Source: Dehalococcoidia bacterium
Lineage (GTDB): Bacteria; Chloroflexota; Dehalococcoidia; UBA6926
Reading direction: 5' to 3'
NCBI GenBank assembly: GCA_009841045.1
Contig: VXMO01000010.1
Location: 6,544 to 70,543 of the forward strand
DNA: 64,000 nt
Part shown: positions 1 through 64,000 of the stretch, piece by piece
How the letters are laid out: every line of letters starts with the position of its first letter
Position numbering within the stretch: position 1 is the first letter of the stretch
Made by a program: the position numbers and the translations under genes
The notes under the pieces: generated by a model
What the model saw: the letters and a program-made list of their open reading frames with translations, nothing else
Told to the model about the DNA's origin: nothing
The model's database searches: none

Positions 1-2067
1 AAGAACGAGTACCTGCGGCAGATGCCGGGTCGGATTGTGGGGCGCAGCGTGGACGCGGACGGCCGCGATGCGTTCGTGCTGACGCTGCAGACGCGGGAGC
101 AGCACATCCGGCGCGAAAAGGCGACATCCAATATCTGTACGGCGGAGACATTGGCAGCTATCGCGGTGGCCGTTCATACCGCCGCTCTCGGCCCGCAGGG
201 GCTGCGCGAGGTGGCGTTCAGTTGTTACCAAGCAACCCACAATGCGGCGCGGCGCATTTCTTCTCTGCCCGGTTTCTCCATTCACGGTGGCGAGGACGCG
301 CTATTCATCAAGGAATTCGTGGTCGAGTGTCCGATCCCGCCTGCAGAAGTAAATCGGCGGCTGTGGGAGGCGCACGGCATCATCGGCGGGATCGACGTGT
401 CCGACCGCGTGCCGAACGGACTCCTGTTGTGTATCACTGAAACGTCTACAACGACCGACATTGATCGGCTCGTCAACGCCCTTGCGGGTATCGCGGGGGT
501 ATCTGAAGAGGCGGAGGCGGGAGACGGATCGGCGGCCACTACCCTATCGGATTGGCCGTCGGTCGAAACAGCGCCCGCAGGCGAGGAAACCATCTTGGCC
601 ATCGGCGACGCGGCGGAGAAGCGTGTGCCGTTGCTGCTGGATGTTTCACGACCGGCGCGGCGCGGGGTGACGACGCCCGTTCCGGCTGTCCCACCGGTTA
701 CGCCCCCACTTCCAGAGACGACGCTGCGCAAGCAACTTCTCCTGCCGGAGATCAGCGAGTTGGACGTGATGCGCTATTTCACGCGCATCAGCCAGTCGAA
801 TTACGCCGTCGATACGACTTTCTATCCGCTCGGCTCCTGCACGATGAAGTACAACCCACGAGTCAATGAGACGGTGGCGGGGATGCCCGGGTTCGCGAAC
901 GCGCATCCGTATCTGCCACCCGAGGTGTGCGCGGGGACGCTGGGGGCGCTGTACAGCCTGCAAGAGATGCTGGCGAGCGTGGTGGGGATGGACGCGACCA
1001 GCCTCGCGCCGTCCGCGGGGGCGCACGGCGAGTTGACGGGGATGCTGCTCTTCCGGGCGTATCACCGGAGTCGCAACGATAGCAAGCGCACCGTAGTTCT
1101 TTCGCCGGACTCCTCGCACGGGACGAACCCGGCGTCGGCGGCGATGGCGGGATTCACACTCGTCACCGTGCCGACGGATCCGGTCGGGAACGTCGACATG
1201 GACGCGCTGCGTTCGGTCTTGGGGCCGGAGGTGGCGGGCATCATGTTGACGATGCCGACTACTTTGGGCCTGTTCGACCCAAAGACCGCCGAGATCTGCG
1301 AACTCGTCCATGAGGCGGGGGGGCTGGTGTACGGCGACGGGGCGAACCTGAACGCGCTGCTGGGACGGGCGCGACTGGGCGATATGGGCTTCGACATCGT
1401 GCATATCAACGTCCACAAGACGTTTTCGACACCGCATGGCGGCGGCGGGCCGGGGGCGGGGCCCGTCTGCGTGAAGGAGCACCTGGCGGAGTTTTTGCCG
1501 ACGCCGCACGTGGAACAACGCGACGATGGCCTGTATCACCTCGCCGCGCCGGCGCAGTCTGTCGGGCGCATCGGCTCGGCGGCGGGGAACGTCGGGGTGC
1601 TGCTGCGGGCGTACACGTATTTCCGGATGCACGGGGCAGACGGCCTGAAAGAGGTGAGCGGGGCGGCGGTGCTGAACGCCAACTACATCCGCGCCCGACT
1701 GAAGGACCACTACCATCTGCAATACGACCGTATCTGCATGCACGAGGCGGTTTTCTCGGCCACACGGCAGCGGCGTCAGCACGACGTGCGGGCGGGAGAC
1801 ATCTGCAAGCGGCTGCTCGACCACGGATTCTACGCGCCGACGGTGTATTTCCCGCTGATCGTCGAAGAGGCGCTGATGATCGAGCCGACCGAGACGGAGA
1901 GCCGGGAAACGCTGGACGTGTTCATCGGCGCGATGATCTCCATTGCGCAGGAGGCGTCTGAAGACCCTGACCTGGTGCGGGGCGCGCCGCACACGACGCC
2001 GGTGCGTCGGATTGATGAGGCGCTGGCGGCGCGCAGGCCCGTTTTGCGGTGGATGGCGCGGGATTAA
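1..2067 (+). CDS. gcvP: Glycine dehydrogenase (decarboxylating), 5'-truncated. The C-terminal end of a GcvPA-like domain continues in frame into a complete GcvPB-like domain, i.e. a single-chain or fused P-protein.
   Basis: Frame is open from nt 1. Residues 1-170 resemble the GcvPA C-terminus. From about nt 640 there is a GcvPB-like N-terminus (SRPARRGV...[17 protein letters not shown]) and the PLP-lysine region ([18 protein letters not shown]). No stop codon separates the two domains. Confidence 0.8.
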
Positions 2068-2155
2068 TCTCCCCAAAGCCTCGTGGCTGAGACTAGGCCG
2101 TTCGGCCCGGCGGAGTTGGGTATTAGTTGCGTCCGGTTGAGGGATTGTCGATAAT

Positions 2156-2188
2156 GATTGCAGTGATGGCAGTGATGGCATTGCAATC
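2156..2188 (+). promoter_or_regulatory. Candidate operator upstream of vapB: inverted repeat ATTGCA/TGCAAT enclosing two direct GTGATGGCA repeats.
   Basis: Sequence gATTGCAGTGATGGCAGTGATGGCATTGCAATc lies 25 nt upstream of the antitoxin start. Ribbon-helix-helix antitoxins typically autoregulate at such palindromes. Confidence 0.3.
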
Positions 2189-2213
2189 ATCCGAAGTTTC
2201 CACGGGATAGGAG

Positions 2214-2468
2214 ATGGCCGTGGCCAGCATTACGGTGCGCAATCTGGATGAGAGCCTGAAGAAGCGGCTCCGCATTCGAGCGGCGGAGCATGGCCGGTCG
2301 ATGGAGCAGGAGGCTCGCGACATCTTGCGGGCGGCTCTTGATGAGGACGGTACGCTAGCCCATGGCCTCGGCACAGCCATCCATGAACTTTTTGAGCCGT
2401 TGGGCGGCGTGGATCTGCCAATCCCGTCTCGCGAACCCATGCGCGATCTGCCTGATCTGAGCGACTGA
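2214..2468 (+). CDS. vapB: Ribbon-helix-helix antitoxin, VapB/FitA/StbC-like.
   Basis: 84 aa. N-terminal ITVRNLDESLKKRLRIRAAEHGRSMEQEARDIL is a typical RHH antitoxin. It lies 10 nt upstream of a PIN-domain gene. Confidence 0.75.
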   Translation: MAVASITVRNLDESLKKRLRIRAAEHGRSMEQEARDILRAALDEDGTLAHGLGTAIHELFEPLGGVDLPIPSREPMRDLPDLSD

Positions 2469-2478
2469 GCGGATCCCG

Positions 2479-2904
2479 ATGTTTGTTCTTGACACCAACG
2501 TGGTGTCGGAGTTGATGAGGGAGCATCCGAACGACGGTGTCTTGGCATGGGTGGATAGCCAAGTCGCGGAAACACTGTTCGTCACTGCCGTCACGGAGGC
2601 CGAGATTCGGACGGGCATCGCGATTCTGCCCGACGGCCAGAGGCGGCGTCTGTTGAATGACGCCGCCGAGCGCGCTTTTGGGGTCTATTTCAGTAACCGC
2701 ATCCTGGCGTTTGACAGTGGGGCCGCTCAGCTCTATGCCCTGATTGCCGCTGACAGGAGGGCTGCGGGGCGCCCCATAAGCCAAGCCGATTGCCAGATCG
2801 CGGCCATAGCCCGGTCGCACGGCAGCGCAGTTGCAACCAGGAATGTAGACGACTACACGGGGTGCGGTATCGAGGTGTTCGACCCCTGGTCCGCACGAGT
2901 CTAG
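2479..2904 (+). CDS. vapC: PIN-domain ribonuclease toxin, VapC/FitB.
   Basis: 141 aa. Begins MFVLDTNVVSEL with the conserved acidic residues of a PIN domain; paired with the upstream RHH gene. Confidence 0.8.
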   Translation: MFVLDTNVVSELMREHPNDGVLAWVDSQVAETLFVTAVTEAEIRTGIAILPDGQRRRLLNDAAERAFGVYFSNRILAFDSGAAQLYALIAADRRAAGRPISQADCQIAAIARSHGSAVATRNVDDYTGCGIEVFDPWSARV

Positions 2905-2918
2905 TTGGCGGCGGTCAC

Positions 2919-3950
2919 GTGACTGGCTCCCCAGAGACACGCCCGTTTGGTCCGCCGGAGTTGGGGATTTCCATTGCGCCGTTGGGGGTGGGGGCGTGGC
3001 CGTGGGGTTCGACATGGTACTGGGGCTACGGCAAGTCCTATGGCGAGGATGACGTGCGCGGGGCGTTCCGGGCATCGCTCGATGCGGGTGTGACGCTGTT
3101 CGATACGGCGGAGTTATATGGGCGGGGGAAGTCCGAGAGAATTCTTGGGCGGTTGGCAGGGGAGCTTTCGAGTTCAGGCAATGGAGACACCCCGATGGAT
3201 TCCGGCCCCGCATCGGAGTACGGGGCATGCTTTCGCCGGAATGAGGGGAGTGGGGCTGCACAGCCCTTTATCGCGACGAAGTACATGCCCTATCCATGGC
3301 GGTGGCGGACGGCGGATGTGCCTCGCGCGCTCAAGGCGAGTCTGCGGCGGCTTGGACTGGAGCGCGTCGATCTGTACCAGATCCACTGGCCGGTTGTTCC
3401 CGCGCGGCTGCGGCTCAGGCAGTGGATCGAGGGGCTGATTCGGGTGCATGGCGAGGGGTTGGTGGGAGCCGTCGGCGTGTCAAATTTCGATGCGGATCTG
3501 ACGAAGCGCACTCATGAACTGCTTTCGAAGGCCGGTATTCCGCTCGCGTCCAACCAGCTGCCATATAGCCTGCTTGATCGCCACATCGAGCACGAGGGGC
3601 TGCTGGACGTGTGCAAGGACCTGGGCGTGACGGTGATTGCCTATAGCCCTATCGCAGAGGGGCTGCTAACGGGCAAGTACACGCCGGACAATAGACCCGC
3701 CGGTTGGCGGGGGCGGCGACTGCGCAAGAAGGTTGTCCAAGCGCAGCCGATTGTTGAGGCGCTGCGTGAAATCGCTGGGCGGCACGAGGACAAGACGCCG
3801 TCACAGGTAGCGCTCCGGTGGTTGATCCAGAAGGGGTCGGTGCCGATTCCAGGCGCTAAGACGGCGCAACAGGCGGCGGACAACGCGGGCGCTCTGGGGT
3901 GGGCGCTCACAGACGAGGAGATGCCGGCGCTGGATGAGGTTTCGGCCTGA
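2919..3950 (+). CDS. Aldo/keto reductase family oxidoreductase.
   Basis: AKR motifs LGVGAWPWG, LFDTAELYG.GKSE and IATK. Start assigned to GTG 2919, just after the vapC stop; the longer track ORF from 2790 overlaps vapC. Start uncertain. Contains a ~35 aa insertion after the GRGKSE motif. Confidence 0.75.
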   Translation: MTGSPETRPFGPPELGISIAPLGVGAWPWGSTWYWGYGKSYGEDDVRGAFRASLDAGVTLFDTAELYGRGKSERILGRLAGELSSSGNGDTPMDSGPASEYGACFRRNEGSGAAQPFIATKYMPYPWRWRTADVPRALKASLRRLGLERVDLYQIHWPVVPARLRLRQWIEGLIRVHGEGLVGAVGVSNFDADLTKRTHELLSKAGIPLASNQLPYSLLDRHIEHEGLLDVCKDLGVTVIAYSPIAEGLLTGKYTPDNRPAGWRGRRLRKKVVQAQPIVEALREIAGRHEDKTPSQVALRWLIQKGSVPIPGAKTAQQAADNAGALGWALTDEEMPALDEVSA

Positions 3951-4018
3951 TCAATCGCCTGCTTTACGGGCGGGGAGGCGTCCGCCTACGATTTGCCTAT
4001 ACCGTTCGAGTCGGCGCT

Positions 4019-4813
4019 TTGGGGGAGGACAGACTCATGACGATGCAGTTGGATGACGTTAAGCGAGAGGTGGCCATTGCGAATCGGGTGCTGCCGGATA
4101 TCGGGCTGGCGTCCGGCGTGCTCGGCTCTCTTGGGCACGTGAGCATGCGGGTGCCGGACAATCCTGAGCGGTTCGTCGTCAAGGGGCGCGGCTATGCTAT
4201 CGATGCGCTCGCTCGCGCAGAGCCGGAGGGGATGGTCGTTTGCGACCTGGACGGGTTCAAGGTGGACGGGCCGCCCGGCATCACGCAGTGCTTTGAGGTC
4301 AAGATCCACTCCGCCATCTATCGCGCTCGGCCGGACGTGCAGTCCATCGTTCACGTCCACCCACGCTTTGCCATCGTCATGGGCATTCTGGGCGTCAACC
4401 TCGTGCCGATGTGTCGCGAGGGGCTGGAGCTTGTGGAGCAGCCCGTTCCCGTGTATCCCCACAGCAAGCTGATCCTTACCGAGGAGGACGGCGTTGGCGT
4501 GGCGGAGGCGCTGGGGGACGCGACGGTGCTCCAGCTGCAGGGGCACGGGGCGGTCGCGGTGGGCACGTCGACGGGCGACGCGGTGATGAACATGGCGCAC
4601 CTGGAGGAGCAGGCGCGGATGAACTGGTATGCGTACGCGGCGGCAGGGCCGGGGCACGCCCGAATCACCGAGGAGCAGATTGCCGAGAGCAATTCGCAGC
4701 CTCCAACGTCTGAACTGCCGCACTTCCGGGAGCTGGTGAGCGGCACGCGGGCGCAAGCAGCGGTGGGCGGCGTGTGGCGGCACCTGGCGGCCAACGCAGC
4801 CGAAGGGCTATAG
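4019..4813 (+). CDS. Class II aldolase/adducin family protein (fuculose-phosphate aldolase or ribulose-5-P epimerase-like).
   Basis: Metal-binding His pattern (HSAIY...VHVHP...GHG) characteristic of class II aldolases. Confidence 0.7.
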   Translation: MGEDRLMTMQLDDVKREVAIANRVLPDIGLASGVLGSLGHVSMRVPDNPERFVVKGRGYAIDALARAEPEGMVVCDLDGFKVDGPPGITQCFEVKIHSAIYRARPDVQSIVHVHPRFAIVMGILGVNLVPMCREGLELVEQPVPVYPHSKLILTEEDGVGVAEALGDATVLQLQGHGAVAVGTSTGDAVMNMAHLEEQARMNWYAYAAAGPGHARITEEQIAESNSQPPTSELPHFRELVSGTRAQAAVGGVWRHLAANAAEGL

Positions 4814-4837
4814 CAACAGCGGGGAAGCGGGGGACTT

Positions 4838-5614
4838 ATGGATCTCGGAATCGCGGACAAGGTTGCGCTTGTCACGGGCGGAAGCAGGGGGCTTGGTCGG
4901 CAGGCGGCGCTGAGCCTCGCGGCGGAGGGCGCGAAAGTCGCCATCTGCGCCCGGACGCAGGAGAACCTCGATATCGTCCTGCCGGAGTTGACGGCGGCGG
5001 GGGCACCCTCGGCGGCTGCCATCGCCGCCGACATAACCGATGCGGCGTCGCTTGAACAGCTTCATGGGGCGGTTGTCGAGCAGCTTGGGCCAATCGACAT
5101 TCTTGTGAACAATGCGGGGGCGAGTAGACGGGGTGACGTGCTTGCCATCGGCGAAGAGGAGTGGTCGGACCTGTGGGCGTTGAATGTGCTGGGGCCGATC
5201 CGGCTGAGCCGCCTCGTGCTGCCGGGGATGCAGGAGCGGCAGTGGGGGCGCATCGTGAACGTGTCCTCGATATGGGGGCGCGAGCATGGCGGCGGCGTGG
5301 CGTATATGACGACTAAAGCGGCCCTCATCGCGTTCACCAAGAGCACGGCGCTCAGCTACGCGAAGGACGGCATCCTGATCAATTCGGTCGCGCCTGGGTC
5401 GGTTGTGTTCCCGACGGGCAGTTGGGACCGGTTCCAGACGCAGAATGAGCCGGAGGTTGTGCAGGACTTTATAAAGAACAACCTGCCGATGGAGCGGTTC
5501 GGTTGGCCGGAGCCGGTGGGAGACCTCATCGCGTTCCTGTGTTCGGAGCGGGCGGGGTTTTTGACGGGGACGACGATCAATATCGACGGGGGGCAGTCCA
5601 AGAGTTTGATTTAG
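4838..5614 (+). CDS. SDR family oxidoreductase.
   Basis: TGGSRGLG Rossmann motif, NNAG, and a YxxxK catalytic region. Confidence 0.8.
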   Translation: MDLGIADKVALVTGGSRGLGRQAALSLAAEGAKVAICARTQENLDIVLPELTAAGAPSAAAIAADITDAASLEQLHGAVVEQLGPIDILVNNAGASRRGDVLAIGEEEWSDLWALNVLGPIRLSRLVLPGMQERQWGRIVNVSSIWGREHGGGVAYMTTKAALIAFTKSTALSYAKDGILINSVAPGSVVFPTGSWDRFQTQNEPEVVQDFIKNNLPMERFGWPEPVGDLIAFLCSERAGFLTGTTINIDGGQSKSLI

Positions 5615-5657
5615 GAGCGGCAGTCGGCAAGCGTCTGCGGTAACAAGACCTGATCTG

Positions 5658-7160
5658 CTAGCCGCCAGTTATCGCAAGCCTCGTTTGCGTATCCCCAACA
5701 AAGTAGCGCGGGTCTACCGGCGGCAGCTTTGGGCGGACTGACTTCGACAACATCTCCTGGACGCTCAGGACTTGCAGGCGCGGGTACTCCTCTCCACGCA
5801 ATCGCACCTTGCCCTGTTCTGCGGCAAAGACACGCAGTCGTTCGCGGGGGGGATAGAGTGTCACCATCACGGACATCGGGGAGTTGATGTTTTGGTTGTT
5901 CCAACTCGCTTGCACGCCAAGCAACTTGTCTAGTTCGGGACGGCCCACTTGTCCCTTGTACATCTTCACCTGAATCGGTATGACCTCATCATCCGCAGTG
6001 TAGTAACGCGCATCGACACCACCATCGCCGATCTTTCTGTCGTTGGGTACTGCGTTGAGTAGTCCCGCTACCTTGTCCTCAGCCCAAGCCCAGCCGGGTT
6101 GTCCATCTTCGGAGTCCGACTCATGCAACTGCGCCCGGCGCTCGAAAGCCTCCCACTCATAATCTTCCCATCCCATGCGATACACGGACGGGAACGCATC
6201 GCCGCCGCGACTCTCTAGCCGCTGTTGCATCACCCGTACTGCGATAGCGCTCACGTCGATTCCCAAGTATTTGCGACCCAACATCGCCGCCGCGTCTGCT
6301 GCTGTACCGCATCCACAGAATGGGTCTAGTACGAGGTCGCCCTCGTTGCTACTCGCTGTGATAATGCGCTCCAGCAGAGCAAGCGGTTTCTGCGTGGGGT
6401 AGCCGACAATCTCTTCTCCATAAGGGCGTGGAATGCCACGCCACCAGTCCTCAACAACCTTGCCTTTTTTGTTCGGCCCGTATGTCTTGCCTGGCGCTCG
6501 CGAGTCTTCTCGCGTGAATACCGTGGCTTGGTAGTCTGAATCATAGGGAACTCTCACGTCATCCCTATTGAACAAGTACTTCCCAGTTTTGCTATACCTA
6601 AAGATGATGTCGTGCTTGCGGGGAAAGTCGTTCTTGGGTTGCCCGCCCCCCGAATAACACCACACAATCTCATTCCGCAGGTTCTTCTCCCCGAAGATCT
6701 TGTCGAGGAGGATTCGGAGTAACCAATCAGCGCGATAATCACAATGCAGATAGATGCTGCCTGTTGCCTTGAGAACGCGGTGCATCTCGACTAACCGCAG
6801 TCCCATGAACAGGGCATAGGCAGACATGGGGGAGTTCTTGCCGCTCACAAGACGGACTGCCTCTACCGCATCGCGCAGTTTGCCGACTGGTAATCGCTGA
6901 AACCGTGCCTCGGTTTCCGTCGTCCAGCGCCAGATATCGCGGAGTTGTCTATCAACTTTACCCTTGTCGCCAAATGCGGCGACATAATCGTGATTGGAAT
7001 TGAACGGTGGGTCGAGGTAGATGAGGTCTACCGACTCGTCGGGCAGTTCCCTGAGAATGTCGAGGTTGTCCCCGCAGACAAGAGCGTTGCCCGACAGGTA
7101 GGGCGAACCCGGTGGAGTTGTAGAGATCGGCGTCCGATCGTGGACGTTGGGATTGTCCAT
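5658..7160 (-). CDS. Beta-class N6-adenine or N4-cytosine DNA methyltransferase fused to a C-terminal Mrr-like PD-(D/E)xK nuclease domain.
   Basis: Motif IV LIYLDPPFNSN precedes motif I VLDPFCGCGTAADAAAMLG, the beta-class order. C-terminal ~170 aa carry GDGGVDARYY...IPIQVKMYKG, matching the Mrr catalytic signature (D...QxK). ATG at 7158-7160 has a GAGGAGG Shine-Dalgarno 6 nt upstream. GC is somewhat lower than flanking core genes. Confidence 0.75.
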   Translation of the reverse strand: MDNPNVHDRTPISTTPPGSPYLSGNALVCGDNLDILRELPDESVDLIYLDPPFNSNHDYVAAFGDKGKVDRQLRDIWRWTTETEARFQRLPVGKLRDAVEAVRLVSGKNSPMSAYALFMGLRLVEMHRVLKATGSIYLHCDYRADWLLRILLDKIFGEKNLRNEIVWCYSGGGQPKNDFPRKHDIIFRYSKTGKYLFNRDDVRVPYDSDYQATVFTREDSRAPGKTYGPNKKGKVVEDWWRGIPRPYGEEIVGYPTQKPLALLERIITASSNEGDLVLDPFCGCGTAADAAAMLGRKYLGIDVSAIAVRVMQQRLESRGGDAFPSVYRMGWEDYEWEAFERRAQLHESDSEDGQPGWAWAEDKVAGLLNAVPNDRKIGDGGVDARYYTADDEVIPIQVKMYKGQVGRPELDKLLGVQASWNNQNINSPMSVMVTLYPPRERLRVFAAEQGKVRLRGEEYPRLQVLSVQEMLSKSVRPKLPPVDPRYFVGDTQTRLAITGG

Positions 7161-7230
7161 CCGGTGCCTCCTCGCGGCGTGCAGACATGGTTTCCCGCCA
7201 CAGGAGCACCGGCTGCGCGAGTCCGCGAGG

Positions 7231-7252
7231 AGACATGAGAGAACTCATGTCT
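7231..7252. promoter_or_regulatory. Perfect 9-bp palindrome AGACATGAG-AGAA-CTCATGTCT in the methyltransferase upstream region (candidate operator).
   Basis: Lies 71 nt upstream of the MTase start codon, in the divergent intergenic region. Confidence 0.25.
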
Positions 7253-7426
7253 TTACGCGGATTTCACGCAAAAACGACTCGCGCAAACGGTTTTGTGAAC
7301 CGGTTGCTCCTGTGGCACGGATATTCTGCTAGAGGCGCGGGTCGTGTGTCAATGACGGTGCTTGTCGCACACGGCCCTCCCACTTGTGGGTGAGGGGGGA
7401 GTTGTGGCCCTTGCGGGCCACGGGAT

Positions 7427-7451
7427 GGATTCCGGCCTACGCCGGAATGAC
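7427..7451 (+). repeat. Hairpin repeat, variant copy: GGATTCCGGCCTACGCCGGAATGAC.
   Basis: Same element as at 13317, 15541 and 15591. Stem substitutions are compensatory, so the hairpin is preserved. Confidence 0.6.
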
Positions 7452-7572
7452 GGTGGGGGGGCGGCTCGTGTCTTTTGCCAGGTTCACCCTTCGACAAGCT
7501 CAGGGTGAACGGGCGTGTTGGAGTGATGGGGTGGGGTATACTTACGTCAAGACAGTTTTTGAAACGGTTCAA

Positions 7573-8301
7573 ATGATTAGGAGGTGCCCTACGGCCCCCG
7601 ATACACAAAGCTCGGCCTCGACTGATGAGCTCCGCCCGTGGCGCGAGGGCAGCGAGCGCATCGCCATCTTCATCGACGGTAGCAATCTCTATCACGCCCT
7701 TGAGGAATCCTGCGGACGGACTGATCTCGATTTCGCGGCATTCATCCAGTGGATCGCGGGCGAGCGTCCGCTCTTCCGCACGTATTACTACAACATCATC
7801 CAAGATGAGAAACGCCGCCCTGCCGAGTTCCAGCAGCAGCAACGCTTCTTGCAGGCTCTGAACCTGATTCCCTATTTGGAGACCCGCTTTGGCACGACGC
7901 GCATCCGCGACGGCCAGGTGGTTGAAAAGGGCGTGGATATCATGCTCGCCACGGACCTGCTGTACTACGCGTGGCAGGACTATTACGACATGGCGGTGCT
8001 GGTGTCCGGCGACGGCGATTTCGCCTATGCCATCCAGACGCTTAAGAACCTCGGCAAGTACGTGCAGGTCGTGACGTTCGAATCGAATCAGTCGCCTGAT
8101 CTCTGGGACAAGGCTGATCTGCGCACGCTGCTCACGCCGGACCTGGTTGCGCAGGAGAACCTGTGGGTGAACAAGGAGCCGGCGCGGAAGAGGCGGCGTC
8201 GAACGACGACCGGAACGACGCGCCGGACTACTCGGAAGTCTACAGCTTCGACATCCTCAACATCATCAAACGGCCGGGCGGAGGCTGTGGCGGCGCAGTA
8301 G
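7573..8301 (+). CDS. NYN domain (LabA/PIN-like) protein with an Arg/Thr/Ser-rich C-terminal tail.
   Basis: RIAIFIDGSNLYHA...VLVSGDGDFAYAIQ is typical of NYN domains. Start set at ATG 7573. The longer track ORF from 7384 reads through the hairpin repeat (IPAYAGMT), which is probably non-coding. Confidence 0.65.
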   Translation: MIRRCPTAPDTQSSASTDELRPWREGSERIAIFIDGSNLYHALEESCGRTDLDFAAFIQWIAGERPLFRTYYYNIIQDEKRRPAEFQQQQRFLQALNLIPYLETRFGTTRIRDGQVVEKGVDIMLATDLLYYAWQDYYDMAVLVSGDGDFAYAIQTLKNLGKYVQVVTFESNQSPDLWDKADLRTLLTPDLVAQENLWVNKEPARKRRRRTTTGTTRRTTRKSTASTSSTSSNGRAEAVAAQ

Positions 8302-8312
8302 CCGTTCCTCAG

Positions 8313-10343
8313 CTAACCCAGGTCGCCTTGATCACGGCCTGTGGCGTCCCTGAACGGGGAATCGCTCCACGGGAAGATGTTGGCGGCGGTTTCCAGCAAG
8401 GGGAAGTCATCTCCGGGATGGAAGACGGCGACGCCATTCGCCGTGCCAACCCACAGGTTGCCGTCTCGATCAAGCAAGAGTTCATTGACGCGATTGCTCG
8501 GCAACGGTGTTGACTCCGCCGTATAGACCATCCAGAGCTCGTCGTTCACAAGCCCAACGAGGCCGCCGTCCGTGCCGACCCAATAGCGGCCCGTTTCCGT
8601 ATCTTCGGCGAATGAGCGGACGTTGTCGTTGGGGAGGCGTCCATTGGCCCGATTCAACTTGATCCACTGCTGGCCGTCATAGATAGCGACTCCATCACCG
8701 ATGGTTCCGAACCACATGCGGCCCTGGCTGTCTTCACGGGAGGCAAGGACGAGGTCGGTGCGGATATCGGCGTTCTCCGTTTTCAGGCTGTTCCAGATGC
8801 CGTTGTCGAAGATGTTGATGCCCTGCCAGTGCGTGAGCCAGACGCGACCCGCGGAATCTTCCGTGACAACACTGATGATGTTGGTGTTCAGGCCGTCGCC
8901 GCGGTTGTAGAGCGTCCATTCGCCGTCTTCAAGCACGGCCGCGCCGAGGCCGGTGGCAAACCACACCCGGTCCTGGCTGTCGTAGTAGACGTTGAAGAGG
9001 GAGTTGCTGGGAAGTTGCTGCTCCCCTTCGACATCACCGAACCTGTCGTATTCGGTCCATTCACCATTGTCATAGACAGAGCCGCCGCTGAGTGTGGACA
9101 TCCAGACGCGTCCGTGTTTGTCCTCCGCGAGGCCGGTCACGTATCGATAGGCGAGGCCGCTGTTGAACTGGGTAAAGGTCTCCCAAACACGGCCATCAAA
9201 CTTGGCGACGCCCTGGGACGTGGCCACCCAGATGTTGCCTTGGCTGTCTTCAAGGAGCCCGTAAACATCGTTGGCGGGGAGGCCGGTTTCCGCCGGAAAG
9301 AGCCATTCATACGTCTCTTCCTCGGGGTCATATATGGTGACGCCACCGCCGTAGGTCACGATCCAGAGAGTGCCGTCCTCGTCCCAATGCAAGTCCTCAA
9401 CGAAATGGTGGGAGAGTTCGCGCTGCCTGACCCTGAGCGGTTCAGTGAACAAAGTCCCATCAAAGGTTGCAATGCCGGCTTCCGTGCCTACCCAGAGGAT
9501 TTCTTCATCGTTGACGGCGTCTTCATCCGGCGTCTGGAAAACGAGGGCCGTTACGAAGTTGGACGGCATGCCCTCCAGGACTGTGTACGGGTCTTCTCTC
9601 CATTCACCATCGGCATGCAGAACGTTCAGGCCACCGCCGTACGCGCCGATGTACAGATCGCCATCGGAGTTTTCAAGGAAAACGCGGATCTCGTTTGCGG
9701 CCAGGGGGCTGTTTTCTGCTGTGTAGACGGTGCGCTGTCCGTCTGCATCGAACACCACTGCACCGCCCTTTGATCCAACCCAGATGCGGCCCTCAGAGTC
9801 CTCGTAGAAGGTCCAGATACGATCGTCAGGAAGGCCGTTATCCAAGTTGAATGACGTCCATTCACCATCTTCAAGGATGCGGATGCCCTCGCCCCACGTG
9901 CCGACCCATGTCCGGTCCTGACTGTCGAGCAGGAGCGCGGAGACAAACACGTCATCCAGCCCAAGTTCCCCGTCTTGATCAAGGCGCGACCATTGGCCCT
10001 CTTCAAGAACGACGATGCCCTTCTCGGTTCCGACCCAGACGACGCCATGCGGATGGTAGATGAACGACGTGGTGCGCGCGGTGATGCCGCTGTTGGTGGC
10101 GTTGTAGGTGATGAGCGCCCCGTCGTCGTACAGGGACGCGCCGTTTTCGAAGCTCGCGAACCACTTGCGCCCATGGACGTCTTCATAGACTTCCGTGAGG
10201 AACCAGCTGGCGATGCTGGTGTTTTCGACGTTGTAGACGGTCCAAAGGCCGCGGCTTGAATTGGTCTGCTCACCGCCGCCGGCGGCGCCAACGAGGACAA
10301 GCAACGTCAACGACGCCAACGAGATGCCGCGGAATACGTTCAC
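8313..10343 (-). CDS. Secreted protein composed of two-component-regulator beta-propeller (Reg_prop-like) repeats.
   Basis: N-terminal signal peptide. About 14 repeats of the D..G.(I/L)W(V/F)GT..G(L/V) blade motif. No kinase or other output domain. Confidence 0.65.
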   Translation of the reverse strand: MNVFRGISLASLTLLVLVGAAGGGEQTNSSRGLWTVYNVENTSIASWFLTEVYEDVHGRKWFASFENGASLYDDGALITYNATNSGITARTTSFIYHPHGVVWVGTEKGIVVLEEGQWSRLDQDGELGLDDVFVSALLLDSQDRTWVGTWGEGIRILEDGEWTSFNLDNGLPDDRIWTFYEDSEGRIWVGSKGGAVVFDADGQRTVYTAENSPLAANEIRVFLENSDGDLYIGAYGGGLNVLHADGEWREDPYTVLEGMPSNFVTALVFQTPDEDAVNDEEILWVGTEAGIATFDGTLFTEPLRVRQRELSHHFVEDLHWDEDGTLWIVTYGGGVTIYDPEEETYEWLFPAETGLPANDVYGLLEDSQGNIWVATSQGVAKFDGRVWETFTQFNSGLAYRYVTGLAEDKHGRVWMSTLSGGSVYDNGEWTEYDRFGDVEGEQQLPSNSLFNVYYDSQDRVWFATGLGAAVLEDGEWTLYNRGDGLNTNIISVVTEDSAGRVWLTHWQGINIFDNGIWNSLKTENADIRTDLVLASREDSQGRMWFGTIGDGVAIYDGQQWIKLNRANGRLPNDNVRSFAEDTETGRYWVGTDGGLVGLVNDELWMVYTAESTPLPSNRVNELLLDRDGNLWVGTANGVAVFHPGDDFPLLETAANIFPWSDSPFRDATGRDQGDLG

Positions 10344-10582
10344 AGCCTATTTCCTCTATGGTCGATGCGGGCGTGTTGTTCCATGCGATTCATTCTGTAG
10401 ACGTGTGTGGTCAACCACTCTGACCACACAGTTTAGCGCGGAATTCGGCGAGTGGCGCAGACTCACGGAAAAATGACGGCTATAGGAGTCGCATGGTACG
10501 ATACGGCGTGTCTGTTACTGCCAAGAGCGGCGTCATTCAGTGGTGGGACTAACTGAGCCGCCTTGCGCAAAGGGGGTACCAA

Positions 10583-11011
10583 TTGGCGGATGAGGTTCTT
10601 GGCGTGTCCGTTGGAACCGTCGTGTCATTCACGAAAGAGATTTCAGCGCATGACGTGGAGCAGTTCGCGGAGGCGTCCGGTGACGTTCAGCCCATCCACC
10701 TGGATGACAATTACGCCAAGCGGACGCGCTTTGGTAATCGAATAGCGCACGGCATGCTCACGGCGGGCGTTATCTCCGCCGCAATCGGCACTCAGTTGGT
10801 GCCGAACGCAATCGCCATCTATATGGGACAGACATTGCAGTTCCGGGCTCCTGTGTGGCTTGGGGACTCGATCACTGCAACCCTTGAGGTCACCGAGCTT
10901 GACGTTGAGCGCCGCCGCGCCACCATTTCGACCACGTGCACGAATCAGAAAGATGAAGTGGTCCTCACCGGTGAGGCGCTTGTGATGCTGGACACCGTGC
11001 GTGACGAGTAG
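10583..11011 (+). CDS. MaoC-like (R)-specific enoyl-CoA hydratase (single hotdog).
   Basis: 142 aa. RIAHGMLT...G hotdog dehydratase motif. Confidence 0.75.
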   Translation: MADEVLGVSVGTVVSFTKEISAHDVEQFAEASGDVQPIHLDDNYAKRTRFGNRIAHGMLTAGVISAAIGTQLVPNAIAIYMGQTLQFRAPVWLGDSITATLEVTELDVERRRATISTTCTNQKDEVVLTGEALVMLDTVRDE

Positions 11012-11081
11012 CGTGGCGCGTAATTGGCAGCATCGGCGCGACCGGGTCGTTTTCCAGTATCCGTACAGGAGGCCAATTTAG

Positions 11082-12113
11082 ATGTTCGTTCTTGACCAGG
11101 GCAGCCGAATCGTCGTTCCGCGGACGGAGATGACGTATCCCGGCCACAACATGCGGATGCATGAGAATGCGGCCTCCGCGCCAGTCGACCATGTGATGGC
11201 AGATCTTGAGGACGCGTGCCCCTATGAGTTCAAGGGCGAGCCATCCCGCAACACGATCATGGAGGCGTTCAACACGCTGAATTACGGCGAGAAGGTGGTC
11301 ACGTTCCGCCCGAACAACATCCATTCCCGCTTCTTCCTCGGCGACGTGGAAACGATCATGCGGGGGGCGGTCGACAAGTTCCACGGAATCATCCTGCCGA
11401 AGGTGACGGGGCCTGAGGACGTCATCTACGTGTCACGCCTGCTTGATGCCCTTGAGCTTGAGGCGGGCTGGACGACAAAGGTTGCCATTGAGACGTTGAT
11501 CGAGACGCCGGAGGCGATGGTCAACGTCAGCAAGATCGCGACGGCCTCGCCCCGGATGGCGGGGTTGATCTTCGGCATCGCGGACTTTGCGGCGGTGATG
11601 GGCGTCGTGGACGTCGTCGAAGACCAGAACAAGAACTTCCACTACGCCAAGCAGCACATGGCGGTGGCGGCAAAGGCGGCTGAGCTGCACGCCATCGACA
11701 ACGTGTTCTTCACCCTCGTCCGGCGCGACACGTCGGAGGAGGACGCGGCGAAGATCAATGAGGACCTGCTGCAGAAGAACGTCGAGGCGGCGAACCTGGG
11801 TATGGACGGCACATGGATCATCCACCCGCAACAGGCGCCGATGGCCAACATGGCGTACACGCCGAGTGATTCCCTGACCGAATACGCTTCGCGGTTGATT
11901 GACAATTACCATGAGCGCGGCGGCGGAGCGTTCGTCTTTGAGGAGACGGGCGAGTTCGTCGATGAGGCGACGGCCAAGGGGTATCTTGTGCTGCTGGCGA
12001 AGGCCGCGCAGGCCGGCAAAGTTGAATCGGATTGGTTGTCCGAGCACGCCGCGCGACACGCGGAAATCACCGGCTACGACGTACTGCGGCAGGCGGGCCG
12101 ACACGTCGCCTAG
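11082..12113 (+). CDS. HpcH/CitE-like acyl-CoA lyase (malyl-CoA/beta-methylmalyl-CoA/citramalyl-CoA lyase family).
   Basis: DLEDAxP motif and ETPEAMVNV...ASPRMAGLIFGIADFAA, as in CitE and Mcl lyases. 343 aa. Confidence 0.7.
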   Translation: MFVLDQGSRIVVPRTEMTYPGHNMRMHENAASAPVDHVMADLEDACPYEFKGEPSRNTIMEAFNTLNYGEKVVTFRPNNIHSRFFLGDVETIMRGAVDKFHGIILPKVTGPEDVIYVSRLLDALELEAGWTTKVAIETLIETPEAMVNVSKIATASPRMAGLIFGIADFAAVMGVVDVVEDQNKNFHYAKQHMAVAAKAAELHAIDNVFFTLVRRDTSEEDAAKINEDLLQKNVEAANLGMDGTWIIHPQQAPMANMAYTPSDSLTEYASRLIDNYHERGGGAFVFEETGEFVDEATAKGYLVLLAKAAQAGKVESDWLSEHAARHAEITGYDVLRQAGRHVA

Positions 12114-12136
12114 AGAAACCGCCGTCCGAGAGCGTC

Positions 12137-13297
12137 ATGCCTGATCCCATCATCGAACCTCAGGACGCCATTGCGGCTGAGGTGCGCAGGTGGGTCGACC
12201 GGGAGGTTGTGCCGGTCGTTGACGAGCTTGAGCACAACAACACCTTCCCGGACCAGCTCGTGCAGGGGATGCGGGAGCTTGGCCTTTTCGAGTTGATGAT
12301 TCCGCAGGAGTACGGCGGCATCGGCGCGACGTATGTGAGCTATTCCGGCGTGGTGGAGGAACTGGCGCGGGGGTGGATGAGCCTCGGCGGGATTCTGAAC
12401 ACCCACGTCATCATCACGCACCTTGTCGCCTCGTACGGCACGGATGACCAGAAGCAGCGGTATCTGCCGCAGCTGGCGACGGCTGAGCGGCGGGGCGCAT
12501 TGACCATTACGGAGCCGAACGCGGGCTCCGACGTGCAGGCAATCCAGACCGTTGCGGTGAAGGATGGCGACGACTACGTGGTGAACGGCTCCAAGCTGTT
12601 CGTGAGCAACGGGCGGCGCGGCGGCCTATTCGCGATGGCCGTCAAGACGGATCCCCACGTGGACCCGCGTTATCGCGGCATCTCCTGCCTGCTTGTTCAG
12701 CCCGAATACCCGGGCTTCAATGTGACACGCGACATTGAGAAGCTGGGCTACAAGGGCATCGAGGCGTCCGAGCTATCGATGGACGACCTCCGTGTGCCTG
12801 CGAGTAACCTGCTCGGCGGCGAGGAGGGACAGGGATTCTTCCAGATACTGAGCGGGGTCGAGGTGGGGCGCGTGAACACGGCTGCGCGGGCCGTCGGCGT
12901 GGCGCGGGCGGCGTTCGAGGCTGCCGCGACGTATGCGCAGCAGCGGCAGGCGTTCGGCAAGCCCATCGGAGAGCACCAGGCCATTCAGCTCAAACTCGCT
13001 GATATGTACACAAACATCACCGCGGCACGGCTGTTGGCGCGGTGGGCGGCGGGCGTTAAAGACCAGGGCGGGCGCGCCGACACCGAAGTTGGCATGGCCA
13101 AGCTGTTCGCGACGGAGGTGGCGACGCAGGCGACGCTGGAGTCCATGCGGATTCACGGCGGGATAGGCTATACGAAGGAGATGCCGGTGGAGCGGTTCTT
13201 CCGCGACGCGCCCGGCATGATGATCTATGAGGGCACCAACGAGATTCAGCGGACGATCATCGCTCGCAGTGTGCTGCAGCGGTACGCGGTGAGCTAG
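12137..13297 (+). CDS. Acyl-CoA dehydrogenase.
   Basis: ACAD motifs: LTITEPNAGSD, C-terminal catalytic Glu region YEGTNEIQR. Start at ATG 12137, after the lyase stop. Confidence 0.85.
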   Translation: MPDPIIEPQDAIAAEVRRWVDREVVPVVDELEHNNTFPDQLVQGMRELGLFELMIPQEYGGIGATYVSYSGVVEELARGWMSLGGILNTHVIITHLVASYGTDDQKQRYLPQLATAERRGALTITEPNAGSDVQAIQTVAVKDGDDYVVNGSKLFVSNGRRGGLFAMAVKTDPHVDPRYRGISCLLVQPEYPGFNVTRDIEKLGYKGIEASELSMDDLRVPASNLLGGEEGQGFFQILSGVEVGRVNTAARAVGVARAAFEAAATYAQQRQAFGKPIGEHQAIQLKLADMYTNITAARLLARWAAGVKDQGGRADTEVGMAKLFATEVATQATLESMRIHGGIGYTKEMPVERFFRDAPGMMIYEGTNEIQRTIIARSVLQRYAVS

Positions 13298-13316
13298 GCG
13301 AGAATTAGGAGCACTG

Positions 13317-13341
13317 GATTCCTGCTTTCGCGGGAATGACG
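13317..13341 (+). repeat. Hairpin repeat copy: GGATTCCTGCTTTCGCGGGAATGAC.
   Basis: Intergenic between the ACAD and the second MaoC gene. One G-U wobble position in the stem. Confidence 0.6.
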
Positions 13342-13355
13342 AGTGGGAGACGAGG

Positions 13356-13820
13356 ATGCAATTCGGACGGTATCTTGAGGAGTTTGAAGAGGGAGCGGTG
13401 TACAAGCACTGGCCCGGCAGGACGATCACGCAGGCGGACGATATCGCATTCTGCATGTTGACGATGAATCACCACCCCCTGCACATCGACGAAGAGTTCG
13501 GCAAGAACAGCCAATTCGGCCAGAACGTGGTCGTGGGCAACCTGGTTGTGGATATTGCTTTCGGGTTGAGCGTTTCAGATGTTTCCGGTCGCGCCATTGC
13601 GAACCTGGGGCTGGATGAGATCCGATTCCACAAGCCCACGTTCCATGGGGATACCATATACGCGGAGACGGAAGTGCTGTCTGTGCGGCCAAGCGATACA
13701 CGGCCGGATCGGGGCGTCGTGACGGTGGAGACCCGCGCGACGAATCAACGCGAAGAGACGGTGATGACGTTCAAGCGGAGCGTGCTGATTCCGCGAAAGC
13801 CGGAGGACAGTGAGGGTTAG
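13356..13820 (+). CDS. MaoC-like dehydratase (second single-hotdog hydratase).
   Basis: 154 aa. HIDEEFGK...G.N.V hotdog fold. Confidence 0.75.
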   Translation: MQFGRYLEEFEEGAVYKHWPGRTITQADDIAFCMLTMNHHPLHIDEEFGKNSQFGQNVVVGNLVVDIAFGLSVSDVSGRAIANLGLDEIRFHKPTFHGDTIYAETEVLSVRPSDTRPDRGVVTVETRATNQREETVMTFKRSVLIPRKPEDSEG

Positions 13821-13831
13821 GGGGCGTCGCT

Positions 13832-15496
13832 ATGGCAACACGCTCTGAAGAAGACATCCGCGCGGCTCAGACCGCGTGGGAGGAAAAGACGGCCGGCGCT
13901 CGTGAGCGCAAGGAGTCGTTTGGCACAGACTCGATTGAGGGCATCAGCCGTGCCTATTCGCCTGAGAATGTCTCCGATCTGGATTTTCTCAATGACGTAG
14001 GATTTCCGGGCGAATACCCATTCACGCGGGGCGTGCAACCAACGATGTATCGCGGTCGGCTTTGGTCCATGCGGCAGTACGCCGGATTCGGCACGCCGAC
14101 GGAATCTAACGAGCGATTCCGCTATCTGCTGGAGCAGGGGCAGACGGGGCTATCCGTCGCCTTTGATCTCCCAACACAGCTTGGCTACGACTCCGATGAT
14201 TCTCATTCGCTTGGCGAGGTCGGGAAGGTTGGCGTGGCCATCGACTCTCTGCGCGACATGGAGTTGATGTTCGAGGACATCCCGCTGGACAAGGTCAGCA
14301 CGTCCATGACCATCAATGCGCCGGCTGCGCTGCTTGTCGCCATGTACGTGGCTGTAGGCGAAAAGCAGGGTCATGAACCCGCCGCGTTGACGGGCACTGC
14401 CCAGAACGACGTGCTGAAGGAGTACATCGCGCGGGGGACGTATATCTACCCGCCCGGGCCGTCGCTGCGGCTTGCGGCTGATCTGGTTGGCTACTGCGCC
14501 CGGGAGATGCCGCGATTCAACAGCATCTCCATCAGCGGCTATCACATGCGTGACGCCGGCAGCACGGCGGCGCAGGAGATCGCTTTCACGTTCGCCAACG
14601 CCATCGCGTACGGCGAGGCATTTGTTGAGCGCGGCGTCGACGCGGACTCATGGGGGCCGCGCGTCTCATGGATCTTCAATACGCACAACAACTTCCTTGA
14701 GGAGGTCGCCAAGTACCGCGCATTGCGCCGCATGTGGGCGAAGATCATGAAGGAGCGGTTCGGGGCACAGGACCCGCGCTCGTGGATGCTGCGCACGCAT
14801 ACGCAGACGGGCGGATCGACGCTGACGGCGCAGCAGCCGCAGAACAACATCGTCCGCGCAGCGTACCAGGCCATGGCGGCAGTGCTGGGCGGCGTGCAGA
14901 GCCTGGCGCTTTCGTGTTACGACGAGGCGCTTGGCATCCCGACGGATGAGGCGCAGCGTGTCGCGCTGCGCACTCAGCAGATTCTGGCGCATGAGACCGG
15001 AGTGGCGGACACGGTGGACCCGTTGGCCGGTTCGTACTTCGTCGAGTGGATGACCAACAACCTTGAAGAGAAGGCGTGGCAGTACCTGCGCCAGATCGAG
15101 GACCTCGGCGGCGCGGTTACGGCAATCGAGAACGGCGTCATTCAGAAGGAGATCGCGCAGGCGTCCTATGACATGGCGCAGTCCATTGAGAATGGCGACC
15201 AAGTTGTGGTTGGCGTCAATTCGTTCACCGACGGCAATGAGGACCAGTCGCTGCAGGTGTTCCGCGTGGACAACCGTGTTGTTGCGGAACAGCATCAGTC
15301 GCTGGAGCGAGTGCGTGCCGAGCGGAGCGCGGAGGACGTCAACAATACGCTTGAGGCGCTTCGAGGCGCGGCGCGCGGAGACGGCGATCTCATGGAGCCG
15401 ATCCTGGGCGCGGTGCGCGCCTATGCGACGACAGGCGAGATCAGCGGCGCGTTGCGGGATGTGTTCGGTGAGTACACGCCGCCGGTTGAGGTGTAG
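13832..15496 (+). CDS. Methylmalonyl-CoA mutase family, large catalytic subunit (split form without the B12-binding domain).
   Basis: [25 protein letters not shown] and [18 protein letters not shown]. 554 aa, the size of split large subunits. No B12-binding small-subunit gene follows. Confidence 0.85.
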
Positions 15497-15540
15497 GCGA
15501 CAAGTACGATTATCAGAACTAATCGATATGGACGCTCTCT

Positions 15541-15565
15541 GGATTCCCGCTTTCGCGGGAATGAC
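15541..15565 (+). repeat. Hairpin repeat, perfect copy 1 of a tandem pair: GGATTCCCGCTTTCGCGGGAATGAC.
   Basis: 8-bp stem with a 4-nt loop. Lies between the mutase and the reductase genes. Confidence 0.65.
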
Positions 15566-15590
15566 GAAGGGAGTTGGGACGAGACCCGAT

Positions 15591-15615
15591 GGATTCCCGC
15601 TTTCGCGGGAATGAC
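15591..15615 (+). repeat. Hairpin repeat, perfect copy 2 of the tandem pair.
   Basis: Identical 25-mer, 25 nt downstream of copy 1. Confidence 0.65.
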
Positions 15616-15650
15616 GGAGCAGAGAAGTTAGGAAACAGGGGGTAAGGACG

Positions 15651-16400
15651 ATGGCAGGACTGTTGGACGGCAAGGTGGCGCTGGTTACGGGTGGATCACG
15701 CGGCATTGGCCGCGCAACGGCAATCGAGCTGGCGGCGAGCGGCGCATCGGTGGCCGTGAACTACAACGCGAACGAGGAAGCCGCGAACTCTGTGGTCAGT
15801 GAGATCACGGGCGCGGGCGGCAAGGCCGGCGCGTACCAGTTCAATATTGCAGACCGCGCGGCGGTTGATTCCCAGATTGATCAGATCGTGTCCGACCTCG
15901 GACCGGTCCAGATTCTGGTCAACAACGCGGGCGCGACTGCAGACCGCACGCTCAGGAACATGTCCGACGAGCAGTGGGACAGCGTCATCGAAGTCAACCT
16001 GACCGGCACATTCAATGTGACCAAGAAGGTCTGGAACATCATGGGCGAGGCCGGCGGCGGCCACATCGTCAATATCAGTTCCATCGTCGGCGAGGCCGGA
16101 CGGCTTGGTCTGATCAACTACTCGACGGCCAAGGCGGGGCTTTTGGGCTTCACCAAGACGGCAGCGAGAGAGGGCGCGCGCACCAACATCCAGGTGAACG
16201 CCATCGCGCCCGGGTTCATCGATACGGATATGATTTCCGGCCTGACCCCGGAGATGAAGGAGAACCTCAAGAAGGAGGCCGTTCTGGGCCGACTGGGCGA
16301 GGTTGAGGAGATCGCGAAGGTCGTGCGGTTCATCGTGAGCGAGGCGAGCTACATGACGGGCGCGACGATCGACGTGAACGGCGGGATGTACTACCGCTAG
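15651..16400 (+). CDS. SDR reductase, acetoacetyl-CoA reductase (PhaB)-like.
   Basis: VTGGSRGIG; NISSIVGEAGRLGLINYSTAKAG. The NYSTAKAG and FNVTK motifs resemble PhaB more than FabG. Confidence 0.75.
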   Translation: MAGLLDGKVALVTGGSRGIGRATAIELAASGASVAVNYNANEEAANSVVSEITGAGGKAGAYQFNIADRAAVDSQIDQIVSDLGPVQILVNNAGATADRTLRNMSDEQWDSVIEVNLTGTFNVTKKVWNIMGEAGGGHIVNISSIVGEAGRLGLINYSTAKAGLLGFTKTAAREGARTNIQVNAIAPGFIDTDMISGLTPEMKENLKKEAVLGRLGEVEEIAKVVRFIVSEASYMTGATIDVNGGMYYR

Positions 16401-16448
16401 GACTCGATCGGTTACCACGGGCACACAAACCCAAGGGGGAATCAAACC

Positions 16449-17636
16449 ATGAGCGATGCAGTGATCGTGAGCGCGGTGCGAACCGCAGTGGGAAGCATGG
16501 GCGGCGGCCTTTCCGGTGTTGCGGCGCCAAAGCTGGGCGCAGTCACCATTGAGGAGGCCATCAAGCGCGCGGGCGTTCCGGATGAGATTCAGCCCGATGA
16601 GGTCCTGATGGGGAACGTGATCCAGGCGGGACTGGGACAGAATCCCGCGCGGCAGTCCGCCATCCAGAGCGGACTGCCTGTGAGCGTGCCCGCCACCACC
16701 ATCAACAAGGTGTGCGGCTCCGGGCTCAAGACCGTCATCCTCGCCTCACAGGCCATTCGCGCCGGCGATGCAAACTACGTGGTCGCGGGCGGCATGGAGA
16801 ACATGAGCCAAGGCCCGTACCTGGTGCAAAACGGCCGCTACGGCTATCGGCTCGGCAACGCCGAGTTGGTCGACGCGACGGTCCACGACGGGCTGTGGTG
16901 CGCGATGGAAGATTGCCACATGGGCATCACGGCGGAGAACGTGGCCGCCGAGTATGGCGTGTCACGCGAGGACCAGGACGCTTTCTCCGCTGAGTCACAA
17001 CGACGGGCCGGTCAGGCGATGACCAGCGGCCGGTTCGCGGATGAGATCGTCAACGTGGAGATTCCACAGCGACGCGGCGATCCCGTTGTCGTGAACACTG
17101 ATGAGTACCCGCGCCCCGACTCCACGACGGAGACGCTGGGCAGGCTGCGTCCCGCCTTCACGCAGGACAACGGCACGGTCACGGCGGGCAACGCCTCCGG
17201 CATCAATGACGGCGCGGCGACGACAATCGTCGTTTCCGAAGAGTTCGCCAACGAGCATGGCCTGAAGCCCCTGGCGAAGGTGCGCGGTTACGCCTCCGCG
17301 GGCGTCGATCCTCGCATCATGGGCATCGGGCCCATCAGCGCCATGCAGCGGGCCGTCCGCCACGCGGGATTGTCCATCAGCGACATTGATCTGTTTGAGT
17401 TGAACGAGGCGTTCGCGGCACAGTCTGTGGCGGTGACGCGTGAGCTTGAGCTGGACACGGACAGGGTGAACGTGAACGGCGGCGCAATCGCCATCGGTCA
17501 TCCGATCGGCGCGTCCGGCACGCGCATCCTCGTGACCCTGCTGCATGAGATGCAGCGGCGCGAGGCGCAGTTCGGCATGGCATCGCTGTGCATCGGCGGC
17601 GGCCAGGGCATCGCGCTGGTGGTTGAAGCTGCGTAA
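16449..17636 (+). CDS. Acetyl-CoA C-acetyltransferase (thiolase II).
   Basis: Active-site Cys region NKVCGSGLK; C-terminal [14 protein letters not shown] and CIGGGQG. Confidence 0.85.
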
Positions 17637-17754
17637 GCTAAATCCGAATTGGCAGTCGGTGGGTCTGAGCGCGAATCAAATGGAGGGTGGCGGGACTCAT
17701 CACGTCATCTATGGGTCTTGCGTGAGGGATGTTGATATGCGTATACTGCGCGTG

Positions 17755-17781
17755 TTAGCACTCTCGGCGCGAGAGTGCTAA
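17755..17781 (+). promoter_or_regulatory. CIRCE operator (HrcA binding site) upstream of groES.
   Basis: TTAGCACTC-N9-GAGTGCTAA is a perfect match to the CIRCE consensus, 53 nt upstream of groES. A TATACT -10-like hexamer lies at 17742-17747. Confidence 0.9.
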
Positions 17782-17833
17782 TTCTGCGAAAACGACGGTT
17801 ACAGGGATAGTTACAGGAGGGATAGAGAGAGGT

Positions 17834-18127
17834 ATGGCGCGCACATTTCAGCCGCTGGGAGACCGAATTGTGATCAAGCCGATTGAGCAGGAGGAGGTCT
17901 CCAAGGGGGGGCTGGTCCTGCCGGATACGGCACGGGAGCGTCCGCAAGAGGGTGAGGTCATCGCGGCCGGCCCGGGACGGCTCACGGACGAGGGCAACCG
18001 GATTCCAATGGAACTCGTGGTGGGAGACAAGGTTCTGTACGCGAAGTACGCGGGAACCGAGTTGAAGGAAGACGACGAGGATTACCTGGTGCTCCGGGAG
18101 TCCGACATCCTGGCGAAGATCAGCTAG
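17834..18127 (+). CDS. groES: Co-chaperonin GroES.
   Basis: 97 aa; GroES-like throughout, including the mobile-loop region (VLPDTARE). Confidence 0.95.
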
Positions 18128-19771
<1,644 letters not shown>

Positions 19772-19797
19772 GCCGACTCACCTGATTCGAGACCGCA

Positions 19798-19831
19798 AGT
19801 CCCCCGCTCACCACTTGGTGAGCGGGGGACT
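19798..19831 (+). terminator. Perfect 15-bp stem-loop just after groEL (likely terminator, no U-tract).
   Basis: AGTCCCCCGCTCACC-ACTT-GGTGAGCGGGGGACT begins 27 nt after the groEL stop. Confidence 0.5.
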
Positions 19832-19873
19832 GCTACATTAACGGCCTATAGGGTCACGCACGGGGAGGAACTC

Positions 19874-20593
19874 ATGGGACAGCTTGATGGGAAGGTCTGC
19901 ATCATTACGGGAGGGGGCAGGGGGATTGGAAAAGGGATTGCGCGCGCTTTCGCCAAGGAGGGCGCGACCCTTGTCCTGGCTTCGCGACAACTTGAGAACC
20001 TCAATGAGACCGCCGAGGAGATGCGCGGATATGGATCACCTACCCTCGTGGTTCAGACGGACGTGACCAGCGAGGAGCAGATCATCAGCCTCTTTGAGGC
20101 GACGATGGCGGAATACGGGAGAGTCGACATCCTCGTGAATAACTCCGGAGTGTTTGACGGCGGGCCTGTGGACGAGCTTTCGCTGGAGACGTGGAACAAG
20201 GTCATCACCATCAACCTCACCGCGGCTTTCATCTGTACAAGAGAGGCGATGAAGATCATGAAGCCGCAGGGAGGCGGCCGCATAATCAACATCGGCAGCA
20301 TCTCATCGAGTATTCCCAGGTGGAATTCCGCTGCCTATGCGACCTCCAAGCACGGAATCATCGGCCTCACGAAGTCGACGGCCCTCGAAGGGCGGGATCA
20401 CGGAATCTCGGCGGGGGCGCTTCACCCGGGGAGCGTGACGCTGGAGTGGCGCGGGCCTGAGGATCCGAATGCAACGATGTCGGTGGACGAATTGGCGATT
20501 GCGGCGTTGGCAATGGCCGTGATGCCACCGTACGCGACGATGCTTGATGCGACCGTGCTGCCCATCAGGCAGCCGTTTTTGGGGCGCGGCTAA
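19874..20593 (+). CDS. SDR family oxidoreductase.
   Basis: ITGGGRGIG, NNSG, YATSK. Confidence 0.8.
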   Translation: MGQLDGKVCIITGGGRGIGKGIARAFAKEGATLVLASRQLENLNETAEEMRGYGSPTLVVQTDVTSEEQIISLFEATMAEYGRVDILVNNSGVFDGGPVDELSLETWNKVITINLTAAFICTREAMKIMKPQGGGRIINIGSISSSIPRWNSAAYATSKHGIIGLTKSTALEGRDHGISAGALHPGSVTLEWRGPEDPNATMSVDELAIAALAMAVMPPYATMLDATVLPIRQPFLGRG

Positions 20594-20600
20594 CCCAAGA

Positions 20601-21623
20601 TCAGGCCGTCATTCTGAGGCTGGGGACGGCGTCCAGGCTGCCGTCATCGGGTTGAGCGCCGTTTTCGATGACGAAGGCGGCGCGGGCAGCGATCATGACG
20701 CCGTTGTCAGTGCAGAGGCCGGGGCGTGGCCGCCATACGGGCATGTCCGCCTTTCGCAGGACCTCCTCGCCGAGGGCGCTGTTTGCCGCGACACCGCCTG
20801 ACAGCATGACGGACTTCGCCTTGGTGGCTCGCGCGACTTCAAGCAGGCGGTCTGCCAAGCCAACGACGGCGGTCTGCTGAAAGCCGGCGGCGATGTTGGC
20901 GACGTCTTCCCCACTGAGCGCGTCCGTCCCGCCCCGTTCGTTCACGACGCGGAGCACGGCCGTCTTGAGTCCGCTGAAGCTGAAATCCCATGAGTCCCTG
21001 ATGAGCGGGCTGGGAAAGCGTACGGGGTCGGTCGCTTCTTTCGCGACACGCTCGATGATCGGGCCGCCGGGGTAGCCGAGGCCAAGCAGCCGCGCCACCT
21101 TGTCGAACGCCTCGCCTGCGGCATCGTCCCGCGTCTCGCTCAGCAGCCGGTAGTTGCCGTGCTCCTCAACCAGCACGATGTCCGTGTGACCGCCGGAGAC
21201 GATGAGCGCCACGGATGGCAGCAGCGGGTCGCCGCGCAGTTCACTGTCCCACTGCCCGTCCGCGATCCAGTTCGCATAGACGTGCCCCTCAAGGTGGTGG
21301 ATGCCGTACAGGGGCAGATCCCACGCCATGGCGAGCGCCTTGGCAAAGTTGACGCCCACCAGCAGGGACCCCGCCAGTCCGGGGCCGTACGTGACGGCGA
21401 TGGCATCAAGATTGAGGTCTCCATCGTGCCGCTGCATGACATCACGGAGGAGGGTGGGGAACGTCAGCAGGTGTTGGCGTGACGCGATCTCCGGGACCAC
21501 GCCGCCGAATCGCGCATGGATATCCGCCTGCGACGACAGGCCATGAACGATGACGTGACGGCCATCGTCCACGATAGCAATGCCGGTCTCATCGCACGAT
21601 GATTCGATACCAAGGACTCTCAT
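20601..21623 (-). CDS. tsaD: tRNA N6-adenosine threonylcarbamoyltransferase TsaD (Kae1/Gcp).
   Basis: MRVLGIESSCDETGIAIV...HHLEGH metal-binding motifs. Confidence 0.9.
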   Translation of the reverse strand: MRVLGIESSCDETGIAIVDDGRHVIVHGLSSQADIHARFGGVVPEIASRQHLLTFPTLLRDVMQRHDGDLNLDAIAVTYGPGLAGSLLVGVNFAKALAMAWDLPLYGIHHLEGHVYANWIADGQWDSELRGDPLLPSVALIVSGGHTDIVLVEEHGNYRLLSETRDDAAGEAFDKVARLLGLGYPGGPIIERVAKEATDPVRFPSPLIRDSWDFSFSGLKTAVLRVVNERGGTDALSGEDVANIAAGFQQTAVVGLADRLLEVARATKAKSVMLSGGVAANSALGEEVLRKADMPVWRPRPGLCTDNGVMIAARAAFVIENGAQPDDGSLDAVPSLRMTA

Positions 21624-21662
21624 GGTGTCATGGTGGCGTGGATTCTGAGTGAGCCTTCGGGC

Positions 21663-22304
21663 TCAGGCCGGAGTATTTTGCAGCATCAACATGGCGAATT
21701 CATTCTCCTGCGCGGCCATGCGGTAGAGCGAACGCATTGCAGGATCAATGCCGGACTTGATAATCGTGGATATGTGCTCTTCTTCAATGACATCCGGCAT
21801 CTGCGACCAGCCAATCACGATGGTATCGCCATCGCCAATCTGCTCGTTTGCCACGTAGATGGGCACCTCACCCTCTTCTCCGAGGGCGCTGACCGAGCTA
21901 TCCGGCGTCACATAGCCCGGATAGTAGATCTGCTTACTGGTAACAACCCAGGAGACCGCCGGCCCGGCCCACGCAAGGTAGACTTCATCCCCCGTGAGCG
22001 CGGCCAATACCGCGCTCGCGCGCCAGCCGCGCACCGAGTAGCCGCTGAGGGTCAACTGGGCAGACTCAATCGCGTTCTGCAGATAGCGTGTCGTCGTCAG
22101 CGTTCGCTGGGCGTTGAGCCCTTCCTCAAGCGATTCCCAGACGATGTCCGAGACTGTTGTCACCGGGCCCGAGACGACTTCAACCAGACCGCAAACGGCC
22201 TCGATGCCCTCTCGCTGCCTGTCATCCCAGACACGGATATAGGGCGCCATGGGCTGTGCCTCGCCGCCCGAAATGCTGAAACTGGCCGTCGTGTATTTTG
22301 CCAT
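21663..22304 (-). CDS. Hypothetical protein, cotranscribed upstream of tsaD.
   Basis: 213-aa ORF with coding-like composition and no recognisable motif; 39 nt upstream of tsaD on the same strand. Confidence 0.45.
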   Translation of the reverse strand: MAKYTTASFSISGGEAQPMAPYIRVWDDRQREGIEAVCGLVEVVSGPVTTVSDIVWESLEEGLNAQRTLTTTRYLQNAIESAQLTLSGYSVRGWRASAVLAALTGDEVYLAWAGPAVSWVVTSKQIYYPGYVTPDSSVSALGEEGEVPIYVANEQIGDGDTIVIGWSQMPDVIEEEHISTIIKSGIDPAMRSLYRMAAQENEFAMLMLQNTPA

Positions 22305-22466
22305 TCGAAAATCCCCGCGCTCTCAAAATAGCATTCCATTAATGATACCAGTGGGCGCTAGCTCTCCCCAGACTTGGGCGCCTGGCGCGAACGATTGCCG
22401 CGCGGGATGTAGAATAGTCACCTATAACGACGGCAATCTCCCACAAGAGAGGAGGGACGCGCGCGC

Positions 22467-23729
22467 ATGCAGGAGGTCGAGACCATTAGCCTAGTGCTAT
22501 TGGGGCTCTCCTTTCTTTTTTCGGCAATCTTCTCAGGCACGGAGGCGGCTTTTCTCGCGTCTCAACCACATCGCCTGAGGCACCGGGCCGAGAACGGTTC
22601 ACGAGGGGCGCGCATCGCGGAGCGGTTGAAGGAGAGGCCGGAGCGGTTTCTTTCGACGCTGCTGGTCGGCAACAACCTTACCAACACGGCCGCAGCGGCC
22701 ATCGCCACCAGCATCGCCCTGACACTGCTCGAGAACTCGGAGCAGGGTCTCGTTGCCGCCACGGTGATTACTACCATTGCCCTGCTCGTCTTCGCTGAGA
22801 TCACACCCAAGACGGTGGGCGCGCGTCATGCAGAACGCGTGATGATAATTCTGGCGCCGCCGTTCCGGGTTTTCTCCTTTGTTTTTGCGCCAATAACGAT
22901 TGTCTTCACAACGTTCGCGGGCTTTGTGGCGTGGCTGACGGGCGGGACGCGGCGCGCCGTGGTGGACGCGCAGGAGTTCCGCGCGATGATCAGAACCGGC
23001 GTGGAACAGGGAACGGTGGAGGAGCGGGAGGCGGAGCTGGTCCACAAGGTGTTCCAGTTCGGCGACCGCATGGTGCGGGAGATCATGACGCCGCGCACGG
23101 AGGTCATCTGGGTGCGGAACGGAACGACACTCTCAGAGTTCCTTGAGATCTACGCCCAGCATTCCCACTCCCACTTCCCCGTTCTGGGAGATGAGCCGGA
23201 CACCGTGGCGGGCATCCTCTCCATCAAGAGCGTTCTCCACAAGCACGCCCTGGGCGAACTCACCGTGAACAGTTCCGTAACAACGGACCTGCGGGAGACA
23301 CACTTCGTCCCGGAGACCAAGATGATCGACGACCTCATGGACGAGATGCGGGCCCAACGGTCGCGCATGGTGATGGTGGTCGACGAGTTTGGCGACATCT
23401 CCGGTCTCGTGACGCTCAGCCGCGCCATCGAGCTCATCGTCGGACCGGTGAATGATCCCGGCGAACCGCAGGCATTCCAGGCGGTGGATGAGCGGACGGT
23501 GCGCGTGGACGGCATCATGCACATCGACGAACTGGCCGAGCAACTGAACATCCACCTGCCGGACGGCGACGGCGAGTATGAGACCATCGCCGGGTTCGTG
23601 CTCAAGCAGCTTGGGCGGATTCCCGAGGAGGGGGAGGCCCTCGTTCACGGCCCGTATGAGATTACGGTGGCGCAGATCCACGGCGCGCGCATCGACGAGG
23701 TGACGGTGCGCACGGAGGACGCGGGATAA
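22467..23729 (+). CDS. CNNM/TlyC/CorC family transporter (DUF21 + CBS pair + CorC_HlyC domains).
   Basis: N-terminal multi-TM DUF21 (LLVGNNLTNTAAA), CBS region, and a C-terminal transporter-associated domain. Confidence 0.8.
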   Translation: MQEVETISLVLLGLSFLFSAIFSGTEAAFLASQPHRLRHRAENGSRGARIAERLKERPERFLSTLLVGNNLTNTAAAAIATSIALTLLENSEQGLVAATVITTIALLVFAEITPKTVGARHAERVMIILAPPFRVFSFVFAPITIVFTTFAGFVAWLTGGTRRAVVDAQEFRAMIRTGVEQGTVEEREAELVHKVFQFGDRMVREIMTPRTEVIWVRNGTTLSEFLEIYAQHSHSHFPVLGDEPDTVAGILSIKSVLHKHALGELTVNSSVTTDLRETHFVPETKMIDDLMDEMRAQRSRMVMVVDEFGDISGLVTLSRAIELIVGPVNDPGEPQAFQAVDERTVRVDGIMHIDELAEQLNIHLPDGDGEYETIAGFVLKQLGRIPEEGEALVHGPYEITVAQIHGARIDEVTVRTEDAG

Positions 23730-23759
23730 GGGAGTATTGGAGTTTCCTGGGAGGATTAG

Positions 23760-24830
23760 TTGGAAGACATCAAACTATGGGAATTGGATGGAACGCAGGC
23801 TAAACCCTTGGAACCGAAAAAACAGTTGGAATTAGAGAGTCTGCTGGAGGATATCCTCGTCAAGAATCCGGATCTGCTTATCAAAGACTTGAAACTCGTG
23901 GGGCGGCAGACCTCCACCGAGGGTGGACCGCTTGATCTGCTCGGCATCGACCCGGAGGACGGCAATCTGGTGGTGTTTGAGTTGAAGCGCGGGAGGCTGT
24001 CGCGTGACGCTGTCGCGCAGATTATCGATTACGCATCCGCCCTCAACCTCATGGGACTTGATGATCTCGCTGAGCACATAGCAGAAAGATCAGGCGAACG
24101 CGACATTGAGAAAATCGAGAACTTTCAGGAGAGGTACGGCGATGAGTTGGAGTCGCTGAAACAGCTGCGTTTGGTTCTTGTCGGCTTGGGAGCGGATCCT
24201 ACAACGGAACGCATGGTGCGGTTCCTCGCGCAGAATAGTGGCTTGGACATCTCGCTGTTGACTTTTCACGCGTTCGACCACAACGGCAAGACCATCCTTG
24301 CCAAGCAAGTGGCGGTAGATGCAGCGGGCGAACCAGACCGCGGCTCAACAAATCGACGCCGCACACGAGTGGAACTGGAGCGGGACTTCGAAGAGAAAAT
24401 AGAAAGGTTTGGGACACGTGACCTAGTTGATGATGCTCGCCACATGTTCAGTGAGAATTGGCCTGAATCTACCGTTAGAATAGAAGCCCGCGGACGCAGT
24501 ATACACCTAGGGCGAGGCAGGGATTCTAGGCGAGCCACACGTATTGATACCTTCAGAGAGCATACAATCAGCATCGCGTTTTTCAGCGAGACCAAGGCAT
24601 TGTGTCTGGACGAGTTTAGGGAGCTTGTAAGGGATATTGAGTACCGAATAGAACCGAGAAGCTACCGGGGCCCTGCGGACGCTTGGAAAAATCCCGAGAC
24701 AGATATTCATTTTCATCTGAACCGGCAGGAATGGGAACTGCACAGGGAGAGGTTGACCACTCTTGTGCAAGCCGTATACGCGGCGTGGCAGAACCAGGAT
24801 GAGGACACTGAGGCGGAATTGTTGTCGTGA
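23760..24830 (+). CDS. Hypothetical protein with an N-terminal NucS-like PD-(D/E)xK nuclease motif set. Lower GC than surroundings.
   Basis: LESLLEDIL...LVGRQ...GGPLDLLGIDPEDGNLVVFELKRG...AQIIDYA matches the E..L/GxQ/IDLL/ELK(R) pattern of NucS-family nucleases. C-terminal ~200 aa of unknown function. Its TGA stop overlaps the GTG start of the next gene (GTGA). Confidence 0.55.
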   Translation: MEDIKLWELDGTQAKPLEPKKQLELESLLEDILVKNPDLLIKDLKLVGRQTSTEGGPLDLLGIDPEDGNLVVFELKRGRLSRDAVAQIIDYASALNLMGLDDLAEHIAERSGERDIEKIENFQERYGDELESLKQLRLVLVGLGADPTTERMVRFLAQNSGLDISLLTFHAFDHNGKTILAKQVAVDAAGEPDRGSTNRRRTRVELERDFEEKIERFGTRDLVDDARHMFSENWPESTVRIEARGRSIHLGRGRDSRRATRIDTFREHTISIAFFSETKALCLDEFRELVRDIEYRIEPRSYRGPADAWKNPETDIHFHLNRQEWELHRERLTTLVQAVYAAWQNQDEDTEAELLS

Positions 24831-25465
24831 ACCTGTATCTGGTGCGGCATGGGGAGACGGAGTGGAATCGCGAGGGGCGCGCACAAGGGCGGGCTGACGT
24901 TCCGCTCAACGAGGCCGGCATCGCACAGTCGCAGGCGCTGGCGAGCACCTTTGCCTCTATGAACGTAGCGGCAGTTATGTCGAGTTCATCGCGGCGGGCG
25001 ACCCTCACTGCCGAGGCTATCGCCACGCCGCATAGCCTTGACGTGATTCCCGAGGATGACCTGCTCGAGCTTAACTTCGGCGGGCTGGACGGCGCGCCAT
25101 TGCGGGACATGCGCGAGATGTTCCCGGATTTCTTCGAACATTGGACTCGCGATCCGGCCACCGCGCAGTTCCCGGACGGCGGCGAGACACTGCAGCAGCT
25201 TCAGGATCGAACGTGGGCCGTTGTGGAGTCCGTGGCGCGGTCGCATGACGCGCAGGACAACGTGATCATCGTGTCGCACGCGTTTGCGCTGTATTCCATC
25301 ATGTGCCGGGCGCTGGGGATGCCGCTGTCCAACTACGGGCGGCTGCGAATCACGCCGGGCACGTACAGCCTCCTCATTTCGCGCGCGCCGAACGTCATCG
25401 GGCCGGCGGATGAGCTTCAATGGGCGCTGACGAGCTTGAACGTTGCGCCCGCCCGTACTGACTAA
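24827..25465 (+). CDS. Histidine phosphatase (phosphoglycerate mutase-like) family protein.
   Basis: LVRHGETEWN catalytic RHG motif. Confidence 0.8.
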   Translation: MNLYLVRHGETEWNREGRAQGRADVPLNEAGIAQSQALASTFASMNVAAVMSSSSRRATLTAEAIATPHSLDVIPEDDLLELNFGGLDGAPLRDMREMFPDFFEHWTRDPATAQFPDGGETLQQLQDRTWAVVESVARSHDAQDNVIIVSHAFALYSIMCRALGMPLSNYGRLRITPGTYSLLISRAPNVIGPADELQWALTSLNVAPARTD

Positions 25466-25472
25466 TCTTGTT

Positions 25473-26564
25473 ATGGCCCCAACCAACCTAGCGACAGGGT
25501 CCGAACTCGTTGGCAGTGTCCACAGAGCGTTGGCGTCCGGCGGTTTTGTGGGGCGCGGGGCGCGTTTACTCGTAGGCGTTTCAGGCGGGCCGGACTCTAC
25601 CGCGCTGCTAGCGAGCCTGGTCGATTTACGGGACGACTGCCAGTTTGAGTTACATGTCGTCCACGTGGATCATGGCTTACGCCCGGAGTCGCGTGGCGAC
25701 GCGGCGTACGTGCAGCGGCTGTGCGCCCGGTGGGACGTGCCCCTTAACGTGCGGCGGGTGAATGTTAAAGAGCTTCGGCGTGTGGAGGGGCTTTCTGTTG
25801 AGGAAGCTGCGCGCAGGGCGCGGCATACGGCGCTGCTCGAGGAGTCCGCTGCATTGCGGGCAGATGCCATTGCGCTTGGGCACACAGCGGATGATCAGAT
25901 CGAGACGGTGTTGTTGAGCCTGTTGCGCGGCGCGGGCCTGCGCGGGCTGGCGGGCATGGGGGAGGAGTCAGAATCGCCGTTCACGCTGCCTGATGGGGAG
26001 CGCGTGCCAATCCTCCGGCCTCTGCTTGGCGTGACGCGGGCAGACGTGATGGACTATCTGAAAGAGCGTCGGCTGCGGCCCCGGCAGGACGTTTCAAACA
26101 CCGACCCGGCGCATCTGCGGAATCGCGTGCGGCATGAATTGCTGCCGCTGATGGAACGCATCCGCGAGGGGGCGTCGGACGCCGTCGGGCGGGCCTCTGA
26201 GGATGCCCGGCTGGCGCTGGAGTACCTGGAGTCGCAGGCATGGGAGCTGTGGCAAGAGGCGTGCCAGATCACGGAGAACCGGCAGTCCGTGTGCATCGAT
26301 CGCGGAGTGATGCGCGGGGCGCACGCGGCGCTGCGGCATGTTGTCGTTGAACGGGCAGTCACATCGCTGCTTGGCTCGACGCAAGGATTCAGTCGGCGGA
26401 ACTACCGGGACATTGACGCGATGATCACGACGGGCCGCACCAACTCGGAGATCGATCTGCCGAAAGGGCTACGTCTTGCCTGCGGGGACAAGCGCATAGC
26501 GGTGCTGTCCATCGACGCGGAGGGCAGGCAAATTCGGTCGGCATTGGAGAAGACTCGACGGTAA
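25473..26564 (+). CDS. tilS: tRNA(Ile)-lysidine synthetase TilS.
   Basis: PP-loop LLVGVSGGPDSTALL and HVDHGLR. Start set at ATG 25473; the track ORF from 25443 overlaps the previous gene. Confidence 0.8.
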   Translation: MAPTNLATGSELVGSVHRALASGGFVGRGARLLVGVSGGPDSTALLASLVDLRDDCQFELHVVHVDHGLRPESRGDAAYVQRLCARWDVPLNVRRVNVKELRRVEGLSVEEAARRARHTALLEESAALRADAIALGHTADDQIETVLLSLLRGAGLRGLAGMGEESESPFTLPDGERVPILRPLLGVTRADVMDYLKERRLRPRQDVSNTDPAHLRNRVRHELLPLMERIREGASDAVGRASEDARLALEYLESQAWELWQEACQITENRQSVCIDRGVMRGAHAALRHVVVERAVTSLLGSTQGFSRRNYRDIDAMITTGRTNSEIDLPKGLRLACGDKRIAVLSIDAEGRQIRSALEKTRR

Positions 26565-26580
26565 AGGGTACTATTGAGGC

Positions 26581-26904
26581 ATGAGCAGGCGACGAAATCA
26601 GACTCCGAGGCCGGGCCGAGGCGGCGGGCGCGATGGCCGTGGTGGCGGCCAACCGAATATGGGCGGCAATCGCGCGGAGCGGCGTTCTTTCCTGGAGCGC
26701 ATACGCGTGCGGGAGGACGTCGCAGCGGACGCGCCCACAGGAATGCGCAGGAATCAGCCGCGGGGCAACAACAGGTCGCGCCGACGTGGCGAAGGCTGGA
26801 CGTTCGGCCGCATCTTCGTCCTGTCCGTCATGGCGTTCCTTGCGCTTGCACTCGCGCTCAGCGGCCTGATCGCGTTCTTGCCGCCGCCGGGGACGGCGAG
26901 CTAG
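26581..26904 (+). CDS. Hypothetical small protein: Arg/Gly-rich basic N-terminus and one C-terminal transmembrane helix.
   Basis: 107-aa ORF; C-terminal VLSVMAFLALALALSGLIAFL is a predicted TM helix. Weak support. Confidence 0.35.
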   Translation: MSRRRNQTPRPGRGGGRDGRGGGQPNMGGNRAERRSFLERIRVREDVAADAPTGMRRNQPRGNNRSRRRGEGWTFGRIFVLSVMAFLALALALSGLIAFLPPPGTAS

Positions 26905-26913
26905 GCCAGCCCT

Positions 26914-26942
26914 TTGACATTATAGAACGCTTGTTTTATTAT
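26914..26942 (+). promoter_or_regulatory. Near-consensus sigma70 promoter: TTGACA, 17-nt spacer, TATTAT.
   Basis: AT-rich promoter in a GC-rich genome, 38 nt upstream of the Gp37/Gp68-family gene. Confidence 0.45.
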
Positions 26943-26979
26943 CCGTCCGCAGCGTAAATCGCTAGCCAAGGGGCGTGAA

Positions 26980-27723
26980 ATGGCATCGACTATTGAGTGG
27001 ACGGACGAGACGTGGAACCCCGTTACCGGCTGCTCACGTGTCTCCCCAGGCTGCGACAACTGCTATATGTTCGCGCTGTACCCGCGCCTTCACGCCATGG
27101 GCGTGCCGGGCTACGAGAAATCGCCGGACACGGTCACGTTGCTGCCTGAGCGACTGAACGCTCCGTTGACCTGGAAGGCTCCTCGTCGCGTCTTTGTGAA
27201 CAGCATGTCCGACCTGTTCCATCCCAAGGTGCCATTTGAGTTCATCTCACAAGTGTTTGACGTCATGCGGCAGGCGGATCAACACATTTTCCAGGTGCTG
27301 ACCAAGCGACCTGGCAAGGCGGCAGGATGGTGGGAGAAATGTGGCAAGCACGAGTTCAGCGAGTGGCCGTCCAATGTTTGGATCGGGACATCGGTTGAGA
27401 ATGACAAGTACGCGCCGCGCCTGACTGTGCTTGGCCGGATTCCCGCAGAGGTTCGGTTCGTGTCAGCCGAGCCACTATTGGGTCCGCTTGATCTCACGCC
27501 CTGGCTATACGACGGAACGCTCCAGTGGGTCATCGTGGGCGGCGAGAGTGGCCCTCGCGCCCGCCCGATGGAGGAGGAGTGGGCAGATTCCCTCAAAGAA
27601 CAGACCACGCATGCAAAGGTGAGCTTCTTCTTCAAGCAATGGGGCGGACGTAAGGGGAAGCGGAGCGGGGATAAGGCGTTATTGGATGGTCGATTGTGGC
27701 AGGAGATGCCGGTAGCAGTTTAG
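26980..27723 (+). CDS. Phage Gp37/Gp68 family protein (DUF5131) with the three-Cys motif.
   Basis: N-terminal IEWTDETWNPVTGCSRVSPGCDNCYM is the hallmark of this family (C-x6-C-x2-C). 247 aa. Confidence 0.75.
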   Translation: MASTIEWTDETWNPVTGCSRVSPGCDNCYMFALYPRLHAMGVPGYEKSPDTVTLLPERLNAPLTWKAPRRVFVNSMSDLFHPKVPFEFISQVFDVMRQADQHIFQVLTKRPGKAAGWWEKCGKHEFSEWPSNVWIGTSVENDKYAPRLTVLGRIPAEVRFVSAEPLLGPLDLTPWLYDGTLQWVIVGGESGPRARPMEEEWADSLKEQTTHAKVSFFFKQWGGRKGKRSGDKALLDGRLWQEMPVAV

Positions 27724-27726
27724 ACC

Positions 27727-28578
27727 ATGACCCAACATCCCAGTTTCGGCGGCCCATGGACACAGGAAAAGCTGGACATCCTCAGGAGTTATTTGAACTC
27801 CTATACCACTGCGCTCAAGAACCAGCCCTTTAGTCTCATTTATATCGACGCTTTTGCCGGTTCAGGATGGTACCAAGCTAAGCAGCCTGAAGATCCAGGC
27901 AATTACGGCGAATTTGACGAGCTCCGAGCAGGATCGGCAACGATAGCTTTGGAGATTGACGACAGACCGTTTGACCACCTCATCTTCGTGGAAAAGGATG
28001 TGGAATTCATCGAGTCACTAAGTGGCCTGCAAGCCGAACATCCTAGTAGAAACATAGAGGTTATTAGGGGAGATGCGAATGAGGAGTTGCCCCTAATCTG
28101 CCAAGACATGCGGTCAAGTGAGCGAGCTGTAGTATTCCTAGACCCTTACGCGACAGAAGTTGACTGGGCAACAGTGGAGTCTGTTGCCAACACGAAGAAG
28201 ATTGATTGCTGGATTTTGTTTCCTCTCAGTGCCCTCACTCGGATGATGGACAACGATAGAAGACCGAATGAAGAACTTGCGGGCCATCTGGATCGAGTAT
28301 TCGGTGGGCGGCAATATTGGCAAGAACAACTCTATCGACCATCAATCCAGCAGTCCCTTTTCGCCGATGAAGAGATCGTAGCCAGGGAACCGCAGAATCG
28401 CATCGCTGCGCTTTACAAAGAACGGCTTGCCACTATCTTTCACGCAGTCGCACCTACTAGCCGACAACTGAGGAATTCTCAGAACTCACCAATGTTCGAG
28501 CTTATGTTTGCCGCATCGAACCCTGCAGGGTCACGGATCGCTATCGAAATAGCCAACCATATTCTAGAGCGCTGGTAG
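27727..28578 (+). CDS. TcmP-like (three-Cys-motif partner) protein with methyltransferase-like motifs. Markedly low GC.
   Basis: Starts 4 nt after the Gp37/Gp68 stop. IDAFAGSG resembles MTase motif I and VVFLDPYATE resembles the DPPY-like motif IV. GC about 50% against about 65% background. Confidence 0.55.
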   Translation: MTQHPSFGGPWTQEKLDILRSYLNSYTTALKNQPFSLIYIDAFAGSGWYQAKQPEDPGNYGEFDELRAGSATIALEIDDRPFDHLIFVEKDVEFIESLSGLQAEHPSRNIEVIRGDANEELPLICQDMRSSERAVVFLDPYATEVDWATVESVANTKKIDCWILFPLSALTRMMDNDRRPNEELAGHLDRVFGGRQYWQEQLYRPSIQQSLFADEEIVAREPQNRIAALYKERLATIFHAVAPTSRQLRNSQNSPMFELMFAASNPAGSRIAIEIANHILERW

Positions 28579-28587
28579 ACGTTTCTC

Positions 28588-29364
28588 TTACCGCACCTTT
28601 GAGCGGCCGCCGAAGCGGAGGCGGGCGAGGCCTTTGATGTCTTCCCAAGCGGTGGAGATTATTTTGACCCTTGTGTCCGGGTCCTCTTCCCACGCGACGG
28701 GGAAATCGGCGATGGGGTAGCCGTTCTTTTCGGCGATGAGCAGCAGTTCAGTATCGAAGAACCACGCGTTGTCCTTGATGAGCGGCAGCAGGTTGTCCGC
28801 GGCGCGGCGGCTGATGGCCTTGAAGCCGCATTGCGCGTCCGAGAACCCGCTCCAGAACACGGACTTGATCATCAGGTTGTAGGAGCGGGAGACGAACTCG
28901 CGCTTGAATGAGCGCGTGGTCTGCGCGCCGCGCTTGAGACGGGAGCCCGTCGCCACGTCGTGGCCGTCCCTAACAGCGCCGAGCAGGTCCGGGATGCGGT
29001 TGATGTCCGTCGAGAGGTCCACGTCCATGTAGGCGCGGATGTCGGCGTCGCTTTCGCTCCACGCCCGCTTGAGCGCCCGGCCTCTGCCTTTCTGCTCCAG
29101 GTGGACGACGCCGACCTCGCCCTCAAAGAGCGCGGTCAATTGATTCGCCACCTCAAGGGTGTTGTCGATGGAGCCGTTGTCGGCGATGACGACTCGCCAG
29201 CGGTAGTCGGCCAGGTTCTCGCGGCAATACGGCAGCAGGCGTTCGAGGCAGACCGGCAGCGAGTGCTCCTCGTTGTAGACGGGGATGACGATATCGGCGG
29301 ACGGGCGGGTTTCGGGCATGGCCCCCGCCTGCGCGGGGGATTCGGAGGGTATGGCGTCCGTCAT
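28588..29364 (-). CDS. Family 2 glycosyltransferase (polyprenol-phosphate sugar transferase-like).
   Basis: ADIVIPVYNEE...IADNGSID and DAD motifs. Confidence 0.8.
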   Translation of the reverse strand: MTDAIPSESPAQAGAMPETRPSADIVIPVYNEEHSLPVCLERLLPYCRENLADYRWRVVIADNGSIDNTLEVANQLTALFEGEVGVVHLEQKGRGRALKRAWSESDADIRAYMDVDLSTDINRIPDLLGAVRDGHDVATGSRLKRGAQTTRSFKREFVSRSYNLMIKSVFWSGFSDAQCGFKAISRRAADNLLPLIKDNAWFFDTELLLIAEKNGYPIADFPVAWEEDPDTRVKIISTAWEDIKGLARLRFGGRSKVR

Positions 29365-29373
29365 GCGCGCCGC

Positions 29374-30933
29374 CTAGTGTCGGAAATGGCGGACGCCGGT
29401 GAAGACCATGGCCGCGCCGGCGTTGTTGGCGGCGGCAATGACCTCATCGTCCCGGACGGAACCGCCGGGCTGCACCGCCGCCGTGACGCCGCCGTTGAGA
29501 CCCATCTCCAGCCCGTCCGCGAACGGGAAGAAGGCGTCCGAGGCCACGACTCCGCCCTGCGCCTCGTCACCGGCCAGTTTCAGGGCGAGCTCCACGCTGA
29601 TGAGGCGGTTCGGCTGTCCCGCGCCCATGCCGAGCAGCGCGCCGTTTTTCACGATCACAATGGCGTTGGACTTCACGTGTCGGGCGGCTTTCCACGCGAA
29701 ACGGAGATCGGCAAGCTCAGCCTCCGTTGGCGCACGCTCCGTCACCGTCTGCCAGTCGCCCATCTCACCCATATCCGCGGCCTGCACGAGGAATCCGCCG
29801 CGCACCGTGCGGATGTCCAACGAGGGACCTGCGGCGGAGGTATCGCTCATCTCCAACAGTCTCAGGTTGCGCTTCTGCGTGAGCACGGAGAGGGCGTCAT
29901 CGTCATAGGACGGGGCGATGACGATCTCATAGAACGCCTCGTTGATGGCCTCCGCAGTCGCCTTGTCCATCCGACGGTTGGCGGCGATGATGCCGCCGAA
30001 CGCAGAGACCGGGTCGCCCGCGAGGGCGCGGCTGAACGCGGTTGCGAGTTCGGGCGCAGTGGCAAGGCCGCACGGGTTGCCGTGCTTGATGATGGCAACC
30101 GTGGGGGCGTCCGGGAAGTCACAAACGACGTTCCACGCGGCGTCCGCGTCAAGGATGTTGTTGAAAGACATCTCACGGCCATGGATTTGGCGCGCAGAAG
30201 GAATACCCTGCGAGGGGCGGCTAGGGTCGTTGATCCGGTAGAGCGCGCCCGGCTGGTGGGGATTTTCTCCGTAGCGGAGCGACTGGATGGCCTGAAGGGG
30301 CAGCACGCGCTCGGCGGGGAGCGCGGCGGCCTCGTCGTCCATGCCCGCCGCTCCCAAGTCCCGGGCAAGGTAATTGGCGATGATGGTGTCGTAGGCGGAG
30401 ACGTGCTCAAATGCCTTGCGGGCAAGGCGGCGGCGCTCCGCCACGGGAACGACGCCCGCGCGCAGCATCTCCAGCACCGGGGCGTAATCGGCGGGGTCGA
30501 TCATCACGATGACGGCGGGGAAATTCTTGGCGGCGGCGCGGACCATGGTCGGTCCTCCGATATCAATCTGCTCCAGCGCGTCCATAAGCGTCACGTCCGG
30601 CTTGGACACGGTCTCTGCGAAGGGGTAGAGGTTCACGGCGATGAGGTCGATGGTACCGATGCCGTGTTCTTCCATCTGCGCTATGTGGTCCGGTTCCTCA
30701 CGTTTGGCGAGGATGCCGCCGTGGACACGGGGATGGAGGGTCTTGACGCGACCATCGAGTATCTCGGGGAAGCCGGTCAGATCCTCGATGTGTTTTGCGT
30801 CGACGCCCGCGCCAGTCAGGAAACGATGCGTGCCGCCTGTTGCGTAGACCTCCCAGCCGAGGCCGATCAACGCGTGGGCGAGGTCGTCCGCGCCGTCCTT
30901 GTTAGACGGGGCGATGATTGCTCGAAAAGTCAT
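29374..30933 (-). CDS. purH: Bifunctional AICAR transformylase/IMP cyclohydrolase PurH.
   Basis: MGS-like domain (LIGLGWEVYATGGT) and AICARFT domain; 519 aa. Confidence 0.9.
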   Translation of the reverse strand: MTFRAIIAPSNKDGADDLAHALIGLGWEVYATGGTHRFLTGAGVDAKHIEDLTGFPEILDGRVKTLHPRVHGGILAKREEPDHIAQMEEHGIGTIDLIAVNLYPFAETVSKPDVTLMDALEQIDIGGPTMVRAAAKNFPAVIVMIDPADYAPVLEMLRAGVVPVAERRRLARKAFEHVSAYDTIIANYLARDLGAAGMDDEAAALPAERVLPLQAIQSLRYGENPHQPGALYRINDPSRPSQGIPSARQIHGREMSFNNILDADAAWNVVCDFPDAPTVAIIKHGNPCGLATAPELATAFSRALAGDPVSAFGGIIAANRRMDKATAEAINEAFYEIVIAPSYDDDALSVLTQKRNLRLLEMSDTSAAGPSLDIRTVRGGFLVQAADMGEMGDWQTVTERAPTEAELADLRFAWKAARHVKSNAIVIVKNGALLGMGAGQPNRLISVELALKLAGDEAQGGVVASDAFFPFADGLEMGLNGGVTAAVQPGGSVRDDEVIAAANNAGAAMVFTGVRHFRH

Positions 30934-31970
30934 TCGCGCTCCATTCTGAGGATGATGCGCTCGCCGTCCGGCGGCCGCTCTTCAATCGTGCCGATCTGCG
31001 CGCTGCCCTCCATGGCGGACATGACCATCGACGCGTCCTGCGGGCGGACGACGGCAATCATGCCCATGCCCATGTTGAAGACATCGTACATTTCGGCCAG
31101 CGGGATTTCGCCGCGACTGCTGATGAGACGAAAGATGGGAGGAACCTCCCACGCGCCGCAGTCGACGACGGCACACAGGTTATCCGGCAGGACGCGCGGC
31201 ACGTTTTCCGCATAGCCGCCGCCCGTGATATGCGCGAGCCCACGAACACGCCGCCGCATCGGCTTCAGTTCACGGTAATAGGGCTTATGGACGGCCAACA
31301 AGGCCTCACCGATAGATTTGCCACCGAGTTCAGGCGGTTTTTCGTCAAGGTTCTCGGGGTGATTGTCTATGTCAAAGACACGGCGCGCCAGGGAGTAGCC
31401 GTTGGTGTGGAGACCGGTGGAAGGTAGACCGACGAGGACATCGCCCGCGCGGATGCCCGTCCCGTCAATGAGGTCCCAACGCTCCACCGCGCCGACGATG
31501 AATCCGGCCACATCATAGTGGCCCTCGCGGTACGTGCCGGGCATCTCGGCAGTCTCGCCGCCGATGAGAGCGATGCCGGCGGCGCTGCAGGCCTCCGCCA
31601 TGCCGCGCACGATGTCAGCGGCGTCCTGCGGATTGAGGCTGTCCGTGGCGATGTAGTCCAGGAAGAAGAGCGGATCGGCTCCCTGCACCCAGATATCGTT
31701 GATGCAGTGATTGACGAGATCCGCGCCGATGGTTGCGAACGACCCGGCCTGTTTGGCGATGTTGATCTTGGTGCCGACGCCGTCCGCGCTGGCAACGAGG
31801 ATCGGCTCACGGTAGGAGTCGAGCTTGAAGAGGCCGCCAAAGCCGCCGATGTCGCCCAGAACGCGGTTGTTGTACGTAGACCGGGCGAACGGGCGCATGA
31901 GGCGCACGGCCTCCTGCCCCGCGCCGATGTTCACACCGGCTGCCGCGTAACTAGACTCCGAGTCAGACAC
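30930..31970 (-). CDS. purM: Phosphoribosylformylglycinamidine cyclo-ligase PurM.
   Basis: SYAAAGVNIGAG...DIGGFGGLF. Start assigned to GTG at 31970-31968, overlapping the purF stop by 8 nt. The longer track ORF to 32234 overlaps purF. Confidence 0.85.
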   Translation of the reverse strand: MSDSESSYAAAGVNIGAGQEAVRLMRPFARSTYNNRVLGDIGGFGGLFKLDSYREPILVASADGVGTKINIAKQAGSFATIGADLVNHCINDIWVQGADPLFFLDYIATDSLNPQDAADIVRGMAEACSAAGIALIGGETAEMPGTYREGHYDVAGFIVGAVERWDLIDGTGIRAGDVLVGLPSTGLHTNGYSLARRVFDIDNHPENLDEKPPELGGKSIGEALLAVHKPYYRELKPMRRRVRGLAHITGGGYAENVPRVLPDNLCAVVDCGAWEVPPIFRLISSRGEIPLAEMYDVFNMGMGMIAVVRPQDASMVMSAMEGSAQIGTIEERPPDGERIILRMERE

Positions 31971-33384
31971 GCAGTGGGGTCCGCTCCAGCGCGAATTTAT
32001 CAAGCTCAACCTGGACGGGAACCGTGTATTCGCCCGTGAAACAGGCCGTGCAGAATCCCGGGCCCTCCTGGGCGACGGAACGATAAAGGCTCGGAACATC
32101 AAGGAATCCGAGGCTGTCAACGCCAAGCTCTTCGCGCACTTCTTCGACGCTGCGATCCGATGCGAGCAGTTCGGCGCGAGTAGGCATGTCAATGCCGTAG
32201 TGGCATGGGTAGCGGATGGGGGGGGCGCAGACACGGAGATGGATCTCTTTCGCGCCGGCGCTGCGATACAGATCGATCAGATGACGCGTCGTCGTGCCGC
32301 GCACGATGCTGTCATCTACGACCACAACGCGCTTGCCCTCAATGACCTCACGGAGGGGAGTCAGCTTGAGACGGACGCCTTCATCACGAAGTCGCTGATC
32401 AGGCTGAATGAATGTACGACCAACATAGCGGTTTTTGACCAGCGTCTCGTAGAACGGGATGCCGGAGCCGTGGGCGTATCCGATGCCGGCGGCGGTGGCG
32501 GAGTCCGGAACTGCGCTGACGATGTCGGCCTCGACGGGGTGCATCTCTGCCAATTCCTTGCCCATCGCCTCGCGACTCAAGTAGACACGCCGGCCCTCCA
32601 GAACGGAGTCGGGGCGGGAGAAATAGATGTGCTCGAAGATGCAGAGCGATCGCGATTCACGGCGTCCGAACGTGGAATGGATACCGGTGGCATCGATGCG
32701 GACAATCTCGCCGGGCTCCACGTCTCGAACGAACTCTGCGCCGACATTCTCCAGGGCGCAGGTCTCGGAGGCGGCCATCCAGCCGGAGTCGCCGACTTTG
32801 CCAAGGCTTAGCGGACGGAATCCGTGCGGGTCCCGGACGGCGTAGACGGCGTCCTTCGTGAGGATGGTCAGGCTGTACGCGCCTTCAAGGCGGAGCATTG
32901 CCGCCGTGATCTTTTCTTCCCACGTTTCACCTGGGAGGACGGCAATGAGCTGGGCGACGACTTCGGAATCGGTCGACGTGACGAACTGCGCGCCGAGTTC
33001 AAGCGCCTCGTGACGCAACAGTTCGGCATTGACGACGTTGCCGTTGTGTCCGAGAAGGAGCTCTCCGAGAGGGCCGTTGGCCGGGATGGGTTGGGCGTTG
33101 GCAAGCGTGGAGCTGCCGGTGGTGGAATAGCGGGTATGGCCGATGGCAAGGCTGCCCGGGATGACGTTCAGGGTGTGCTCGTCAAAGACGCGATTGACGA
33201 GGCCAAGCCCGCGATAGAGGTGGAGTTCCTGGTTGTCATCAGACGCGGCAATGCCGGCGCTTTCCTGGCCACGGTGTTGGAGTGAGAAGATACCGAAAAA
33301 GGCTGCCCGCGCGGCATCTCCGCCCGGTAGGTAGATGCCAACGACGCCGCAAGCGTCGTGCAACTTGTCGTCGTCCACTCTCAC
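31963..33384 (-). CDS. purF: Amidophosphoribosyltransferase PurF.
   Basis: N-terminal CGVVGIY Ntn nucleophile and PRTase domain; 473 aa. Confidence 0.9.
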   Translation of the reverse strand: MRVDDDKLHDACGVVGIYLPGGDAARAAFFGIFSLQHRGQESAGIAASDDNQELHLYRGLGLVNRVFDEHTLNVIPGSLAIGHTRYSTTGSSTLANAQPIPANGPLGELLLGHNGNVVNAELLRHEALELGAQFVTSTDSEVVAQLIAVLPGETWEEKITAAMLRLEGAYSLTILTKDAVYAVRDPHGFRPLSLGKVGDSGWMAASETCALENVGAEFVRDVEPGEIVRIDATGIHSTFGRRESRSLCIFEHIYFSRPDSVLEGRRVYLSREAMGKELAEMHPVEADIVSAVPDSATAAGIGYAHGSGIPFYETLVKNRYVGRTFIQPDQRLRDEGVRLKLTPLREVIEGKRVVVVDDSIVRGTTTRHLIDLYRSAGAKEIHLRVCAPPIRYPCHYGIDMPTRAELLASDRSVEEVREELGVDSLGFLDVPSLYRSVAQEGPGFCTACFTGEYTVPVQVELDKFALERTPLRV

Positions 33385-33539
33385 CTACCGGTGAACATCA
33401 GGTCGAGCTCCCAGACGCTGCCTAATGGAAACAAGGTAAAGGATACCAAATCTCAGGTCAGAACGCACCCCAAAAGGCGCCGTGTTGACGAGGAATTCAG
33501 GCCTTGCCGGCGTGGAGGCGGAGGCTAATGACTCTCCCG

Positions 33540-34736
33540 CTAGCCCGAGACGCTTGCGATGGCGTCCTCCAGAATGGCTACGCCCTTGTCCATGTCCTCA
33601 TCCGTCAGCGTGAGGGGGGGCATGAGACGGAGGGCGTTGGGGCGGACGCGGTTGACCAACATGCCGCGCTCCAAGCAGGCGGTTAGCAGATCACCCGCGA
33701 TTTCGTCCTTGAATTGCACGGCCGCCAGCAGGCCCATCCCGCGCACCTCGGCAATCGACGAATGGCGGTCCGCGAGGCCCTTGAGCGCCCCTAGCAGCCG
33801 CTCTCCCGATGCGCGAACCCGGCCGGGGATGTCCTCCTCCAATACTGTGCGAATGACAGCACGGGCGGCGGCGGTCGTCAGGACATTGCCACCGTAGGTG
33901 GAACCGTGGTCGCCATAGGTGAGCGCGTCTGCGTGATCCTTGGTGAGGAACGCGCCAATGGGCACGCCACCACCGAGTCCCTTCGCGAGCGACATGACAT
34001 CCGGCTCTACTCCAAAAGCCTGGTATCCGAAGAGATGGCCAAGCCTGCCGACTCCCGTCTGCACTTCATCCAGAATCAGCAGCAGGTTGTTCTCGTCGCA
34101 CCATGCGCGGACGGCGGGCAGGTAGTCGGGATCGGGAACGTTGACGCCGCCCTCTCCCTGAACCGGTTCCAGCATCACGGCCACCGTGCGCTCACTTGTC
34201 GCCTCACGGATGGCGGCCATGTCATTGAACGGGACGTGGACAAAGCCGGGTGTGAGGGGCTTGAAACCCTCCTGGTAGTGCGGCTGGCCGGTGGCGGCGA
34301 CGGTGGTCATTGTGCGGCCATGGAAGGATTCCAGGGCAGTGATGATCTCATACGCGCCGTCCTTGTGGAGCGCTCCGTAGCGACGTGCAACCTTAATCGC
34401 GCCCTCCACGGCCTCCGCGCCGCTGTTGCAGAAGAAGACGCGATCCATGCAGGAGTTGTCGATGAGCAACTGCGCGAGTTCAATCTGCGGGACGGTGTAG
34501 AAGGCGTTGGATGTCTGGATCAGCGTGGCGGCCTGCTCCGCGATGGCCTCCGTCATGGCCGGATGGGAGTGTCCCAGCGTGGCCGTTGCCCATCCGCCGA
34601 CGAAATCCAGGTACTCTTTCCCCTTGTCGTCCCACACTGTGCTGTCTTTACCGCGCACGAGAGTGACCGGAACGCGGCGCACCGTCTGCATGTAATAGTC
34701 GGACTCAACCTGCTGCCAGTCTTTGGCTGTACTCAT
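33540..34736 (-). CDS. argD: Class III aminotransferase, acetylornithine aminotransferase (ArgD)-like.
   Basis: PLP fold III motifs and Lys region (DVMSLAKGLGGG); arg genes nearby. Confidence 0.7.
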   Translation of the reverse strand: MSTAKDWQQVESDYYMQTVRRVPVTLVRGKDSTVWDDKGKEYLDFVGGWATATLGHSHPAMTEAIAEQAATLIQTSNAFYTVPQIELAQLLIDNSCMDRVFFCNSGAEAVEGAIKVARRYGALHKDGAYEIITALESFHGRTMTTVAATGQPHYQEGFKPLTPGFVHVPFNDMAAIREATSERTVAVMLEPVQGEGGVNVPDPDYLPAVRAWCDENNLLLILDEVQTGVGRLGHLFGYQAFGVEPDVMSLAKGLGGGVPIGAFLTKDHADALTYGDHGSTYGGNVLTTAAARAVIRTVLEEDIPGRVRASGERLLGALKGLADRHSSIAEVRGMGLLAAVQFKDEIAGDLLTACLERGMLVNRVRPNALRLMPPLTLTDEDMDKGVAILEDAIASVSG

Positions 34737-34860
34737 ATGATTCGCTCCATTGTTGTCAGTGGATACAGGGAAAAGGCGTGAATGTCTCGCGCGTGGTTTC
34801 CGTATAAACTATCGTACCGCGTAGGGGCACAAGTCGATAGGGCGAGCTTATGGGGGAGCC

Positions 34861-35238
34861 ATGACGGAATCTGCGGTCAATGAGCCATTCAGCCTGTTCA
34901 CTACAAGCGCATTGCTCGGTGACGACCTAAAAGTCTCGGCGCTCGGCTCTGATGGCAGTGCCTCCGACGGGTGGGTTGTGGGCGTGCAGCACGTCGCCGA
35001 GTCGTGGGCAGAGTGGCGGCGCCAGCCTGACGGGGATGCGCTCCTGTTCCTGCTCTGGGGCGCGGCGGTTGTCCTTACTACTCAAGACCCCGCGGAGGAC
35101 GCAACCTCGGATGACCTCAAGGCGGCCAGCGCGTTTATCGTGCCGTCCGGGACGTGGTACCGGGTGACGGTGGAAGAACCGTCAAACCTGCTGACTGCCG
35201 TGCGGGCAGGTGGAACTGAGAGTCGTCCTGTCAGTTAG
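34861..35238 (+). CDS. Hypothetical protein, possibly cupin-like.
   Basis: 125-aa ORF; beta-rich C-terminus (IVPSGTWYRVTV); weak. Confidence 0.35.
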   Translation: MTESAVNEPFSLFTTSALLGDDLKVSALGSDGSASDGWVVGVQHVAESWAEWRRQPDGDALLFLLWGAAVVLTTQDPAEDATSDDLKAASAFIVPSGTWYRVTVEEPSNLLTAVRAGGTESRPVS

Positions 35239-35240
35239 CC

Positions 35241-37988
35241 CTACGCCGCTCTCTCTTCTTCGTCCAGCGCCTCGTCTATCGTCAGGGAGATGTCCTCGAT
35301 CTGCTGAGTGAGTTGCGCGGCGGATTCTCGTAGGCGTTCCAGTTCCGCGCGGAGGCGATCAATCACGCTGTCCGAGGGCATGTCGTCCGTTCCGGTTGCC
35401 GGGGTAGTCGGCTCGCGAATGGCCGTTGTGCCACCGCGCCCGGCGAGGAGATTGTTCAGCGATTGGCTCAGGGTCGGGAGCATGACAGGTTCCTCGCCCT
35501 GCTGCACAAGCACCACACGCGTCAATTGCGGGTAATCAATGTCCTCGGCTTTGAGGTAGATCGGTTCCGCATACATGAGGTGGTCGCCAACCGGGATGAC
35601 GAGCAGGTTTCCTCGCAGGACGTTCGATCCCGCCTGATCCCACAACGTAAATTGCTGCGAGATTTCGGGGTTCGTGGTAATGCGCGCCTCAACCTGCTGC
35701 GGGCCGTCAATCTGCCGCTCCTTCGGGAAGGTGTACGCGATGAGCGATCCGTAGTTCTCGCCGTCGTTGCGGGCTGCCAGCCATCCAACAAGGTTCGGCT
35801 TGCCGTCCGGCGTGAACGGCATAATCAGCACGAACTCCTCCTGTTCTTCACCGGGCAGGCCCATGATGAGGTAGTAGGGCTCCATTACCTGTGCCTGATC
35901 GCTGAAGAACAACTCCAGCGGGAAGTTCCACAAGTCCTCCTGGTTATAGAAGACCTGCGGGTCCGTCATGTGGAACTTGAGATACTTGTCCGCCTGGATG
36001 GTGAAGAAGTCCTCCGGGTAGCGGAGATGGGAGCGTAGCGCTTCCGGCATCTCGCTCATCGGCTTGAAGAGGTCGGGGAACACGCTCTCGTAGGTCCTGA
36101 TGATGCCGTCCGATTCATCCGCGATGTAGAGATCGACGGATCCGTCATAGGCGTCGATAACGGCCTTGACGCTGTTGCGGATGTAGTTGAAGCCACTGGG
36201 CGCAGGTTCCGAATACGGGAAACGGTCGCTGATCGTATAGGCGTCCTGGACCCAGTACAGTTTGCCGTCCGCCACGACGATGTAGGGGTCGGAATCAAGC
36301 GCGAGGAACGGCGCGAGATGGCCGACACGCTCCTGGATCTCACGGTAATAGAGGATCTGGCTTTCATCCGTGATTGCGCCGGTGATCAGGATGTTGAGGT
36401 CGGTGAAGCGCCACGCAAAGAGGACACGCGACAGCAGGCCGCTTATGGAGACACCATCCCCCTCATAGGATCGATAGACCGGGCCGGCGTCCGTTGGATG
36501 ATCAAATTCGGGCGTGGTACTTCGCACAATAACCCAGTCGTCAGTCGCCTCACCAAAGTAGACCTGTGGGACGTCGACGTGCGGAGCGCCGGTGACGGGC
36601 TCGGGCGGAATGTCCTGCAGGAAGAACTCCGGGAGGCCGTCCTGGGTGAATTCCGTCACGGGGCTCATCGCCGCGCCATAGCCGTGCGTGTATTGGAGGC
36701 GCTCATTGACCCACGTCTGCGCTTGCGGGTCCAGCTGTGATTGCACGAGCTCACGCGTGCCCACCATCACCTGCCGGTAGTCGCCGTCAATTGTGTAACG
36801 ATCTATATCGATATCCAGGAACGAGTATTGGAGTCGGAAGAATTGAATCTGGTTGTAGATGTCACGGAGAGGCCGGTGATCCCACAGGCGTATGTTCTCA
36901 AAGGTGCCCGGGTTGGCATTCACAATGTCACCGGTGATGACCTCCGGGCTTGAATCGTACGGCTGCTCCTCAATGCGGTTGAGGGCAAAACCCTCCCGCG
37001 TCATCTCAATGCTGCGCTCAATGTATGTTTGCTCACGCTCAAACTCGTTCGGCTGAACCTGGAAGCGCTGAACGGCTGCGGGCAAGAGCCCGGTGCCGAC
37101 AGTGAGCGCAAGGAACCAGATGCCGATTGCGGCCAACGGGAGGCCCTGCCAGCGGAGGAACGAGTTGGCGGCAAGGACAATCGCCACAATGATGCTGATG
37201 ACAATCAGAACCCTCAGCGCCGGCTGACGAATCACGACGTCCGTGTAGGCCGCGCCATAAGCCGCGCCTCGGGCCGAATACAGGAGTTCCTGAAGGCTCA
37301 GCCAGTACCCGATGGCAAGGAGCAGGAAGAACACGACTCCCAGGCCGGACAGGTGGGCACGGAGGGTCGGCGTCAGCTGGAACTGGAAGCCGCCAAGGGC
37401 AAAGTTGATGGCGTAGATGCCCACGGCAAAGAGGGCGTTGACGATGACGACACCAAGCGCCCACCCTTGCAGGAATCGATAGAAGGGCAAATCAAATAGA
37501 TATGCCGAGACATCGCGGTTGTAGAGCGGGTCTGTGAGATTAAACATCTCCGCGTTCGTAAACCGCAATGCTGTTTCCCAATACCCGGACGCTGCCGCGC
37601 CGAAGACAATAGACAGCAGGATGCCAGCCACGATAAGACCGATGAAGACCAGCCGCCGCGCCCACGTGAGCGCTTCAAGCGGGATGTTCAGCGCCGCTTC
37701 CGGCGAGATGCCCTTGGGCGAGTAGCGCTGTGCCAGGTAGACGTTCGCCCCAAAGACGACGGCAAAGACCAGCGCGCCGAGCACGAACAGGGCGACACGT
37801 GTTGTGAGAATCGTCGTAAAGACGGACAGGTAGCCGAGATTATCGAACCAGAGCCAGTCGACGTAGATGTTGGCGGCTATCGAACCGCCAATCCAGAGGA
37901 GGAGCAACGCGCCGAGCGGAATCGCCCAGTTGAGGATGGATGAGAGGCGCGGCGGCTCCCGTCGCTCAAATTCGTCCAGAAAGCTCAC
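35241..37988 (-). CDS. UPF0182 family large membrane protein.
   Basis: 915 aa; N-terminal multi-TM region followed by a large extracytoplasmic domain, typical of UPF0182. Its ATG overlaps the argB stop (ATGA). Confidence 0.7.
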   Translation of the reverse strand: MSFLDEFERREPPRLSSILNWAIPLGALLLLWIGGSIAANIYVDWLWFDNLGYLSVFTTILTTRVALFVLGALVFAVVFGANVYLAQRYSPKGISPEAALNIPLEALTWARRLVFIGLIVAGILLSIVFGAAASGYWETALRFTNAEMFNLTDPLYNRDVSAYLFDLPFYRFLQGWALGVVIVNALFAVGIYAINFALGGFQFQLTPTLRAHLSGLGVVFFLLLAIGYWLSLQELLYSARGAAYGAAYTDVVIRQPALRVLIVISIIVAIVLAANSFLRWQGLPLAAIGIWFLALTVGTGLLPAAVQRFQVQPNEFEREQTYIERSIEMTREGFALNRIEEQPYDSSPEVITGDIVNANPGTFENIRLWDHRPLRDIYNQIQFFRLQYSFLDIDIDRYTIDGDYRQVMVGTRELVQSQLDPQAQTWVNERLQYTHGYGAAMSPVTEFTQDGLPEFFLQDIPPEPVTGAPHVDVPQVYFGEATDDWVIVRSTTPEFDHPTDAGPVYRSYEGDGVSISGLLSRVLFAWRFTDLNILITGAITDESQILYYREIQERVGHLAPFLALDSDPYIVVADGKLYWVQDAYTISDRFPYSEPAPSGFNYIRNSVKAVIDAYDGSVDLYIADESDGIIRTYESVFPDLFKPMSEMPEALRSHLRYPEDFFTIQADKYLKFHMTDPQVFYNQEDLWNFPLELFFSDQAQVMEPYYLIMGLPGEEQEEFVLIMPFTPDGKPNLVGWLAARNDGENYGSLIAYTFPKERQIDGPQQVEARITTNPEISQQFTLWDQAGSNVLRGNLLVIPVGDHLMYAEPIYLKAEDIDYPQLTRVVLVQQGEEPVMLPTLSQSLNNLLAGRGGTTAIREPTTPATGTDDMPSDSVIDRLRAELERLRESAAQLTQQIEDISLTIDEALDEEERAA

Positions 37989-38794
37989 GCCGTTGCTCCT
38001 GCCGTTGCTGCTTGTTTGGTCTCTTTCACTATGCGCGTACCAGTATCGTGCTCAAGCGCGTCACGCAGAGCATTCGGAACACGGCCATCGATGATTTGCG
38101 CGGTTTGGGCATGGGCCAAAGCGTTCAGGCAGGCCGTCACCTTGGGAATCATGCCGCCGGTGATGATGCCGTCGTCTATCAACTCTTGCACACGCGCTTC
38201 TGACAGAGTGGGCAGCACATCGCCGTCAGCGCCCAAGACGCCCGGCACGTCCGTCATGAAGATGACACGGTCAGCCTCCAGTGCGCCGGCAAGAGCGCCC
38301 GCTACGGAGTCCGCGTTGACGTTCAGCAGCCTGCCTTTGTCGCTCGCGTCTATGGAGACGGGCGAGAATACGGGGATGAAATCGTGGTGGAGCAGGCCAG
38401 TGATGAGATCGGTCTGGATTGAAGCAACCTCGCCCACCCGGCCAAGCTCAGGATCTTTCACTTCGGCGGCGATGACTGCGCCGTCCGCGCCGGTCAGACC
38501 AACGCCTCGCCCGCCCGCCTCTCCGATGGACGCCACGATACGCGTATTGACCAGCCCGCAGAGAACCGCGGTGACGACATCCAACGCCTCGTCGCTTGTG
38601 ACGCGCAGGCCACGCACGAAGGTCGATTCGACACCAACCTGGTCGAGCCACTGAGATATCAGCGGGCCGCCACCGTGAACGACGACGGGCCAGACGCCCT
38701 GCTTCTGCACGGCAACGAGGTCATGGAAGGTCGTATCGTCAGGGCCAAGGGCGTTCCCGCCTATCTTGACGACTATCCGGGCGTTTTCAGCCAT
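37985..38794 (-). CDS. argB: Acetylglutamate kinase ArgB.
   Basis: MAENARIVVKIGGNAL...VVVHGGGP. Start at ATG 38794; the track ORF extension to 38980 overlaps argJ. Confidence 0.85.
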   Translation of the reverse strand: MAENARIVVKIGGNALGPDDTTFHDLVAVQKQGVWPVVVHGGGPLISQWLDQVGVESTFVRGLRVTSDEALDVVTAVLCGLVNTRIVASIGEAGGRGVGLTGADGAVIAAEVKDPELGRVGEVASIQTDLITGLLHHDFIPVFSPVSIDASDKGRLLNVNADSVAGALAGALEADRVIFMTDVPGVLGADGDVLPTLSEARVQELIDDGIITGGMIPKVTACLNALAHAQTAQIIDGRVPNALRDALEHDTGTRIVKETKQAATAGATA

Positions 38795-38882
38795 TACACT
38801 CCCGCACCTATTGATATCTGAAACAGCATTCAGACTACCAGAGTAACGAATACGGCGGGATTCTACAGCACTCGGGACGCGG

Positions 38883-40109
38883 TCAGGTGGTGTATTCGCC
38901 GTTGATGCGCACGTATTCGTAGGAGAAATCACACGTCCACGCCGTGGCCGCCGCGTCGCCGAGGCCAAGCGATACGTCAAAGCGCACTTCAGCCTGCTTC
39001 ATGCGCTCCACAGCTTCGTCCCTGTCAAAGGGAACGGCTTGTCCGTTCTCCAGCACGCAGATGTCATTGAAGTGCAGGCTCACGCGGGATTCCTGCATCT
39101 CCACGCCGCTCCGTCCCAGTGCCATCATCACGCGGCCCCAATTGGGATCATTGCCGAAGACGGCGGTTTTGACGAGTGGTGACGTGGAGATGACGCGAGC
39201 CGCCTGCCGGGCGTCATCATCGCTTAGAGCGCCGGACACATTGATCTCAATGAGCTTGGTGGCGCCCTCACCGTCGCGCACGATGGCCTTTGCAAGTTCC
39301 ATGGAGACGTGAGTGATGGCCTCTTCTATGAGCGCCGCATCTTCTCCACCGGTGATGGAAGCGTTGCCTGCCGCCCCGTTGGCGATGACGATGAGCGTGT
39401 CATTTGTCGACGTATCGCCATCCACGCTAATCATGTTGAAGGAGCGGCTTACTGCACGTTTAAGGATGCCGTTCAGACAATTCTGCTCGATGGCGGCGTC
39501 CGTTGTGACGAATGCGAGCATCGTTGCCATGTCCGGGTGGATCATGCCAGAGCCCTTGGTTGCGCCTGCGACTGTGACTGTCTTGCCATCAATCTCCACT
39601 GTGGCGGCGCTTTCCTTCGATACGAGGTCGGTCGTCATGATGGCCAAGGCGAAGTCATGCCCGGCATCGTCCATCAGTTCAACAGCGTCAATGCCGCGGC
39701 GCATCACGTCCATCGGCATTGGCGCGCCGATGACGCCGGTGCTGCAAACAAGCACTTCCTCGGGGCGCAGGCCCAGCTTTTCGGCCACCATCTGCGCCGA
39801 TGCGCGGGCATCAGTCATACCCTGATCGCCAACAGCCGCGTTGGCGTTGCCGCTGTTGACGACGACGGCCCGAGGTGCTGTTTGGGCGATATGCTCGCGG
39901 CTCAGGACGACGGGAGCCGCCGTAACCTTGTTCTTCGTGAATACCGCCGCTCCCGTCGTTTCTCCATCTGCGACAAGGATGGTCACGTCGAGGACATCGT
40001 CCGGCGTATCTGAACGGATGCCAGCGTGTACTGCGCCGGCGCGGAATCCGCGCGGCGAGGTGACAGTGCCATTTTCCAGTGGCGTGATGGTCATTTCGTG
40101 TGTCTCCAA
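38883..40109 (-). CDS. argJ: Bifunctional glutamate N-acetyltransferase/amino-acid acetyltransferase ArgJ.
   Basis: ATKGSGMIHPDMATMLAFVTTD self-cleavage and catalytic Thr region. Confidence 0.9.
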   Translation of the reverse strand: METHEMTITPLENGTVTSPRGFRAGAVHAGIRSDTPDDVLDVTILVADGETTGAAVFTKNKVTAAPVVLSREHIAQTAPRAVVVNSGNANAAVGDQGMTDARASAQMVAEKLGLRPEEVLVCSTGVIGAPMPMDVMRRGIDAVELMDDAGHDFALAIMTTDLVSKESAATVEIDGKTVTVAGATKGSGMIHPDMATMLAFVTTDAAIEQNCLNGILKRAVSRSFNMISVDGDTSTNDTLIVIANGAAGNASITGGEDAALIEEAITHVSMELAKAIVRDGEGATKLIEINVSGALSDDDARQAARVISTSPLVKTAVFGNDPNWGRVMMALGRSGVEMQESRVSLHFNDICVLENGQAVPFDRDEAVERMKQAEVRFDVSLGLGDAAATAWTCDFSYEYVRINGEYTT

Positions 40110-40212
40110 GACCGCTTCAACGTATGCGTACAGAATCTACGATACATCGTACGGTCCTGGAGATTCCCGTACCATAGGCAGGACTAACTCATTTCGATCG
40201 AGGTCACTTCAT

Positions 40213-42492
40213 ATGACAGAGGCAAAAGAGAGGACGCGCATTGTTGGGCGGGGTGTTCAGCGTGTGGATAGCGCCGAACGCCTGACTGGCGAGGCGGTTT
40301 TTGGAGCGGACCACACCGCGGAGGGCACGCTGTACGGCAAGCTGGTCCGCAGTCCGTATGCCAACGCGCGCATCCTGAGCATCGATGTTTCAAAGGCCGC
40401 GGCCATGCCGGGCGTGCGGACTATCGTCACGTCCGCCGATTTCCCGTATATCGCCATGAGCAACCAGGCCGTCGGCGGCGAAATCACGATGACGCCGCGT
40501 GACCAGCGGCGGATGCAGATGGCGGAGGACCGCATCTTCTACCACTGGCAGGCCGTGGCAGCCATCGCGGCGGACGACGCGACGATTGCCGAGGAGGCGG
40601 CCGCGCTTGTCGAGGTGGAGTACGAGCCTATTGAGCCGGTTGTTGACGTTGAGCGCGCCGTTCGCCCCGAATCATCCCTCGTCCATGATGATCTCTATAC
40701 GTGGGAGTTCGCCGGGGGGCCGTCCGACAGGGCGAGCAACATCGCGCGGCGTGTCGAGTTTGAGCGCGGCGACATTGAGCAGGGCTTCGCCGAGTCCGAC
40801 ATCGTCATCGAGCGCACGTTCCGCGGCGGCACCGTCCACCAGGGGTATTTGGAGCCGCAGGCGTGCACGGTGGACGTGGGCGAGGACGGCCATCTGACCG
40901 TTTATTCTTCCAGCCAGATCAGCTTCAACCTGCGCGATACGCTCTCCATCATTCTCGGCCTGCCGCAGGACAAGATCACCGTCGTGCCGCTGGAGATCGG
41001 CGGCGGGTTCGGCGGCAAGGCGGGGCTTGGCATCGAGTTCGTGACGGCGCTGCTGGCGATGAAGGCACGCCAGCCGGTGAAGCTTGTTTTGGCACGCGAA
41101 GAGGTCTTCCGCGCATCGGGGCCAACATGCGCCCACGTGATCAACCTGCGAATCGGCGCGATGCGGGACGGGACGGTCACGGCGTTCGATGGGCGCTATC
41201 TGCTGGACACAGGCGCGATGACGGGGTTCACGCACTCCGCCACCGCGGCGCTGACCGGTGCATCGCACTATCGCTTCAAGCACCTTCACATTGACGCCTA
41301 TGACGTGGTGACGAACAAGCCTGTCGCGATGGCCTACCGCGCGCCGAGCGGCCCTATCGGCAACTACCCAACCGAGGTCGTGATGGACGAACTGGCCGAA
41401 GAGCTGGGGATGGATCCCATCGATCTGCGGCTCATGAACGTGACGGAAGAGGGTGATCCGCTCCCAAACGGTCTGAACATGCCGGTATGGGGACTCAAGA
41501 AGATCCTGCTTGCAGCCAAAGAGCATCCCGCGTGGACAGACCCATTGCCGGATGGACACGGGCGCGGCTTTGCGGCGGCGTACTGGGGCGGCGCGACGCT
41601 CACCTCAAGCGCGGAGATTGTCATCAACCCGGACGCGACGTTTGAGGTGACGACGGGCTCCGTCGACCTGACCGGCACGCGCACGACGATGGCGCAGTTC
41701 GCCGCGGAGGAGCTGGGCGTGGAGATGGAGCAGGTCAACGTCCGCAGCGGCGATACGGATTCCGTCGGGCATACGGACGGCTCGTTCGGTAGCCGCACGA
41801 CGCTCACGACCGGCACCGCCGTCATGATGGCCGCCCGCGATGCGCTGGAGCAGCTACGCGGCGTCGCGGCTGACATGCTACGGGTGGAATCGGCCTACGT
41901 GGATTACGAGGACCAGACGTTCACGGCCCGGGATTCAGACCGCTCCTTCAGCCTGCACGACGTGTGCCAAGCCGCCGTGGACGCCAGCGAGGATGAAGAG
42001 TTGAAGGTGGTCAGCATGGCGACGGGCCTGCCGGCCGCGCCAACGTCAGCGGCGTCCATTGCTGAGGTGGCCGTCGATAAGGACACTGGGCGCACCGAAA
42101 TCAAACGGTTCACGATCTTCCAGGACCCCGGCAACGCGATTAACCCGCTGGCAGTTGAGGGTCAGATGCAGGGCGGCGCAGCGCAGGGCATCGGCTGGGC
42201 GCTATGGGAGGTGTATGACGTCGACGTGGCGACGGGCATAATCCGCAATCCGAATTTCCTAGATTATCGGATGCCGACGACCGTGGATGTGCCGATGATC
42301 GAGCCGGTGATTGTGTCTACACCGAACCCGAGCGGCCCGCACGGGGCACGCGGAGTGGGCGAGATACCGCTTGTTACGCCGGTGGGGGCAATCGGCAACG
42401 CCATCTATCACGCGACGGGTGTCCGCCTGCACCAAACGCCGTTCACGCCTGAGCGGGTGTTCTTTGGGCTACAGGAGGTGGAGGGAGAGTAG
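40213..42492 (+). CDS. Xanthine dehydrogenase/aldehyde oxidase family molybdopterin-binding subunit (CoxL-like).
   Basis: ATG 40213 (MTEAKERTRIVG). a/b hammerhead and MoCo-binding domains (GGGFGGK, QGxAQG). No adjacent FAD or 2Fe-2S subunit genes. Confidence 0.85.
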   Translation: MTEAKERTRIVGRGVQRVDSAERLTGEAVFGADHTAEGTLYGKLVRSPYANARILSIDVSKAAAMPGVRTIVTSADFPYIAMSNQAVGGEITMTPRDQRRMQMAEDRIFYHWQAVAAIAADDATIAEEAAALVEVEYEPIEPVVDVERAVRPESSLVHDDLYTWEFAGGPSDRASNIARRVEFERGDIEQGFAESDIVIERTFRGGTVHQGYLEPQACTVDVGEDGHLTVYSSSQISFNLRDTLSIILGLPQDKITVVPLEIGGGFGGKAGLGIEFVTALLAMKARQPVKLVLAREEVFRASGPTCAHVINLRIGAMRDGTVTAFDGRYLLDTGAMTGFTHSATAALTGASHYRFKHLHIDAYDVVTNKPVAMAYRAPSGPIGNYPTEVVMDELAEELGMDPIDLRLMNVTEEGDPLPNGLNMPVWGLKKILLAAKEHPAWTDPLPDGHGRGFAAAYWGGATLTSSAEIVINPDATFEVTTGSVDLTGTRTTMAQFAAEELGVEMEQVNVRSGDTDSVGHTDGSFGSRTTLTTGTAVMMAARDALEQLRGVAADMLRVESAYVDYEDQTFTARDSDRSFSLHDVCQAAVDASEDEELKVVSMATGLPAAPTSAASIAEVAVDKDTGRTEIKRFTIFQDPGNAINPLAVEGQMQGGAAQGIGWALWEVYDVDVATGIIRNPNFLDYRMPTTVDVPMIEPVIVSTPNPSGPHGARGVGEIPLVTPVGAIGNAIYHATGVRLHQTPFTPERVFFGLQEVEGE

Positions 42493-42494
42493 GG

Positions 42495-43919
42495 ATGGCG
42501 CGGTCAGACTATCCCGAATCTCGTCCTACATGGCGCGGGCGCCCGGTAAATCCTCCCGGCGCGCCACCATCAACATCCCGGGGGTCTAGCGGCGGTGGCG
42601 GTTCCGGACCTCGCTGGAGAGTAATCCTGGCGGTCGTATTTGGGATAGGCGCCGGCTTGATGCTCCTCCTGGTATTTGGACTTTCCTCACAATTGCAACA
42701 GGAGGAATCCGGGCGTCTCTCCGCCGAGCAGGAGGCCGCTCAAGCCGCACAACAACGTAACGAGGCGATCAGCGCGGCGAATGACGCGATCGCCCGAGCG
42801 AATCAGGAGACCGTTCTGCGCGCGACTGCGGAGGCTGAGCAATCAGAATCCGAGCTGGTCGCACAACAGGAAACAGCGCTGCGGGCAACAGCGGTGGCTG
42901 ATCGGCTAGCCGCCGAGCAAGTCGCGCAAGAAGAGACACGGCTGAGGGCGACTGCGGAGGCGAAGGCGCAACTTGCTGCATCGGAGACCACAAGGGAGTC
43001 CCGCTTACGGGCAACGGCGGAGGCCGAGACGCTGCAGTCCAAGAGGCAGCGCGCTGCCGACCACACTCAAGCGGAGAGGGAGTTGGCGCTGGAATTGGCG
43101 CGCACCAGCCCTACTATCAAGGCAATCGCCACAGGTGAACTGAAAGTCCACTTTGAACCACTGCCGTGGTATGCCGGAAGCAACGCAGGTCAGGCTCTCC
43201 AGGATGTCATGGACTCACTGGATGGGAGAAACCACCATGGGGCCCGGATTCAGGTGACTGATAGCGAGGATGCTGCCGACATCTATGTTCGGTGGGTGCG
43301 GGATTATGGCGATCATGCCCTGGGGAGAGCAGTTCACCAGACCGTCATCCACGTTGGCCTTGGCAGCACCAATTGCAATGACGAGTGGCAAGCATTCGAC
43401 AGGAATACCGTGGTAAAGATCCTCTGGCATGAACTGGGACATACTCTTGGCTACGGCCACAGCGACGATCCCAATAACATCATGTATCCAACGACAGATA
43501 CTCGCTTCGAGCTTGAGCGTGATGTTTCCAGGGTGATAGCTGCCGGCTGGATATGGAGATTCCCGCTGTGTCGCGCAGGCAGGTACTCAATCGGGCTTGA
43601 GACCGACAGCGACGACGATGGCTTTGAGGTTGTCGTTGCGCGCGGATTCGTGGACTGGGATGACTACCATGACGGGGACTACGACGCCTACGGTTCTTGT
43701 GTCAACGGGCGTTGGCATCAGATCACCCGGACATGCGATGTCGAGGGCGGGGCTTACGTGTACGTAGAGAACTATGATCGGGACGATGCCATCCGCGTTA
43801 GCGGGCAGATCATCCAGCTAGACGATCCGCCCTGGCCTGAAATGCAGTGGGATGAGGACGCTTTCTACTACGACGAGGAAACACTGGTTTACTACCGGGA
43901 GTTGTTCGCGGAGGAGTAG
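42495..43919 (+). CDS. Membrane-anchored matrixin-like (metzincin) zinc metalloprotease with coiled-coil repeats.
   Basis: TM helix near residues 43-63. About five copies of a ~21-aa repeat (E-T-x-L-R-A-T-A-E-A-E...). HELGHTLGYGHSDDPNNIMYP matches the matrixin HExxHxxGxxHS plus Met-turn (MYP). Starts 2 nt after the upstream stop. Confidence 0.7.
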   Translation: MARSDYPESRPTWRGRPVNPPGAPPSTSRGSSGGGGSGPRWRVILAVVFGIGAGLMLLLVFGLSSQLQQEESGRLSAEQEAAQAAQQRNEAISAANDAIARANQETVLRATAEAEQSESELVAQQETALRATAVADRLAAEQVAQEETRLRATAEAKAQLAASETTRESRLRATAEAETLQSKRQRAADHTQAERELALELARTSPTIKAIATGELKVHFEPLPWYAGSNAGQALQDVMDSLDGRNHHGARIQVTDSEDAADIYVRWVRDYGDHALGRAVHQTVIHVGLGSTNCNDEWQAFDRNTVVKILWHELGHTLGYGHSDDPNNIMYPTTDTRFELERDVSRVIAAGWIWRFPLCRAGRYSIGLETDSDDDGFEVVVARGFVDWDDYHDGDYDAYGSCVNGRWHQITRTCDVEGGAYVYVENYDRDDAIRVSGQIIQLDDPPWPEMQWDEDAFYYDEETLVYYRELFAEE

Positions 43920-43946
43920 GCGCGAATCGGTTGCAGAAAGAAGCGC

Positions 43947-46769
43947 CTAGTCTTCATCCTCCTCAGCATCATCCTCTTCGGGGAGTTCGGCATCAGTGTC
44001 ATCGTCCGGGACGATTTCGACGATGTCTGTGGCGGGTTCGTCGTCGTCAAGCTCAGCGGTAGGTTCGTCGGCGGCCTCTGCCTCCGCAGCCTTTGCCTTG
44101 CCGTTCCGGCGACTCTTGGCGGATGACTTCGCCTTTGCGCCGGCTTTGGCCTTTGGCTTGGCGCCGTTCTTCTTGGCAGAGCCGTTCTTGGTCTCAGGCG
44201 GGGGCAGCTGCTCTTCCGCCTCCGGGAACTGAGCGATGGCCACTACTTCGTCATCCGCATCGAGGTTCATCACGCGAACGCCACTGGTGTCCCGGCCTTT
44301 CGGGCGAACGTTGTCGAGCGTGGTACGGATAACAATGCCCTTCCGTGAGATCAGCATGATCTCCTCGTCGCGCGTCGCAGCGGCAATGCCGACGATGAGA
44401 CCGGTGGGCGCGCGGCTGTCACTCCGCACTTTGAACGTGGCGATGCCCATACCGCCCCTGTTGCGGACAGCGTAGCCGTCGGTCTTTGACCGACCATCCT
44501 TGACTTCGACGACTTGCCCCGTGCCCATGCGCGTGCTCTTGCCGTAGCCGCGCGCGGACACCACAAACAGGTACTTCTCCGGGTCCGCGATAACAGCGCC
44601 AACAACGTTGTCTTCCGTGCCGCGCTTGCCAAAGCGGATGCCAAGCACGCCGCCGGATGTTGCCGATGCGGACCTGAGCGCGTTTGTTTCAAAGCGAATG
44701 GCGAGCCCCTGCTCGGTGACGAGGATCACCTGGTCCTCTTCCTTGGCCAGGATGACGCTGACCAAATCATCGCCTTCCAACAGGTTCATCGCCTTCTTGC
44801 CGGTGCTTCGCACCTTCACGAACCGCTCCAACGGAGTTCGCTTCACAATGCCCTTGCGCGTGGCGAATACGAGGTAGTCGTGTTCGGAGAGGTCGGATGC
44901 CGCCATGACTGTCGTGACCTGCTCATTCGGCGCAAGGGCGCTGCCCTGAAACAGGTTGGCGACGGGGATGCCGCGCGCCGTGCGCGACGCCTCTGCCGGC
45001 AGGTCAAAGCACCTGAGCGTTGTCACACGGCCGCGATTCGTGAAGAACAGCAGCGTGTCATGCGTGTCACAGACGAGCAGGTGCTGGACGATGTCCTCTT
45101 CACGCGTGGTCACGCCGGTGACGCCCCTGCCGCCGCGGTGCTGTCGGCGGTAGGCAGATGCCAGCACGCGCTTGATGTAGCCGCGCTGGCTGATGGTAAC
45201 GACGACCTCGTTATGCGGGATCAGGTCTTCACGACGGACCGCGCCGAGCTCGTTCTCGTCGATCTCCGTCCGGCGTTCGTCGCCGTGCTTCTCCTTGAGT
45301 TCCTCGATCTCCTCACGGACGACGGACGTGATGCGGGTGGGATCGGCGAGGATGGCTTCGAGTTCGGCGATGCGCTCCCTGAGTTCTTCAAGTTCATCCA
45401 TGATGGCCTGACGCTCAAGGGCGGCCAACCTGCGTAATTGCATATCGAGGATCGCCTGCGCCTGCCGCTGTGAGAGCGTGTAGCGCTCAATCAGCGTGAT
45501 GCGGGCGGCGTCCGCGGACTCAGCGTTGCGAATGACCTCAATCACCTCATCGAGGTTGTCCAGCGCGACACGCAGCCCCTCCAAAACGTGGGCGCGATCC
45601 TGCGCGCGACGCAGTTCATAGCGCGTGCGGTTGATAACAACATCACGCCGGAAGCGGATGAAGTGGTGGATGATCTGCCTGAGCGGGAGAACCTGCGGCT
45701 CTCCGTCCACCAGCGCGAGGGCGTTGATGGAGAAGGACGTGCGCATGGCCGTGTGTTCAAAGAGGTTGTTGAGCACGATGTGGGCGGCGGCGTCACGCCG
45801 CAGTTCAATGACGACCCGGAGGCCATCGCGATCGGACTCATCGCGGATCTCACTGATGCCGTCCAGCCGCTTGCTGCGGACGAGGTCGGCCATCTTCTCG
45901 ACAAGCGCGGCCTTGTTAACCTGATAGGGGAGTTCGGTAACGACGATCTGGGGCCGCTGGTTGCGCCCCTCGCCGTCCTGGATCTCGGCCCGGGCCTCGA
46001 TGATGACGCGGCCGCGTCCCGTGGCGTAGGCAGCGCGGATGCCCTCTGTACCGCGGATGATTCCCTGAGTGGGGAAATCCGGGCCCTTGATGAATTGGTG
46101 CAGCTCATCGAGCGTGGCATCAAACTCGCCGCCGTCCGGCGTTTCCCGCCAGCGGTCGATGGCGAACAGGATGGCATCGCAGACCTCGGTCAGATTGTGG
46201 GGCGGCATGTTTGTGGCCATGCCAACGGCGATGCCCGCGGTGCCGTTGACGAGGAGGTTGGGTATACGCGCCGGCAGGACGACGGGCTCGCGCTCCGAGT
46301 CGTCAAAGTTCTCGGCGAACGCGACGGTCTGCCTGTCGATATCGGCGAGCATCTCCTCGGCGATGGCGGCCAGCCGCGCCTCCGTGTATCGCATGGCGGC
46401 GGGCGGATCGTTATCGACGGAGCCGAAGTTGCCCTGCCCATCCACCAGCGGATAGCGCAGCGAGAAGGGCTGCGCGAGGCGAACGAGGGCGTCATAGACG
46501 GGAGAGTCGCCGTGCGGGTGATACTTGGCGATGACGTCACCTACCACGCGGGCGCTCTTGCGATAGGCGGTATTGCTTCTCATACCCTGCTCGTACATGG
46601 CGTAGAGGACGCGGCGCTGGACGGGTTTGAGGCCGTCTCTCACGTCCGGCAGGGCGCGTGAGACGATGACGCTCATCGCGTAGTCCAGATACGCCTCGCG
46701 CATCTGGCGCTCAAGGGCTACGGAACGTTCAACCATGAAGCTTCGCCTCCATCCCGGGCCGACGGGCAA
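43947..46769 (-). CDS. gyrA: DNA gyrase subunit A with an extended Lys/Ala-rich then acidic C-terminal tail.
   Basis: Active-site region AAMRYTE and a GyrA-box beta-pinwheel; 940 aa; tail [16 protein letters not shown]...[10 protein letters not shown]. Confidence 0.95.
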
Positions 46770-46877
46770 TCAGGCGCTTAAGAAACGTCTGGAATCCTAT
46801 TCATTTCGTACATCCAGTCTAGCATTTTTGGTGGAAAATGCGCGGCATATGGTAGCCAAAAGCAGCGTGGGAAGGCT

Positions 46878-48188
46878 TTATTCGCCCGGCCAAATCTCCG
46901 TGTCCGGGTTCAGGGCTGACCAGATGAACCAGAGGGCGTTGTCTGCTTTGACGGGGATTAGGCGCTGATCGGCGGGTTCATCCGTCTCCGCCAAGGGCCC
47001 GGCGTCGGCAGCGCCGAGCAGGGTCCACAGGGTGCCGGTTTCCGTGTCACGGAAGAACTCACCTGCTGCTTCAAATTCAAGGACGCGATCACCATGTCGC
47101 CTGCTGAAAGCTGCGGCCGAGCCCGGGTCGTGAGAATCCGCGATAAGCTCCTCATCCAAGGCCGAACGGGTGCCGGGCTTCCAGAACACGACCACCGGCT
47201 CGCCACCGATCTCCGTATTGACGACCTGCGCCTGCCTCAGCCGCGCAAACGGGAACGCGATGACCTCATCACCGATCTCCACGCCAAGAACGCGCTCCTT
47301 GGGGCTCAGGCGTTCATCAAGCAGGCCGAGGAAAAGGGACGGCGGGTTGTTGGGGGAATCGTAGCCGAAGTATTGCGAGCCACCGTATACGGGCCAGAAC
47401 TCGGGGCTGCCGCTCGCCGGTGACAAGACCCTGCCCTCGGGGTAGGTGCGGGCAAACTCGCGGAACGAGGTGACGTAGGCGGGGATGCGCTCAAGCTGCT
47501 GCCCTGCCGCCTCGCCCGCAATGGCCTTTCCGTTCGCCTGCTGCCACCATGATTCCGTCACGTCGTCCCACATCACTGAGTTGGAAAGGCGGACGTTGCC
47601 CGTGGTGCCAAAGTTCAACTCGACGCCATCCACGACGCGGCTGAACGCCTGTGTTGTGTACGTCAATGGGCCATAGGCGACCAGCACCGGTTGGCCGCCA
47701 ATAACGTCATTCACAACCTCGTGGAACGTCAGGATGCCGAGAGGATAGGCACGGGCGTCGCCGTCGATTTCCACGACGGCGACGGGGTGATCTCCCGTCA
47801 TCCATTCAAGAGTGGCGGCTTCAAGGAGCGGGATGAAATGCGGCTGGTAGATAGGCTCAATGCCGTTGCGACCGGGCCCGGTGGAGAGAATCTCGTCAGG
47901 ATCAACGGTGAAACGACGGAAGTCGGTCTCTCGCCACTGGCCGATATTCACGCTGAGCGGTGGAATCTCCGCATACACGTTGACACCGTCGATGACATCA
48001 AAGTGGCCGGGGGCAGGCGTACTCGTTGCCACAGCGGGCGGGATAGTGGGGCGCGGCGTCGGGCTGGTGTCGGGGATCAGGCCGCGGTCACCGGCTGCCG
48101 AGGTTCCATTGCACCCAACGGCGAATGCGGCAACGACTGCGACCGCAATCAATGGCACAATAGCAAGGACGGGCCGCAGTCGGCTCAT
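46878..48188 (-). CDS. DUF3179 family lipoprotein.
   Basis: Lipobox AAFAVGC; motifs AYP...HEVVND..GG.PVLV.Y.PL and N.VMWD..T.S.W.Q. Start set at the internal Met (MSRLRPVLAIV) at 48188. Confidence 0.55.
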   Translation of the reverse strand: MSRLRPVLAIVPLIAVAVVAAFAVGCNGTSAAGDRGLIPDTSPTPRPTIPPAVATSTPAPGHFDVIDGVNVYAEIPPLSVNIGQWRETDFRRFTVDPDEILSTGPGRNGIEPIYQPHFIPLLEAATLEWMTGDHPVAVVEIDGDARAYPLGILTFHEVVNDVIGGQPVLVAYGPLTYTTQAFSRVVDGVELNFGTTGNVRLSNSVMWDDVTESWWQQANGKAIAGEAAGQQLERIPAYVTSFREFARTYPEGRVLSPASGSPEFWPVYGGSQYFGYDSPNNPPSLFLGLLDERLSPKERVLGVEIGDEVIAFPFARLRQAQVVNTEIGGEPVVVFWKPGTRSALDEELIADSHDPGSAAAFSRRHGDRVLEFEAAGEFFRDTETGTLWTLLGAADAGPLAETDEPADQRLIPVKADNALWFIWSALNPDTEIWPGE

Positions 48189-48251
48189 TGCCCGAAGCCT
48201 GAAGGTACTAGCCAGTCGGTTCGTCATGTCCTGTCACTTGTGGCATAGCGC

Positions 48252-49721
48252 TTGGAGACGCGCTTACGTGCTTTCCAGTATGTCACGGAGGGCAGAAAAG
48301 CGAGAGGATATGGGGGTAACGTCGTGGCGTCCGATTACCGGGGGCCTATTCTCATCAGCGGCGGGCGGGTTATCGACCCGTGGCAGAACCTGGATGCCAC
48401 GGGAGATGTTTTGCTGCAGGATGGCCGCGTTGCGTGGACGCATGTTGGCGCGGACAGCACTCCCGACATCCCTGCCGGCACGCAACGACTTGATGCGGCA
48501 GGCATGATCGTCGCGCCCGGGTTCATTGACCTGCACTGCCACCTCCGTGAACCGGGGCAGGAGCACAAGGAGACCATCGAGAGCGGAACCCGGGCGGCGG
48601 CGAGAGGCGGATTCACCACCGTCTGCGCCATGCCCAACACGGAGCCACCCCTTGATACGGCGGAGCGGGTGTCATACGTCGTGGACAGGGCGCGTGAGAG
48701 CGCGTGCGTGCATGTCCTGCCCATCGGGACGATCACCGTTGGGCGAGCAGGCCGGGAACTCGCGGATCTCAGCACGCTCGCGATGGCGGGGGCGGCGCTG
48801 CTGAGCGACGACGGTACCGCTGTTGCCAACGACGATGTCATGCGAGCGGCTTTTCTGGAATCCGCGCGGCTTGGCCTGCCTCTGAGCCAACATTCCGAGG
48901 ACCCGGAGATCATCGGCAACGCAGTGGCGCATGAGGGGGAGGCGGCGCGGAAACTGGGGTTGCCCTCCGCGCCCGCAGAGGCGGAGACAAGCATCGTCGA
49001 ACGGGACCTGAGGCTGCTGGCGGAGGCGGGAGGGCATCTGCACGTAGCACACGTCTCAACGGCGGGCGCGGCTGAGTTGCTGCGCGATGCGCGGGAACGG
49101 GGCCTTTCCGTGACATCGGAGGTCACGCCGCACCATCTGACACTGACGGATCGCGCCCTGTTGGGCGAACGGGGGCCTCAGTACGGATGGCCGAACGGCC
49201 CCGTGGCGGACACGTCATTGCGTGTCAACCCTCCGATACGCTCGAAAGAGCACGTGAACGCGATGGTGGACGCGCTGCGCGAGGGAGTGATCGACGCTAT
49301 CGCGACGGATCACGCGCCCCACTCTGCGCAAGACAAGGCCGGCGCGTTTGTGGACGCGGCGCCGGGCATTTCCGTCTTCGAGACATCCTTCGGACTGCTA
49401 ATGACAGGACTTGTCCACACGGGACAGCTGGACTTGCCCACCCTCATTGAACGGCTGACCCTCGGCCCCGCCAAGATAATCAGCTCGGCGGCTGATGCCT
49501 TGGGCTTGCGCGGTCTGACGCCGGGCGCGGCAGCTGATGTTGTCGTGCTCGATCCCGACCGCGCGTGGACAGTGCGCGCGGATAATTTTTTATCGCGCGG
49601 CAGGAACACGCCGCTGGAGGGGTGTGCGTTGCGAGGCATGGTGACGCACACGTTTGTCGGGGGAGTTCCGGTCTATACGGCTGAGGAGCAGTCTGTAGCG
49701 CATGGGGCGGCGCGGTCATGA
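48252..49721 (+). CDS. pyrC: Dihydroorotase PyrC (multimeric type).
   Basis: GFIDLHCHLREPG metal-binding motif. Stop overlaps the carA start (ATGA). The true start may be an internal GTG. Confidence 0.85.
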   Translation: METRLRAFQYVTEGRKARGYGGNVVASDYRGPILISGGRVIDPWQNLDATGDVLLQDGRVAWTHVGADSTPDIPAGTQRLDAAGMIVAPGFIDLHCHLREPGQEHKETIESGTRAAARGGFTTVCAMPNTEPPLDTAERVSYVVDRARESACVHVLPIGTITVGRAGRELADLSTLAMAGAALLSDDGTAVANDDVMRAAFLESARLGLPLSQHSEDPEIIGNAVAHEGEAARKLGLPSAPAEAETSIVERDLRLLAEAGGHLHVAHVSTAGAAELLRDARERGLSVTSEVTPHHLTLTDRALLGERGPQYGWPNGPVADTSLRVNPPIRSKEHVNAMVDALREGVIDAIATDHAPHSAQDKAGAFVDAAPGISVFETSFGLLMTGLVHTGQLDLPTLIERLTLGPAKIISSAADALGLRGLTPGAAADVVVLDPDRAWTVRADNFLSRGRNTPLEGCALRGMVTHTFVGGVPVYTAEEQSVAHGAARS

Positions 49722-50839
49722 CGCTAATCGGGAGAACCGAGGAGCGGGAGGCGTTTCTCGTCCTGGAGGACGGGAGCGTCCACCGTGGCTATGCGTTTGG
49801 CGAAGTCGGCGCGGAGGCCATCGGCGAGGTTGTTTTCAATACGTCGATGGTCGGCTACCAGGAGATGCTGACCGATCCATCGTACGGCGGACAGATTCTC
49901 GTGCCGACGTACCCCCTGCAAGGCAATTACGGCATCAATGACCGTGACGTTGAGTCGTCACGGATACAGGTCCGCGGTTTCGTTGTCCGCGAGGCATGTG
50001 ATTTGCCCAGCAACCGGCTCTCAACACGTACGCTGGACGATTTCCTGCGAGATGAGGGAGTGCCCGGCATCTACGGAGTGGATACGCGGGCGCTCACGCG
50101 GCGCATCCGCATGGCCGGCGTCATGATGGGCATCATCACCACCGAGGGCTCCCCGGAAGAGGCGCTTACGCGGCTCCGCGAGGCGCCCGACTACGGAAGC
50201 CTTGACCTGGTGAGCGAGGTTATTACGGCATCCCCGTATGAGTGGACGGAGGGGCCGGGCGAGCTGCCGCCGGACGCGCCGCACATCGTCGTGATGGATG
50301 AGGGGCTGAAATACAACATCCTGCGGCTATTGCGGCGGCGAGGATGCGCAGTGACCGTGGTGCCGAGTTCCACGTCATTCGACGACGTGATGGCGCTACG
50401 CCCTTCAGGGGTGCTTTTGTCTCCGGGGCCGGGTGATCCGGCGCTGTTGGAGGGAGTCGTGCAGACCGCGGGAGGCCTGCTGGGTCGGTTGCCGGTGATG
50501 GGCATCTGCCTTGGACACCAAGTGGTCGCGCGGGCGCTGGGCGGGCAGACGTACAAGCTGAAGTTCGGGCACCGGGGCGGGAATCATCCCGTTAAGGACC
50601 TCGCCACGGATCTGGTGACGATCACGGCGCAGAATCATGGGTACGCGGTGGACCCGGACGGACTGCCGACGGGACTGGATGTGAGCCACATTAACCTGAA
50701 CGACAACACGGTTGAGGGGCTGACACACCGTGAAATGCCCCTGCTGACGATCCAGTATCACTCTGAGGCATCGCCGGGCCCTCTGGACAATGAATATCTT
50801 TTTGACCGGTTTCTAGACTTGATTCGAGAATACAGGTAG
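49718..50839 (+). CDS. carA: Carbamoyl-phosphate synthase small subunit CarA.
   Basis: GATase catalytic Cys GICLGHQ; 373 aa. Confidence 0.95.
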   Translation: MTLIGRTEEREAFLVLEDGSVHRGYAFGEVGAEAIGEVVFNTSMVGYQEMLTDPSYGGQILVPTYPLQGNYGINDRDVESSRIQVRGFVVREACDLPSNRLSTRTLDDFLRDEGVPGIYGVDTRALTRRIRMAGVMMGIITTEGSPEEALTRLREAPDYGSLDLVSEVITASPYEWTEGPGELPPDAPHIVVMDEGLKYNILRLLRRRGCAVTVVPSSTSFDDVMALRPSGVLLSPGPGDPALLEGVVQTAGGLLGRLPVMGICLGHQVVARALGGQTYKLKFGHRGGNHPVKDLATDLVTITAQNHGYAVDPDGLPTGLDVSHINLNDNTVEGLTHREMPLLTIQYHSEASPGPLDNEYLFDRFLDLIREYR

Positions 50840-50927
50840 GGTATAGTGTCGCGAAGCGCGGGTAAAGCGGAATTGGTTTTTGTGCCGACGTCGTGTTTAA
50901 CGGCGTGCGGCCAAGAAGGAGGTTTCG

Positions 50928-51533
50928 ATGGTGCTGGAAATGGAAGCGCCACTGGACCGGGGCTATACACCTACCCAACAGACGGAGCCCCAACGCCGAC
51001 AATCCCAATTGGTCGAGTACGAAATACTCGATTCATACTGGGTACACCAGCATCAGTGGATCTGGTTGTCCGGCCTGGTACTGGTCGTGATTTCGATGTT
51101 CGGCATGGCAGTGCTGCCCATGGGGCTGGCCGGTCACGAGCTGCGCACCGAAATCATCAGCTTCGTCTCGGTCATTTCAGTTGCGCTCACGTTCATCTGG
51201 TGGGGAATGCTGCGCCACATGCTGAATGCATTAACCGTGGTGAAGCATCGCAAGCGCGAGATCGAACGAAGTCTTGGAATGCGGATGGAGTTCTACCTTG
51301 CGGCATCGCGAGCGCGCCGCAAGCGCGAGCGCATTCGCGAGTTCGCTCAGCAGGAAGCGGGCGACGATCCGGAGCTCCGCGCGGACATTGCCGATTTCCT
51401 TCGATCCGTTACCGTTCGCCAGAGCTTCGTCCCCGGCGAAGAGACCGCATGGGCCATCATCCCGTTCCTGTTCATGGGCGCGTGGATTGCCTTCTGGGCC
51501 ATCTCGGTCGGCACGTCACTCTTCGGCTCCTAG
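50928..51533 (+). CDS. Hypothetical membrane protein inserted between carA and carB.
   Basis: 201-aa ORF with 3-4 predicted TM helices; no recognisable family. Confidence 0.4.
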   Translation: MVLEMEAPLDRGYTPTQQTEPQRRQSQLVEYEILDSYWVHQHQWIWLSGLVLVVISMFGMAVLPMGLAGHELRTEIISFVSVISVALTFIWWGMLRHMLNALTVVKHRKREIERSLGMRMEFYLAASRARRKRERIREFAQQEAGDDPELRADIADFLRSVTVRQSFVPGEETAWAIIPFLFMGAWIAFWAISVGTSLFGS

Positions 51534-51639
51534 GGCCAAGCGACACTATCGCTCACACGTTGCGCGTCCCGGCTCACTTTGCCGGGGCGCGTGAACTTGT
51601 GTCTCTCACACTCTCGGCGTCCCTGCGCGGGAGGGCGGC

Positions 51640-54600
51640 ATGACAACCGTGCCAGACCGCCCGTCCCGCGTGCTTGTGCTTGGCAGCGGACCGATTGTCA
51701 TCGGCCAGGCCGCTGAGTTTGATTACGCGGGCACGCAGGCCTGCCGCGCTCTCCGCGAGGAGGGCGTTACGTCAATCCTCGTCAACTCCAACCCTGCCAC
51801 GATCATGACTGACCACGAAATCGCGGACGTGGTCTATATCGAACCGCTGACCGTCGAGGCCGTGACACGCGTCATCGAACGGGAGCGGCCCGACGGCCTA
51901 CTGCCAACGCTCGGGGGGCAAACCGGCCTCAATCTCGCAGTCGATCTGTCAGAGGCGGGCGTGCTGGACAAGTACAACGTCCGCCTGCTCGGGACGCCGC
52001 TTGACGCGATACGCACGGCGGAGGACCGTAACCTCTTCCGTCAGATGCTGGATGAGATCGGCGAGCCGGTGCCGGAGAACGAAGTGGTCACCACAGTTGA
52101 GGACGCCCGCAGGGTGGCGGAGCGCCTCGGCCTACCCGTCGTGATTCGCCCCGCCTACACGCTGGGCGGGACGGGCGGGGGCATTGCCTACACTCCGGAG
52201 CAGCTTGATGAGCAGGTTCGCACCGGCCTTTCCTACAGCCCCATCGGCCAGGTGCTGGTTGAGCGCAGCCTGATCGGCTGGAAAGAGATTGAGTACGAGG
52301 TCATGCGCGACGGCGCGGACACAACCATCACCGTCTGCAACATGGAGAACCTGGATGCGATGGGCGTCCACACCGGCGACAGCATCGTTGTCGCGCCCAG
52401 CCAGACGCTGACGGACAAGGAGTACCAGATGCTCCGTTCCGCCAGCCTGAAAATCATCTCCGCACTGGGCATTGAGGGCGGCTGCAACGTGCAGCTCGCG
52501 TTAGAGCCGCATCCGACGATAGCGGGCAATGGGCAGAATGCGGGCTATTCGGAATCGCCCTATTACGTAATTGAGGTGAATCCTCGGGTCAGCCGTTCCT
52601 CGGCGCTGGCGTCCAAGGCAACCGGGTACCCCATTGCGCGTGTGGCGGCGAAGATCGCCGTCGGCAAGCGGCTGGACGAGATTCCCAACGCGGTCACTCA
52701 GGTCACGACGGCGGCATTTGAACCTGCTTTGGACTACTGCGTGGCCAAGATTCCGCGCTGGCCGTTCGACAAGTTCCCGTCCGGCGACCGCTCATTGGGC
52801 ACGCAGATGAAGGCCACGGGCGAGGTGATGGCCATTGACCGCTCATTTGAGGCGGCCCTGCAAAAGGCCGTGCGGTCGCTGGAGGTGGCGGGAGACAGCC
52901 TGCTGTGGGAGCACGGCTCATGGAGCGCGATCTCCGACCCCCTTGAGGAACTGCCGCTTCACCCGAATGACCAGCGGTTATGGGCGCTGATGGCGGCGCT
53001 GCGGCGCGGCGTCTCGCTCGACGATCTCTCCGTGAAGACCGGCGTTGATCCGTGGTTCCTGTACAAGCTGAACGCCATTGTCGGCATGGAGAACAGGCTG
53101 CTAGCGGAGCCGCTGACACCGCGCCTGCTGCGCGACGCAAAGCGCATAGGATTCTCCGACACGCAGATCAGCACGCTGGCGGACCGGCTCCCGGAGCAAG
53201 TCCATGAGCTGCGGCAGGAATGGGACATTCGCCCCGTCTACAAGATGGTGGACACGTGCGCGGCGGAGTTTGAGGCAGCCACGCCGTATTTCTATTCGAC
53301 CTATGAAGAGGAGAACGAGGCGCTGCCGTTGGAGGGGCGGTCAGCGGTCGTCATCGGCAGTGGCCCTATCCGCATCGGACAGGGAATCGAGTTCGACTAC
53401 TGCTCCGTTCACGCTGCGTGGGCTTTGCAGGATGAGGGCGCGGCCAGCATCATCATCAATTCCAACCCGGAGACCGTGTCCACGGACTTTGATACGTCCA
53501 ACCGACTCTATTTCGAGCCGCTCGACGAGGAGGGCGTCGCGTGCGTCCTTGAGAACGAGCGCGTTACGCAGGGAGAGCAAGAGTTATTCCCGCGCACGGC
53601 GGCGCAATTCGGGGGACAGACAGCTATCAATCTGATCAGCCCGCTGAGCAGGCGCGCGTTCACCATCCTGGGCACGCAACCGGCGACCGTCGATCAGGCG
53701 GAGGATCGCCAGCGATTCGACGAGTTCGTCACGACGCTTGGCATCCCGCGCCCGCCCGGCGCGGGCGTGACGTCCATCGAGGAGGGGCTGGCGGTCGCCA
53801 ACTCCGTGGGCTATCCGATTGTCGTCCGGCCAAGCTTCGTTCTCGGCGGGCGGGCGATGGAGATTGTCCATACACCGGCGGAGTTCACGCGCTATGTCAT
53901 GGCGGCGATGGAGGAGGTCGGAGACAACCGCCCCATCCAGGTGGACAAGTTCCTGGAAGGGATGGAGGTGGAGGTGGACGCCGTCAGCGACGGCGAGGAT
54001 GTGCTGATACCCGGGATTATGGAGCATATTGAACGGGCAGGCGTCCACAGCGGCGACTCCATGGCCGTCTACCCTGCCCCCTCGCTGTCTGAGGACGATG
54101 AGCGGCAGATTGTCGATTACACGATCCAGCTTGGCCGCGCATTCGGCATCATCGGGCTGATGAACATCCAGTTCGTTGTTGTGCATAACGAGAACCAGGA
54201 CGGCACGCCCGCGCCGTCCACCGTTTATGTGCTTGAGGTCAACGTGCGCTCCAGCCGGACGGTGCCGTTCATCTCCAAGGTGACCGAAGTGCCGATGGTC
54301 AGCCTCGCCACGCGCGTCATCATGGGACGCACACTCAAAGAGATGGGGCATGAGAGCGGCCTGTGGCCGAAGAAGCCGCTAGTGGCCGTCAAGGCTCCCG
54401 TCTCCTCCATGGCCAAGCTGATGGGCGTAGACACCTATTTGGGACCGGAGATGAAATCCACGGGCGAGGTCATGGGCATCGACACCTCCCTCGCTCCCGC
54501 CCTGACAAAGGCACTGCAGGCGGCGCGGCTCATGCTGCCGCACTCCGGCGGCATCCTCATCAGCGTGTCCGACCGCGAGAAGGCGGAGGTGGTGCCGATT

Positions 54601-54987
54601 GCGCGTCGTTTGGCCGCGCACGGCTACGAGGTCTATGCGACGGAGGGCACCGCGACAATCCTGCGCGCTGTTGGCATTGAGGTTGCAGGCGTTCCGGCCA
54701 AGGTCAGCGAGGGCACCGAGGGCGAGGGCACGACCACGGACCTGATTCGTGACGGTCGCGTGCATGCGGTCGTCAACACCATGTCCGGTAACCGCGTGCC
54801 ATTGAGGGACGGCTTTGAGATTCGCCGAGCGGCCACGGAACAGGGCATTCCCTGCTACACGAGCCTGGACACGTTCCGCGTGGCCGTTGATTCCGTGACG
54901 GGCGGCGCGGAGGCGGGCGAGTACAGCATCATGCGCCTCGATGAATATGTGAACGGCAGACCGGCGGACGACATTCGCGCCTCGTGA
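51640..54987 (+). CDS. carB: Carbamoyl-phosphate synthase large subunit CarB.
   Basis: Duplicated ATP-grasp halves, an oligomerisation domain and a C-terminal MGS-like domain; 1115 aa. Confidence 0.97.
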
Positions 54988-55016
54988 CGCGGTCGCCGTT
55001 GTTATAGCGGAAACCC

Positions 55017-55799
55017 ATGGCCACTTTCGAGACGATTGCACAGGGCATGATCCTTGTGCGCATCGCAGCGTCACGGGTCGCTCGCGCCGCGCAGCCGGGC
55101 CAGTTCGTTCAGCGCCGCGGACATGTCATTGAGGGCTTGGTAAGCGATGACGGCCGCGCCCAAACGACGCCCTTTGACCCGCAGCCCTACCCGATCCTCT
55201 CAGTCGATACGGCGAGCGGAGAAATCGCGGTGCTGGCGGTCACGGACGGCGGGGACGATTCAGCGATTACATCGACACCGACGGGTCTCGAATGGGCCGT
55301 GAGAGGGCCGTTGGGCAAGGCGGTCACAGTTGATCCCGCCGCGAGGCACGTGGCGTTCATCGCGCAAGGGGGTGGCATTGGGTCGCTCATCGCCGTGATG
55401 CGGGAGACTGCCGAACGCGGCGTCCGCGTGACGCTGCTAGCGGGAGCGGAGAATGCCTGGCAGTTGTATCCGTCACACCTGTTGCCGGAGGGCGTGCGCG
55501 AGATGACGGCGACGGACGACGGCTCAGCGGGCATCCGCGCTCCCGTGACCCACCTTCTGCCTCAGATCCAGGATGAGGCGGACGTACTCATCGCATCCGG
55601 CCCGCCAAAGCTGTACGCGGATCTGGCGCGCATGCGCGCCGACGGGCTGCTGACGATTCCAACGACGGTTCTGGTCTTGCCACAACTCGAGTGCCGCGAC
55701 GGGCAATGCGGAGCATGCGCCGTCCAGACGGCTGACGGTTCGCGGTTCGCTTGTGTTGAGGGGCCGGCGTTTGACCTGGATGAGGTGGAGTGGAGTTAG
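55017..55799 (+). CDS. pyrK: Dihydroorotate dehydrogenase electron-transfer subunit PyrK-like (FAD/NAD-binding, 2Fe-2S).
   Basis: GGGIG NAD-binding motif and a C-terminal C-x4-C-x2-C...C cluster (CRDGQCGACAVQ...CVEGP). No pyrD follows. Confidence 0.65.
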   Translation: MATFETIAQGMILVRIAASRVARAAQPGQFVQRRGHVIEGLVSDDGRAQTTPFDPQPYPILSVDTASGEIAVLAVTDGGDDSAITSTPTGLEWAVRGPLGKAVTVDPAARHVAFIAQGGGIGSLIAVMRETAERGVRVTLLAGAENAWQLYPSHLLPEGVREMTATDDGSAGIRAPVTHLLPQIQDEADVLIASGPPKLYADLARMRADGLLTIPTTVLVLPQLECRDGQCGACAVQTADGSRFACVEGPAFDLDEVEWS

Positions 55800-55831
55800 G
55801 CCGCCCACCAGTTCATTCGTCGACCTTGCGG

Positions 55832-56851
55832 CTAGCGTGTCGGCAGTTGAATGATTGCGCTGCCGCGCACGCACGGCCTTTCGCCGCTGCCCTCGCTCCA
55901 CAGTTCAAGCTCGACAAGGGCCGTGCCATCATCATCTCGCCATTTCCGCGCGACGCGGCCGTAATGCATGATCGTCTCGCCGATGAACGCCGGGGAGCGG
56001 ACCTCTCCGCGGAAATGGCGCAGGATGCCGCGCCGTCCCATCCAACGCGTTGCGGTTTGGGACAGCATGTCCCCGGAGAGATCACCCTGCGCGATCCGCT
56101 CCGGCAGTCCCTCAACCTGCGCATAAGCGCGGTCATAGTGGATCAGGTGGCTGTTGGTCTTGACGAGGCCGTAGAAGAAGACCTGGACGGTTGAGATGAA
56201 ACGTGGCAACGGCGTCAGTTCATCGCCCTCGTCAACGTCTTCCCAGACCGGTTCGTCCGTCCACTGAGGCGGCTCGGCAGACCGCGCTTGTGAGCCGTTC
56301 TCAAGTTGTAAATCGCCCCAATTACGCCTCGTGCCGCCCGATGACGACGGCTGGGGTACAGTGGCCGTCGTGGTGCGGTCAATCATCACTGTGCGACCGT
56401 GCTGGTTCGTGATGGTCATCTCCTTGGTGGTGAAGATCATCGCGCCTGAGCGTCCCTGCTTCTCCTCAACGTCCGTGACCGTCGATTGGCGCGTGAGAAC
56501 ATCGCCGGGCCTGATGGGTTCAATGAACGTCACGTCCGTGCCCGTGTAACGTGACTGCGCGCCGGGGATGCGGAGTTGGAGAGGGTCATTGCGCGTATCC
56601 GGCAGGCCGTCAGGGCGCAGGTCTGCGATGGAGGTTGGCGGGAAGCTGGTGAACCCGGTGAAGAGCGGCGGGGCGACGATGCCGCCGTAGGGGCCGCCTT
56701 TGGCGCGCTCCGCGTCGACGTATGAAGGTCGCACGTCATCGACGGCGTAGGCGTAGCGGGCGATCTCATCAAACGTGATGGGCGGACGGGATTCCGGTTC
56801 GGATGTCCGTCCGAGCAACTCCCGCGCCGCCAGCAGCGCCTCGCTTGCCAT
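55832..56851 (-). CDS. Double-hotdog FAS1-like/MaoC-like dehydratase.
   Basis: A MaoC_dehydrat_N-like N-terminal half plus a C-terminal MaoC hotdog half; 339 aa. Confidence 0.6.
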   Translation of the reverse strand: MASEALLAARELLGRTSEPESRPPITFDEIARYAYAVDDVRPSYVDAERAKGGPYGGIVAPPLFTGFTSFPPTSIADLRPDGLPDTRNDPLQLRIPGAQSRYTGTDVTFIEPIRPGDVLTRQSTVTDVEEKQGRSGAMIFTTKEMTITNQHGRTVMIDRTTTATVPQPSSSGGTRRNWGDLQLENGSQARSAEPPQWTDEPVWEDVDEGDELTPLPRFISTVQVFFYGLVKTNSHLIHYDRAYAQVEGLPERIAQGDLSGDMLSQTATRWMGRRGILRHFRGEVRSPAFIGETIMHYGRVARKWRDDDGTALVELELWSEGSGERPCVRGSAIIQLPTR

Positions 56852-56919
56852 ACGTGTCCGCCTTGATGACTTCTGTGAGTACCCAGCAAGGATACGCCAG
56901 CCATGGCAGGAATGTTTGG

Positions 56920-57384
56920 CTAGCGTGGACGGACGAAGTGCGTGGAGTTGACCAGCGCGAGCAACCTGCCGTTGTCGTCGGTAACTCTCGTGGAGGCCAC
57001 CATCAGGGTTCTGCCCGGATGCGTAACGGTGGACTCAGCTACCAGGGTGCCCTCCTGGGTGTTCCCGACGATTTGGCTGGAGACTGAAACTGCCACGGGT
57101 ATTTCATCCTCATCAAGCTCGCCGCGATAGGCAGCCAGTGTCGCCCACGTCGCCGCGCTGTCTGCAAGAGACACCATGACCCCGGCGTGAACGAACGGCA
57201 ACAGCGCGTACACGCCATCACTAACCGGGGCTTCCACGATGACGCGCTCCGGCCCCGCTTCTCGAATTCGCATCTTCAGGTTGTCCATGAGCGTCCCGTC
57301 ATCGATGCGCTCGTTGAGCCACACGGCGAGCTCTTGCGGTGACAGGTCCTTCGGCAGCTTGTCCATAGAAAGATCCCTTTCCAA
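56920..57384 (-). CDS. PaaI/4HBT-family hotdog thioesterase.
   Basis: 154 aa; HAGVMVSLADSA hotdog thioesterase motif. Confidence 0.7.
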   Translation of the reverse strand: MERDLSMDKLPKDLSPQELAVWLNERIDDGTLMDNLKMRIREAGPERVIVEAPVSDGVYALLPFVHAGVMVSLADSAATWATLAAYRGELDEDEIPVAVSVSSQIVGNTQEGTLVAESTVTHPGRTLMVASTRVTDDNGRLLALVNSTHFVRPR

Positions 57385-57505
57385 CTGTCATCCTCTTGCA
57401 CCAACAGCCTGACACTCTCGGGGGCTTGGTTCTATCCGTTTCTGGTTTCTTAGTCGCACGCAACCTTAGCCCGCGGGAGTATCCGTTGCCCACGCGCTAC
57501 GTCGT

Positions 57506-57528
57506 GTGGCACAGTGAGCGCCATGACT
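57506..57528 (+). repeat. R1 direct repeat, copy 1: GTGGCACAGTGAGCGCCATGACT.
   Basis: Identical 23-mer recurs at 58607-58629. Both copies cover the translation start of a + strand gene. Confidence 0.6.
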
Positions 57529-58035
57529 TTTCCGATTGAACCGGCAGGCCACGACGCCTGCCCGGACGTCATCGAACTGATCCACCGAGTCTACGACGAA
57601 TACGGCTTTATCTGGGACCCCGAGGATGAGCTCCGGGATCTGCTGACCCAGGAGCACGCCTTTCCTTACCGCGCGCCGATCGGCGCGATGTGGATCATGC
57701 GCGACGAGTCCGGTACGGTCGTCGGTTCGATCGCGGCCAATCGGATTGACGGACCGACCGTCGAGCTGCACCGCCTCTATCTCGACGCTCACCTGCGCGG
57801 ACAGGGCTTGGGCCGCCGGCTCGTCGAGACGGCTGTCGAGTGGGCTCGGGATCACGGAGCCTGGCGGATCGAGCTCTGGTCCGACACGCGTTTCGCAGAC
57901 GCCCATCGGCTCTATGAGCGCCTCGGTTACGTCAAGTCGGCCAGGCGCACGCTAGATGACGTCAACGACACGGTGGAGTTCAAGTACGAGCGGAAACTTA
58001 CGGACTCTGACGGTCAAGACTCCCCGGAACATTGA
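57514..58035 (+). CDS. GNAT family N-acetyltransferase.
   Basis: RGQGLGRRLVE acetyl-CoA binding motif. Start is GTG 57514 or ATG 57523, both inside the R1 repeat. Confidence 0.8.
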   Translation: MSAMTFPIEPAGHDACPDVIELIHRVYDEYGFIWDPEDELRDLLTQEHAFPYRAPIGAMWIMRDESGTVVGSIAANRIDGPTVELHRLYLDAHLRGQGLGRRLVETAVEWARDHGAWRIELWSDTRFADAHRLYERLGYVKSARRTLDDVNDTVEFKYERKLTDSDGQDSPEH

Positions 58036-58065
58036 CCCTGATCACTGAGCGCGGGAGATGGAGAG

Positions 58066-58266
58066 TCAGGCGGTCTGGAATTGGACTTGAGAGAGGTCAA
58101 TAGTTGATGACCGCTTTGACAGATGCAGCAACTCGATTCCAACAACGTCATGGGCCTGATTGTAGTCCAGGATGATGCCCGGCGCGACTTGCTCCGTCAT
58201 GACAATCTCCGAATCGTCAAGGTAGAGGTAGAGGGCGTCGGCGTCTTTATCAACTTCGAGCTTCAT
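58066..58266 (-). CDS. DUF2283 family protein (antitoxin-like partner).
   Basis: MKLEVDKDADALYLYL is typical of DUF2283; 66 aa. Confidence 0.65.
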   Translation of the reverse strand: MKLEVDKDADALYLYLDDSEIVMTEQVAPGIILDYNQAHDVVGIELLHLSKRSSTIDLSQVQFQTA

Positions 58267-58523
58267 AGCTGGCCTCTCATCCTATGGTCAAAGAATACTG
58301 TTACCACTCGCCATGGTACAAGACGCGTATTAACTGCCACCAATAGAACCCGATCGCCGAACTCGGGGATAGGACACAAGAAGAGTTCCACCACGGGATC
58401 TTCGGGATCCTGAACCCTTGAAACGGGCTGCGCGATCACTCTCTCCACCCATTCTCTGGGTATCTTTCGCAGGTTCATTCTTGTGACTGCGTGGTGGGAG
58501 AACTCTAAGGGGGGTTGCTGCAT
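58263..58523 (-). CDS. DUF4258 family protein (toxin-like partner).
   Basis: Start at the internal ATG (MQQPPLEFSHHAVTRM...); the longer track ORF is upstream read-through. Overlaps the DUF2283 gene by 4 nt. Confidence 0.55.
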   Translation of the reverse strand: MQQPPLEFSHHAVTRMNLRKIPREWVERVIAQPVSRVQDPEDPVVELFLCPIPEFGDRVLLVAVNTRLVPWRVVTVFFDHRMRGQL

Positions 58524-58590
58524 GACTCCAGTAGTGTACGCGGGGGTATTGGATTGTGCCCTCTCCGTCCCCACGCTGTCGTAGCGTTGC

Positions 58591-61032
58591 GTGAATCGAG
58601 GGAATGGTGGCACAGTGAGCGCCATGACTACGACAAATAGCGAGAACACGGCGCTTGGGCACCTGAAGGTCGTTGAGCTTGGAGGCGGGACGGGCGCGGC
58701 GGCGATGGCGGGGCGGCTGCTTGCAGACATGGGCGCGGACGCTGTGCTCGTTGAGCCGCCCGGCGGGGTCGGGGCGCGAGGTATCGGCCCGTTTGCCAAC
58801 GATGTTGACGATCCTGACCGCAGCCTGACGTTTCTCGACCACAACATCAGCAAGCGCTCCGTGGTTCTTGATCTCGATACGCCAGATGGGCAGGAGTCCG
58901 TTCGCCGCCTTGCCTCATGGGCTGACGTGCTAATCGAGTCGCATGAACCCGGGTATCTTCCAGAGCGCGGCTTGGGCTACGAGAACCTTGCAGATATCAA
59001 CCCCGAACTCGTCTACGGTTCGCTGACGCCGTTCGGCCAGACGGGGCCGTTTGCGAATTACGCATCGACGGAATTGATCATCCAGTCACTGGCGGGGGAT
59101 CCATGGGTCTACGGCGACGATGAGCGCGCGCCGGCGATGGTGCCCGGAGAGGCCACCGCCCGCATCGGCTCCATGCACCTTGTGTACGGCATCCTGCTGG
59201 CGCTGCGGGAGCGACGTTGGTCGACGCGCGGGCAGCACGTGGACGTTTCACAGCAAGACATCGGTGTCTGGCAGCTGGTGAGCGGCAGCATCTCCCGCGT
59301 CGGGCTGCGGAATGAGGTGTTTCGCCGCCCCGGCAAGGCATCTACCGGCATCGGCAGTATCTATCACTGCGCGGACGGCGTCATTCAGTTTTTCCCGTCC
59401 ACGAACGCGCAGTTCCGCGGCCTGGTCACGGGCTGGATGCAGGACTCCACGTTCGACGACGAGGCCTGGGACGACACGAATTTCCGCCGCGACAACTACG
59501 ACATCATCGACGTCCGCATGAGAGAGTTCATGGGCAAGTTGACGGCTGCGGAGATCGAGGAAAGCGCCGCCATCCATGACGTGCCGATGGCGCGCCTGTC
59601 CACCATGGCGGAGTTCGTTGAGCACCCGCATACCGTAACCCGCCAGTTCATTGTCGATGCGAGCCACCCTGTTGTCGGCGACTACCGCGCGCCCGGCCCG
59701 CCGTACCGGTTCAAGGGGACGCCGTGGGCGATTCATCGCCCTGCTCCACGCATCGATGAGCATGGCGATGAACTGCGCAAGATGATCGAGGGGCTATCGT
59801 CAACGCCGCCCGATCCGACCAAATACGTTGCGCGGCGGCACGACCGGCGCAAGCAGCCGCTTGAAGGCATTCGCATTGCCGACCTGAGCCGTGTGTTTGC
59901 CGGGCCCTTTGGCACGATGCTGCTGGGATTCCATGGCGCGGAGGTCATTCGGATAGAGTCGGAGGACCTGCCGGCTTTCAGGATGCCGATGCAGCCGAAC
60001 TACCCGGAACTGAACCGCAACAAGCAGTGCGTGACCATCGACATGCGCTCAAAGAAGGGGCAGGAACTCATCAAGGGCATCGTCGCACAGTCGGATGTCG
60101 TTGTTGAGAACTTCCGCCCCACCGTCATGGAGCGCATGGGGCTTTCCTACGAGGAGCTGCGCAAGGTTCGCCCGAATGTGATTATGGCATCTATGTCCGG
60201 GTACGGTATGGATGGTCCGATGCGAGACCGACCTGCTTTCGGGCAACTGCTGATGGCCTTCGGCGGGCTGTCATACATGTGGGGGCATCCTGAGAGCGAT
60301 ATCGATACGCGCCCCAAGAATGCGTATTCCGACTTCACGCTCGGCGCGCAGGCGGCGATGGCCGTGATGATGGCGCTGGAGCACCGCGACCGGACCGGCG
60401 AGGGGCAGCACATCGAGAGTTCCCACGTTGAGGGGCTGGCGGCACTGCTGGGGCCGGAGATGCTGCGCTACCTGATCAACGGTGAAAGCCCGCAGCCGCG
60501 CGGCAACGCGAGTGACATCTACGCTCCGCACGGCGTGTATCCCTGTTTGGGTCACGACGCGTGGGTTTCTATCGCGGTCGAGAACGATGAGCAGTGGGGC
60601 AAGCTGGTTGCGGTGATGGACGAGCCGACGTGGGCGAATGACGGCAAGTTCGCGACGCAGGAGAATCGGCTCGCCAACCGCGCCGAACTGGATGAGCGCC
60701 TGAGCGGGTGGACCTCGGAACGGTGGGCGGGACAGGTGCAGGTTGCGCTGCAGGCCGTCGGCGTGCCGTGCGGCGCGGTGCAGAACCCGCTGGGCCTGCT
60801 TGCCGATCCGCAGCTGCAGCATCGCGGGACCATCGTGACAGCGCACCACGACCCGGACTGGTGGGGCACGATGCAGCACCCCGGCGTTTCACTGCACCTG
60901 AGCGCGACGCCCGGCTGGGCGACGGACTCCACGCCCGGCCTCGGCCAGGACAATGATCGCGTCTTCAAGCAGCTTCTCGGGCTGACCTCCGCAGAGATAG
61001 AGGCGCTAACGGCGGAGGGGGTTTTGAGATAG
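58591..61032 (+). CDS. Tandem-fused family III (CaiB/BaiF) CoA-transferase with two complete domains.
   Basis: Two successive CoA_transf_3-like halves: LKVVELGGGTGAAAMAGRLLADMGADAV...HEPG... and IRIADLSRVFAGPFGTMLLGFHGAEVIRIE...NFRP.... 813 aa. Confidence 0.8.
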   Translation: MNRGNGGTVSAMTTTNSENTALGHLKVVELGGGTGAAAMAGRLLADMGADAVLVEPPGGVGARGIGPFANDVDDPDRSLTFLDHNISKRSVVLDLDTPDGQESVRRLASWADVLIESHEPGYLPERGLGYENLADINPELVYGSLTPFGQTGPFANYASTELIIQSLAGDPWVYGDDERAPAMVPGEATARIGSMHLVYGILLALRERRWSTRGQHVDVSQQDIGVWQLVSGSISRVGLRNEVFRRPGKASTGIGSIYHCADGVIQFFPSTNAQFRGLVTGWMQDSTFDDEAWDDTNFRRDNYDIIDVRMREFMGKLTAAEIEESAAIHDVPMARLSTMAEFVEHPHTVTRQFIVDASHPVVGDYRAPGPPYRFKGTPWAIHRPAPRIDEHGDELRKMIEGLSSTPPDPTKYVARRHDRRKQPLEGIRIADLSRVFAGPFGTMLLGFHGAEVIRIESEDLPAFRMPMQPNYPELNRNKQCVTIDMRSKKGQELIKGIVAQSDVVVENFRPTVMERMGLSYEELRKVRPNVIMASMSGYGMDGPMRDRPAFGQLLMAFGGLSYMWGHPESDIDTRPKNAYSDFTLGAQAAMAVMMALEHRDRTGEGQHIESSHVEGLAALLGPEMLRYLINGESPQPRGNASDIYAPHGVYPCLGHDAWVSIAVENDEQWGKLVAVMDEPTWANDGKFATQENRLANRAELDERLSGWTSERWAGQVQVALQAVGVPCGAVQNPLGLLADPQLQHRGTIVTAHHDPDWWGTMQHPGVSLHLSATPGWATDSTPGLGQDNDRVFKQLLGLTSAEIEALTAEGVLR
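58607..58629 (+). repeat. R1 direct repeat, copy 2 (identical 23-mer), at the start of the CoA-transferase gene.
   Basis: See copy 1 at 57506-57528. Confidence 0.6.
60976..61021 (+). repeat. R2 direct repeat, copy 1 (3' end of the CoA-transferase CDS).
   Basis: 46 nt, 42/46 identical to 61690-61735. Confidence 0.55.
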
Positions 61033-61073
61033 AGGTGAACTGTGGGCTTAGCCGAGTGCCCTATACTCTTGTT

Positions 61074-61325
61074 ATGAATACCAGTGACGAGTTGCTCAAA
61101 CGGATTACAGCGCGTCCCGATGTCTTTGGCGGCAAGCCAATCATTCGCGACATGCGTATCTCCGTAGAGTTGATTTTGAGCCTGCTAAGTCAAGGGGAGT
61201 CCGTGGAGAGCATCCTGGATGATTATCCGGGACTTGAGCCTGACGACATCCGGGCTTGCACAGCCTACGCCCACGCGGTGATAGCAGGTGACAGCCTCTC
61301 AGCGGTTTCTGTTGCAGGGTCGTGA
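61074..61325 (+). CDS. DUF433 domain protein (antitoxin-like).
   Basis: PDVFGGKPIIRDMRISVELIL is the DUF433 signature. Start set at ATG 61074. Confidence 0.65.
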   Translation: MNTSDELLKRITARPDVFGGKPIIRDMRISVELILSLLSQGESVESILDDYPGLEPDDIRACTAYAHAVIAGDSLSAVSVAGS

Positions 61326-61678
61326 GGTTTCTCGTTGATCGGTGTGCCGGTCGGCGATTAGCTGAGTGGTTACGCTCCGAAGGGCACGATGTCTTTGAAG
61401 CGATTCAAGTCAATCCAGACCCGGGAGACCAGGCACTCCTGGAACTTGCGGCAACTCAAAATCGAGTCTTCATCACTATTGACACTGATTTTGGTGAACT
61501 GATTTTCCTCCACGGAGTGGCTCATGCGGGACTGGTCCGCCTGCCTGATGTCCCATCAGAGCGGCGAATCGAGTTGATGACAGAAATCATTACACGCTAC
61601 AGCACTCAGTTAGAGGAGCGCGCCATCATCACAGTAACTGGCAATCGTATAAGGATTACGCCCAGTACAGTTAACTGA
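61322..61678 (+). CDS. DUF5615 / PIN-like (Mut7-C-like) protein (toxin-like).
   Basis: MRFLVDRCAG...FITIDTDFG acidic-residue pattern of PIN-like DUF5615. Overlaps the DUF433 gene (GTGA). Confidence 0.65.
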   Translation: MRFLVDRCAGRRLAEWLRSEGHDVFEAIQVNPDPGDQALLELAATQNRVFITIDTDFGELIFLHGVAHAGLVRLPDVPSERRIELMTEIITRYSTQLEERAIITVTGNRIRITPSTVN

Positions 61679-61689
61679 AGTGAGAGGCG

Positions 61690-61735
61690 CTCGGCCTCAC
61701 CTCCGCAGAAATAGAGGCGCTAGCGGCGGAGGGGG
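61690..61735 (+). repeat. R2 direct repeat, copy 2 (non-coding remnant of the CoA-transferase 3' end).
   Basis: See copy 1 at 60976-61021. Confidence 0.55.
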
Positions 61736-61796
61736 TATTGCCGTAAGAGGAGAGCTAGTAAAATGGCTTGAGCAATAGTTATATCGGGGGAATATT

Positions 61797-62939
61797 GTGC
61801 GAATTTCGCGTCCAGCCGTCGAGATCATTCAAGGGAATCTCAAACTCTATCTCACTTACCTGACCCCACGGGACTTGGATGAGGAAGGTTTCTACGAAGT
61901 AGACAAGCTGGATGCCACGCCCGGCGCAAGCAAAGGCTACCAGAGGATCTTGAACGAACGCCGTGTCGGTGCACTCGACCGCTACTTGAGGGAGGCGCAC
62001 GAGCACGGCTATGCGAATCTTCCAACCACAGTCTTCTTGGCTACCGAAGGTAAGGTAAGGTATAACGAAGATAAGGGAGTGATTTCCTTTGATACAAAGA
62101 ATGTTTGCCCATTTAATGTTGTCGATGGCCAGCATCGAATTGAGGGGCTTCGCCGAGCGAGCAGGACGGACAATGACCTTCGATCATTTCGGCTCCCTGT
62201 AACTATTGCCACTGGCCTCGATGAGGCCCACCAGATGTACCATTTCTTTGTAGTGAATACAACACAGGTTCCTGTTGATCAGTCGCTACAGCAACAAATA
62301 GCCGCTAGATTCGAAGACATGAATCGGGTGGAGAAACTCCCATACATTCCACATTGGCTTCAGCATCGAGTGCACACAGGACGGGATCAACGGGCTCTGC
62401 AAATTGTCACAAAGCTCAATACTCATCGAAAATCCCCTATGAAGGGCCGTATACAGATGGCCAACGATCCAGAAGGTGGCCGCAATAAGATCAAGCAATC
62501 CTCAATTGTGAAGATCATACAAGATCAGGTGTTGACCTCAGGCAATCCACTTGAAGGCAACGAAACCTCCGCGGACGTCCAAGGGAACATTCTATTGAAC
62601 TTGTGGATTGCCATCGACAAACTCTTCGTCGATGGTCGAAATAGAGATGACACTGTAATCTACAAGAGCAACGGCCTATTTTGGGGCTTTGGCATTTCGA
62701 GATGGGTTTTCAACGTGCTCTACTCAAGCACAGATAACTTTACTGTCGATTCCATAACAAAGACGATTCAACAAGGGCTCGACGAGTTACCTGATGAGGC
62801 GGCGGCTATAGCAAGCCCTGATTGGTGGCTGTCCGGTGGAGGAAGGGCCAGTGCTCTGAACAGAGCTAATGCGCGGGTTTACATTGAAGCCTTCAGACAA
62901 GGTCTCGCGAAGGCTCGAAACCGCGAGATTCGGGTATGA
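61797..62939 (+). CDS. DGQHR domain protein (DndB family). Low GC.
   Basis: NVVDGQHRIEGL contains the eponymous DGQHR motif. GTG start with a GGGGGA Shine-Dalgarno; 380 aa; GC about 50%. Confidence 0.75.
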   Translation: MRISRPAVEIIQGNLKLYLTYLTPRDLDEEGFYEVDKLDATPGASKGYQRILNERRVGALDRYLREAHEHGYANLPTTVFLATEGKVRYNEDKGVISFDTKNVCPFNVVDGQHRIEGLRRASRTDNDLRSFRLPVTIATGLDEAHQMYHFFVVNTTQVPVDQSLQQQIAARFEDMNRVEKLPYIPHWLQHRVHTGRDQRALQIVTKLNTHRKSPMKGRIQMANDPEGGRNKIKQSSIVKIIQDQVLTSGNPLEGNETSADVQGNILLNLWIAIDKLFVDGRNRDDTVIYKSNGLFWGFGISRWVFNVLYSSTDNFTVDSITKTIQQGLDELPDEAAAIASPDWWLSGGGRASALNRANARVYIEAFRQGLAKARNREIRV

Positions 62940-63268
62940 TTCTTAGAGCACTGACCTCAGAAATGACTGATCGGGTGGCATTCCGCCTGAATCATTTGCG
63001 CTTTGTACCCGAGGAGTCGGGCTGCTATGCACTGGCAAGCATTGACGAAATCGTTCTCTATGTGGGAAAGACCACGAACTTACATCGCAGGCTAGAAGAT
63101 CACTTGTCCGATCCCGAAAAAACTGGCATCACACCCAGCGGTAGAGCGGTTTGGTTTTACTACGGATTCTGGCCAGAAGAACGCATCGAACATGTCGAGA
63201 TGCAACTCTTGCGCGATCACAAGATGGTTGAGGGCGTCTGGCCAATATTGAACAAGACTGGCCCTTGA
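62936..63268 (+). CDS. Small GIY-YIG nuclease domain protein.
   Basis: GCYALASIDEIVLYVGKTTNLHRRLEDHL matches GIY...YIG plus the conserved Arg/Glu region. ATG overlaps the DGQHR stop (ATGA). 110 aa. Confidence 0.75.
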   Translation: MILRALTSEMTDRVAFRLNHLRFVPEESGCYALASIDEIVLYVGKTTNLHRRLEDHLSDPEKTGITPSGRAVWFYYGFWPEERIEHVEMQLLRDHKMVEGVWPILNKTGP

Positions 63269-63283
63269 CTTGGATGCGACAGG

Positions 63284-63829
63284 ATGTCCAAGTTGCGCAA
63301 GCTCATACTCTATTCGGCGATGAGCCTGGACGGATATATCGCGGGGCCGAACGGTGAGATTGATTGGCTGGATGCGGCAGGCGTTGACAGCGATTACGGT
63401 TACGGGGATTTCTACGGCTCCATCGATACCACGCTGATGGGGCGCGCCACCTACGAGATCTCGCAGACCGTGGATGAGTTCCCCTACCCGGATAAGACCA
63501 ACTATGTCTTCACCCGGAACTCCGCCCTGGCTGACACGGCGCGTGTCCGCTTCATCACCAGCGACGTGGTCGACTTTACTCGACGCCTCAAGGAAGAGGC
63601 CGGCGGAGACATTTGGCTGGTTGGCGGAGGCCAGATCAACGCAATCTTGCTGAACGCGGAACTAATCGATGAGGTGATTCTAACGGTCTTTCCACTGCTC
63701 CTTGGCGACGGCATTCCGCTGTTTGCTCCGGGCGCCCGTCGCACAGCTTTCACAACTATTGGGTGCCACACATATGAGAGCGGCATCATCCAATGGCATT
63801 TGACACCCGCATACGAGCCAGCATCATAG
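63284..63829 (+). CDS. Dihydrofolate reductase family protein (RibD C-terminal domain-like).
   Basis: LILYSAMSLDGYIAGPNGEIDWL...WLVGGGQ. Confidence 0.8.
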   Translation: MSKLRKLILYSAMSLDGYIAGPNGEIDWLDAAGVDSDYGYGDFYGSIDTTLMGRATYEISQTVDEFPYPDKTNYVFTRNSALADTARVRFITSDVVDFTRRLKEEAGGDIWLVGGGQINAILLNAELIDEVILTVFPLLLGDGIPLFAPGARRTAFTTIGCHTYESGIIQWHLTPAYEPAS

Positions 63830-63874
63830 CGGCAGGCGTATACAATCACACGACAACGAGAGGAAAACGCTTCC

Positions 63875-64000
63875 ATGCCAAACATTGAGTTCTATCACTG
63901 GACGACTTGAAACACGTGCAAGACGGCGAAGGCGGCGCTTTCGCAGGCAGGGCATGAGTTTGCTGAGCGTGACTTCTTCAAGGACCGGTTCAGCAAGGAT
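63875..64000 (+). CDS. ArsC/Spx-family thioredoxin-fold protein, 3'-truncated, with an in-frame TGA at 63908-63910 at the first Cys position of the CxxC motif (candidate selenoprotein).
   Basis: ATG 63875 has a GAGAGGA Shine-Dalgarno. Translation is MPNIEFYHWTT-(TGA)-NTCKTAKAALSQAGHEFAERDFFKDRFSKD. The frame stays open to the window end and aligns with the Spx/ArsC start YxxxxCxxCRKAxxxL, with U replacing the first Cys. Confidence 0.5.

Follow-up and report, generated by a model that had tools for sequence, protein, structure and literature searches.

The 1.1-kb gene block bracketed by a perfect 23-bp direct repeat in a 64-kb (64,000-nt) stretch of Dehalococcoidia DNA, referred to here as the window, is probably a composite block that recombined in together with a duplicated box of a CoA-transferase gene, and not a mobile element, with homologous and microhomology-mediated recombination between lineages as the most likely origin. 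Based on comparison with related genomes, the repeat is interpreted as two copies of a 20-nt box, TGGCACAGTGAGCGCC-ATGA, which appears to be a selected cis-element of the CoA-transferase gene, so that its perfect 23-nt identity would result from purifying selection on the box and not from recent duplication.

The 23-bp repeat and its flanking genes

The sequence GTGGCACAGTGAGCGCCATGACT occurs on the plus strand in exactly two copies, at 57506-57528 and 58607-58629, as an earlier note on this DNA had described. No third copy with up to three mismatches was found in the 64-kb window, and none of 100 dinucleotide-preserving shuffles contained a match, corresponding to a chance expectation of 0. 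The gene content given in the same note was also correct: each copy contains the ATG of a plus-strand gene, namely GNAT (57523-58035) and the tandem CoA-transferase (58624-61032), and the interval between the copies holds the GNAT gene and, on the minus strand, the DUF2283 (58066-58266) and DUF4258 (58263-58523) genes. The features of the region are as follows.

56920-57366, minus strand: hotdog-fold (PaaI-like) thioesterase gene (Pfam 4HBT; NCBIfam hotdog thioesterase)
57486-57491, plus strand: TTGCCC, a -35-like hexamer that belongs to the resident upstream allele (P_A) and lies 18 nt 5' of CACAGT
57506-57528, plus strand: repeat copy 1, with the 20-nt box TGGCACAGTGAGCGCCATGA at 57507-57526; within it lie a candidate extended -10 (TGG+CACAGT) at 57507-57515, GAGCGCC as the spacer and, at 57523, the ATG that now serves GNAT
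57518-57527, plus strand: left junction J1, a 10-nt microhomology
57518-58055, plus strand: segment homologous to the native GNAT locus, consisting of GCGCC, the GNAT coding sequence and roughly 20 nt from the promoter region of nuoA (CATTGACCctgatcac..gcgcggg)
58044-58058, no strand: junction J2 between the 3' flanks of GNAT and of the toxin-antitoxin-like pair, microhomology CTGxGxGCGGG
58066-58266, minus strand: DUF2283, putative antitoxin-like partner (Pfam PF10049, E = 5.8e-15; 92% amino acid identity to the copy in L012)
58263-58523, minus strand: DUF4258, putative toxin-like partner (Pfam PF14076, E = 6e-08; 88% amino acid identity to the copy in L012)
58524-58606, plus strand: P_B, second upstream allele of the CoA-transferase promoter region, with -35-like TTGCGT at 58587-58592
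58607-58629, plus strand: repeat copy 2, with the box at 58608-58627 and the CoA-transferase start ATG at 58624
58624-61032, plus strand: tandem (2x) family III CoA-transferase, the conserved anchor (Pfam CoA_transf_3 in two stretches, E = 7e-179)

The weaker similarity upstream of the repeat, likewise noted earlier, is present but is not collinear between the two copies: CCGTTGCCCACGCGCTACGTCGT directly adjoins copy 1, and the similar CCGTCCCCACGCTGTCGT sits 24 nt farther from copy 2, with AGCGTTGCGTGAATCGAGGGAATG intervening. The DUF4258 and DUF2283 genes overlap by 4 nt and have the layout of type II toxin-antitoxin genes, being small, adjacent, co-oriented and recurring; no NCBIfam model matched them, and their assignments are Pfam DUF assignments only. 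Copies of the pair also stand at this same site in L012 and, in L002, L005, L031 and L032, where PyrK and MaoC adjoin (the PyrK|MaoC boundary).

Insertion at the CoA-transferase start

The cassette-free arrangement anticipated by the earlier note was found in four relatives (L001, L002, L011 and L018), among them the three closest overall, in which the PaaI-like thioesterase gene is the left neighbour of the CoA-transferase gene and directly adjoins it with one copy of the motif. All four share the thioesterase-type upstream region, and copy 1 of the window is collinear with their single copy. Removal of 57529-58629 (1,101 bp) yields a gap-free junction against each of them, and because the arrangement of the relatives is thereby restored, the block is regarded as an insertion. 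In a tree of the CoA-transferase, from which the truncated L018 was left out, the window is nested in the thioesterase/P_A clade, as (L011,(L001,(window,L002))).

The empty sites, the junction and the tree thus bear out the part of the earlier proposal that placed an insertion at the 5' end of the CoA-transferase gene, but not the part that explained the repeat as a target-site or attachment-site duplication, since the box core is invariant in every relative and already doubled in L017, L031 and L032, and the two window copies have different upstream alleles. In those three genomes, the two box copies surround a different gene: L031 and L032 show the order P_B-box-membrane protein followed by P_A-box-CoA-transferase, and in L017 the same membrane-protein gene is flanked by 68-nt repeats that are 97% identical. 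The duplication of the box is old and independent of GNAT.

The reverse history, in which the block is ancestral and the empty relatives are deletions produced by recombination between box copies, is unlikely. Direct repeats of 20-68 nt would make precise deletion possible, and the majority state, MaoC|P_B-box-CoA-transferase, is most simply derived by deletion from the two-box state of L031 and L032. However, the nesting of the window among empty-site genomes would require at least three identical losses as opposed to one gain, GNAT is absent from all 18 related loci, and its family is otherwise found only at the nuoA locus, in larger Chloroflexota genomes with judgeable contigs.

Composition of the inserted block

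The block, which the earlier note treated as a single cassette, proved to be composite, made of two unrelated pieces that meet at microhomologies. The first contains the GNAT gene, which is foreign and was copied from the native CoA_transf_3|GNAT-nuoA locus of other Chloroflexota. According to blastn, this segment is 82-85% identical to L023, L026 and L027, the homology beginning exactly at the GCGCC at 57518 and ending within the nuoA promoter at 58055. Homologues with 77-85% identity occur in the context CoA_transf_3(-)|GNAT-nuoA in all five lineages looked up, with N-termini of MTF, MTY or MSF. The suggestion that GNAT reuses the duplicated start region therefore holds only in that the gene sits on the CoA-transferase start; its Met-Thr start is the native GNAT N-terminus. 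At J1, the 10-nt sequence is common to the box and to the native GNAT upstream sequence in L026, and L023 and L027 share it with G replacing the A of the start codon. At J2, GNAT-locus homology stops at 58055 and homology to L012 starts at 58044-58051. Both junctions have the form of illegitimate joints at 3-10 bp of microhomology, as in short-homology recombination.

The second piece contains the DUF4258/DUF2283 pair, which arrived together with the P_B allele, as in L012: positions 58051-58700 of the window, covering the pair and the CoA-transferase upstream region, are 87% identical to 9424-10077 of L012. The two window copies accordingly carry unlike upstream alleles, P_A before copy 1, matching L018 and L001, and P_B before copy 2, matching L012 and L006; the P_B type, gcgttgcgtgaat, is present in most relatives.

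It is very unlikely that a small mobile cassette consisting of GNAT and the pair was integrated by a transposase or site-specific recombinase that generated the 23-bp duplication, although a perfect direct repeat surrounds the 1.1-kb block and empty sites exist. The inserted genes are GNAT, DUF2283 and DUF4258 only, no recombinase or transposase domains were detected by Pfam in the nine proteins scanned (55832-62939) or in the called genes of a second public assembly, L022, and no inverted repeats pair the ends of 57529-58606, which speaks against the mobile-element integration envisaged earlier, as does the lack of an attC-like site. Additionally, the repeat core is invariant in genomes without the block, and the sequences just upstream of the copies are different alleles, not the continuation of one duplicated target. 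The toxin-antitoxin and P_B part is found alone in L012 and the GNAT part alone elsewhere, and the left junction lies in microhomology to the sequence that natively precedes GNAT. The box motif is absent from viral contigs, and its metagenome matches lie only at the CoA-transferase, apart from one chance-level match. Specific candidates were rejected as well: a transposon target-site duplication, the sequence upstream of copy 2 being the P_B allele homologous to L012 and L006 and not insert-specific; an integrase-mediated genomic island or prophage with attL/attR, no tyrosine or serine recombinase having turned up in the nine scanned proteins or the called genes of L022; and an integron cassette, with no attC-like imperfect palindrome, intI or Rfam match.

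The box as a conserved element and candidate promoter

In this Dehalococcoidia lineage, the box serves the tandem CoA-transferase as its core element for control and start. Its 20-nt core is invariant before the CoA-transferase in 21 of 21 related genomes and, when all box copies are counted, in 23 of 25, although the CoA-transferase DNA is 81-90% identical (10-19% different) among 18 species-level relatives. Amino acid identity of the enzyme is 87-97% across 18 related Dehalococcoidia genomes covered by a genome scan, and 76-85% in the outgroups L031 and L032. The promoter comparison was an alignment of the 25 box copies with the ATG as anchor, in which codons 3-9 downstream of the box are hypervariable and gCgTTGC is conserved at -40 to -34 in every upstream type. 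TTGC is kept 17-18 nt 5' of CACAGT in four unrelated upstream types with variable spacer sequence, and the comparative logo places TTGC at -37 to -34, TG at -16/-15 and CACAGT at -13 to -8.

These features suggest that the box may be a sigma-70-type promoter producing a leaderless mRNA. TTGCnn would serve as the -35 and, across a spacer of 17-18 nt, TGg-CACAGT as an extended -10; the ATG follows 7 nt later, and the mRNA would start at or beside this start codon. The site escaped a simple consensus promoter scan, since CACAGT agrees with TATAAT at only three of six positions. Invariance of all 20 positions exceeds the usual need of a promoter alone; the imperfect palindrome TGGCAC-N5-GCGCCA may form an overlapping operator, and the additional function could conceivably lie either in this operator or in a mini-ORF, ATG-GCA-CAG-TGA, overlapping GTG. 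In bacterial leaderless genes, a TANNNT signal precedes the start codon by about 12 nt (PMC3160421). Similarly, in the -10-like hexamer of the box the second base is an A that lies 12 nt ahead of the ATG and the sixth is a T, the region has the extended -10 TG and a -35 TTGC at 17-18 nt, and the P_A type lacks a Shine-Dalgarno sequence. It differs in that the hexamer begins with C, not T, and in the invariance of all 20 positions, which suggests added constraints. Predicted leaderless genes account for only about 5% in the few Chloroflexi analysed (PMC3160421).

The same invariance, together with the fusion of three unrelated genes (the CoA-transferase, a 261-aa membrane protein and GNAT) to the box at the same nucleotide, would also suit a dedicated lineage-specific recombination and expression site, at which a trans-acting host factor inserts promoterless genes at the ATG and each insertion regenerates the box for the downstream gene, forming a minimal capture slot without integrase or attC. 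Such a site is highly improbable: the 21 genomes show just three kinds of cargo, about 500 kb of related sequence holds no further copy of the box, the genes inspected near the locus include no recombinase gene, and the 10-nt microhomology with the native GNAT upstream sequence explains J1 without a specific enzyme.

An assembly artefact, which the earlier note had raised and in which a metagenome assembler would have misjoined haplotypes or loci at the shared 23-mer, can scarcely be credited: the source is a metagenome-assembled genome and related strains with different haplotypes here coexist in public data, but the native GNAT locus shares only about 10 nt with the box, insufficient for a k-mer join, all ORFs are intact, and L022 has the identical arrangement (100% identity over the 12,478 nt shared with the window), its reads possibly not being independent.

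Proposed origin of the arrangement

In the lineage of the window, the 1,101-bp composite block was inserted directly behind codon 2 of the CoA-transferase. Piece 1, GNAT copied from the conserved CoA_transf_3/GNAT/nuoA locus, where CoA_transf_3 is divergent from GNAT, is joined to the resident box via the 10-nt GCGCCATGAC, and as a consequence of this microhomology join, the ATG-ACN start of GNAT itself falls exactly on the start position of the promoter. Piece 2, the DUF4258/DUF2283 pair, carries an allelic CoA-transferase upstream region and box (P_B), as in L012. Under the preferred reading, recombination between lineages, GNAT would now be transcribed from the resident P_A and the CoA-transferase from the imported P_B. 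The events may have combined a RecA-type exchange in or beside the invariant box on one side with microhomology-mediated illegitimate joins on the other, through either homology-facilitated illegitimate recombination (HFIR) or a single crossover of a circularised fragment, with donor DNA presumably from related and co-resident lineages. Two illegitimate joints, J1 and J2, are required, and there was therefore probably more than one event.

Several observations count against this explanation. The predicted donor arrangement, GNAT beside the toxin-antitoxin pair and P_B, is present in no genome examined, and the right-hand crossover would need to fall inside the 23-mer or close beside it, a very short homology anchor. 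The first 150 nt of the CoA-transferase are already recipient-like, with 14 differences to L001/L018 versus 26 to L012, so that a homologous anchor would measure no more than about 20-30 nt. In DNA, even the nearest relatives differ by about 10%, which blurs the order and number of events.

A second repeat at the 3' end of the gene

The CoA-transferase gene is also associated with a direct repeat at its 3' end, with the following features.

60976-61026, plus strand: second direct repeat, copy A, the last 51 nt of the CoA-transferase gene
61035-61678, plus strand: DUF433 and DUF5615 (PIN-like) toxin-antitoxin-like pair (Pfam), inserted directly 3' of the CoA-transferase stop
61689-61746, plus strand: relic copy B, which corresponds to the final 18 codons and the stop in a CoA-transferase allele (LGLTSAEIEALAAEGVLP*) and matches copy A at 90% identity

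None of the 18 genome-scan relatives has the DUF433/DUF5615 pair directly after the CoA-transferase stop. Relic copy B aligns to 12352-12412, the CoA-transferase 3' end, of nine relatives. Within the 51-nt repeat, A and B differ at five positions, four of which are synonymous, and the fifth (T to A) gives the residue of other functional alleles; outside it, the final sense codon differs (R to P), as does the stop (TAG to TAA). Separately, L014 has a lone DUF433 gene about 80 nt past the CoA-transferase stop.

Significance

The locus is a case of ordinary recombination-driven gene gain and not a new mobile element, and current concepts are unchanged by these findings. It is a clear case in nature of a foreign gene entering a streamlined symbiont genome, of about 1.9 Mb, without mobile-element machinery, in which a 10-nt microhomology sets the start codon of the newcomer exactly on a resident, probably leaderless-mRNA promoter, and the CoA-transferase would retain a promoter because an allelic copy came with the adjacent toxin-antitoxin-like pair. 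For annotation, caution is warranted in that a perfect direct repeat may reflect purifying selection on a regulatory element and not a fresh target-site duplication. Additionally, these uncultured and probably sponge-associated Dehalococcoidia possess, in the 20-nt box, an uncharacterised cis-element of extreme conservation.

Comparison with known systems

Some integrating elements bring along a substitute end for the gene they target, among them e14 and phage 21 at icd of E. coli and the tRNA/ssrA islands; these elements encode an integrase and are many kb long. The likeness to the window is clearest at the 51-nt 3' repeat around DUF433/DUF5615: the target gene remains intact because the incoming DNA supplies an allelic gene end, and most differences in the displaced or duplicated end are synonymous. 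In contrast, the inserts here measure 0.7-1.1 kb and lack a recombinase. The attI/Pc region of integrons is comparable as an expression slot, since a gene placed beside the resident promoter would be expressed and the downstream gene would still be expressed, but the window locus has neither intI nor attC, its cargo diversity is minimal, and the downstream gene would keep its expression only via a second promoter copy.

The remaining comparison is with HFIR and Campbell-type integration. Illegitimate joints with 3-10 bp of microhomology have been documented, and after single-crossover integration the insert has a copy of the homologous segment at either side (PMC3240628). The window locus differs in that its anchor would be only about 20-23 nt of perfect identity, as against hundreds of bp in the experiments, and in that no recipient DNA is deleted. 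It agrees in its joints at microhomologies, beside which one joint would lie in homology, in J1, whose 10 nt stand at the top of the reported 3-10 bp range, and in an insert of about 1 kb for which an element-encoded enzyme is unnecessary (PMC3240628).

Gene content and the repeat

The window contains exactly two copies of the 23-mer GTGGCACAGTGAGCGCCATGACT (57506-57528 and 58607-58629), with no third copy when up to 3 mismatches are allowed, and none of 100 shuffled sequences contained it. The earlier description of a repeat bracketing a GNAT gene and a toxin-antitoxin-like pair is confirmed by motif search, ORF prediction, and Pfam, and the genes concerned, each identified by ORF and Pfam, are as follows.

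56920-57366, minus strand, hotdog thioesterase
57523-58035, plus strand, GNAT
58066-58266, minus strand, DUF2283
58263-58523, minus strand, DUF4258
58624-61032, plus strand, tandem family III CoA-transferase

The toxin-antitoxin-like part has a lower GC content (0.50-0.55) than the GNAT gene and neighbours (0.60-0.68). Over the 12,478 nt in common, the window agrees at 100% identity with another public assembly, L022.

Evidence for an insertion

A genome-collection scan with the CoA-transferase as query yielded 18 related loci, all in metagenome-assembled genomes of Dehalococcoidia or Chloroflexota, with identities of 87-97% at the protein level and 81-90.5% at the DNA level. According to the gene maps, four of these (L001, L002, L011, and L018) carry MaoC(-)-thioesterase(-)/CoA-transferase(+) with nothing between, the majority of the remainder have MaoC(-) directly beside CoA-transferase(+), and GNAT occurs in none of the 18. 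The locus L012 is arranged as MaoC-DUF2283-DUF4258 followed by the CoA-transferase, without GNAT and without the thioesterase, its DUF2283 and DUF4258 being 92% and 88% identical to those of the window. In the CoA-transferase tree, the window falls within the thioesterase-type clade, (L011,(L001,(window,L002))), and removal of 57529-58629 (1,101 bp) from the window leaves an alignment that is gap-free at the junction against L018, L001, L011, and L002. The nested position and the gap-free empty site together identify the block as a gain in the lineage of the window, and the proposal that it is an insertion is thus upheld. The accompanying proposal, that the repeat is a target-site or attachment-site duplication, finds no support, as the 20-nt core of the repeat (hereafter the box) is invariant in relatives without the block, and neither a transposase or integrase gene nor terminal inverted repeats or an attC site were found at the locus.

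A genome-wide repeat or att-like motif was likewise rejected, because scans of metagenomes, viral contigs, and related loci found the box almost only at CoA-transferase loci. Outside the locus, some 500 kb of related sequence contained no box, a relaxed search giving one chance match inside a gene of L013; viral contigs gave no matches; and metagenome contigs contained it at one further CoA-transferase locus (L021), along with one chance-level match from soil (L020).

Composition of the insert

The insert can be divided into segments of different origin, in which P_A denotes the resident upstream allele, preceding copy 1, and P_B a second, imported upstream allele, preceding copy 2.

up to 57528, left of copy 1, matching the P_A allele of L018/L001
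57518-57527, junction J1, microhomology GCGCCATGAC found both in the box and upstream of GNAT at its native locus
57518-58055, GNAT segment, matching the native GNAT locus at 82-85% DNA identity
58044-58058, junction J2, microhomology CTGxGxGCGGG, where the GNAT 3' flank joins the toxin-antitoxin 3' flank
58044/58051-58629, toxin-antitoxin pair, P_B, and box copy 2, matching L012 at 87%

In all five lineages looked up, the native GNAT locus reads prs-groES-groEL-CoA_transf_3(380 aa, -)/GNAT(+)-nuoA-nuoB…, and the gene is preceded by …ggtaacGCGCC(A/G)TGACC. The proteins homologous to GNAT open with MTF, MTY, or MSF, which makes Met-Thr its native start; a 173-aa form with a GTG start had no record in the look-up. 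Homology to the GNAT locus stops inside the nuoA promoter, of which the -35 element TTGACC is retained and the -10 element TACGAT is gone: the donor -35 half (CATTGACC…) came along with the GNAT block, and the toxin-antitoxin join cut off the -10 (58031-58058). To the right of copy 2, the first 150 nt of the CoA-transferase differ at 14 positions from L001/L018 and at 26 from L012, a recipient-like pattern that would place the right-hand exchange in or adjoining the box. A functional tie between GNAT and the CoA-transferases was rejected, since the 380-aa CoA_transf_3 of the donor locus shares just 28% identity with each half of the window protein, and the shared family at the donor and window loci is treated as coincidence.

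The GNAT-nuoA spacer is also an insertion spot in donor-type Chloroflexota, where L035 (4486-5112) has hairpin-type repeats (GTCCCCG…CGGGGAC) over some 600 nt and L034 (4734-5084) a HicB-like antitoxin gene. A homologue search with DUF4258 returned a single 60% match on a 1-kb contig and so revealed nothing of the gene's surroundings. DUF4258/DUF2283 pairs approximately 50-60% identical to that of the window lie between convergent PyrK-like and MaoC genes in L002 (7644-8295), L005 (8396-8844), L031 (2371-2744), and L032 (1541-1914), indicating that the family occupies several gene boundaries of the conserved block across genomes.

The box as a putative promoter

The 20-nt core TGGCACAGTGAGCGCCATGA abuts and includes the CoA-transferase start and is unchanged in 18 of 18 loci, while the sequences just upstream of it are wholly different between arrangements. 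In an ATG-anchored alignment of 25 box copies from 21 genomes, gCgTTGC is kept at -40 to -34 and followed by a variable spacer, positions -16 to +3 are invariant, and the codons beyond are hypervariable. The perfect 23-nt identity of the two copies is accordingly attributed to selection, 20 of the 23 positions being invariant clade-wide. A TTG hexamer lies 17-18 nt 5' of CACAGT in four unrelated upstream types (TTGCCC, TTGCGT, TTGAGT, and TTGCAT), a TG lies one base 5' of CACAGT, and the A at position 2 of that hexamer is 12 nt before the ATG, matching the published distance between the -10 signal and the start in leaderless genes of bacteria (PMC3160421). From the hexamer, the TG, and the position of the A, we infer that the box would combine an extended -10 promoter, a discriminator, and a start codon, giving a transcript with no leader or almost none. 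Since a consensus promoter and terminator scan called no sites, the box included, this promoter reading draws solely on comparative conservation.

The total invariance of the box hints at an additional role, for which an operator (imperfect palindrome TGGCAC-N5-GCGCCA) and a 3-codon mini-ORF (ATG-GCA-CAG-TGA) overlapping an in-frame GTG are candidates. Folding of the box RNA gave no stable or common hairpin (z-scores 0.5 and -1.4), and an Rfam search of 56800-61900 returned only one spurious miRNA match below threshold. A sigma-54 site (TGGCAC-N5-..GC) was dismissed by reasoning, as transcription would begin some 8 nt into the coding sequence, with no start codon further downstream. The box, so far uncharacterised, is probably an ordinary regulatory element.

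Duplicated boxes and parallel repeats in relatives

In L017, a gene for a 261-aa signal-anchored protein, which has no Pfam or NCBIfam match, stands between MaoC and the CoA-transferase and is bracketed by a 68-nt repeat (97% identical) ending at the same ATGA as the box. Homologues of this protein (55-60% identity) occupy the identical slot in the outgroups L031 and L032, where a P_B-type region precedes the first box and a P_A-type region the second, which lies before the CoA-transferase; the first box of L032 has ATA for ATG and CACATT for CACAGT.

Positions of duplicated boxes in related loci
L017, 9069-9136 and 9937-10004
L031, 3993-4014 and 4856-4877
L032, 3994 and 4850

The pairing of two boxes with P_B and P_A in the outgroups implies that the two-box, two-allele state is old, and deletion or replacement could turn it into the single-box states that are common.

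A comparable structure exists at the 3' end of the CoA-transferase, whose last 51 nt (60976-61026) have a second, 90% identical copy at 61690-61740, the two bracketing a DUF433/DUF5615 (PIN-like) toxin-antitoxin-like pair (insert 61035-61678). The downstream copy (61689-61746) aligns with the CoA-transferase 3' end in nine relatives. Of the differences between the 51-nt copies, four are synonymous and one changes an amino acid that varies among functional alleles, and further differences beyond the 51 nt affect the final sense codon and the stop codon; the mostly synonymous or polymorphic differences mark the downstream copy as a relic of another allele's 3' end and not a decayed in-place duplicate. 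In a mosaic test, in which about 10% divergence leaves little power, the last 300 nt of the CoA-transferase are nearest to L006/L016, which hints at recombination near the 3' cassette. In L010, a 57-nt repeat (91% identical; 13685-13741 and 14367-14423) surrounds a RibD_C-family gene and corresponds to the 5' end of the next, ArsC-like gene (start codon plus 18 codons), its upstream relic having TAA where the ArsC-like gene has a TGA/Sec codon. Small insertions carrying an allelic copy of an adjacent gene end seem to be recurrent at this locus.

Paired repeats of 40-66 nt in L004, L005, and L008 were rejected as a parallel, as they belong to tandem 95-aa paralogues (MSAYLIADVEITDES…; L004 18478-19008, L005 18921-19459, L008 18304-19246), each with its own copy of the same conserved leader (…GTGAGTGCATTCCCGTGCCGCAGTGTGTTACAACTCAG…), which may act in cis as a regulatory element at the RNA or DNA level.

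Other elements in the window

An ArsC/Spx-family gene at 63875-64000 contains an in-frame TGA at codon 12 (63908-63910; YHWTT-U-NTCK, UxxC motif), which is kept in the window and in all 17 relatives reaching the gene, with a conserved ORF continuing after it in 16 of the 17; its product probably contains selenocysteine. Within the variable region 3' of the CoA-transferase, a stretch of low GC content (61797-63268; 0.45-0.55) comprises a DndB-like gene (61797-62939) and, after it, a gene with a weak GIY-YIG domain (approximately 62936-63268), and it may be a small defence island; L014 has a DndB-like gene at the equivalent place, 50% identical to that of the window. An element of about 50 nt with the palindromic core CTGGATTCCyGCTTTCGCGGGAATGACG occurs three times (13291-13342, 15516-15567, and 15566-15617) and looks like a REP-type hairpin repeat.

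Mechanism and consequences

The block represents a well-resolved case in which recombination added genes, with probable capture of a promoter. As a consequence, GNAT would now be expressed from P_A, displacing the CoA-transferase there, and the CoA-transferase would depend on the imported P_B for its expression; retention of the block may be aided by the toxin-antitoxin-like pair. In sequencing reads, P_A-box joined directly to ACGACAAAT would mark a coexisting empty haplotype, and P_B-box joined to TTTCCGATT outside the chromosome would mark a circular intermediate.

To build the structure, a single exchange within the invariant box would be needed, along with two joints at microhomologies. 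Homology-facilitated illegitimate recombination (HFIR) uses microhomologies of 3-10 bp, and single-crossover integration of a circularised fragment duplicates the homologous segment on either side of the insert (PMC3240628). The insert in the window fits HFIR and single-crossover integration, as described for these systems, equally well, in one step or more (PMC3240628).

Follow-up and report, generated by a model that had tools for sequence, protein, structure and literature searches.

The question raised by this locus is how a small gene pair came to lie between two copies of the 3′ end of a conserved gene. In the window, as we call the whole 64-kb stretch of Dehalococcoidia DNA that was analysed (64,000 nt), a family III CoA-transferase gene is followed by a DUF433 and a DUF5615 gene, and these are followed by a second copy of the final codons of the CoA-transferase. 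A sequence-only reading of this DNA had attributed the arrangement to the insertion of a toxin-antitoxin (TA) module. We consider it probable that the repeat is an ordinary recombination scar, formed by illegitimate joining at microhomology together with homologous recombination in the conserved gene.

A repeat search returned one family at this place, in which positions 60976–61026 recur at 61690–61740 with 46 of 51 nt identical (90%); the 46-nt repeat with 42 matches that had been described earlier was reproduced exactly. The 38-nt degenerate core of the repeat occurs exactly twice in the window, and none was expected from 100 shuffles. Both copies read through in frame for one further codon and a stop (48/57 nt identical), giving the peptide LGLTSAEIEALTAEGVLR for copy 1 and LGLTSAEIEALAAEGVLP for copy 2, each followed by its stop. 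As had been proposed, the CoA-transferase gene truly ends in copy 1; the protein has 802 aa from the ATG or 813 aa from an upstream GTG. Copy 2 is separated from the DUF5615 stop by 11 nt, with a novel junction at about 61686–61689, and is closed upstream by an in-frame TGA (61681–61683), where similarity to the CoA-transferase gene ends. Because of this stop codon and this abrupt end, copy 2 is a short non-coding remnant and not a longer pseudogene, which upholds its earlier description; the longer paralogous fragment that had been named as evidence against an insertion was looked for, and only the short remnant was found. That copy 2 is the last piece of a second, otherwise deleted CoA-transferase gene is extremely unlikely: its reading frame and stop codon are kept, but similarity ceases at about 61687, the variable region holds no other CoA-transferase-derived sequence, and two gene copies occur at the locus in no relative.

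Table 1. Positions of the genes and repeat copies around the CoA-transferase gene (numbering of the window)
Feature	Position	Strand	Evidence or remark
Left 23-nt repeat copy, GTGGCACAGTGAGCGCCATGACT	57506–57528	+	Repeat search; native GNAT start region in L030/L031
GNAT acetyltransferase	57523–58035	+	Pfam; homologs; junction comparison
DUF2283 (58066–58266) and DUF4258-like (58263–58478) pair	58066–58478	-	Pfam; DUF4258 match below cut-off
Right 23-nt repeat copy	58607–58629	+	Working CoA-transferase translation start, ATG at 58624
Family III CoA-transferase, double CoA_transf_3 domain	58624–61032	+	Pfam; 19 orthologous loci
Copy 1	60976–61032	+	Final 18 codons and stop of the CoA-transferase
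DUF433, putative antitoxin	61035–61325	+	Pfam, 81 bits (cut-off 23.6)
DUF5615/PIN-like (Mut7-C), putative toxin	61322–61678	+	Pfam, 61.9 bits (cut-off 23.8)
Copy 2	61690–61746	+	Displaced non-coding allele (suggested) of the CoA-transferase 3′ end, including stop TAA
DGQHR (DndB/DpdB-like, 61797–62939) and small GIY-YIG (62936–63268)	61797–63268	+	Pfam; PADLOC; candidate defence pair
RibD_C-family reductase module	63284–63829	+	Movable module of the downstream hot spot
ArsC/glutaredoxin-like gene, 5′ part	63876–64000	+	Conserved; right boundary of the hot spot

An assembly artefact was ruled out by three further assemblies from two samples, which present the same structure. An ENA scaffold (L025) and a Logan contig (L026) are 100% identical to positions 53797–64000 of the window, and a contig from the second sample (L027) is identical over the junction of DUF5615, copy 2 and DGQHR.

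The two genes between copy 1 and copy 2 are small, adjacent and co-oriented, and their start and stop overlap by 4 nt (GTGA, 61322–61325). By this gene layout and by the family models, they represent a putative type II toxin-antitoxin pair. The pairing is also present in L034 and L035, where the nearest DUF5615 homologs, at most 72% identical, are found in other contexts: a defence island with DUF1156, DUF499 and Pycsar-like genes in L034, and a short contig in L035. A search for the parental sequence downstream of the DUF433-DUF5615 pair of the window did not find it.

The CoA-transferase region was compared in 20 orthologous Dehalococcoidia loci; a metagenome scan for further ones yielded only one, L020. 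Complete genomes of relatives measure about 1.9 Mb. The CoA-transferase is the conserved gene at two hot spots, one on each flank, whose mosaic cargo includes TA pairs, DGQHR with GIY-YIG, PDC-S14, ParE and RibD_C. Downstream, the CoA-transferase and the ArsC-like gene keep 80–97% identity across the 20 loci, and the interval between them is a mosaic of 602 to 2840 bp with at least six shuffled modules; the ArsC-like gene has an in-frame TGA at 63909–63911. At least nine arrangements of the defence/TA hot spot occur among the 20 related genomes. The accessory modules have a G+C content of 46–55%, against 60–70% for the core.

Locus L028 presents the empty arrangement, in which the CoA-transferase stop is followed after 85 nt by DGQHR and GIY-YIG. 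The TA pair behaves as an indel bracketed by the gene end, and on this point the earlier reading stands. In the window, copy 2 leads into the DGQHR upstream region as the genuine CoA-transferase end does in L028; the alignment of the two begins at CTCGG, includes the stop and extends for about 13 nt past it (score 81, shuffle maximum 27). In L014 and L024, DUF433 follows the CoA-transferase, with a divergence about that of the CoA-transferase itself, and lies beside DGQHR; both DUF5615 and copy 2 are missing there, and local alignments of the spacers of these two loci with copy 2 or DUF5615 were no better than those of shuffles. Both parental arrangements are therefore found among the relatives, CoA-transferase with DGQHR and GIY-YIG in L028, and CoA-transferase with DUF433 in L014 and L024.

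At the 5′ end of the CoA-transferase gene, a second block is bracketed by an exact repeat (23/23 nt) and contains a GNAT acetyltransferase gene and a DUF2283/DUF4258 pair. The left copy is the displaced translation start of the CoA-transferase and now gives the GNAT gene its start codon. Judged from sequence comparison, the GNAT gene appears to have been translocated from a conserved locus of other Chloroflexota, GroES-GroEL-CoA_transf_3-GNAT-nuoABCD. The native GNAT start in L030 (AACGCGCCATGACC) and the CoA-transferase start (GTGAGCGCCATGACT) have 10 nt in common, and this microhomology, GCGCCATGAC, lies at the first junction (57518–57527). Similarity to the native 3′ flank of GNAT extends about 20 nt beyond the stop, up to GCGGG at 58051–58055, a 5-nt microhomology of the second junction that is common to this flank and to a DUF2283 flank of the L011 type. 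By blastn, L011 has the DUF2283/DUF4258 pair ahead of the CoA-transferase and lacks the GNAT gene there. On its left side, the 23-nt repeat ends where the homology of the two alternative upstream contexts is lost. The proposal that TA modules sit at both ends of the gene therefore holds for the presence of a second bracketed block and fails for its cargo, since GNAT is not a TA gene.

Gene-end duplications around non-TA cargo were found in two relatives. In L017, a 68-nt repeat (66/68 between the copies) surrounds a gene for a 264-aa membrane protein whose translation begins at the duplicated start codon; no homologs of this protein were found among the compared loci. In L010, a 56-nt repeat, the duplicated 5′ end of the next gene, surrounds RibD_C, and a TGA of the gene corresponds to TAA in the displaced copy. 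The suggested recurrence of the pattern is thus borne out, although with a membrane protein and RibD_C as cargo and not TA pairs. The 5′ junctions of the window and of L017 are independent, and at the start codon they lie no more than 2 nt apart. Repeat lengths differ (23, 56, 57 and 68 nt), even at this one 5′ site, where they are 23 nt in the window and 68 nt in L017. A gene-end remnant occurs in the downstream hot spot of only two of the 20 loci, the other 18 having swapped modules without any repeat. The other repeats of the 64-kb window are REP-like palindromes unrelated to gene ends, and no other bracketed cassette was found in it.

These observations bear on the idea of site-specific integration, in which the gene ends would be attachment sites for a recombinase whose gene lies elsewhere in the genome, and each small circular cassette would bring a copy of the site. 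Inserts flanked by direct repeats of gene ends beside an intact target gene fit such integration, as do four events at three gene ends in about 20 genomes and the two 5′ events within 2 nt. We nevertheless hold it to be unlikely, given that the repeats differ in length, that the three sites have no common motif, that the 23-nt repeat ends on the left where the homology of the upstream contexts ends, that the junctions match the native GNAT locus by microhomology, and that modules were swapped without a repeat in most loci of the downstream hot spot. In addition, Pfam detected no recombinase domain, and hence no integron integrase, in any called gene of L024 and L025 up to about 8 kb away on each side. 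A mechanism that targets TA cassettes to gene ends, as formerly proposed, is not supported, given the variable repeat lengths, the microhomology at the 5′ junctions and the rarity of the remnant; likewise, the hairpins or attC-like sites that it might use were sought and neither an attC-like fold nor a common motif nor a recombinase gene was found. The repeat copies folded no better than shuffles (z of -1.4 and -1.15 as RNA; -0.02 to -1.2 as DNA, both strands), no GTTRRRY occurs at the repeat ends, terminator and promoter scans made no call on the repeats, and Rfam assigned them to no family, the only match (mir-58, 34 bits; gathering score 76) being due to chance.

Genomic islands integrate at the 3′ end of tRNA, tmRNA or protein genes and are flanked by direct repeats of the gene end. 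As in those islands, the target gene here has not been disrupted, and the insert is bounded on its far side by a short repeat of the gene's end; unlike in them, there is no integrase, the repeat length varies, the inserts are of 0.6–1.1 kb and the junctions show microhomology. The locus does not match a site-specific island, the cassettes holding only DUF433 and DUF5615, or GNAT, DUF2283 and DUF4258, with no common core or extent of the repeats. Gene cassettes of integrons, including the TA cassettes of chromosomal integrons, are likewise small, often promoterless units of one or two genes stacked at one place, with TA pairs in the cargo. They differ from the present case, where an attC-like palindrome, a GTTRRRY core and an IntI gene are lacking and the repeats are ends of host genes, different at each site, and an attC or integron cassette was rejected on the fold, the core and the recombinase domains of the neighbouring genes. 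A transposon target-site duplication was also rejected, since lengths range from 23 to 68 nt and there are neither inverted repeats at the cassette ends nor a transposase. It is very unlikely that these streamlined Dehalococcoidia of sponges or corals have a dedicated system for shuffling cassettes, encoded elsewhere in the genome. If they did, small promoterless units would be inserted exactly where translation of conserved genes starts or stops, the incoming gene being fused to the host start codon and the host gene end being regenerated, as in an integron without attC.

How copy 1 and copy 2 differ is informative about the origin of the repeat. Within the 51 nt, four of the five differences are synonymous third-position changes (P = 0.045 if random), and the third-position difference (4/17) is similar to the divergence of 4-fold sites between lineages (0.25–0.34). 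Four of the seven variant codons of copy 2 occur as functional alleles in orthologs of other lineages; copy 2 is closest to L012 (50/57), and the best match of copy 1 is L001 (52/57). If copy 2 had been neutral since the split of the window and L024, no more than one change in 34 first and second positions would have a probability of 0.005–0.03. Since the differences are mostly synonymous and the variants functional in orthologs, the copies look like alleles of two lineages, and the comparison of these 57 nt suggests that copy 2 is a CoA-transferase end from a different lineage and not a decayed duplicate of the gene's own end. Sliding identity along the CoA-transferase, examined for a breakpoint that would tell donor from recipient, is mosaic and points to neither parent as the donor. 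The claim that the gene's own end was duplicated upon insertion of the TA pair is not sustained by these data.

The same data weigh on an in-situ origin, in which a staggered break or a template switch in replication would have duplicated the gene's own 57 nt and copy 2 would have drifted since. The identity of the 23-nt copies at the 5′ end and the 66/68 match in L017 agree with it, and template switching at microhomology could also produce the observed junctions. However, random drift should strike first and second codon positions and make indels, while the changes in copy 2 are almost all synonymous and their variants functional elsewhere, and copy 2 is no closer to copy 1 than to L012; we regard this origin as improbable.

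For the recombination scar, which we favour, we propose the following course. Related Dehalococcoidia lineages carry different small modules at the two hot spots, from TA pairs and candidate defence genes to stray metabolic genes. The window would combine DNA of a CoA-transferase/DUF433-DUF5615 lineage with a CoA-transferase/DGQHR-GIY-YIG arrangement like that of L028, for which homologous recombination in the conserved flanking gene and one illegitimate join would be needed. In one parent, the join would have fallen within the CoA-transferase gene, 57 nt before its 3′ end, so that the intact gene keeps one allele of the last 18 codons and the allele of the other parent is left, non-coding, behind the TA pair. 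Either a linear fragment would have entered by homology-facilitated illegitimate recombination, or a fragment would have been re-circularised illegitimately and then integrated by a single crossover in a short shared segment; both routes fit equally. The 5′ block with GNAT and DUF2283/DUF4258 would have been built by the same process. In agreement with this course, one border of the novel DNA is continuous with the conserved homologous flank gene, the 5′ cassette has microhomologies of 10 and 5 nt at its illegitimate junctions, and the repeated segments, as far as 57 nt indicate, may come from two different parental molecules.

Both processes have been described in S. pneumoniae, A. baylyi, P. 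stutzeri and E. coli (PMC3240628, PMC2884548), and a microhomology of about 3–10 bp is a stated hallmark of such illegitimate junctions (PMC3240628). As there, homology is found on one side, in a conserved gene, and a microhomologous illegitimate join on the other; about 1 kb of foreign DNA is inserted, and the single-crossover route leaves direct repeats of the locus. In E. coli, single-crossover integration of re-circularised fragments produced duplications of 109–950 bp of the homologous locus (PMC3240628), in contrast to 23–68 nt here, where we infer the process from natural genomes alone, those of uncultured organisms (MAGs). Such recombination would also call for RecA and for DNA uptake by transformation, conjugation or transduction. 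Some points count against the scar. The parental sequence behind the DUF433-DUF5615 pair, from which microhomology at the copy 2 junction could be read, was looked for and not found, and the allele comparison spans only 57 nt. In classical homology-facilitated illegitimate recombination, recipient DNA is usually deleted and not duplicated (PMC3240628), and a single crossover within 23 or 57 nt at about 90% identity would be inefficient. The near-coincidence of the 5′ junctions of the window and L017 is explained by microhomology for the window only. Moreover, DUF433 beside DGQHR in L014 and L024, where DUF5615 and copy 2 are both missing, calls for additional independent events or for deletions.

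A similar displacement of C-terminal ends, with orphaned 3′ ends, is known from Rhs, CDI and T6SS effector-immunity arrays (PMC5361080 and studies cited there). There too, a new module is placed beside a conserved gene and the old end is left over downstream of it; recombination of the same kind has been proposed as the mechanism, and old modules accumulate in the array. The analogy is one of process only, because the remnant here consists of 18 conserved codons from a metabolic enzyme, without a variable toxin domain or a cognate immunity gene, and 5′ ends are affected as well.

Whatever its origin, copy 2 could have been kept for use, either to terminate transcription of the TA operon or because DGQHR has its native upstream region there, which would account for its good preservation. 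This concerns retention and not origin, and it is compatible with the scar. Both copies contain a 7-bp stem (CCTCCGC/GCGGAGG) that is avoided by all the differences, and copy 2 with the next bases is the natural DGQHR upstream context in L028. On the other hand, the fold and terminator analyses gave no sign of such a use, orthologs, L007, L010 and L024 among them, do not preserve the stem, and the T-run is broken in copy 2, and such a use is quite unlikely.

A scar of this type is of a known kind and opens no new mechanism. The locus would be a natural example of small accessory genes being stitched into compact genomes without mobile-element machinery, and even an acetyltransferase derived from the core is part of the cargo, next to TA pairs and candidate defence genes. 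When its coding end is broken, the conserved neighbour would survive because the other parent supplies the replacement. Allelic origin and junction microhomology should be checked before direct gene-end repeats around a TA pair are called att sites or target-site duplications. For the genomics of sponge symbionts, the locus documents a variable defence/TA hot spot.

A repeat search found the end of the CoA-transferase gene at two places in the window, forming a direct repeat of 51 nt with 90% identity (Table); this confirms the 46-nt repeat (42/46) of the sequence-only reading. The 38-nt repeat core has two occurrences in the window and none in 100 shuffles. The gene frame is open in both copies, with one extra codon and then a stop; copy 1, at the gene terminus, ends in ...LGLTSAEIEALTAEGVLR-TAG, and copy 2, the displaced one, in ...LGLTSAEIEALAAEGVLP-TAA. 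Copy 2 is separated from the DUF5615 stop by 11 nt. Its reading frame is shut upstream by a TGA at 61681-83 and the gene similarity stops at the same point, so copy 2 is a short remnant outside any longer pseudogene. Its origin from a paralogous CoA-transferase gene is likewise disfavoured, since the similarity is limited abruptly to 57 nt. The repeat reported at the 5′ end of the same gene was also recovered (23/23), and encloses a GNAT gene and a DUF2283/DUF4258-like pair (Pfam). An assembly artefact was ruled out: L025 and L026, assemblies of the same locus, are 100% identical to the window across 10.2 kb, and L027, a contig obtained from a second sample, matches the window exactly over the DUF5615/copy-2/DGQHR junction.

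The differences between the copies follow an allelic pattern. In the 51-nt repeat, four of five are synonymous third-position changes (P=0.045 under random placement), and the fifth replaces Thr with Ala, a variation that five orthologs show naturally. Of the variant codons of copy 2, seven in all, four (GGC, CTC, GCG, and GTA) are used by functional orthologs, and the remaining three (GAA, CCG for Arg, and TAA) are one base from ortholog codons. Copy 2 is nearest to the gene end of the relative L012 (50/57) and copy 1 to that of L001 (52/57), while the copies match each other at 48/57. Their third-position difference (4/17) is like the 4-fold-site divergence among lineages (0.25-0.34), and at most one change in 34 first and second positions would have P ~0.005-0.03 if copy 2 had been neutral since the split of the window and L024. 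Therefore, copy 2 probably served in a working gene of another lineage until fairly recently. Alternatively, copy 2 is native and copy 1 was acquired from elsewhere; transfer may have gone in either direction, because the similarity profile across the gene (sliding identity) is mosaic. Compared over 57 nt, the copies appear to be alleles of different lineages and no fresh duplicate. This pattern disfavours an in-situ target duplication, in which this genome's own gene end was duplicated when the TA module was inserted, as had been proposed.

Both parental arrangements are present in relatives. In L028, the CoA-transferase ends in ...LGLTSTEIEALTAEGVLR*, followed by 85 nt, DGQHR (74% identical to that of the window) and GIY-YIG; L028 is an empty site, with the CoA-transferase directly before DGQHR. 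Copy 2 and ~13 nt past its stop align to the true gene end and intergenic start of L028 (score 81; shuffle maximum 27). Copy 2 could have been kept for a function, whether that of a terminator or that of the native upstream region of DGQHR, but nothing points to this. In L014 and L024, DUF433 lies immediately after the CoA-transferase, with neither DUF5615 nor copy 2, and local alignment detected no remnants of either in their spacers. The L014 amino-acid identity is 85% for DUF433 and 86% for the CoA-transferase; the L024 DUF433 has 85% nucleotide identity, a divergence resembling that of its CoA-transferase. The window therefore brings together two arrangements, one with the TA pair and one with DGQHR after the CoA-transferase, and only at the left edge of copy 2 (~61686-61689) is the joint new.

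Orthologous loci were obtained from a genome-collection scan of Dehalococcoidia MAGs (18 loci) and from other searches (L020, L024, and L028). CoA-transferase protein identity is 87-97% across the 18 scanned loci, and the flanks are collinear (~80-90% nucleotide identity) apart from two hypervariable places, upstream and downstream of the gene. The downstream hot spot, of 602-2840 bp, runs from the CoA-transferase stop to the conserved ArsC/glutaredoxin-like gene and contains modules in shuffled combinations (Table). Accessory modules have 46-55% G+C vs 60-70% in the core. Truncated DUF433 fragments, followed by the ArsC-like gene in L004 and by the ParE pair in L016 and L009, are signs of repeated illegitimate joins at this hot spot; the boundary, compared in two of these three relatives (L004 and L016), is shared at window ~61273-61278.

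A third hot spot, between convergent genes, is empty in the window, L001, L003, L006, and L016, and holds 580-1050 bp of additional DNA in 12/18 relatives, including DUF2283-like sequence (L002 and L005); no direct repeats were detected flanking these indels. L011 and L017 have tandem direct repeats several kb beyond the locus on its downstream side. Elsewhere in the window, three intergenic copies of a REP-like palindrome surround a two-gene block (154-aa and 554-aa proteins), a dispersed element with no relation to gene ends.

Features of the CoA-transferase locus and comparison loci (window positions unless a locus is named)
Feature	Position	Remarks
Copy 1 (51-nt repeat)	60976-61026	Terminus of double-domain family III CoA-transferase
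Copy 2 (51-nt repeat)	61690-61740	
23-nt repeat	57506-57528; 58607-58629	
DUF433	61035-61325	Pfam; between copies
DUF5615/PIN-like gene	61322-61678	Pfam; between copies; 4-nt overlap with DUF433
DGQHR + GIY-YIG pairs	61797-63268; L014 8815-10304; L024 8001-9472; L028 464-1860; L029 6001-7472	
GNAT copy	57523-58035	
Native GNAT	L030 4001-4495; L031 4001-4513	
DUF433-DUF5615 pair in defence island	L034 146-7839	
ArsC/glutaredoxin-like gene	63876-64000; L010 10403 onward	In-frame TGA 63909-63911
Third hot spot	55799-55832	Between genes 55017-55799 and 55832-56851
Truncated DUF433 fragments	L004 9711-9871; L016 10242-10418; L009 ~9197-9676	
Tandem direct repeats	L011 13099-13390/13525-13816; L017 13590-13781/14098-14289	~200-290 nt, ~82% identity
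REP-like repeat	13314-13342; 15539-15567; 15590-15616	TGGATTCCCGCTTTCGCGGGAATGACG, 8-bp stem
Downstream module: DUF4357 protein		Matches PADLOC candidate system PDC-S14
Downstream module: two genes		Function unassigned
Downstream module: DUF433		With or without DUF5615
Downstream module: DGQHR (DndB/DpdB-like) + GIY-YIG		
Downstream module: ParE pair		
Downstream module: RibD_C reductase		
Upstream: 4HBT thioesterase gene		L001, L002, L012, L018, L024
Upstream: no extra gene		Majority of loci
Upstream: DUF2283/DUF4258		L011
Upstream: membrane-protein gene		L017
Upstream: thioesterase + GNAT + DUF2283/DUF4258		Window

The 5′ cassette is open to dissection because the native locus of GNAT is conserved in other Chloroflexota (GroES-GroEL-CoA_transf_3-GNAT-nuoABCD). 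There, GNAT has the nuoABCD operon on one side and a 380-aa CoA_transf_3 gene, transcribed divergently, on the other; the window copy precedes a different CoA-transferase and borrows its start codon. Since GNAT homologs start MTF.IEP, the ATG ACT that GNAT has in common with the CoA-transferase is GNAT's own start. The native GNAT upstream sequence AACGCGCCATGACC and the CoA-transferase start GTGAGCGCCATGACT share 10 nt of microhomology precisely where they are joined. At the other joint, similarity to the native GNAT flank reaches ~20 nt beyond the stop, to GCGCGGG, and that to the L011-type DUF2283 flank starts at GCGGGAG, with a 5-nt microhomology between them. On its left, the 23-nt repeat simply ends where the two alternative upstream contexts lose likeness. 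Illegitimate joints made by homology-facilitated illegitimate recombination are recognised by 3-10 bp of microhomology (PMC3240628), and in E. coli the single-crossover integration of re-circularised fragments left direct repeats of part of the homologous locus (PMC3240628; see also PMC2884548). The process in the window is similar to these, and the structure is best read as a scar left when ordinary recombination combined alternative arrangements of a defence/TA hot spot. In its outcome it is comparable with "C-terminal displacement", by which 3′ ends are orphaned at Rhs, CDI, and T6SS loci (PMC5361080), but it has no variable toxin domain or immunity gene as those toxin arrays do. It did not qualify as an integron cassette, integrative island, or transposon.

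The recurrent, end-of-gene-targeting insertion of TA cassettes proposed in the sequence-only reading holds for the recurrence and not for the TA specificity. In L017, the upstream region and start codon of the CoA-transferase are repeated over 68 nt (66/68) on either side of a single gene, whose product, a membrane protein of 264 aa, starts on the duplicated ATG; in L010, a 56-nt repeat of the 5′ end of the ArsC-like gene surrounds a RibD_C gene, and its displaced copy has TAA in place of the gene's TGA. Repeat lengths are 23, 56, 57, and 68 nt, with no motif common to the three sites. A sensitive scan of the downstream hot spot found remnants of a gene end in only 2/20 loci, despite widely differing cargo. 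Duplication is an occasional by-product of joining: it would be seen only if the illegitimate joint lands inside a conserved gene and the other parent provides an intact end. A site-specific recombinase acting in trans is improbable and has no support: the repeats have no fixed core or length, and Pfam tables revealed no recombinase domain in called genes within ~8 kb to each side (L024 and L025). The microhomology of the joints with an unrelated native locus (GNAT) speaks against it. Folds, Rfam, and a terminator scan gave no support to attC-like or other hairpin sites in the duplicated segments. A dedicated cassette system targeting gene ends is very improbable. The earlier observation is thus confirmed, and its interpretation partly supported.

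The ArsC-like gene has its in-frame TGA in a U-x-x-C context (HWTT-TGA-NTCKTAKAAL), retained in all aligned orthologs (including L010, L001, L011, and L024), and a conserved 8-bp hairpin ~11 nt after it (GCGAAGGC-GGC-GCUUUCGC), which mark its product as a candidate selenoprotein, the hairpin being SECIS-like. Against shuffles the fold was not significant (z -1.0), and Rfam returned no match. It is this selenocysteine-candidate TGA that is changed in the L010 displaced copy.

DGQHR (DndB/DpdB-like) is invariably followed by an overlapping 110-aa GIY-YIG gene, in several unrelated contexts (250 homologs below E 1e-20). Together the two genes look like a candidate defence module; GIY-YIG had no PADLOC match. 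As judged from domains and gene order, DUF433/DUF5615 conforms to the bioinformatic criteria for a type II TA pair, with a putative toxin. In the comparison locus L034, a pair 72% identical to it lies inside a defence island, with DUF1156/DUF499 genes on one side and a PycTM and nucleotide cyclase (Pycsar-like) pair on the other. Sample labels suggest a sponge- or coral-associated source habitat, and enrichment and lateral exchange of TA and defence genes have been reported for sponge-symbiont MAGs (PMC8163846). The L034 island is consistent with a TA pair that travels with defence genes.

Follow-up and report, generated by a model that had tools for sequence, protein, structure and literature searches.

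The locus analyzed here raises the question of what a protein with a DGQHR motif and a small GIY-YIG nuclease, encoded by two overlapping genes, do together. The initial annotation of the 64-kb stretch of DNA that contains them (the window) described the genes as a low-GC module, possibly an undescribed one, that might act in defense or DNA targeting.

The overlapping genes and their flanks

The coordinates of the two open reading frames and the overlap of the stop codon of the first with the start codon of the second were confirmed in the sequence (Table 1), as was the peptide FNVVDGQHRIEGL in the DGQHR protein. The GC content of the pair was 0.501, in agreement with the ~50% given originally, whereas the accompanying figure of roughly 65% for the genome was slightly high, the window having a GC content of 0.616. 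A sequence scan found no sigma-70-like promoter between the toxin-antitoxin (TA) pair and the DGQHR gene, and scanning for promoters and terminators near the two genes gave nothing above chance. A 17-nt repeat (61872-61888 and 63267-63283, 82% identical) was attributed to chance, since one of its copies is within the DGQHR coding sequence.

The repeat-flanked TA insertion noted on one side of the pair proved to be real, with a 51-nt direct repeat (60976-61026 and 61690-61740, 90% identical) flanking a DUF433 and DUF5615/PIN-like gene pair. The downstream neighbor had been called dfrA-like, which was incorrect: it encodes a RibD_C-family reductase (66.9 bits) and is not dfrA because its DHFR_1 match (21.5) is below the threshold of 25. 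The statement that no dnd, ssp or dpd genes accompany the pair was borne out, as none of them had a strong match anywhere in the window.

Table 1. Positions of the gene pair, its signals, domains and conserved residues, and the downstream neighbor in the window.
Feature	Position	Strand	Basis or remark
Shine-Dalgarno-like GGGGGA	61786..61791	+	5 nt 5' of the GTG of the DGQHR gene; read from sequence
DGQHR-domain protein gene	61797..62939	+	ORF, 380 aa, GTG start
N-terminal ParB/Srx-fold domain (~aa 1-160), predicted NTP binding	61797..62276	+	QR pair, DGQHR, FxxxN
DGQHR pentapeptide codons, D110-R114	62124..62138	+	conservation in 35 sequences
All-alpha C-terminal domain (~aa 160-380)	62277..62936	+	secondary structure of AF2 model
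ATGA stop/start overlap (putative translational coupling)	62936..62939	+	read from sequence
GIY-YIG nuclease gene	62936..63268	+	ORF, 110 aa, minimal stand-alone, UvrC-like
Nuclease catalytic core	63020..63253	+	conservation in three alignments
G29-C30-Y31	63020-63028	+	part of catalytic core
Y42-V-G44	63059-63067	+	part of catalytic core
R52	63089-63091	+	catalytic core
H56	63101-63103	+	catalytic core
E88	63197-63199	+	catalytic core
N106	63251-63253	+	catalytic core
RibD_C-family reductase gene, downstream neighbor	63284-63829		RibD_C 66.9 bits

Domains and conserved residues of the two proteins

Both proteins scored above the cut-offs of their families, the DGQHR protein with 99.3 bits against TIGR03187 (cut-off 58.85) over aa 7-293 and the nuclease with 30.6 bits against PF01541 (gathering threshold 22.6). 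The DGQHR protein also matched PF14072 (DndB) with 50.1 bits (cut-off 29.1), the match spanning only aa 6-166. Its scores against the curated equivalogs were far below the cut-offs, at 18.2 bits versus 328 for DndB (TIGR03233) and 58.7 bits versus 300 for DpdB (NF041060; aligned aa 4-283). There was no match to PF03235 (GmrSD_N, DUF262) at E <= 0.1, and weak sub-threshold matches to this family were found only in two relatives, P0170 and P0198. The DGQHR protein represents a distinct subfamily, with 256 full-length homologues, in the DndB/DpdB branch of the ParB/sulfiredoxin (Srx) superfamily.

The AF2 model of the DGQHR protein had a pLDDT of 84.7, and its N-terminal domain was found to have the ParB/sulfiredoxin fold. 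The QR, DGQHR and FxxxN motifs, as defined in PMC4619093, were examined in 35 sequences, among which Q49, R50, D110, G111, Q112, H113, F150 and N154 were invariant and R114 was conserved in at least 90%. DGQQR, the equivalent motif in SspE, has been reported to be needed for NTPase activity (PMC10164549). The conservation of these motifs, together with the biochemistry of DpdB and SspE, suggests that the DGQHR protein binds and hydrolyzes NTP.

The rest of the protein is modeled as all-alpha, and DpdB likewise consists of a ParB fold and a helical C-terminal domain (PMC10164549). The residues that are invariant after H149 in the 35 sequences include no histidine, and because a conserved histidine is lacking, the C-terminal domain is not a nuclease of the HNH/DUF1524 type; no match to an HNH domain (DUF1524 type, D/E-H-N motif) was found in the window protein. 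The C-terminal half matched no solved structure, and the DGQHR profile matched none of the PDB sequences. The helical domain is predicted to bind DNA, to dock the partner, or both.

The AF2 model of the nuclease (pLDDT 89.4) has the GIY-YIG alpha/beta fold. Foldseek matched this model to GRXS16-N, UvrC-N and R.Eco29kI (2lwf, 1yd6, 1ycz and 3mx4) and weakly to PD-T4-3 (9u75), and the nuclease profile matched the UvrC N-domain 1yd6 (E = 1.9e-7). The catalytic residues of the family, namely the GIY tyrosine, the YIG tyrosine/glycine, the arginine, the metal-binding glutamate and the asparagine, were all found. Each of the core residues was either invariant in an alignment of 80 sequences or had a conservation of at least 94%. 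In one set (A2, 37 sequences), G29, Y31, G44, R52, H56, E88 and N106 were invariant and C30 and Y42 were conserved in at least 90%, and in another (A5, 48 sequences) all of the core residues were invariant, C30 and Y42 included. Y31, G44, R52, H56, E88 and N106 thus did not vary in any of the three alignments. The open reading frame is intact, and the catalytic residues are invariant, C30 and Y42 nearly so, at a median identity of ~36%. Both genes are under purifying selection, with dN/dS values of 0.058 (against locus L086) for the DGQHR gene and 0.113 for the nuclease gene. A decayed GIY-YIG fragment is excluded by the invariant catalytic residues and the dN/dS of 0.11.

To the GIY-YIG core the nuclease adds only a conserved strand at the N terminus (F16) and a tail with LPxLN. 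The family comprises 53 clusters, all of 110-119 aa, and the nuclease has no extra domain and no DNA-binding domain of its own. At only 110 aa it does not have the full-length architecture of UvrC or Cho, and it scored below the cut-offs of the UvrC equivalog (25 bits versus 285), the Cho equivalog (17.8 bits versus 367) and TIGR01453, which represents I-TevI-type homing endonucleases (19 versus 56). The N-domain of UvrC/Cho, its nearest solved and curated relative, shares its catalytic residues and fold, but the nuclease lacks the UvrB-interacting region, the second endonuclease domain and the HhH domain of those enzymes.

The pair is conserved, co-inherited and laterally mobile

The two genes form a real conserved unit that is co-inherited without a third gene. 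A GIY-YIG gene was located directly 3' of the DGQHR gene in all 79 testable genome loci, which were distributed over more than 12 phyla, among them Chloroflexota, Acidobacteriota, Pseudomonadota, Bacteroidota, Verrucomicrobiota, Planctomycetota, Nitrospirota, Gemmatimonadota, Bdellovibrionota, Myxococcota, Armatimonadota and Bacillota. The 4-nt overlap recurred in 58 of the 79 loci. In the reverse direction, a profile protein search with the GIY-YIG family, followed by six contig look-ups, found a DGQHR gene upstream in eight of eight places, including a Parcubacteria genome, and the genes were adjacent in all four complete loci on viral contigs. No third gene was conserved, the best neighbor cluster occurring in 7 of 80 loci, all from close relatives, and when the 135 immediate neighbors were scanned with Pfam and PADLOC models, no family had more than four members. 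The distances between the proteins co-varied (Mantel r = 0.81, reached in 0 of 2000 permutations), which is expected from linkage alone and is no proof of contact.

Linked dnd, dpd or ssp genes were found in none of the 80 loci. In particular, dndCDE and dndA were linked neither in these loci nor in the window, and no linkage to dpdA (TGT-like) or dpdC was seen among the loci. Membership of a canonical Dnd or Dpd operon is thus ruled out by the curated scores and the absent linked genes. A lone "DpdF" match, in locus L033, was a single RecQ-type helicase and did not represent dpd linkage. None of the three outcomes that the initial annotation had named as refuting its idea, namely a lack of co-occurrence, a place in a dnd/dpd operon and a decayed nuclease, was obtained, and its interpretation is supported.

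Two relatives showed other arrangements. P0170 is a natural 524-aa single-chain fusion of DndB and GIY-YIG domains, found as a singleton in a long-read assembly at ~10x coverage, and P0198, a distant DGQHR relative, has a C-terminal HNH in place of the GIY-YIG domain, an instance of module swapping.

The pair is a laterally mobile cassette that occurs in many bacterial phyla. In 74 of 76 loci it had a lower GC content than the flanking DNA (median difference, -10.6 points), and its chromosomal slot was variable. There were 179 confirmed loci in the one-genome-per-species data (185,579 species), distributed in a patchy pattern. The pair lay within gene transfer agent (GTA)/prophage tail clusters in two loci (L098 and L099), it also lay next to AbiEii, and on conjugative megaplasmids it was located beside WYL, PD-(D/E)XK and UvrD genes. 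Cultured bacteria that carry the pair include Sinorhizobium terangae CB3126 (pCB3126_2; WP_283067814/WP_283067815), S. mexicanum ITTG R7, Aequorivita aquimaris D-24 (L051), Sphingomonas sp. BK345 (L061) and Blastochloris sulfoviridis DSM 729 (L078). TA modules adjoined the pair in the window and in three further loci (L090, L091 and L093), and other neighbors included a type III methyltransferase, PDC-S06, an OLD/GajA-like ATPase and a PLD-helicase-DUF3427 protein. Most of the immediate neighbors, however, were housekeeping or metabolic genes. None of 50,697 phage genomes contained a family member, which rules out a phage origin of the pair, and five members were found among 2.9 million viral contigs. 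Members are frequent in environmental lineages, uncultured Chloroflexota among them, for which the coverage of existing defense catalogues is poor.

Comparison with known systems and possible roles

The suggestion that the module might be undescribed held within the sources searched. PADLOC-DB v2.0.0 contained no model of its own for either protein and no system matched by both, the DGQHR protein giving only weak DpdB/DndB matches and the nuclease matching PDC-S14 at E >= 0.01. NCBIfam had no model specific to the pair, the PGAP names were generic only, and no description of a DGQHR and GIY-YIG pair was found in the searchable literature. In GmrSD, BrxU and SspE, a DUF262 ParB-like NTPase is combined with a DUF1524 HNH in type IV or modification-sensing restriction, and the likeness to the present pair would lie in a ParB-like NTPase gating a nuclease. 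E. coli CT596 has GmrS and GmrD as two individual proteins. In contrast to GmrSD, the window protein does not match PF03235 at E <= 0.1 and is a member of the DGQHR (DndB/DpdB) branch, its helical C-terminal domain has no conserved histidine, and its nuclease is a GIY-YIG enzyme, usually a separate protein of 110 aa. DndB, the phosphorothioation regulator, shares the PF14072 domain and the DGQHR motif with the window protein but differs from it in the curated score and in the linkage to dndACDE. DpdB, the DGQHR/ParB-like ATPase of Dpd 7-deazaguanine DNA modification, likewise differs in the curated score, and the partner of the window protein is a nuclease, not a transglycosylase. GIY-YIG domains also serve as effectors in single-protein defense and restriction enzymes such as CMoRE/PD-T4-3 (PMC12923530). 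In the latter and in R.Eco29kI, the sensing or DNA-binding domains are in the same chain, whereas the window nuclease is bare and accompanied by a separate ParB-fold protein.

On balance, we favor the reading that the pair is a self-contained, mobile two-component nuclease in which the DGQHR NTPase licenses the GIY-YIG enzyme, most likely for defense. The DGQHR protein would combine a ParB-fold NTPase of the DpdB/DndB kind with a helical C-terminal domain and would probably act as a dimer whose binding to, or clamping of, DNA depends on NTP. The nuclease, little more than an active site, would have its synthesis tied to that of the DGQHR protein by translational coupling and would rely on this protein for DNA access and for licensing of cleavage, in parallel with the licensing of DpdA by DpdB. 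GIY-YIG would act in trans where GmrSD-type systems use HNH, and the target would be phages or other invading DNA. Since no modification enzyme is linked, discrimination may depend on a feature of foreign DNA, in a type IV-like manner, or activation may occur on infection; no mechanism of self/non-self discrimination is visible in the sequence. We infer a physical complex, NTPase activity, nuclease licensing and a defense role, the last of these from the low GC, the variable locations, the prophage/GTA insertions and some defense-type neighbors. DndB has been described as a transcriptional regulator (PMC10853773), which makes a regulatory instead of a targeting function conceivable for the DGQHR protein.

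A toxin-antitoxin or abortive infection function is unlikely. It would make the GIY-YIG enzyme a toxin that is restrained by the DGQHR protein, either by direct binding or by ATP-modulated transcriptional repression as proposed for DndB, a reported ATP-responsive repressor (PMC10853773), and that is freed by stress or infection to act against the cell's own DNA. Although the compact layout of two overlapping genes with the small nuclease second, the frequent TA neighbors and the lack of a linked modification gene fit this arrangement, at 380 aa the strongly conserved protein of the NTPase type exceeds the usual size of an antitoxin, and the natural fusion P0170 is hard to square with an antitoxin that dissociates. 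A nuclease without a DNA-binding domain, moreover, suggests that the partner is needed for activity, not for restraint.

All characterized DGQHR proteins (DndB and DpdB) partner modification machinery (PMC10853773, PMC10164549), and some Dnd neighborhoods contain GIY-YIG/URI nucleases (PMC10853773). The pair might, by analogy, be the restriction or regulatory arm of a dnd, ssp, dpd or other modification system encoded elsewhere in the genome, and in two loci (L096 and L097) a second DndB-domain protein and a Dam-type methylase were indeed found nearby. We consider this improbable, because the absence of linked dnd, dpd or ssp genes from all 80 loci and from the window weighs against it, and because the pair moves by itself, as would hardly be expected if it relied on host genes located elsewhere.

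Equally improbable is a selfish homing cassette, in which a DGQHR-targeted GIY-YIG enzyme cuts empty sites in related genomes and the cassette spreads through recombinational repair, the host gaining nothing. GIY-YIG is a classic homing-endonuclease fold, and free-standing GIY-YIG homing enzymes have their own DNA-binding domains and occur mainly in phages or introns. The window nuclease, unlike I-TevI-type enzymes, has no C-terminal DNA-binding domain, and members of its family are all but missing from phage genomes and infrequent in viral contigs. The pair does move alone, with no integrase, and occupies many different intergenic sites flanked by housekeeping genes, such as mdh and sucC in locus L087, with a further case in L094; its GC is consistently low, and its dS between two close genomes was 2-3 times that of a flanking gene. 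The insertion sites, however, have no target gene in common, and homing systems do not feature a partner of 380 aa with invariant motifs of the NTPase type. An accessory role in DNA repair or genome maintenance, with a UvrC/Cho-like incision enzyme recruited to a lesion or structure by a ParB-like clamp, would suit a nuclease whose closest solved and curated relatives are the UvrC and Cho N-domains and SLX1, and the many loci among housekeeping genes, but it has little probability given the small number and patchy distribution of loci, the low GC, the varying locations, the occurrence in prophage/GTA clusters and on plasmids, and the lack of linked repair genes.

Returning to the licensed nuclease, we propose, more tentatively, that the pair may be a widespread two-gene anti-phage or anti-plasmid system in which a ParB-fold NTPase of the DndB/DpdB type senses or clamps DNA and thereby activates a bare GIY-YIG nuclease. 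If so, this would be the first case of ParB-type nucleotide control over a GIY-YIG effector, and the system could show type IV-like specificity for modified foreign DNA. Confirmation would make the pair a compact (1.5 kb) and phylogenetically broad addition to the defense repertoire and would extend the principle of a ParB-fold NTPase gating a nuclease from DUF262/HNH to the DndB/DpdB branch and GIY-YIG. The pair offers a simple two-protein model for what the NTPase of DpdB, DndB and SspE does on DNA, as the nick or cut that the partner would make can easily be detected. A minimal GIY-YIG nuclease licensed by a partner might, in addition, serve as a tool, especially if it is modification-dependent. 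Some members carry variable N-terminal sensor add-ons (DUF5655 and DUF7662); under the same proposal, these could tune recognition.

The DGQHR and GIY-YIG genes and the conservation of their pairing

The two ORFs predicted by the initial annotation, with an overlapping stop and start, were recovered from the ORF list and are tabulated below. The product of the upstream ORF, which contains FNVVDGQHRIEGL, scored above the curated thresholds of TIGR03187 (99.3 bits; threshold 58.85) and PF14072 (50.1 bits; threshold 29.1), and the downstream product scored above that of PF01541 (30.6 bits; threshold 22.6), which confirmed the DGQHR and GIY-YIG domain assignments. The GC content of the pair was 50.1%, in agreement with the earlier estimate of about 50%, whereas that of the window was 61.6%, against the roughly 65% supposed for the genome. 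Identical copies of both proteins were found in metagenome contigs and in a record labelled as a Dehalococcoidia MAG.

Coordinates of features in the window and at other loci carrying family members
Source	Feature	Position	Strand	Remarks
Window	DGQHR ORF, 380 aa	61797-62939	+	GTG start; ORF list
Window	GIY-YIG nuclease ORF, 110 aa	62936-63268	+	ORF list
Window	ATGA common to both ORFs	62936-62939		Read from sequence
Window	GGGGGA motif	5 nt upstream of GTG of DGQHR ORF		Read from sequence
Window	DUF433 protein gene	61035-61325		Upstream of pair
Window	DUF5615/PIN-like protein gene	61322-61678		Upstream of pair
Window	51-nt direct repeat	60976-61026 and 61690-61740		90% identical
Window	RibD_C-family reductase gene	63284-63829		Downstream of pair
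Window	23-nt direct repeat	57506-57528 and 58607-58629		Perfect
Window	GNAT acetyltransferase gene	57514-58035
Window	DUF2283/DUF4258 toxin-antitoxin pair	58066-58266 and upstream	-
Window	N6/N4 DNA methylase-Mrr_cat gene	5658-7160	-	GC 0.56
Window	NYN-domain protein gene	7384-8301	+
Window	NucS_C-like ORF	23760-24830		GC 0.53
Window	Methyltransferase-like ORF	27727-28578		GC 0.50
L086	Pair in close relative	10001-11472
L030	Pair in Acidobacterium sp. S8	8001-9469		DGQHR ORF ends at 8894
L087	P0170 fusion gene	6001-7575
L096	774-aa DndB-domain protein gene	11397-13721	-
L097	774-aa DndB-domain protein gene	8110-10434	-
L098, L099	Tail-gene cluster with pair	about 1900-12900
	Extension-bearing family members	P0129, P0133, P0134, P0141, P0142; L081 8578-9000

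A word-indexed protein collection contained 256 full-length homologues of the DGQHR protein (about 378-385 aa), 35 of which were used to build a profile (A1). When this profile was searched against a one-genome-per-species collection, it gave 179 confirmed loci. The 80 loci fetched for analysis came from Chloroflexota, Acidobacteriota, Alpha-, Beta-, Gamma- and Deltaproteobacteria, Bacteroidota, Verrucomicrobiota, Planctomycetota, Nitrospirota, Gemmatimonadota, Bdellovibrionota, Myxococcota, Armatimonadota and Bacillota. A GIY-YIG homologue was located directly downstream of the DGQHR gene, on the same strand, at 79 of the 80 loci, with a 4-nt gene overlap at 58 of the 79; at the sole exception the contig ended 65 nt past the DGQHR gene. 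The reverse search with a nuclease profile yielded 53 clusters, each of 110-119 aa and each above 104 bits, and the six clusters traced led to eight places (one a Parcubacteria genome), all with a DndB-family gene (377-388 aa) directly upstream. The same arrangement was present at all four complete viral-contig loci. The two genes, which had been taken for a module from a single locus, are thus a conserved unit. When the ORFs lying within 5 kb at the 80 loci were all clustered, no third conserved gene emerged; the largest neighbor cluster covered 7 of the 80, all closely related Chloroflexota, and no Pfam or PADLOC family occurred in more than 4 of 135 immediate neighbors. In Acidobacterium sp. 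S8, the DGQHR ORF ends early and the GIY-YIG gene starts 234 nt after it; this copy may be disrupted.

Conserved residues, predicted folds and domain variants

Alignment of 80 nuclease sequences (median identity to the window protein, 36%) showed that the canonical GIY-YIG residues G29-C30-Y31, Y42-x-G44, R52, H56, E88 and N106 are invariant or nearly so, and F16, G69 and the P103-x-L-N106 tail were also conserved. The catalytic residues are therefore intact, and the ORF is not a decayed fragment. Within A1, Q49 and R50 (the QR pair), D110-G-Q-H113 and F150...N154 were invariant, and R114 of the DGQHR motif was conserved in at least 90% of sequences. The QR, DGQHR and FxxxN-type motifs are the three that define DGQHR/DUF262 ParB-like domains (PMC4619093). 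In comparison with the 90%-identical relative L086, the DGQHR gene had a dN/dS of 0.058 and the nuclease gene one of 0.113. Over 76 loci, pairwise distances between DGQHR proteins were correlated with those between their nuclease partners (r = 0.81, reached in 0 of 2000 Mantel permutations), which shows co-inheritance, physical contact not being implied by the correlation alone. Judged from the sequences, both genes are functional, and they are inherited together.

In the model of the DGQHR protein (pLDDT 84.7), the N-domain is of mixed alpha/beta structure and the C-domain is entirely helical. The family C-domain contains no conserved histidine and is therefore not an HNH/DUF1524-type nuclease, in contrast to its counterparts in GmrSD and SspE. 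The nuclease model (pLDDT 89.4) structurally matched the GRXS16 N-domain, UvrC N-domains and R.Eco29kI, and its profile matched UvrC 1yd6 at E = 1.9e-7; it is the catalytic core alone, with no extra domain.

When 1.84 billion representatives were searched exhaustively with the DGQHR profile, 1772 matches were obtained, with ~50 full-length family members above 230 bits, below which scores fell off to remoter DGQHR proteins. One protein, P0170 (524 aa), carries the DndB and GIY-YIG domains in one chain, encoded between mdh (malate dehydrogenase) and sucCD (succinyl-CoA ligase) on a 782-kb contig. Only one such natural fusion was found, so it is suggestive evidence only; because it comes from a long-read assembly of ~10x coverage, an assembly error is possible. 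About one-fifth of the full-length representatives bear N-terminal extensions of varied type (100-210 aa), which the window protein lacks and which may serve as additional modules for sensing or DNA binding. The extension of P0133, a protein found on 39 contigs, is DUF7662, and a DUF5655 extension was found in a Sinorhizobium plasmid copy, with a weak match in P0142; the remaining extensions matched nothing. Conflict systems typically have add-on domains that vary and nucleases that can be exchanged.

Mobility and genomic context

At 74 of 76 loci, the pair had a lower GC content than its flanks (median, -10.6 points; Wilcoxon p = 4e-14). The window and L086 carry the pair in the same slot, between CoA-transferase and FAS1_DH genes, and the other accessory genes of the slot differ. 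Between the two, dS was 1.15 and 1.56 for the pair and 0.57 for the adjacent CoA-transferase gene, a 2-3x difference that suggests either that the slot evolves faster or that alleles have been replaced there.

The repeat-flanked toxin-antitoxin insertion described beside the pair was verified: the DUF433 and DUF5615/PIN-like genes are bracketed by the 51-nt repeat, of which the first copy forms the 3' end of the CoA-transferase gene. Further upstream, copies of a 23-nt repeat, GTGGCACAGTGAGCGCCATGACT (start codon included), enclose a 1.1-kb segment with a GNAT acetyltransferase gene and a DUF2283/DUF4258 pair. L086 is missing this segment, which therefore looks like an inserted cassette whose arrival duplicated the CoA-transferase gene's 5' end. 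Together, the two repeats suggest that the slot acquires cassettes via a mechanism duplicating gene ends. The downstream gene, previously called dfrA-like, encodes instead a RibD_C-family reductase, and because it starts just 15 nt past the GIY-YIG stop and is of intermediate GC, it may be co-transcribed with the pair. It is missing at this position in L086 and is not kept beside the pair at other loci; one locus, L089, has a different RibD_C gene 5 kb downstream.

Five full-length copies were found on rhizobial and Cupriavidus megaplasmids, where the PGAP annotation goes no further than 'DGQHR domain-containing protein' and 'GIY-YIG nuclease family protein'. On one plasmid the neighbors include WYL, PD-(D/E)XK and UvrD genes; on another they include a DEAD helicase and an exonuclease. 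No family member was found in 50,697 phage genomes, and the pair occurred in 5 of 2.9 million IMG/VR contigs. Two of these, L098 and L099, are alphaproteobacterial and of proviral or GTA type; in both, the pair lies moron-like within a tail-gene cluster (GTA_TIM/Phage-tail_3 protein, baseplate hub and tape-measure protein), with an AbiEii toxin gene close by in L098. Neighbors at other loci include a type III methylase, PDC-S06, an OLD/GajA-like ATPase, a PLD-helicase-DUF3427 protein, HipBA, DUF2283, a resolvase and a transposase, and at many loci the flanks are housekeeping genes only.

The remainder of the window is ordinary chromosome (e.g., gyrA, groEL, carAB and tsaD). A lower-GC gene for a 500-aa N6/N4 DNA methylase with a C-terminal Mrr_cat-like restriction-endonuclease domain adjoins an NYN-domain gene; this is a small defence-like islet of its own, lying 55 kb away from the pair. 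Of two further low-GC ORFs, the first has a NucS_C-like endonuclease domain and the second a weak methyltransferase-like match, and a PADLOC bulk scan gave single strong matches among window ORFs to the candidate-system models PDC-M41A, PDC-M41B, PDC-M30B and PDC-S11.

Proposed function and relation to known systems

The best-supported reading of the pair is that of a nuclease with two components: the DGQHR protein, a predicted NTPase with a DpdB-like ParB fold, would form a complex with the bare GIY-YIG nuclease and license it; its most probable role would be defence against invading DNA. This working logic is likened to that of split GmrS/GmrD, SspE, and DpdB with DpdA, but the pair falls outside all of these families. 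The window protein is a DGQHR-domain, ParB/Srx-fold protein, for which identity with DndB (18 versus 328 bits) and DpdB (59 versus 300 bits) was rejected; the operon partners of neither were present, and it is not a member of a canonical dnd or dpd operon. As the initial annotation had noted, dnd, ssp and dpd genes do not accompany the pair, with no strong match within the 64-kb window. GmrSD_N did not match the DGQHR protein, and no HNH domain is present in the system. The nuclease is a GIY-YIG superfamily member, and its identity as UvrC, Cho or an I-TevI-type homing enzyme was rejected. Four rival readings of the pair are less well supported than a licensed nuclease: a detached arm of a modification system, a TA/abortive-infection module, an accessory repair nuclease and a selfish homing cassette.

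PADLOC-DB v2 contained no model specific to either protein, and no description of the pair was found in open-access papers, an earlier account elsewhere being possible; the suggestion that the module is undescribed has so far held. A Dnd reappraisal goes no further than mentioning URI/GIY-YIG nucleases as part of the many nucleases around DndD-DndE cores (PMC10853773).

Two further architectures were observed. P0198, a remoter DGQHR protein of 460 aa, has a C-terminal HNH domain, and loci L096 and L097 encode a 774-aa protein with a central DndB domain, whose gene adjoins a D12-class Dam methylase only ~2 kb from the DGQHR/GIY-YIG pair. Both types may represent additional uncharacterised DGQHR-based systems.

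Follow-up and report, generated by a model that had tools for sequence, protein, structure and literature searches.

Gene organization at the locus

The window, by which we mean the whole stretch of 64,000 nucleotides analysed here, ends inside a gene of the ArsC/Spx family. The first 42 of its 116 codons occupy positions 63875..64000 on the + strand, and this candidate selenoprotein gene was delimited from its open reading frame, the overlapping ENA scaffold L001, and matches to Pfam PF03960 and to PDB entries. Translation from an ATG at 63875-63877 gives MPNIEFYHWTT, meets an in-frame TGA at 63908-63910 (+ strand, codon 12) and then remains open to base 64000, encoding NTCKTAKAALSQAGHEFAERDFFKDRFSKD. 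The TGA would be a selenocysteine (Sec) codon specifying the first residue of a U-x-x-C motif, and a TGC at 63917..63919 (+ strand) encodes Cys15, the presumed resolving cysteine of U12-x-x-C15. A bacterial SECIS-type hairpin lies at 63926..63944 (+ strand), as judged from its pairing, its covariation, the behaviour of 4-fold sites and published criteria. An earlier note on this DNA had described the start codon, the leading peptide, the TGA and the open frame to the end of the window, and all of this could be confirmed base for base.

The nearest upstream in-frame stop is the TAG at 63827-63829 which ends a RibD_C gene, and no start-type codon occurs in frame between it and the ATG at 63875. 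On the 3′ side of the TGA, the first in-frame start-type codons are a TTG at codon 74 and an ATG at codon 79, both past the end of the window, and there is no in-frame ATG, GTG or TTG between the UGA and codon 74. The earlier claim that no alternative start follows the TGA therefore holds. The Shine-Dalgarno sequence, previously described as good, has to be downgraded: sequence reading identifies a putative GAGAGGA at 63858..63864 (+ strand), 10 nt 5′ of the ATG, which is a moderate match. The orthologue L003 does not share this upstream sequence, and the motif is weak evidence for a ribosome-binding site.

The remainder of the gene, which the earlier note had proposed to recover by extending the sequence beyond position 64000, was obtained from public assemblies. 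An exact 64-nt DNA search of genome contigs gave no match, and a protein search with the 42-amino-acid N-terminal piece gave no candidates. Looking up the exact sequence of the neighbouring RibD_C protein led to two independent assemblies of the locus. One of these, the ENA scaffold L001, matches the window without a single difference across their 10,717-nt overlap and runs 3 kb further. It completes the open reading frame as MPNIEFYHWTT-U-NTCKTAKAALSQAGHEFAERDFFKDRFSKDEIVELLNGEPASALFNPRSQALKKAGIDPASLSEEQMLDLLVEEPRYWRRPVAVIDGRLIAGANAKTLAAELNL, 116 codons closed by a TAA stop, so that the extension yields a complete 116-amino-acid ArsC/Spx-family protein; the gene ends with this TAA at the position equivalent to 64225 on the source contig. 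The second, a Logan assembly, carries an identical RibD_C protein and the same gene order, a likeness that holds at the level of protein and gene order.

Upstream of the gene lie a CoA-transferase gene (58591-61032) and a variable insertion region; downstream, two hotdog-fold genes face it in convergent orientation. In the window, the region between 61035 and 63829 is occupied by a DUF433/DUF5615 (PIN-like) toxin-antitoxin pair (61035-61678), a DndB-like gene (61797-62939), a GIY-YIG nuclease gene (62936-63268) and the RibD_C reductase gene (63284-63829). It behaves as a variable insertion spot, orthologous loci carrying other cargo (e.g. DUF4357) or none. At the opposite end of the window, the open reading frame at 22-2067 matched only C-terminal GcvP profiles (GDC-P 283-428 and GcvP2_C) and looks like either a split GcvP of the subunit-2 type or a gene truncated by the beginning of the window.

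Protein family and predicted active site

Profile searches were carried out with U replaced by C. The protein matches the Pfam family PF03960 (ArsC) with 46.8 bits against a cut-off of 24, residues 7-110 corresponding to profile positions 1-76 of 79. Curated NCBIfam models gave scores below their thresholds: the Spx/MgsR model TIGR01617 gave 52 bits (cut-off 75.05; relatives reach at most 74.7 bits), the Spx model NF002459 gave 49.1 bits (cut-off 123) and the arsenate reductase model TIGR00014 gave 31 bits (cut-off 106). The model NF041106, ArsC_rel_Se_1, "ArsC family (seleno)protein", gave 25.5 bits against a cut-off of 85, and the window protein is thus not a member, despite a match which spans positions 5-105 of 107. 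Seven other Sec-type relatives tested against NF041106 reached at most 30.5 bits, all of them below 85. The window protein and these seven relatives fall below every curated NCBIfam cut-off.

The best PDB matches are Spx proteins (E = 2e-9, residues 6-108), and the alignment stops at about residue 108 of 131. In these matches U12 and C15 align with Cys10 and Cys13 of Spx; the N-terminal CxxC redox-switch feature of Spx is present as U12-x-x-C15, with Sec for the first Cys. The claim that the TGA falls on the catalytic first Cys of the motif is borne out, since alignments place the UGA both on Cys10 of Spx and on Cys12 of ArsC.

Two more specific assignments were considered and rejected. The protein is probably not an arsenate reductase, since the arginine triad Arg60/Arg94/Arg107 is not conserved and the TIGR00014 score lies far below its cut-off; no ars genes were found near the gene in the window or in the loci examined. 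Nor does it appear to be a bona fide Spx regulator, given the missed cut-offs and the absence of the C-terminal extension. With scores below cut-off, Spx proteins as the best structural matches and an incomplete set of ArsC arginines, its sequence places it as a Spx-like member of the ArsC superfamily that falls outside both the true Spx proteins and the arsenate reductases.

Conservation of the in-frame UGA codon

A scan of species-representative genomes yielded 26 loci, all from Dehalococcoidia/SAR202 MAGs, with 61-97% protein identity. In all of them the tblastn match runs through the stop, and TGA is found at codon 12 in every one of these species-level orthologues (26/26). The orthologue is present on complete chromosomes such as OZ242203.1 (97% identical), OZ243973.1, OZ241912.1 and CBDBNN010000003.1. 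The flanking residues are also retained, with [FL]YHW (xx) before the TGA and xTC[KR]TA[KR]AALSQAG after it. YHW is invariant among the orthologues and the upstream His codon varies synonymously between CAC and CAT, which indicates that the upstream 11 codons belong to the protein, a point on which the earlier note had made its reading depend.

The truncated homologue P0001, used as query in an exhaustive HMMER search, retrieved 193 representatives, many of them fragments of about 98 amino acids. Distant relatives which could be traced to their DNA have a TGA in the same column in 6/6 cases, within the motifs FYCWSR-U-ATCRR, LYWWSR-U-SSCRK, LYLWKG-U-STCQK, LYWWPR-U-SSCRK, FYWWSK-U-SSCRK and AHWAK-U-GTCRT. 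The presence of TGA at the same codon in 32/32 independent relatives is far beyond chance. Cys15 is invariant in all 32 Sec-type sequences and nearly so in the Cys-type homologues. The 23 full-length non-Sec representatives (28-41% identity) all carry a Cys in the U column, the second Cys of their C-[ST]-x-C-R motif being nearly invariant. The alignment with Cys-containing homologues that the earlier note had suggested thus returns an invariant Cys in the TGA column. On this sequence comparison, the 23 Cys homologues and the TGA set form a classic Sec/Cys homologue pair. Seven long proteins in the same search output (P0040, P0042, P0063, P0107, P0114, P0147 and P0161; 478-1290 amino acids) contain 3-8 separate query matches each, and may be tandem domain arrays or fused or misassembled open reading frames.

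TGA also serves as a normal terminator. It ends 10 of the 19 Pfam-supported genes and 19 of the 43 long open frames of the window, where it is the commonest ordinary stop codon; it is not reassigned in the host genome.

A SECIS-type hairpin downstream of the UGA

The hairpin at 63926-63944, GCGAAGGC-GGC-GCTTTCGC (in other notation GCGAAGGC-GGC-GCUUUCGC), begins 15 nt after the UGA. It consists of a 5′ arm (63926-63933), a GGC apical loop (63934-63936) and a 3′ arm (63937-63944), giving a stem of 8 bp and a UGA-to-loop gap of 23 nt. The earlier note had reported a modest hairpin about 15 nt downstream. The hairpin is indeed present at this position; the word modest undersells it, since it is conserved, covaries and lies within all of the published limits.

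RNAfold predicts the hairpin in every orthologue. In the alignment of the 26 orthologues, 208/208 pair-cells are paired, compared to 32-69% in shifted registers. Two pair swaps are seen among them, one A-U <-> G-C (13 vs 13) and one G-U <-> A-U; the even split of the former is probably a single event separating two clades. When the six distant relatives are included (32 sequences), 96.9% of the helix is paired, against 34-68% in shifted registers, and double compensatory changes occur at 4 of the 8 pairs. In shuffled controls, 2/500 match the number of covarying pairs and 0/500 match the covariation score. The distant hairpins have a different sequence in the same register, for example GUGAGGGA-GUU-UCUCUCGC, GCAAAAGC-GUU-GCUUUUGC and GUAAGGG-AGUUG-CUCUUAC.

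Because AKAALSQ, the peptide that the hairpin encodes, is conserved in its own right, only an analysis of 4-fold sites can tell constraint on the RNA from constraint on the protein. Inside the hairpin, 4 of 5 such sites are invariant across the 26 species, compared to 0 of 36 outside it in the gene, and the fifth (Leu22, CUU/CUC) changes only along with its pairing partner. Mean entropy at 4-fold sites is 0.2 bits inside the hairpin versus 1.2 bits elsewhere in the gene.

The hairpin was also compared by hand with the published bSECIS criteria. These call for a loop of 3-9 nt, an upper stem of 4-16 bp, an apex of the form N1-G-[G|U]-N-N2 (PMC13188914, Fig. 2A legend), a UGA-to-loop distance of 16-37 nt and a minimum free energy <= -7.5 kcal/mol (PMC13188914). 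The loop of 3 nt (5 nt counting the closing pair), the 8-bp stem and the 23-nt gap are all within these limits, the apex C-G-G-[C/U]-G fits the pattern, and the energy of the hairpin alone, -11.2 kcal/mol, is under the limit of -7.5. Folding energy alone is unremarkable and does not set the element apart from dinucleotide shuffles (z-scores of -2.0 in the window and between -0.06 and -1.4 in relatives, in DNA with a GC content of 61.6%), and we have therefore relied on the comparative evidence. From the covariation and the 4-fold sites, the assignment of the hairpin as a bacterial SECIS is well supported.

Selenocysteine machinery and other selenoprotein genes

ARAGORN detected no tRNA genes in the 64-kb window, Rfam at gathering thresholds gave no match in it, and Pfam identified no SelA, SelB or SelD among its 10 size-matched open reading frames. 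ARAGORN likewise found no tRNA-Sec in the 29 loci searched, the only tRNA genes being those for tRNA-Leu and tRNA-Trp, in L017. Two scans of the 64 kb, one for UxxC/CxxU motifs and one with a codon-usage score for the two flanks of each TGA, revealed no second selenoprotein gene. The candidate at 63266 was rejected as a true stop with the next gene following in frame, and that at 45471 was rejected as an antisense artefact; the remaining output of the scans was out-of-frame noise.

Sec decoding in SAR202/Dehalococcoidia has support in the literature at the level of the group. Among the ten bacteria richest in selenoprotein genes in BSepDB are two Dehalococcoidia MAGs, with 49 and 46 such genes; one of the two bears a UUID-style name, as do the MAGs of the loci studied here. 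Most sponge-symbiont bins, from various phyla, contain SelA and SelB COGs together. SAR202 MAGs from Lost City encode GrdB, and among the seven Lost City MAGs with GrdB, most have a glycine reductase cluster that includes SelA and SelB.

Annotation of the homologues

All 25 database homologues are truncated at the N-terminus (69-137 amino acids, covering 52-82% of the query), which is the signature of gene callers halting at an internal stop. For L001 itself, the gene-caller product is a 38-amino-acid fragment starting at Met79 (L001 10826-10942). In the public protein collection, the copies that we found are 38-100 amino acids long and lack the N-terminus (the clusters of P0001, P0004, P0013 and P0021). 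Among the 38 cluster members whose records were read, just two are named, as "hypothetical protein" (MYD35692.1) and "arsenate reductase" (IMG), and none of the 38 is labelled as a selenoprotein. The public copies found are therefore without the active site, an annotation error which is corrected here.

Two independent assemblies are frameshifted within the G-rich run that directly follows the hairpin. In L014, at about 3070-3075, this run reads GCAGGGGGCAC compared to GCAGGCGGGGCAC in its neighbours. P0002, 137 amino acids long, is fused out of frame and regains the frame at GHEF. Both are most likely homopolymer assembly errors, not pseudogenes.

Genomic context and linkage to mutL

The neighbourhoods of the window's own clade (13 loci) are uninformative as to function and include no conserved redox partner; a downstream SulP transporter occurs in 3 of the 13 loci, and mutL is found neither in these loci nor within the window. 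In the sister clade (L015-L027), mutL is always the next gene after the Sec gene. In 11 of its 13 loci the two genes share a stop/start overlap, TGATG (TTC-TGATG-GCG; at about 3346-3353 in each locus), which suggests translational coupling of the Sec gene and mutL.

Distant Sec-type relatives present related arrangements. L033 (1-2297) contains mutS, a Sec-type gene, a 145-amino-acid open reading frame and mutL in this order, and in L035 (878-2195) mutL lies 61 nt downstream of the Sec-type gene. In L034 (1321-2297) the Sec-type gene adjoins genes for an OGG1-type glycosylase and a DinG-like helicase. Neither of the two Cys-type relatives checked has the mutL link. MutL from L033 and from L035 shares 58-61% identity with that of the sister clade, a level at which the linkage may be inherited Dehalococcoidia synteny and not independent functional evidence.

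The coupling to mutL in the sister clade suggests a functional context for this ArsC/Spx-like Sec family. One could go further and propose a distinct Spx-like Sec lineage with MutL as its ancestral genomic partner, an idea that we regard as unlikely. If it were true, the protein would be a selenium-dependent redox partner or regulator of mismatch repair, or a Spx-like redox-sensing regulator outside Firmicutes, and not a generic thiol oxidoreductase.

Proposed mechanism and alternative explanations

The reading that the earlier note had put forward, a candidate selenoprotein in which Sec replaces Cys in a UxxC motif, gains support from the 32/32 conserved TGA codons, the Cys homologues and the constraint on the hairpin. 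Very probably, the UGA at 63908-63910 is read as selenocysteine by SECIS-dependent recoding, giving a 116-amino-acid U12-x-x-C15 redox protein. The comparative side of this reading is observed: it comprises the conserved in-frame UGA, the Sec/Cys pairing, RNA-level constraint with covariation, and membership of the Pfam family. Mechanistically, the UGA in the ribosomal A site would not be taken as a stop; we infer that the hairpin at 63926-63944 recruits SelB-GTP-Sec-tRNA(Sec) to the ribosome and that Sec is actually inserted. The product would have a thioredoxin-like fold with a Sec12-Asn-Thr-Cys15 centre at the N-terminus of helix 1. Spx switches through a C10-C13 disulfide and ArsC uses Cys12 as its nucleophile; by analogy, the mature protein would most likely alternate between a selenol/thiol state and an intramolecular U12-C15 selenenylsulfide. 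Its physiological role may be that of a small redox-active oxidoreductase or a redox sensor.

A lone TGA in a short open reading frame looks like a point error, and it could be a nonsense mutation or the product of faulty sequencing or assembly, the gene then being a pseudogene or having a real TGC or TGT at this position. That errors do occur at the locus is indicated by the nearby frameshifts in the orthologue L014 and the database protein P0002. Against this stand the identical TGA in the independent ENA assembly and in 32/32 relatives, which come from different species and projects, as well as purifying selection on both sides of the TGA and the synonymous changes in the upstream YHW codons. 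We give an error a practically negligible probability, and the TGA of the 26 orthologues and distant relatives leaves error and pseudogene alike effectively refuted. The UGA could also be a true stop, in which case the locus would produce an 11-residue leader or, by internal initiation, a truncated protein, and the hairpin would have another function, for instance in regulating translation or mRNA stability. Gene callers do annotate downstream fragments and no Sec-machinery gene was found among the size-matched open reading frames of the 64-kb window, both of which fit termination. Yet there is no in-frame start from the UGA to codon 74, and a product beginning at codon 74 or 79 would lose the entire beta-alpha-beta core together with the motif equivalent to CxxC. 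The stretch from the UGA to codon 74 is moreover conserved as protein, and the upstream peptide joined to U-x-x-C restores the invariant motif of the family. Termination at this codon is very improbable.

The comparative data indicate a translated codon, not the inserted residue, and Cys would be chemically adequate at codon 12. The UGA might therefore be decoded as Cys, Trp or Gly by near-cognate read-through, a suppressor tRNA or partial reassignment. However, no other stop codon is used as often in the window as TGA, and the location, loop sequence and stem length of the hairpin agree with the SelB-dependent bSECIS model. The site is that of the nucleophilic Cys of a redox motif, a classic Sec position, and Dehalococcoidia MAGs are reported to have large selenoproteomes. 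We consider insertion of one of these three residues to be improbable.

Comparison with known systems

A report of 2006 described ArsC-like selenoproteins from bacterial genomes (PMC1794560). Two groups were later described in the GOS marine metagenome (Zhang & Gladyshev 2008, PMC2398784): "Arsenate reductase 1" (pfam03960, UxxS, 77 sequences) and "Arsenate reductase 2" (cd03032, UxxC, 42 Sec sequences with 238 Cys homologues). An "Arsenate reductase-like protein" (COG1393) with UxxC also figures in the reviews PMC9312934 and PMC13188914, the latter of which maps the arsenate reductase-like UxxC family to NF041106. Like the window protein, these UxxC families have the ArsC-superfamily fold with Sec for the first Cys, and they resemble the window gene in their marine uncultured source, their many Cys homologues and their identification by bioinformatics only. 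The UxxC motif, the Spx-like best matches and the marine SAR202 lineage of the window protein would fit "Arsenate reductase 2" in particular; this comparison, which extends to published members (MAM02162.1, MDE3003982.1) and cd03032, draws on the family descriptions. NF041106 is itself a curated ArsC-family model which expects Sec or Cys at the active site, as is predicted for the window protein. Since UxxC selenoproteins of the ArsC superfamily have been catalogued since 2005-2008, the window gene is of an already known kind, and it may already be included in BSepDB. On the other hand, the Sec-type relatives fail the model to which the catalogued family is tied, so that, judged from profile scores, the window protein and its relatives may represent a separate, more Spx-like Sec lineage.

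The finding is modestly new, in that the curated NCBIfam models all failed and the public copies found are truncated fragments. It adds a selenoprotein backed by a covarying SECIS to SAR202, an abundant uncultured marine lineage with reportedly large selenoproteomes, and leaves existing knowledge of Sec decoding and of the ArsC/Spx fold unchanged.

The closest relative in the structural database is Spx of Bacillus subtilis and other Firmicutes (PDB 1Z3E, 3GFK, 7F75). Spx is a regulator of the Firmicutes that binds the alpha-CTD of RNA polymerase. It has in common with the window protein the positions R60 and RRP(91-93), and differs from it in carrying Cys instead of Sec at the switch and in its length of 131-132 amino acids with a C-terminal extension, compared to 116 amino acids without the extension. 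The glutaredoxin-coupled R773 ArsC (PDB 1I9D; the sequence used in the alignment is identical to this entry at 141/141 positions) has the same fold and is 24% identical. Its catalytic Cys12 aligns with U12 and its Arg94 with R92, whereas its Arg60 aligns with Asn58 of the window protein and the alignment ends before Arg107; its motif is CxxS, not CxxC, where the window protein has UxxC. At the RNA level, the hairpin resembles the consensus bacterial SECIS of the E. coli fdhF type, which is likewise a stem-loop located right after the UGA and inside the coding sequence. The fdhF SECIS of E. coli has a bulged U, and the window hairpin is built without one.
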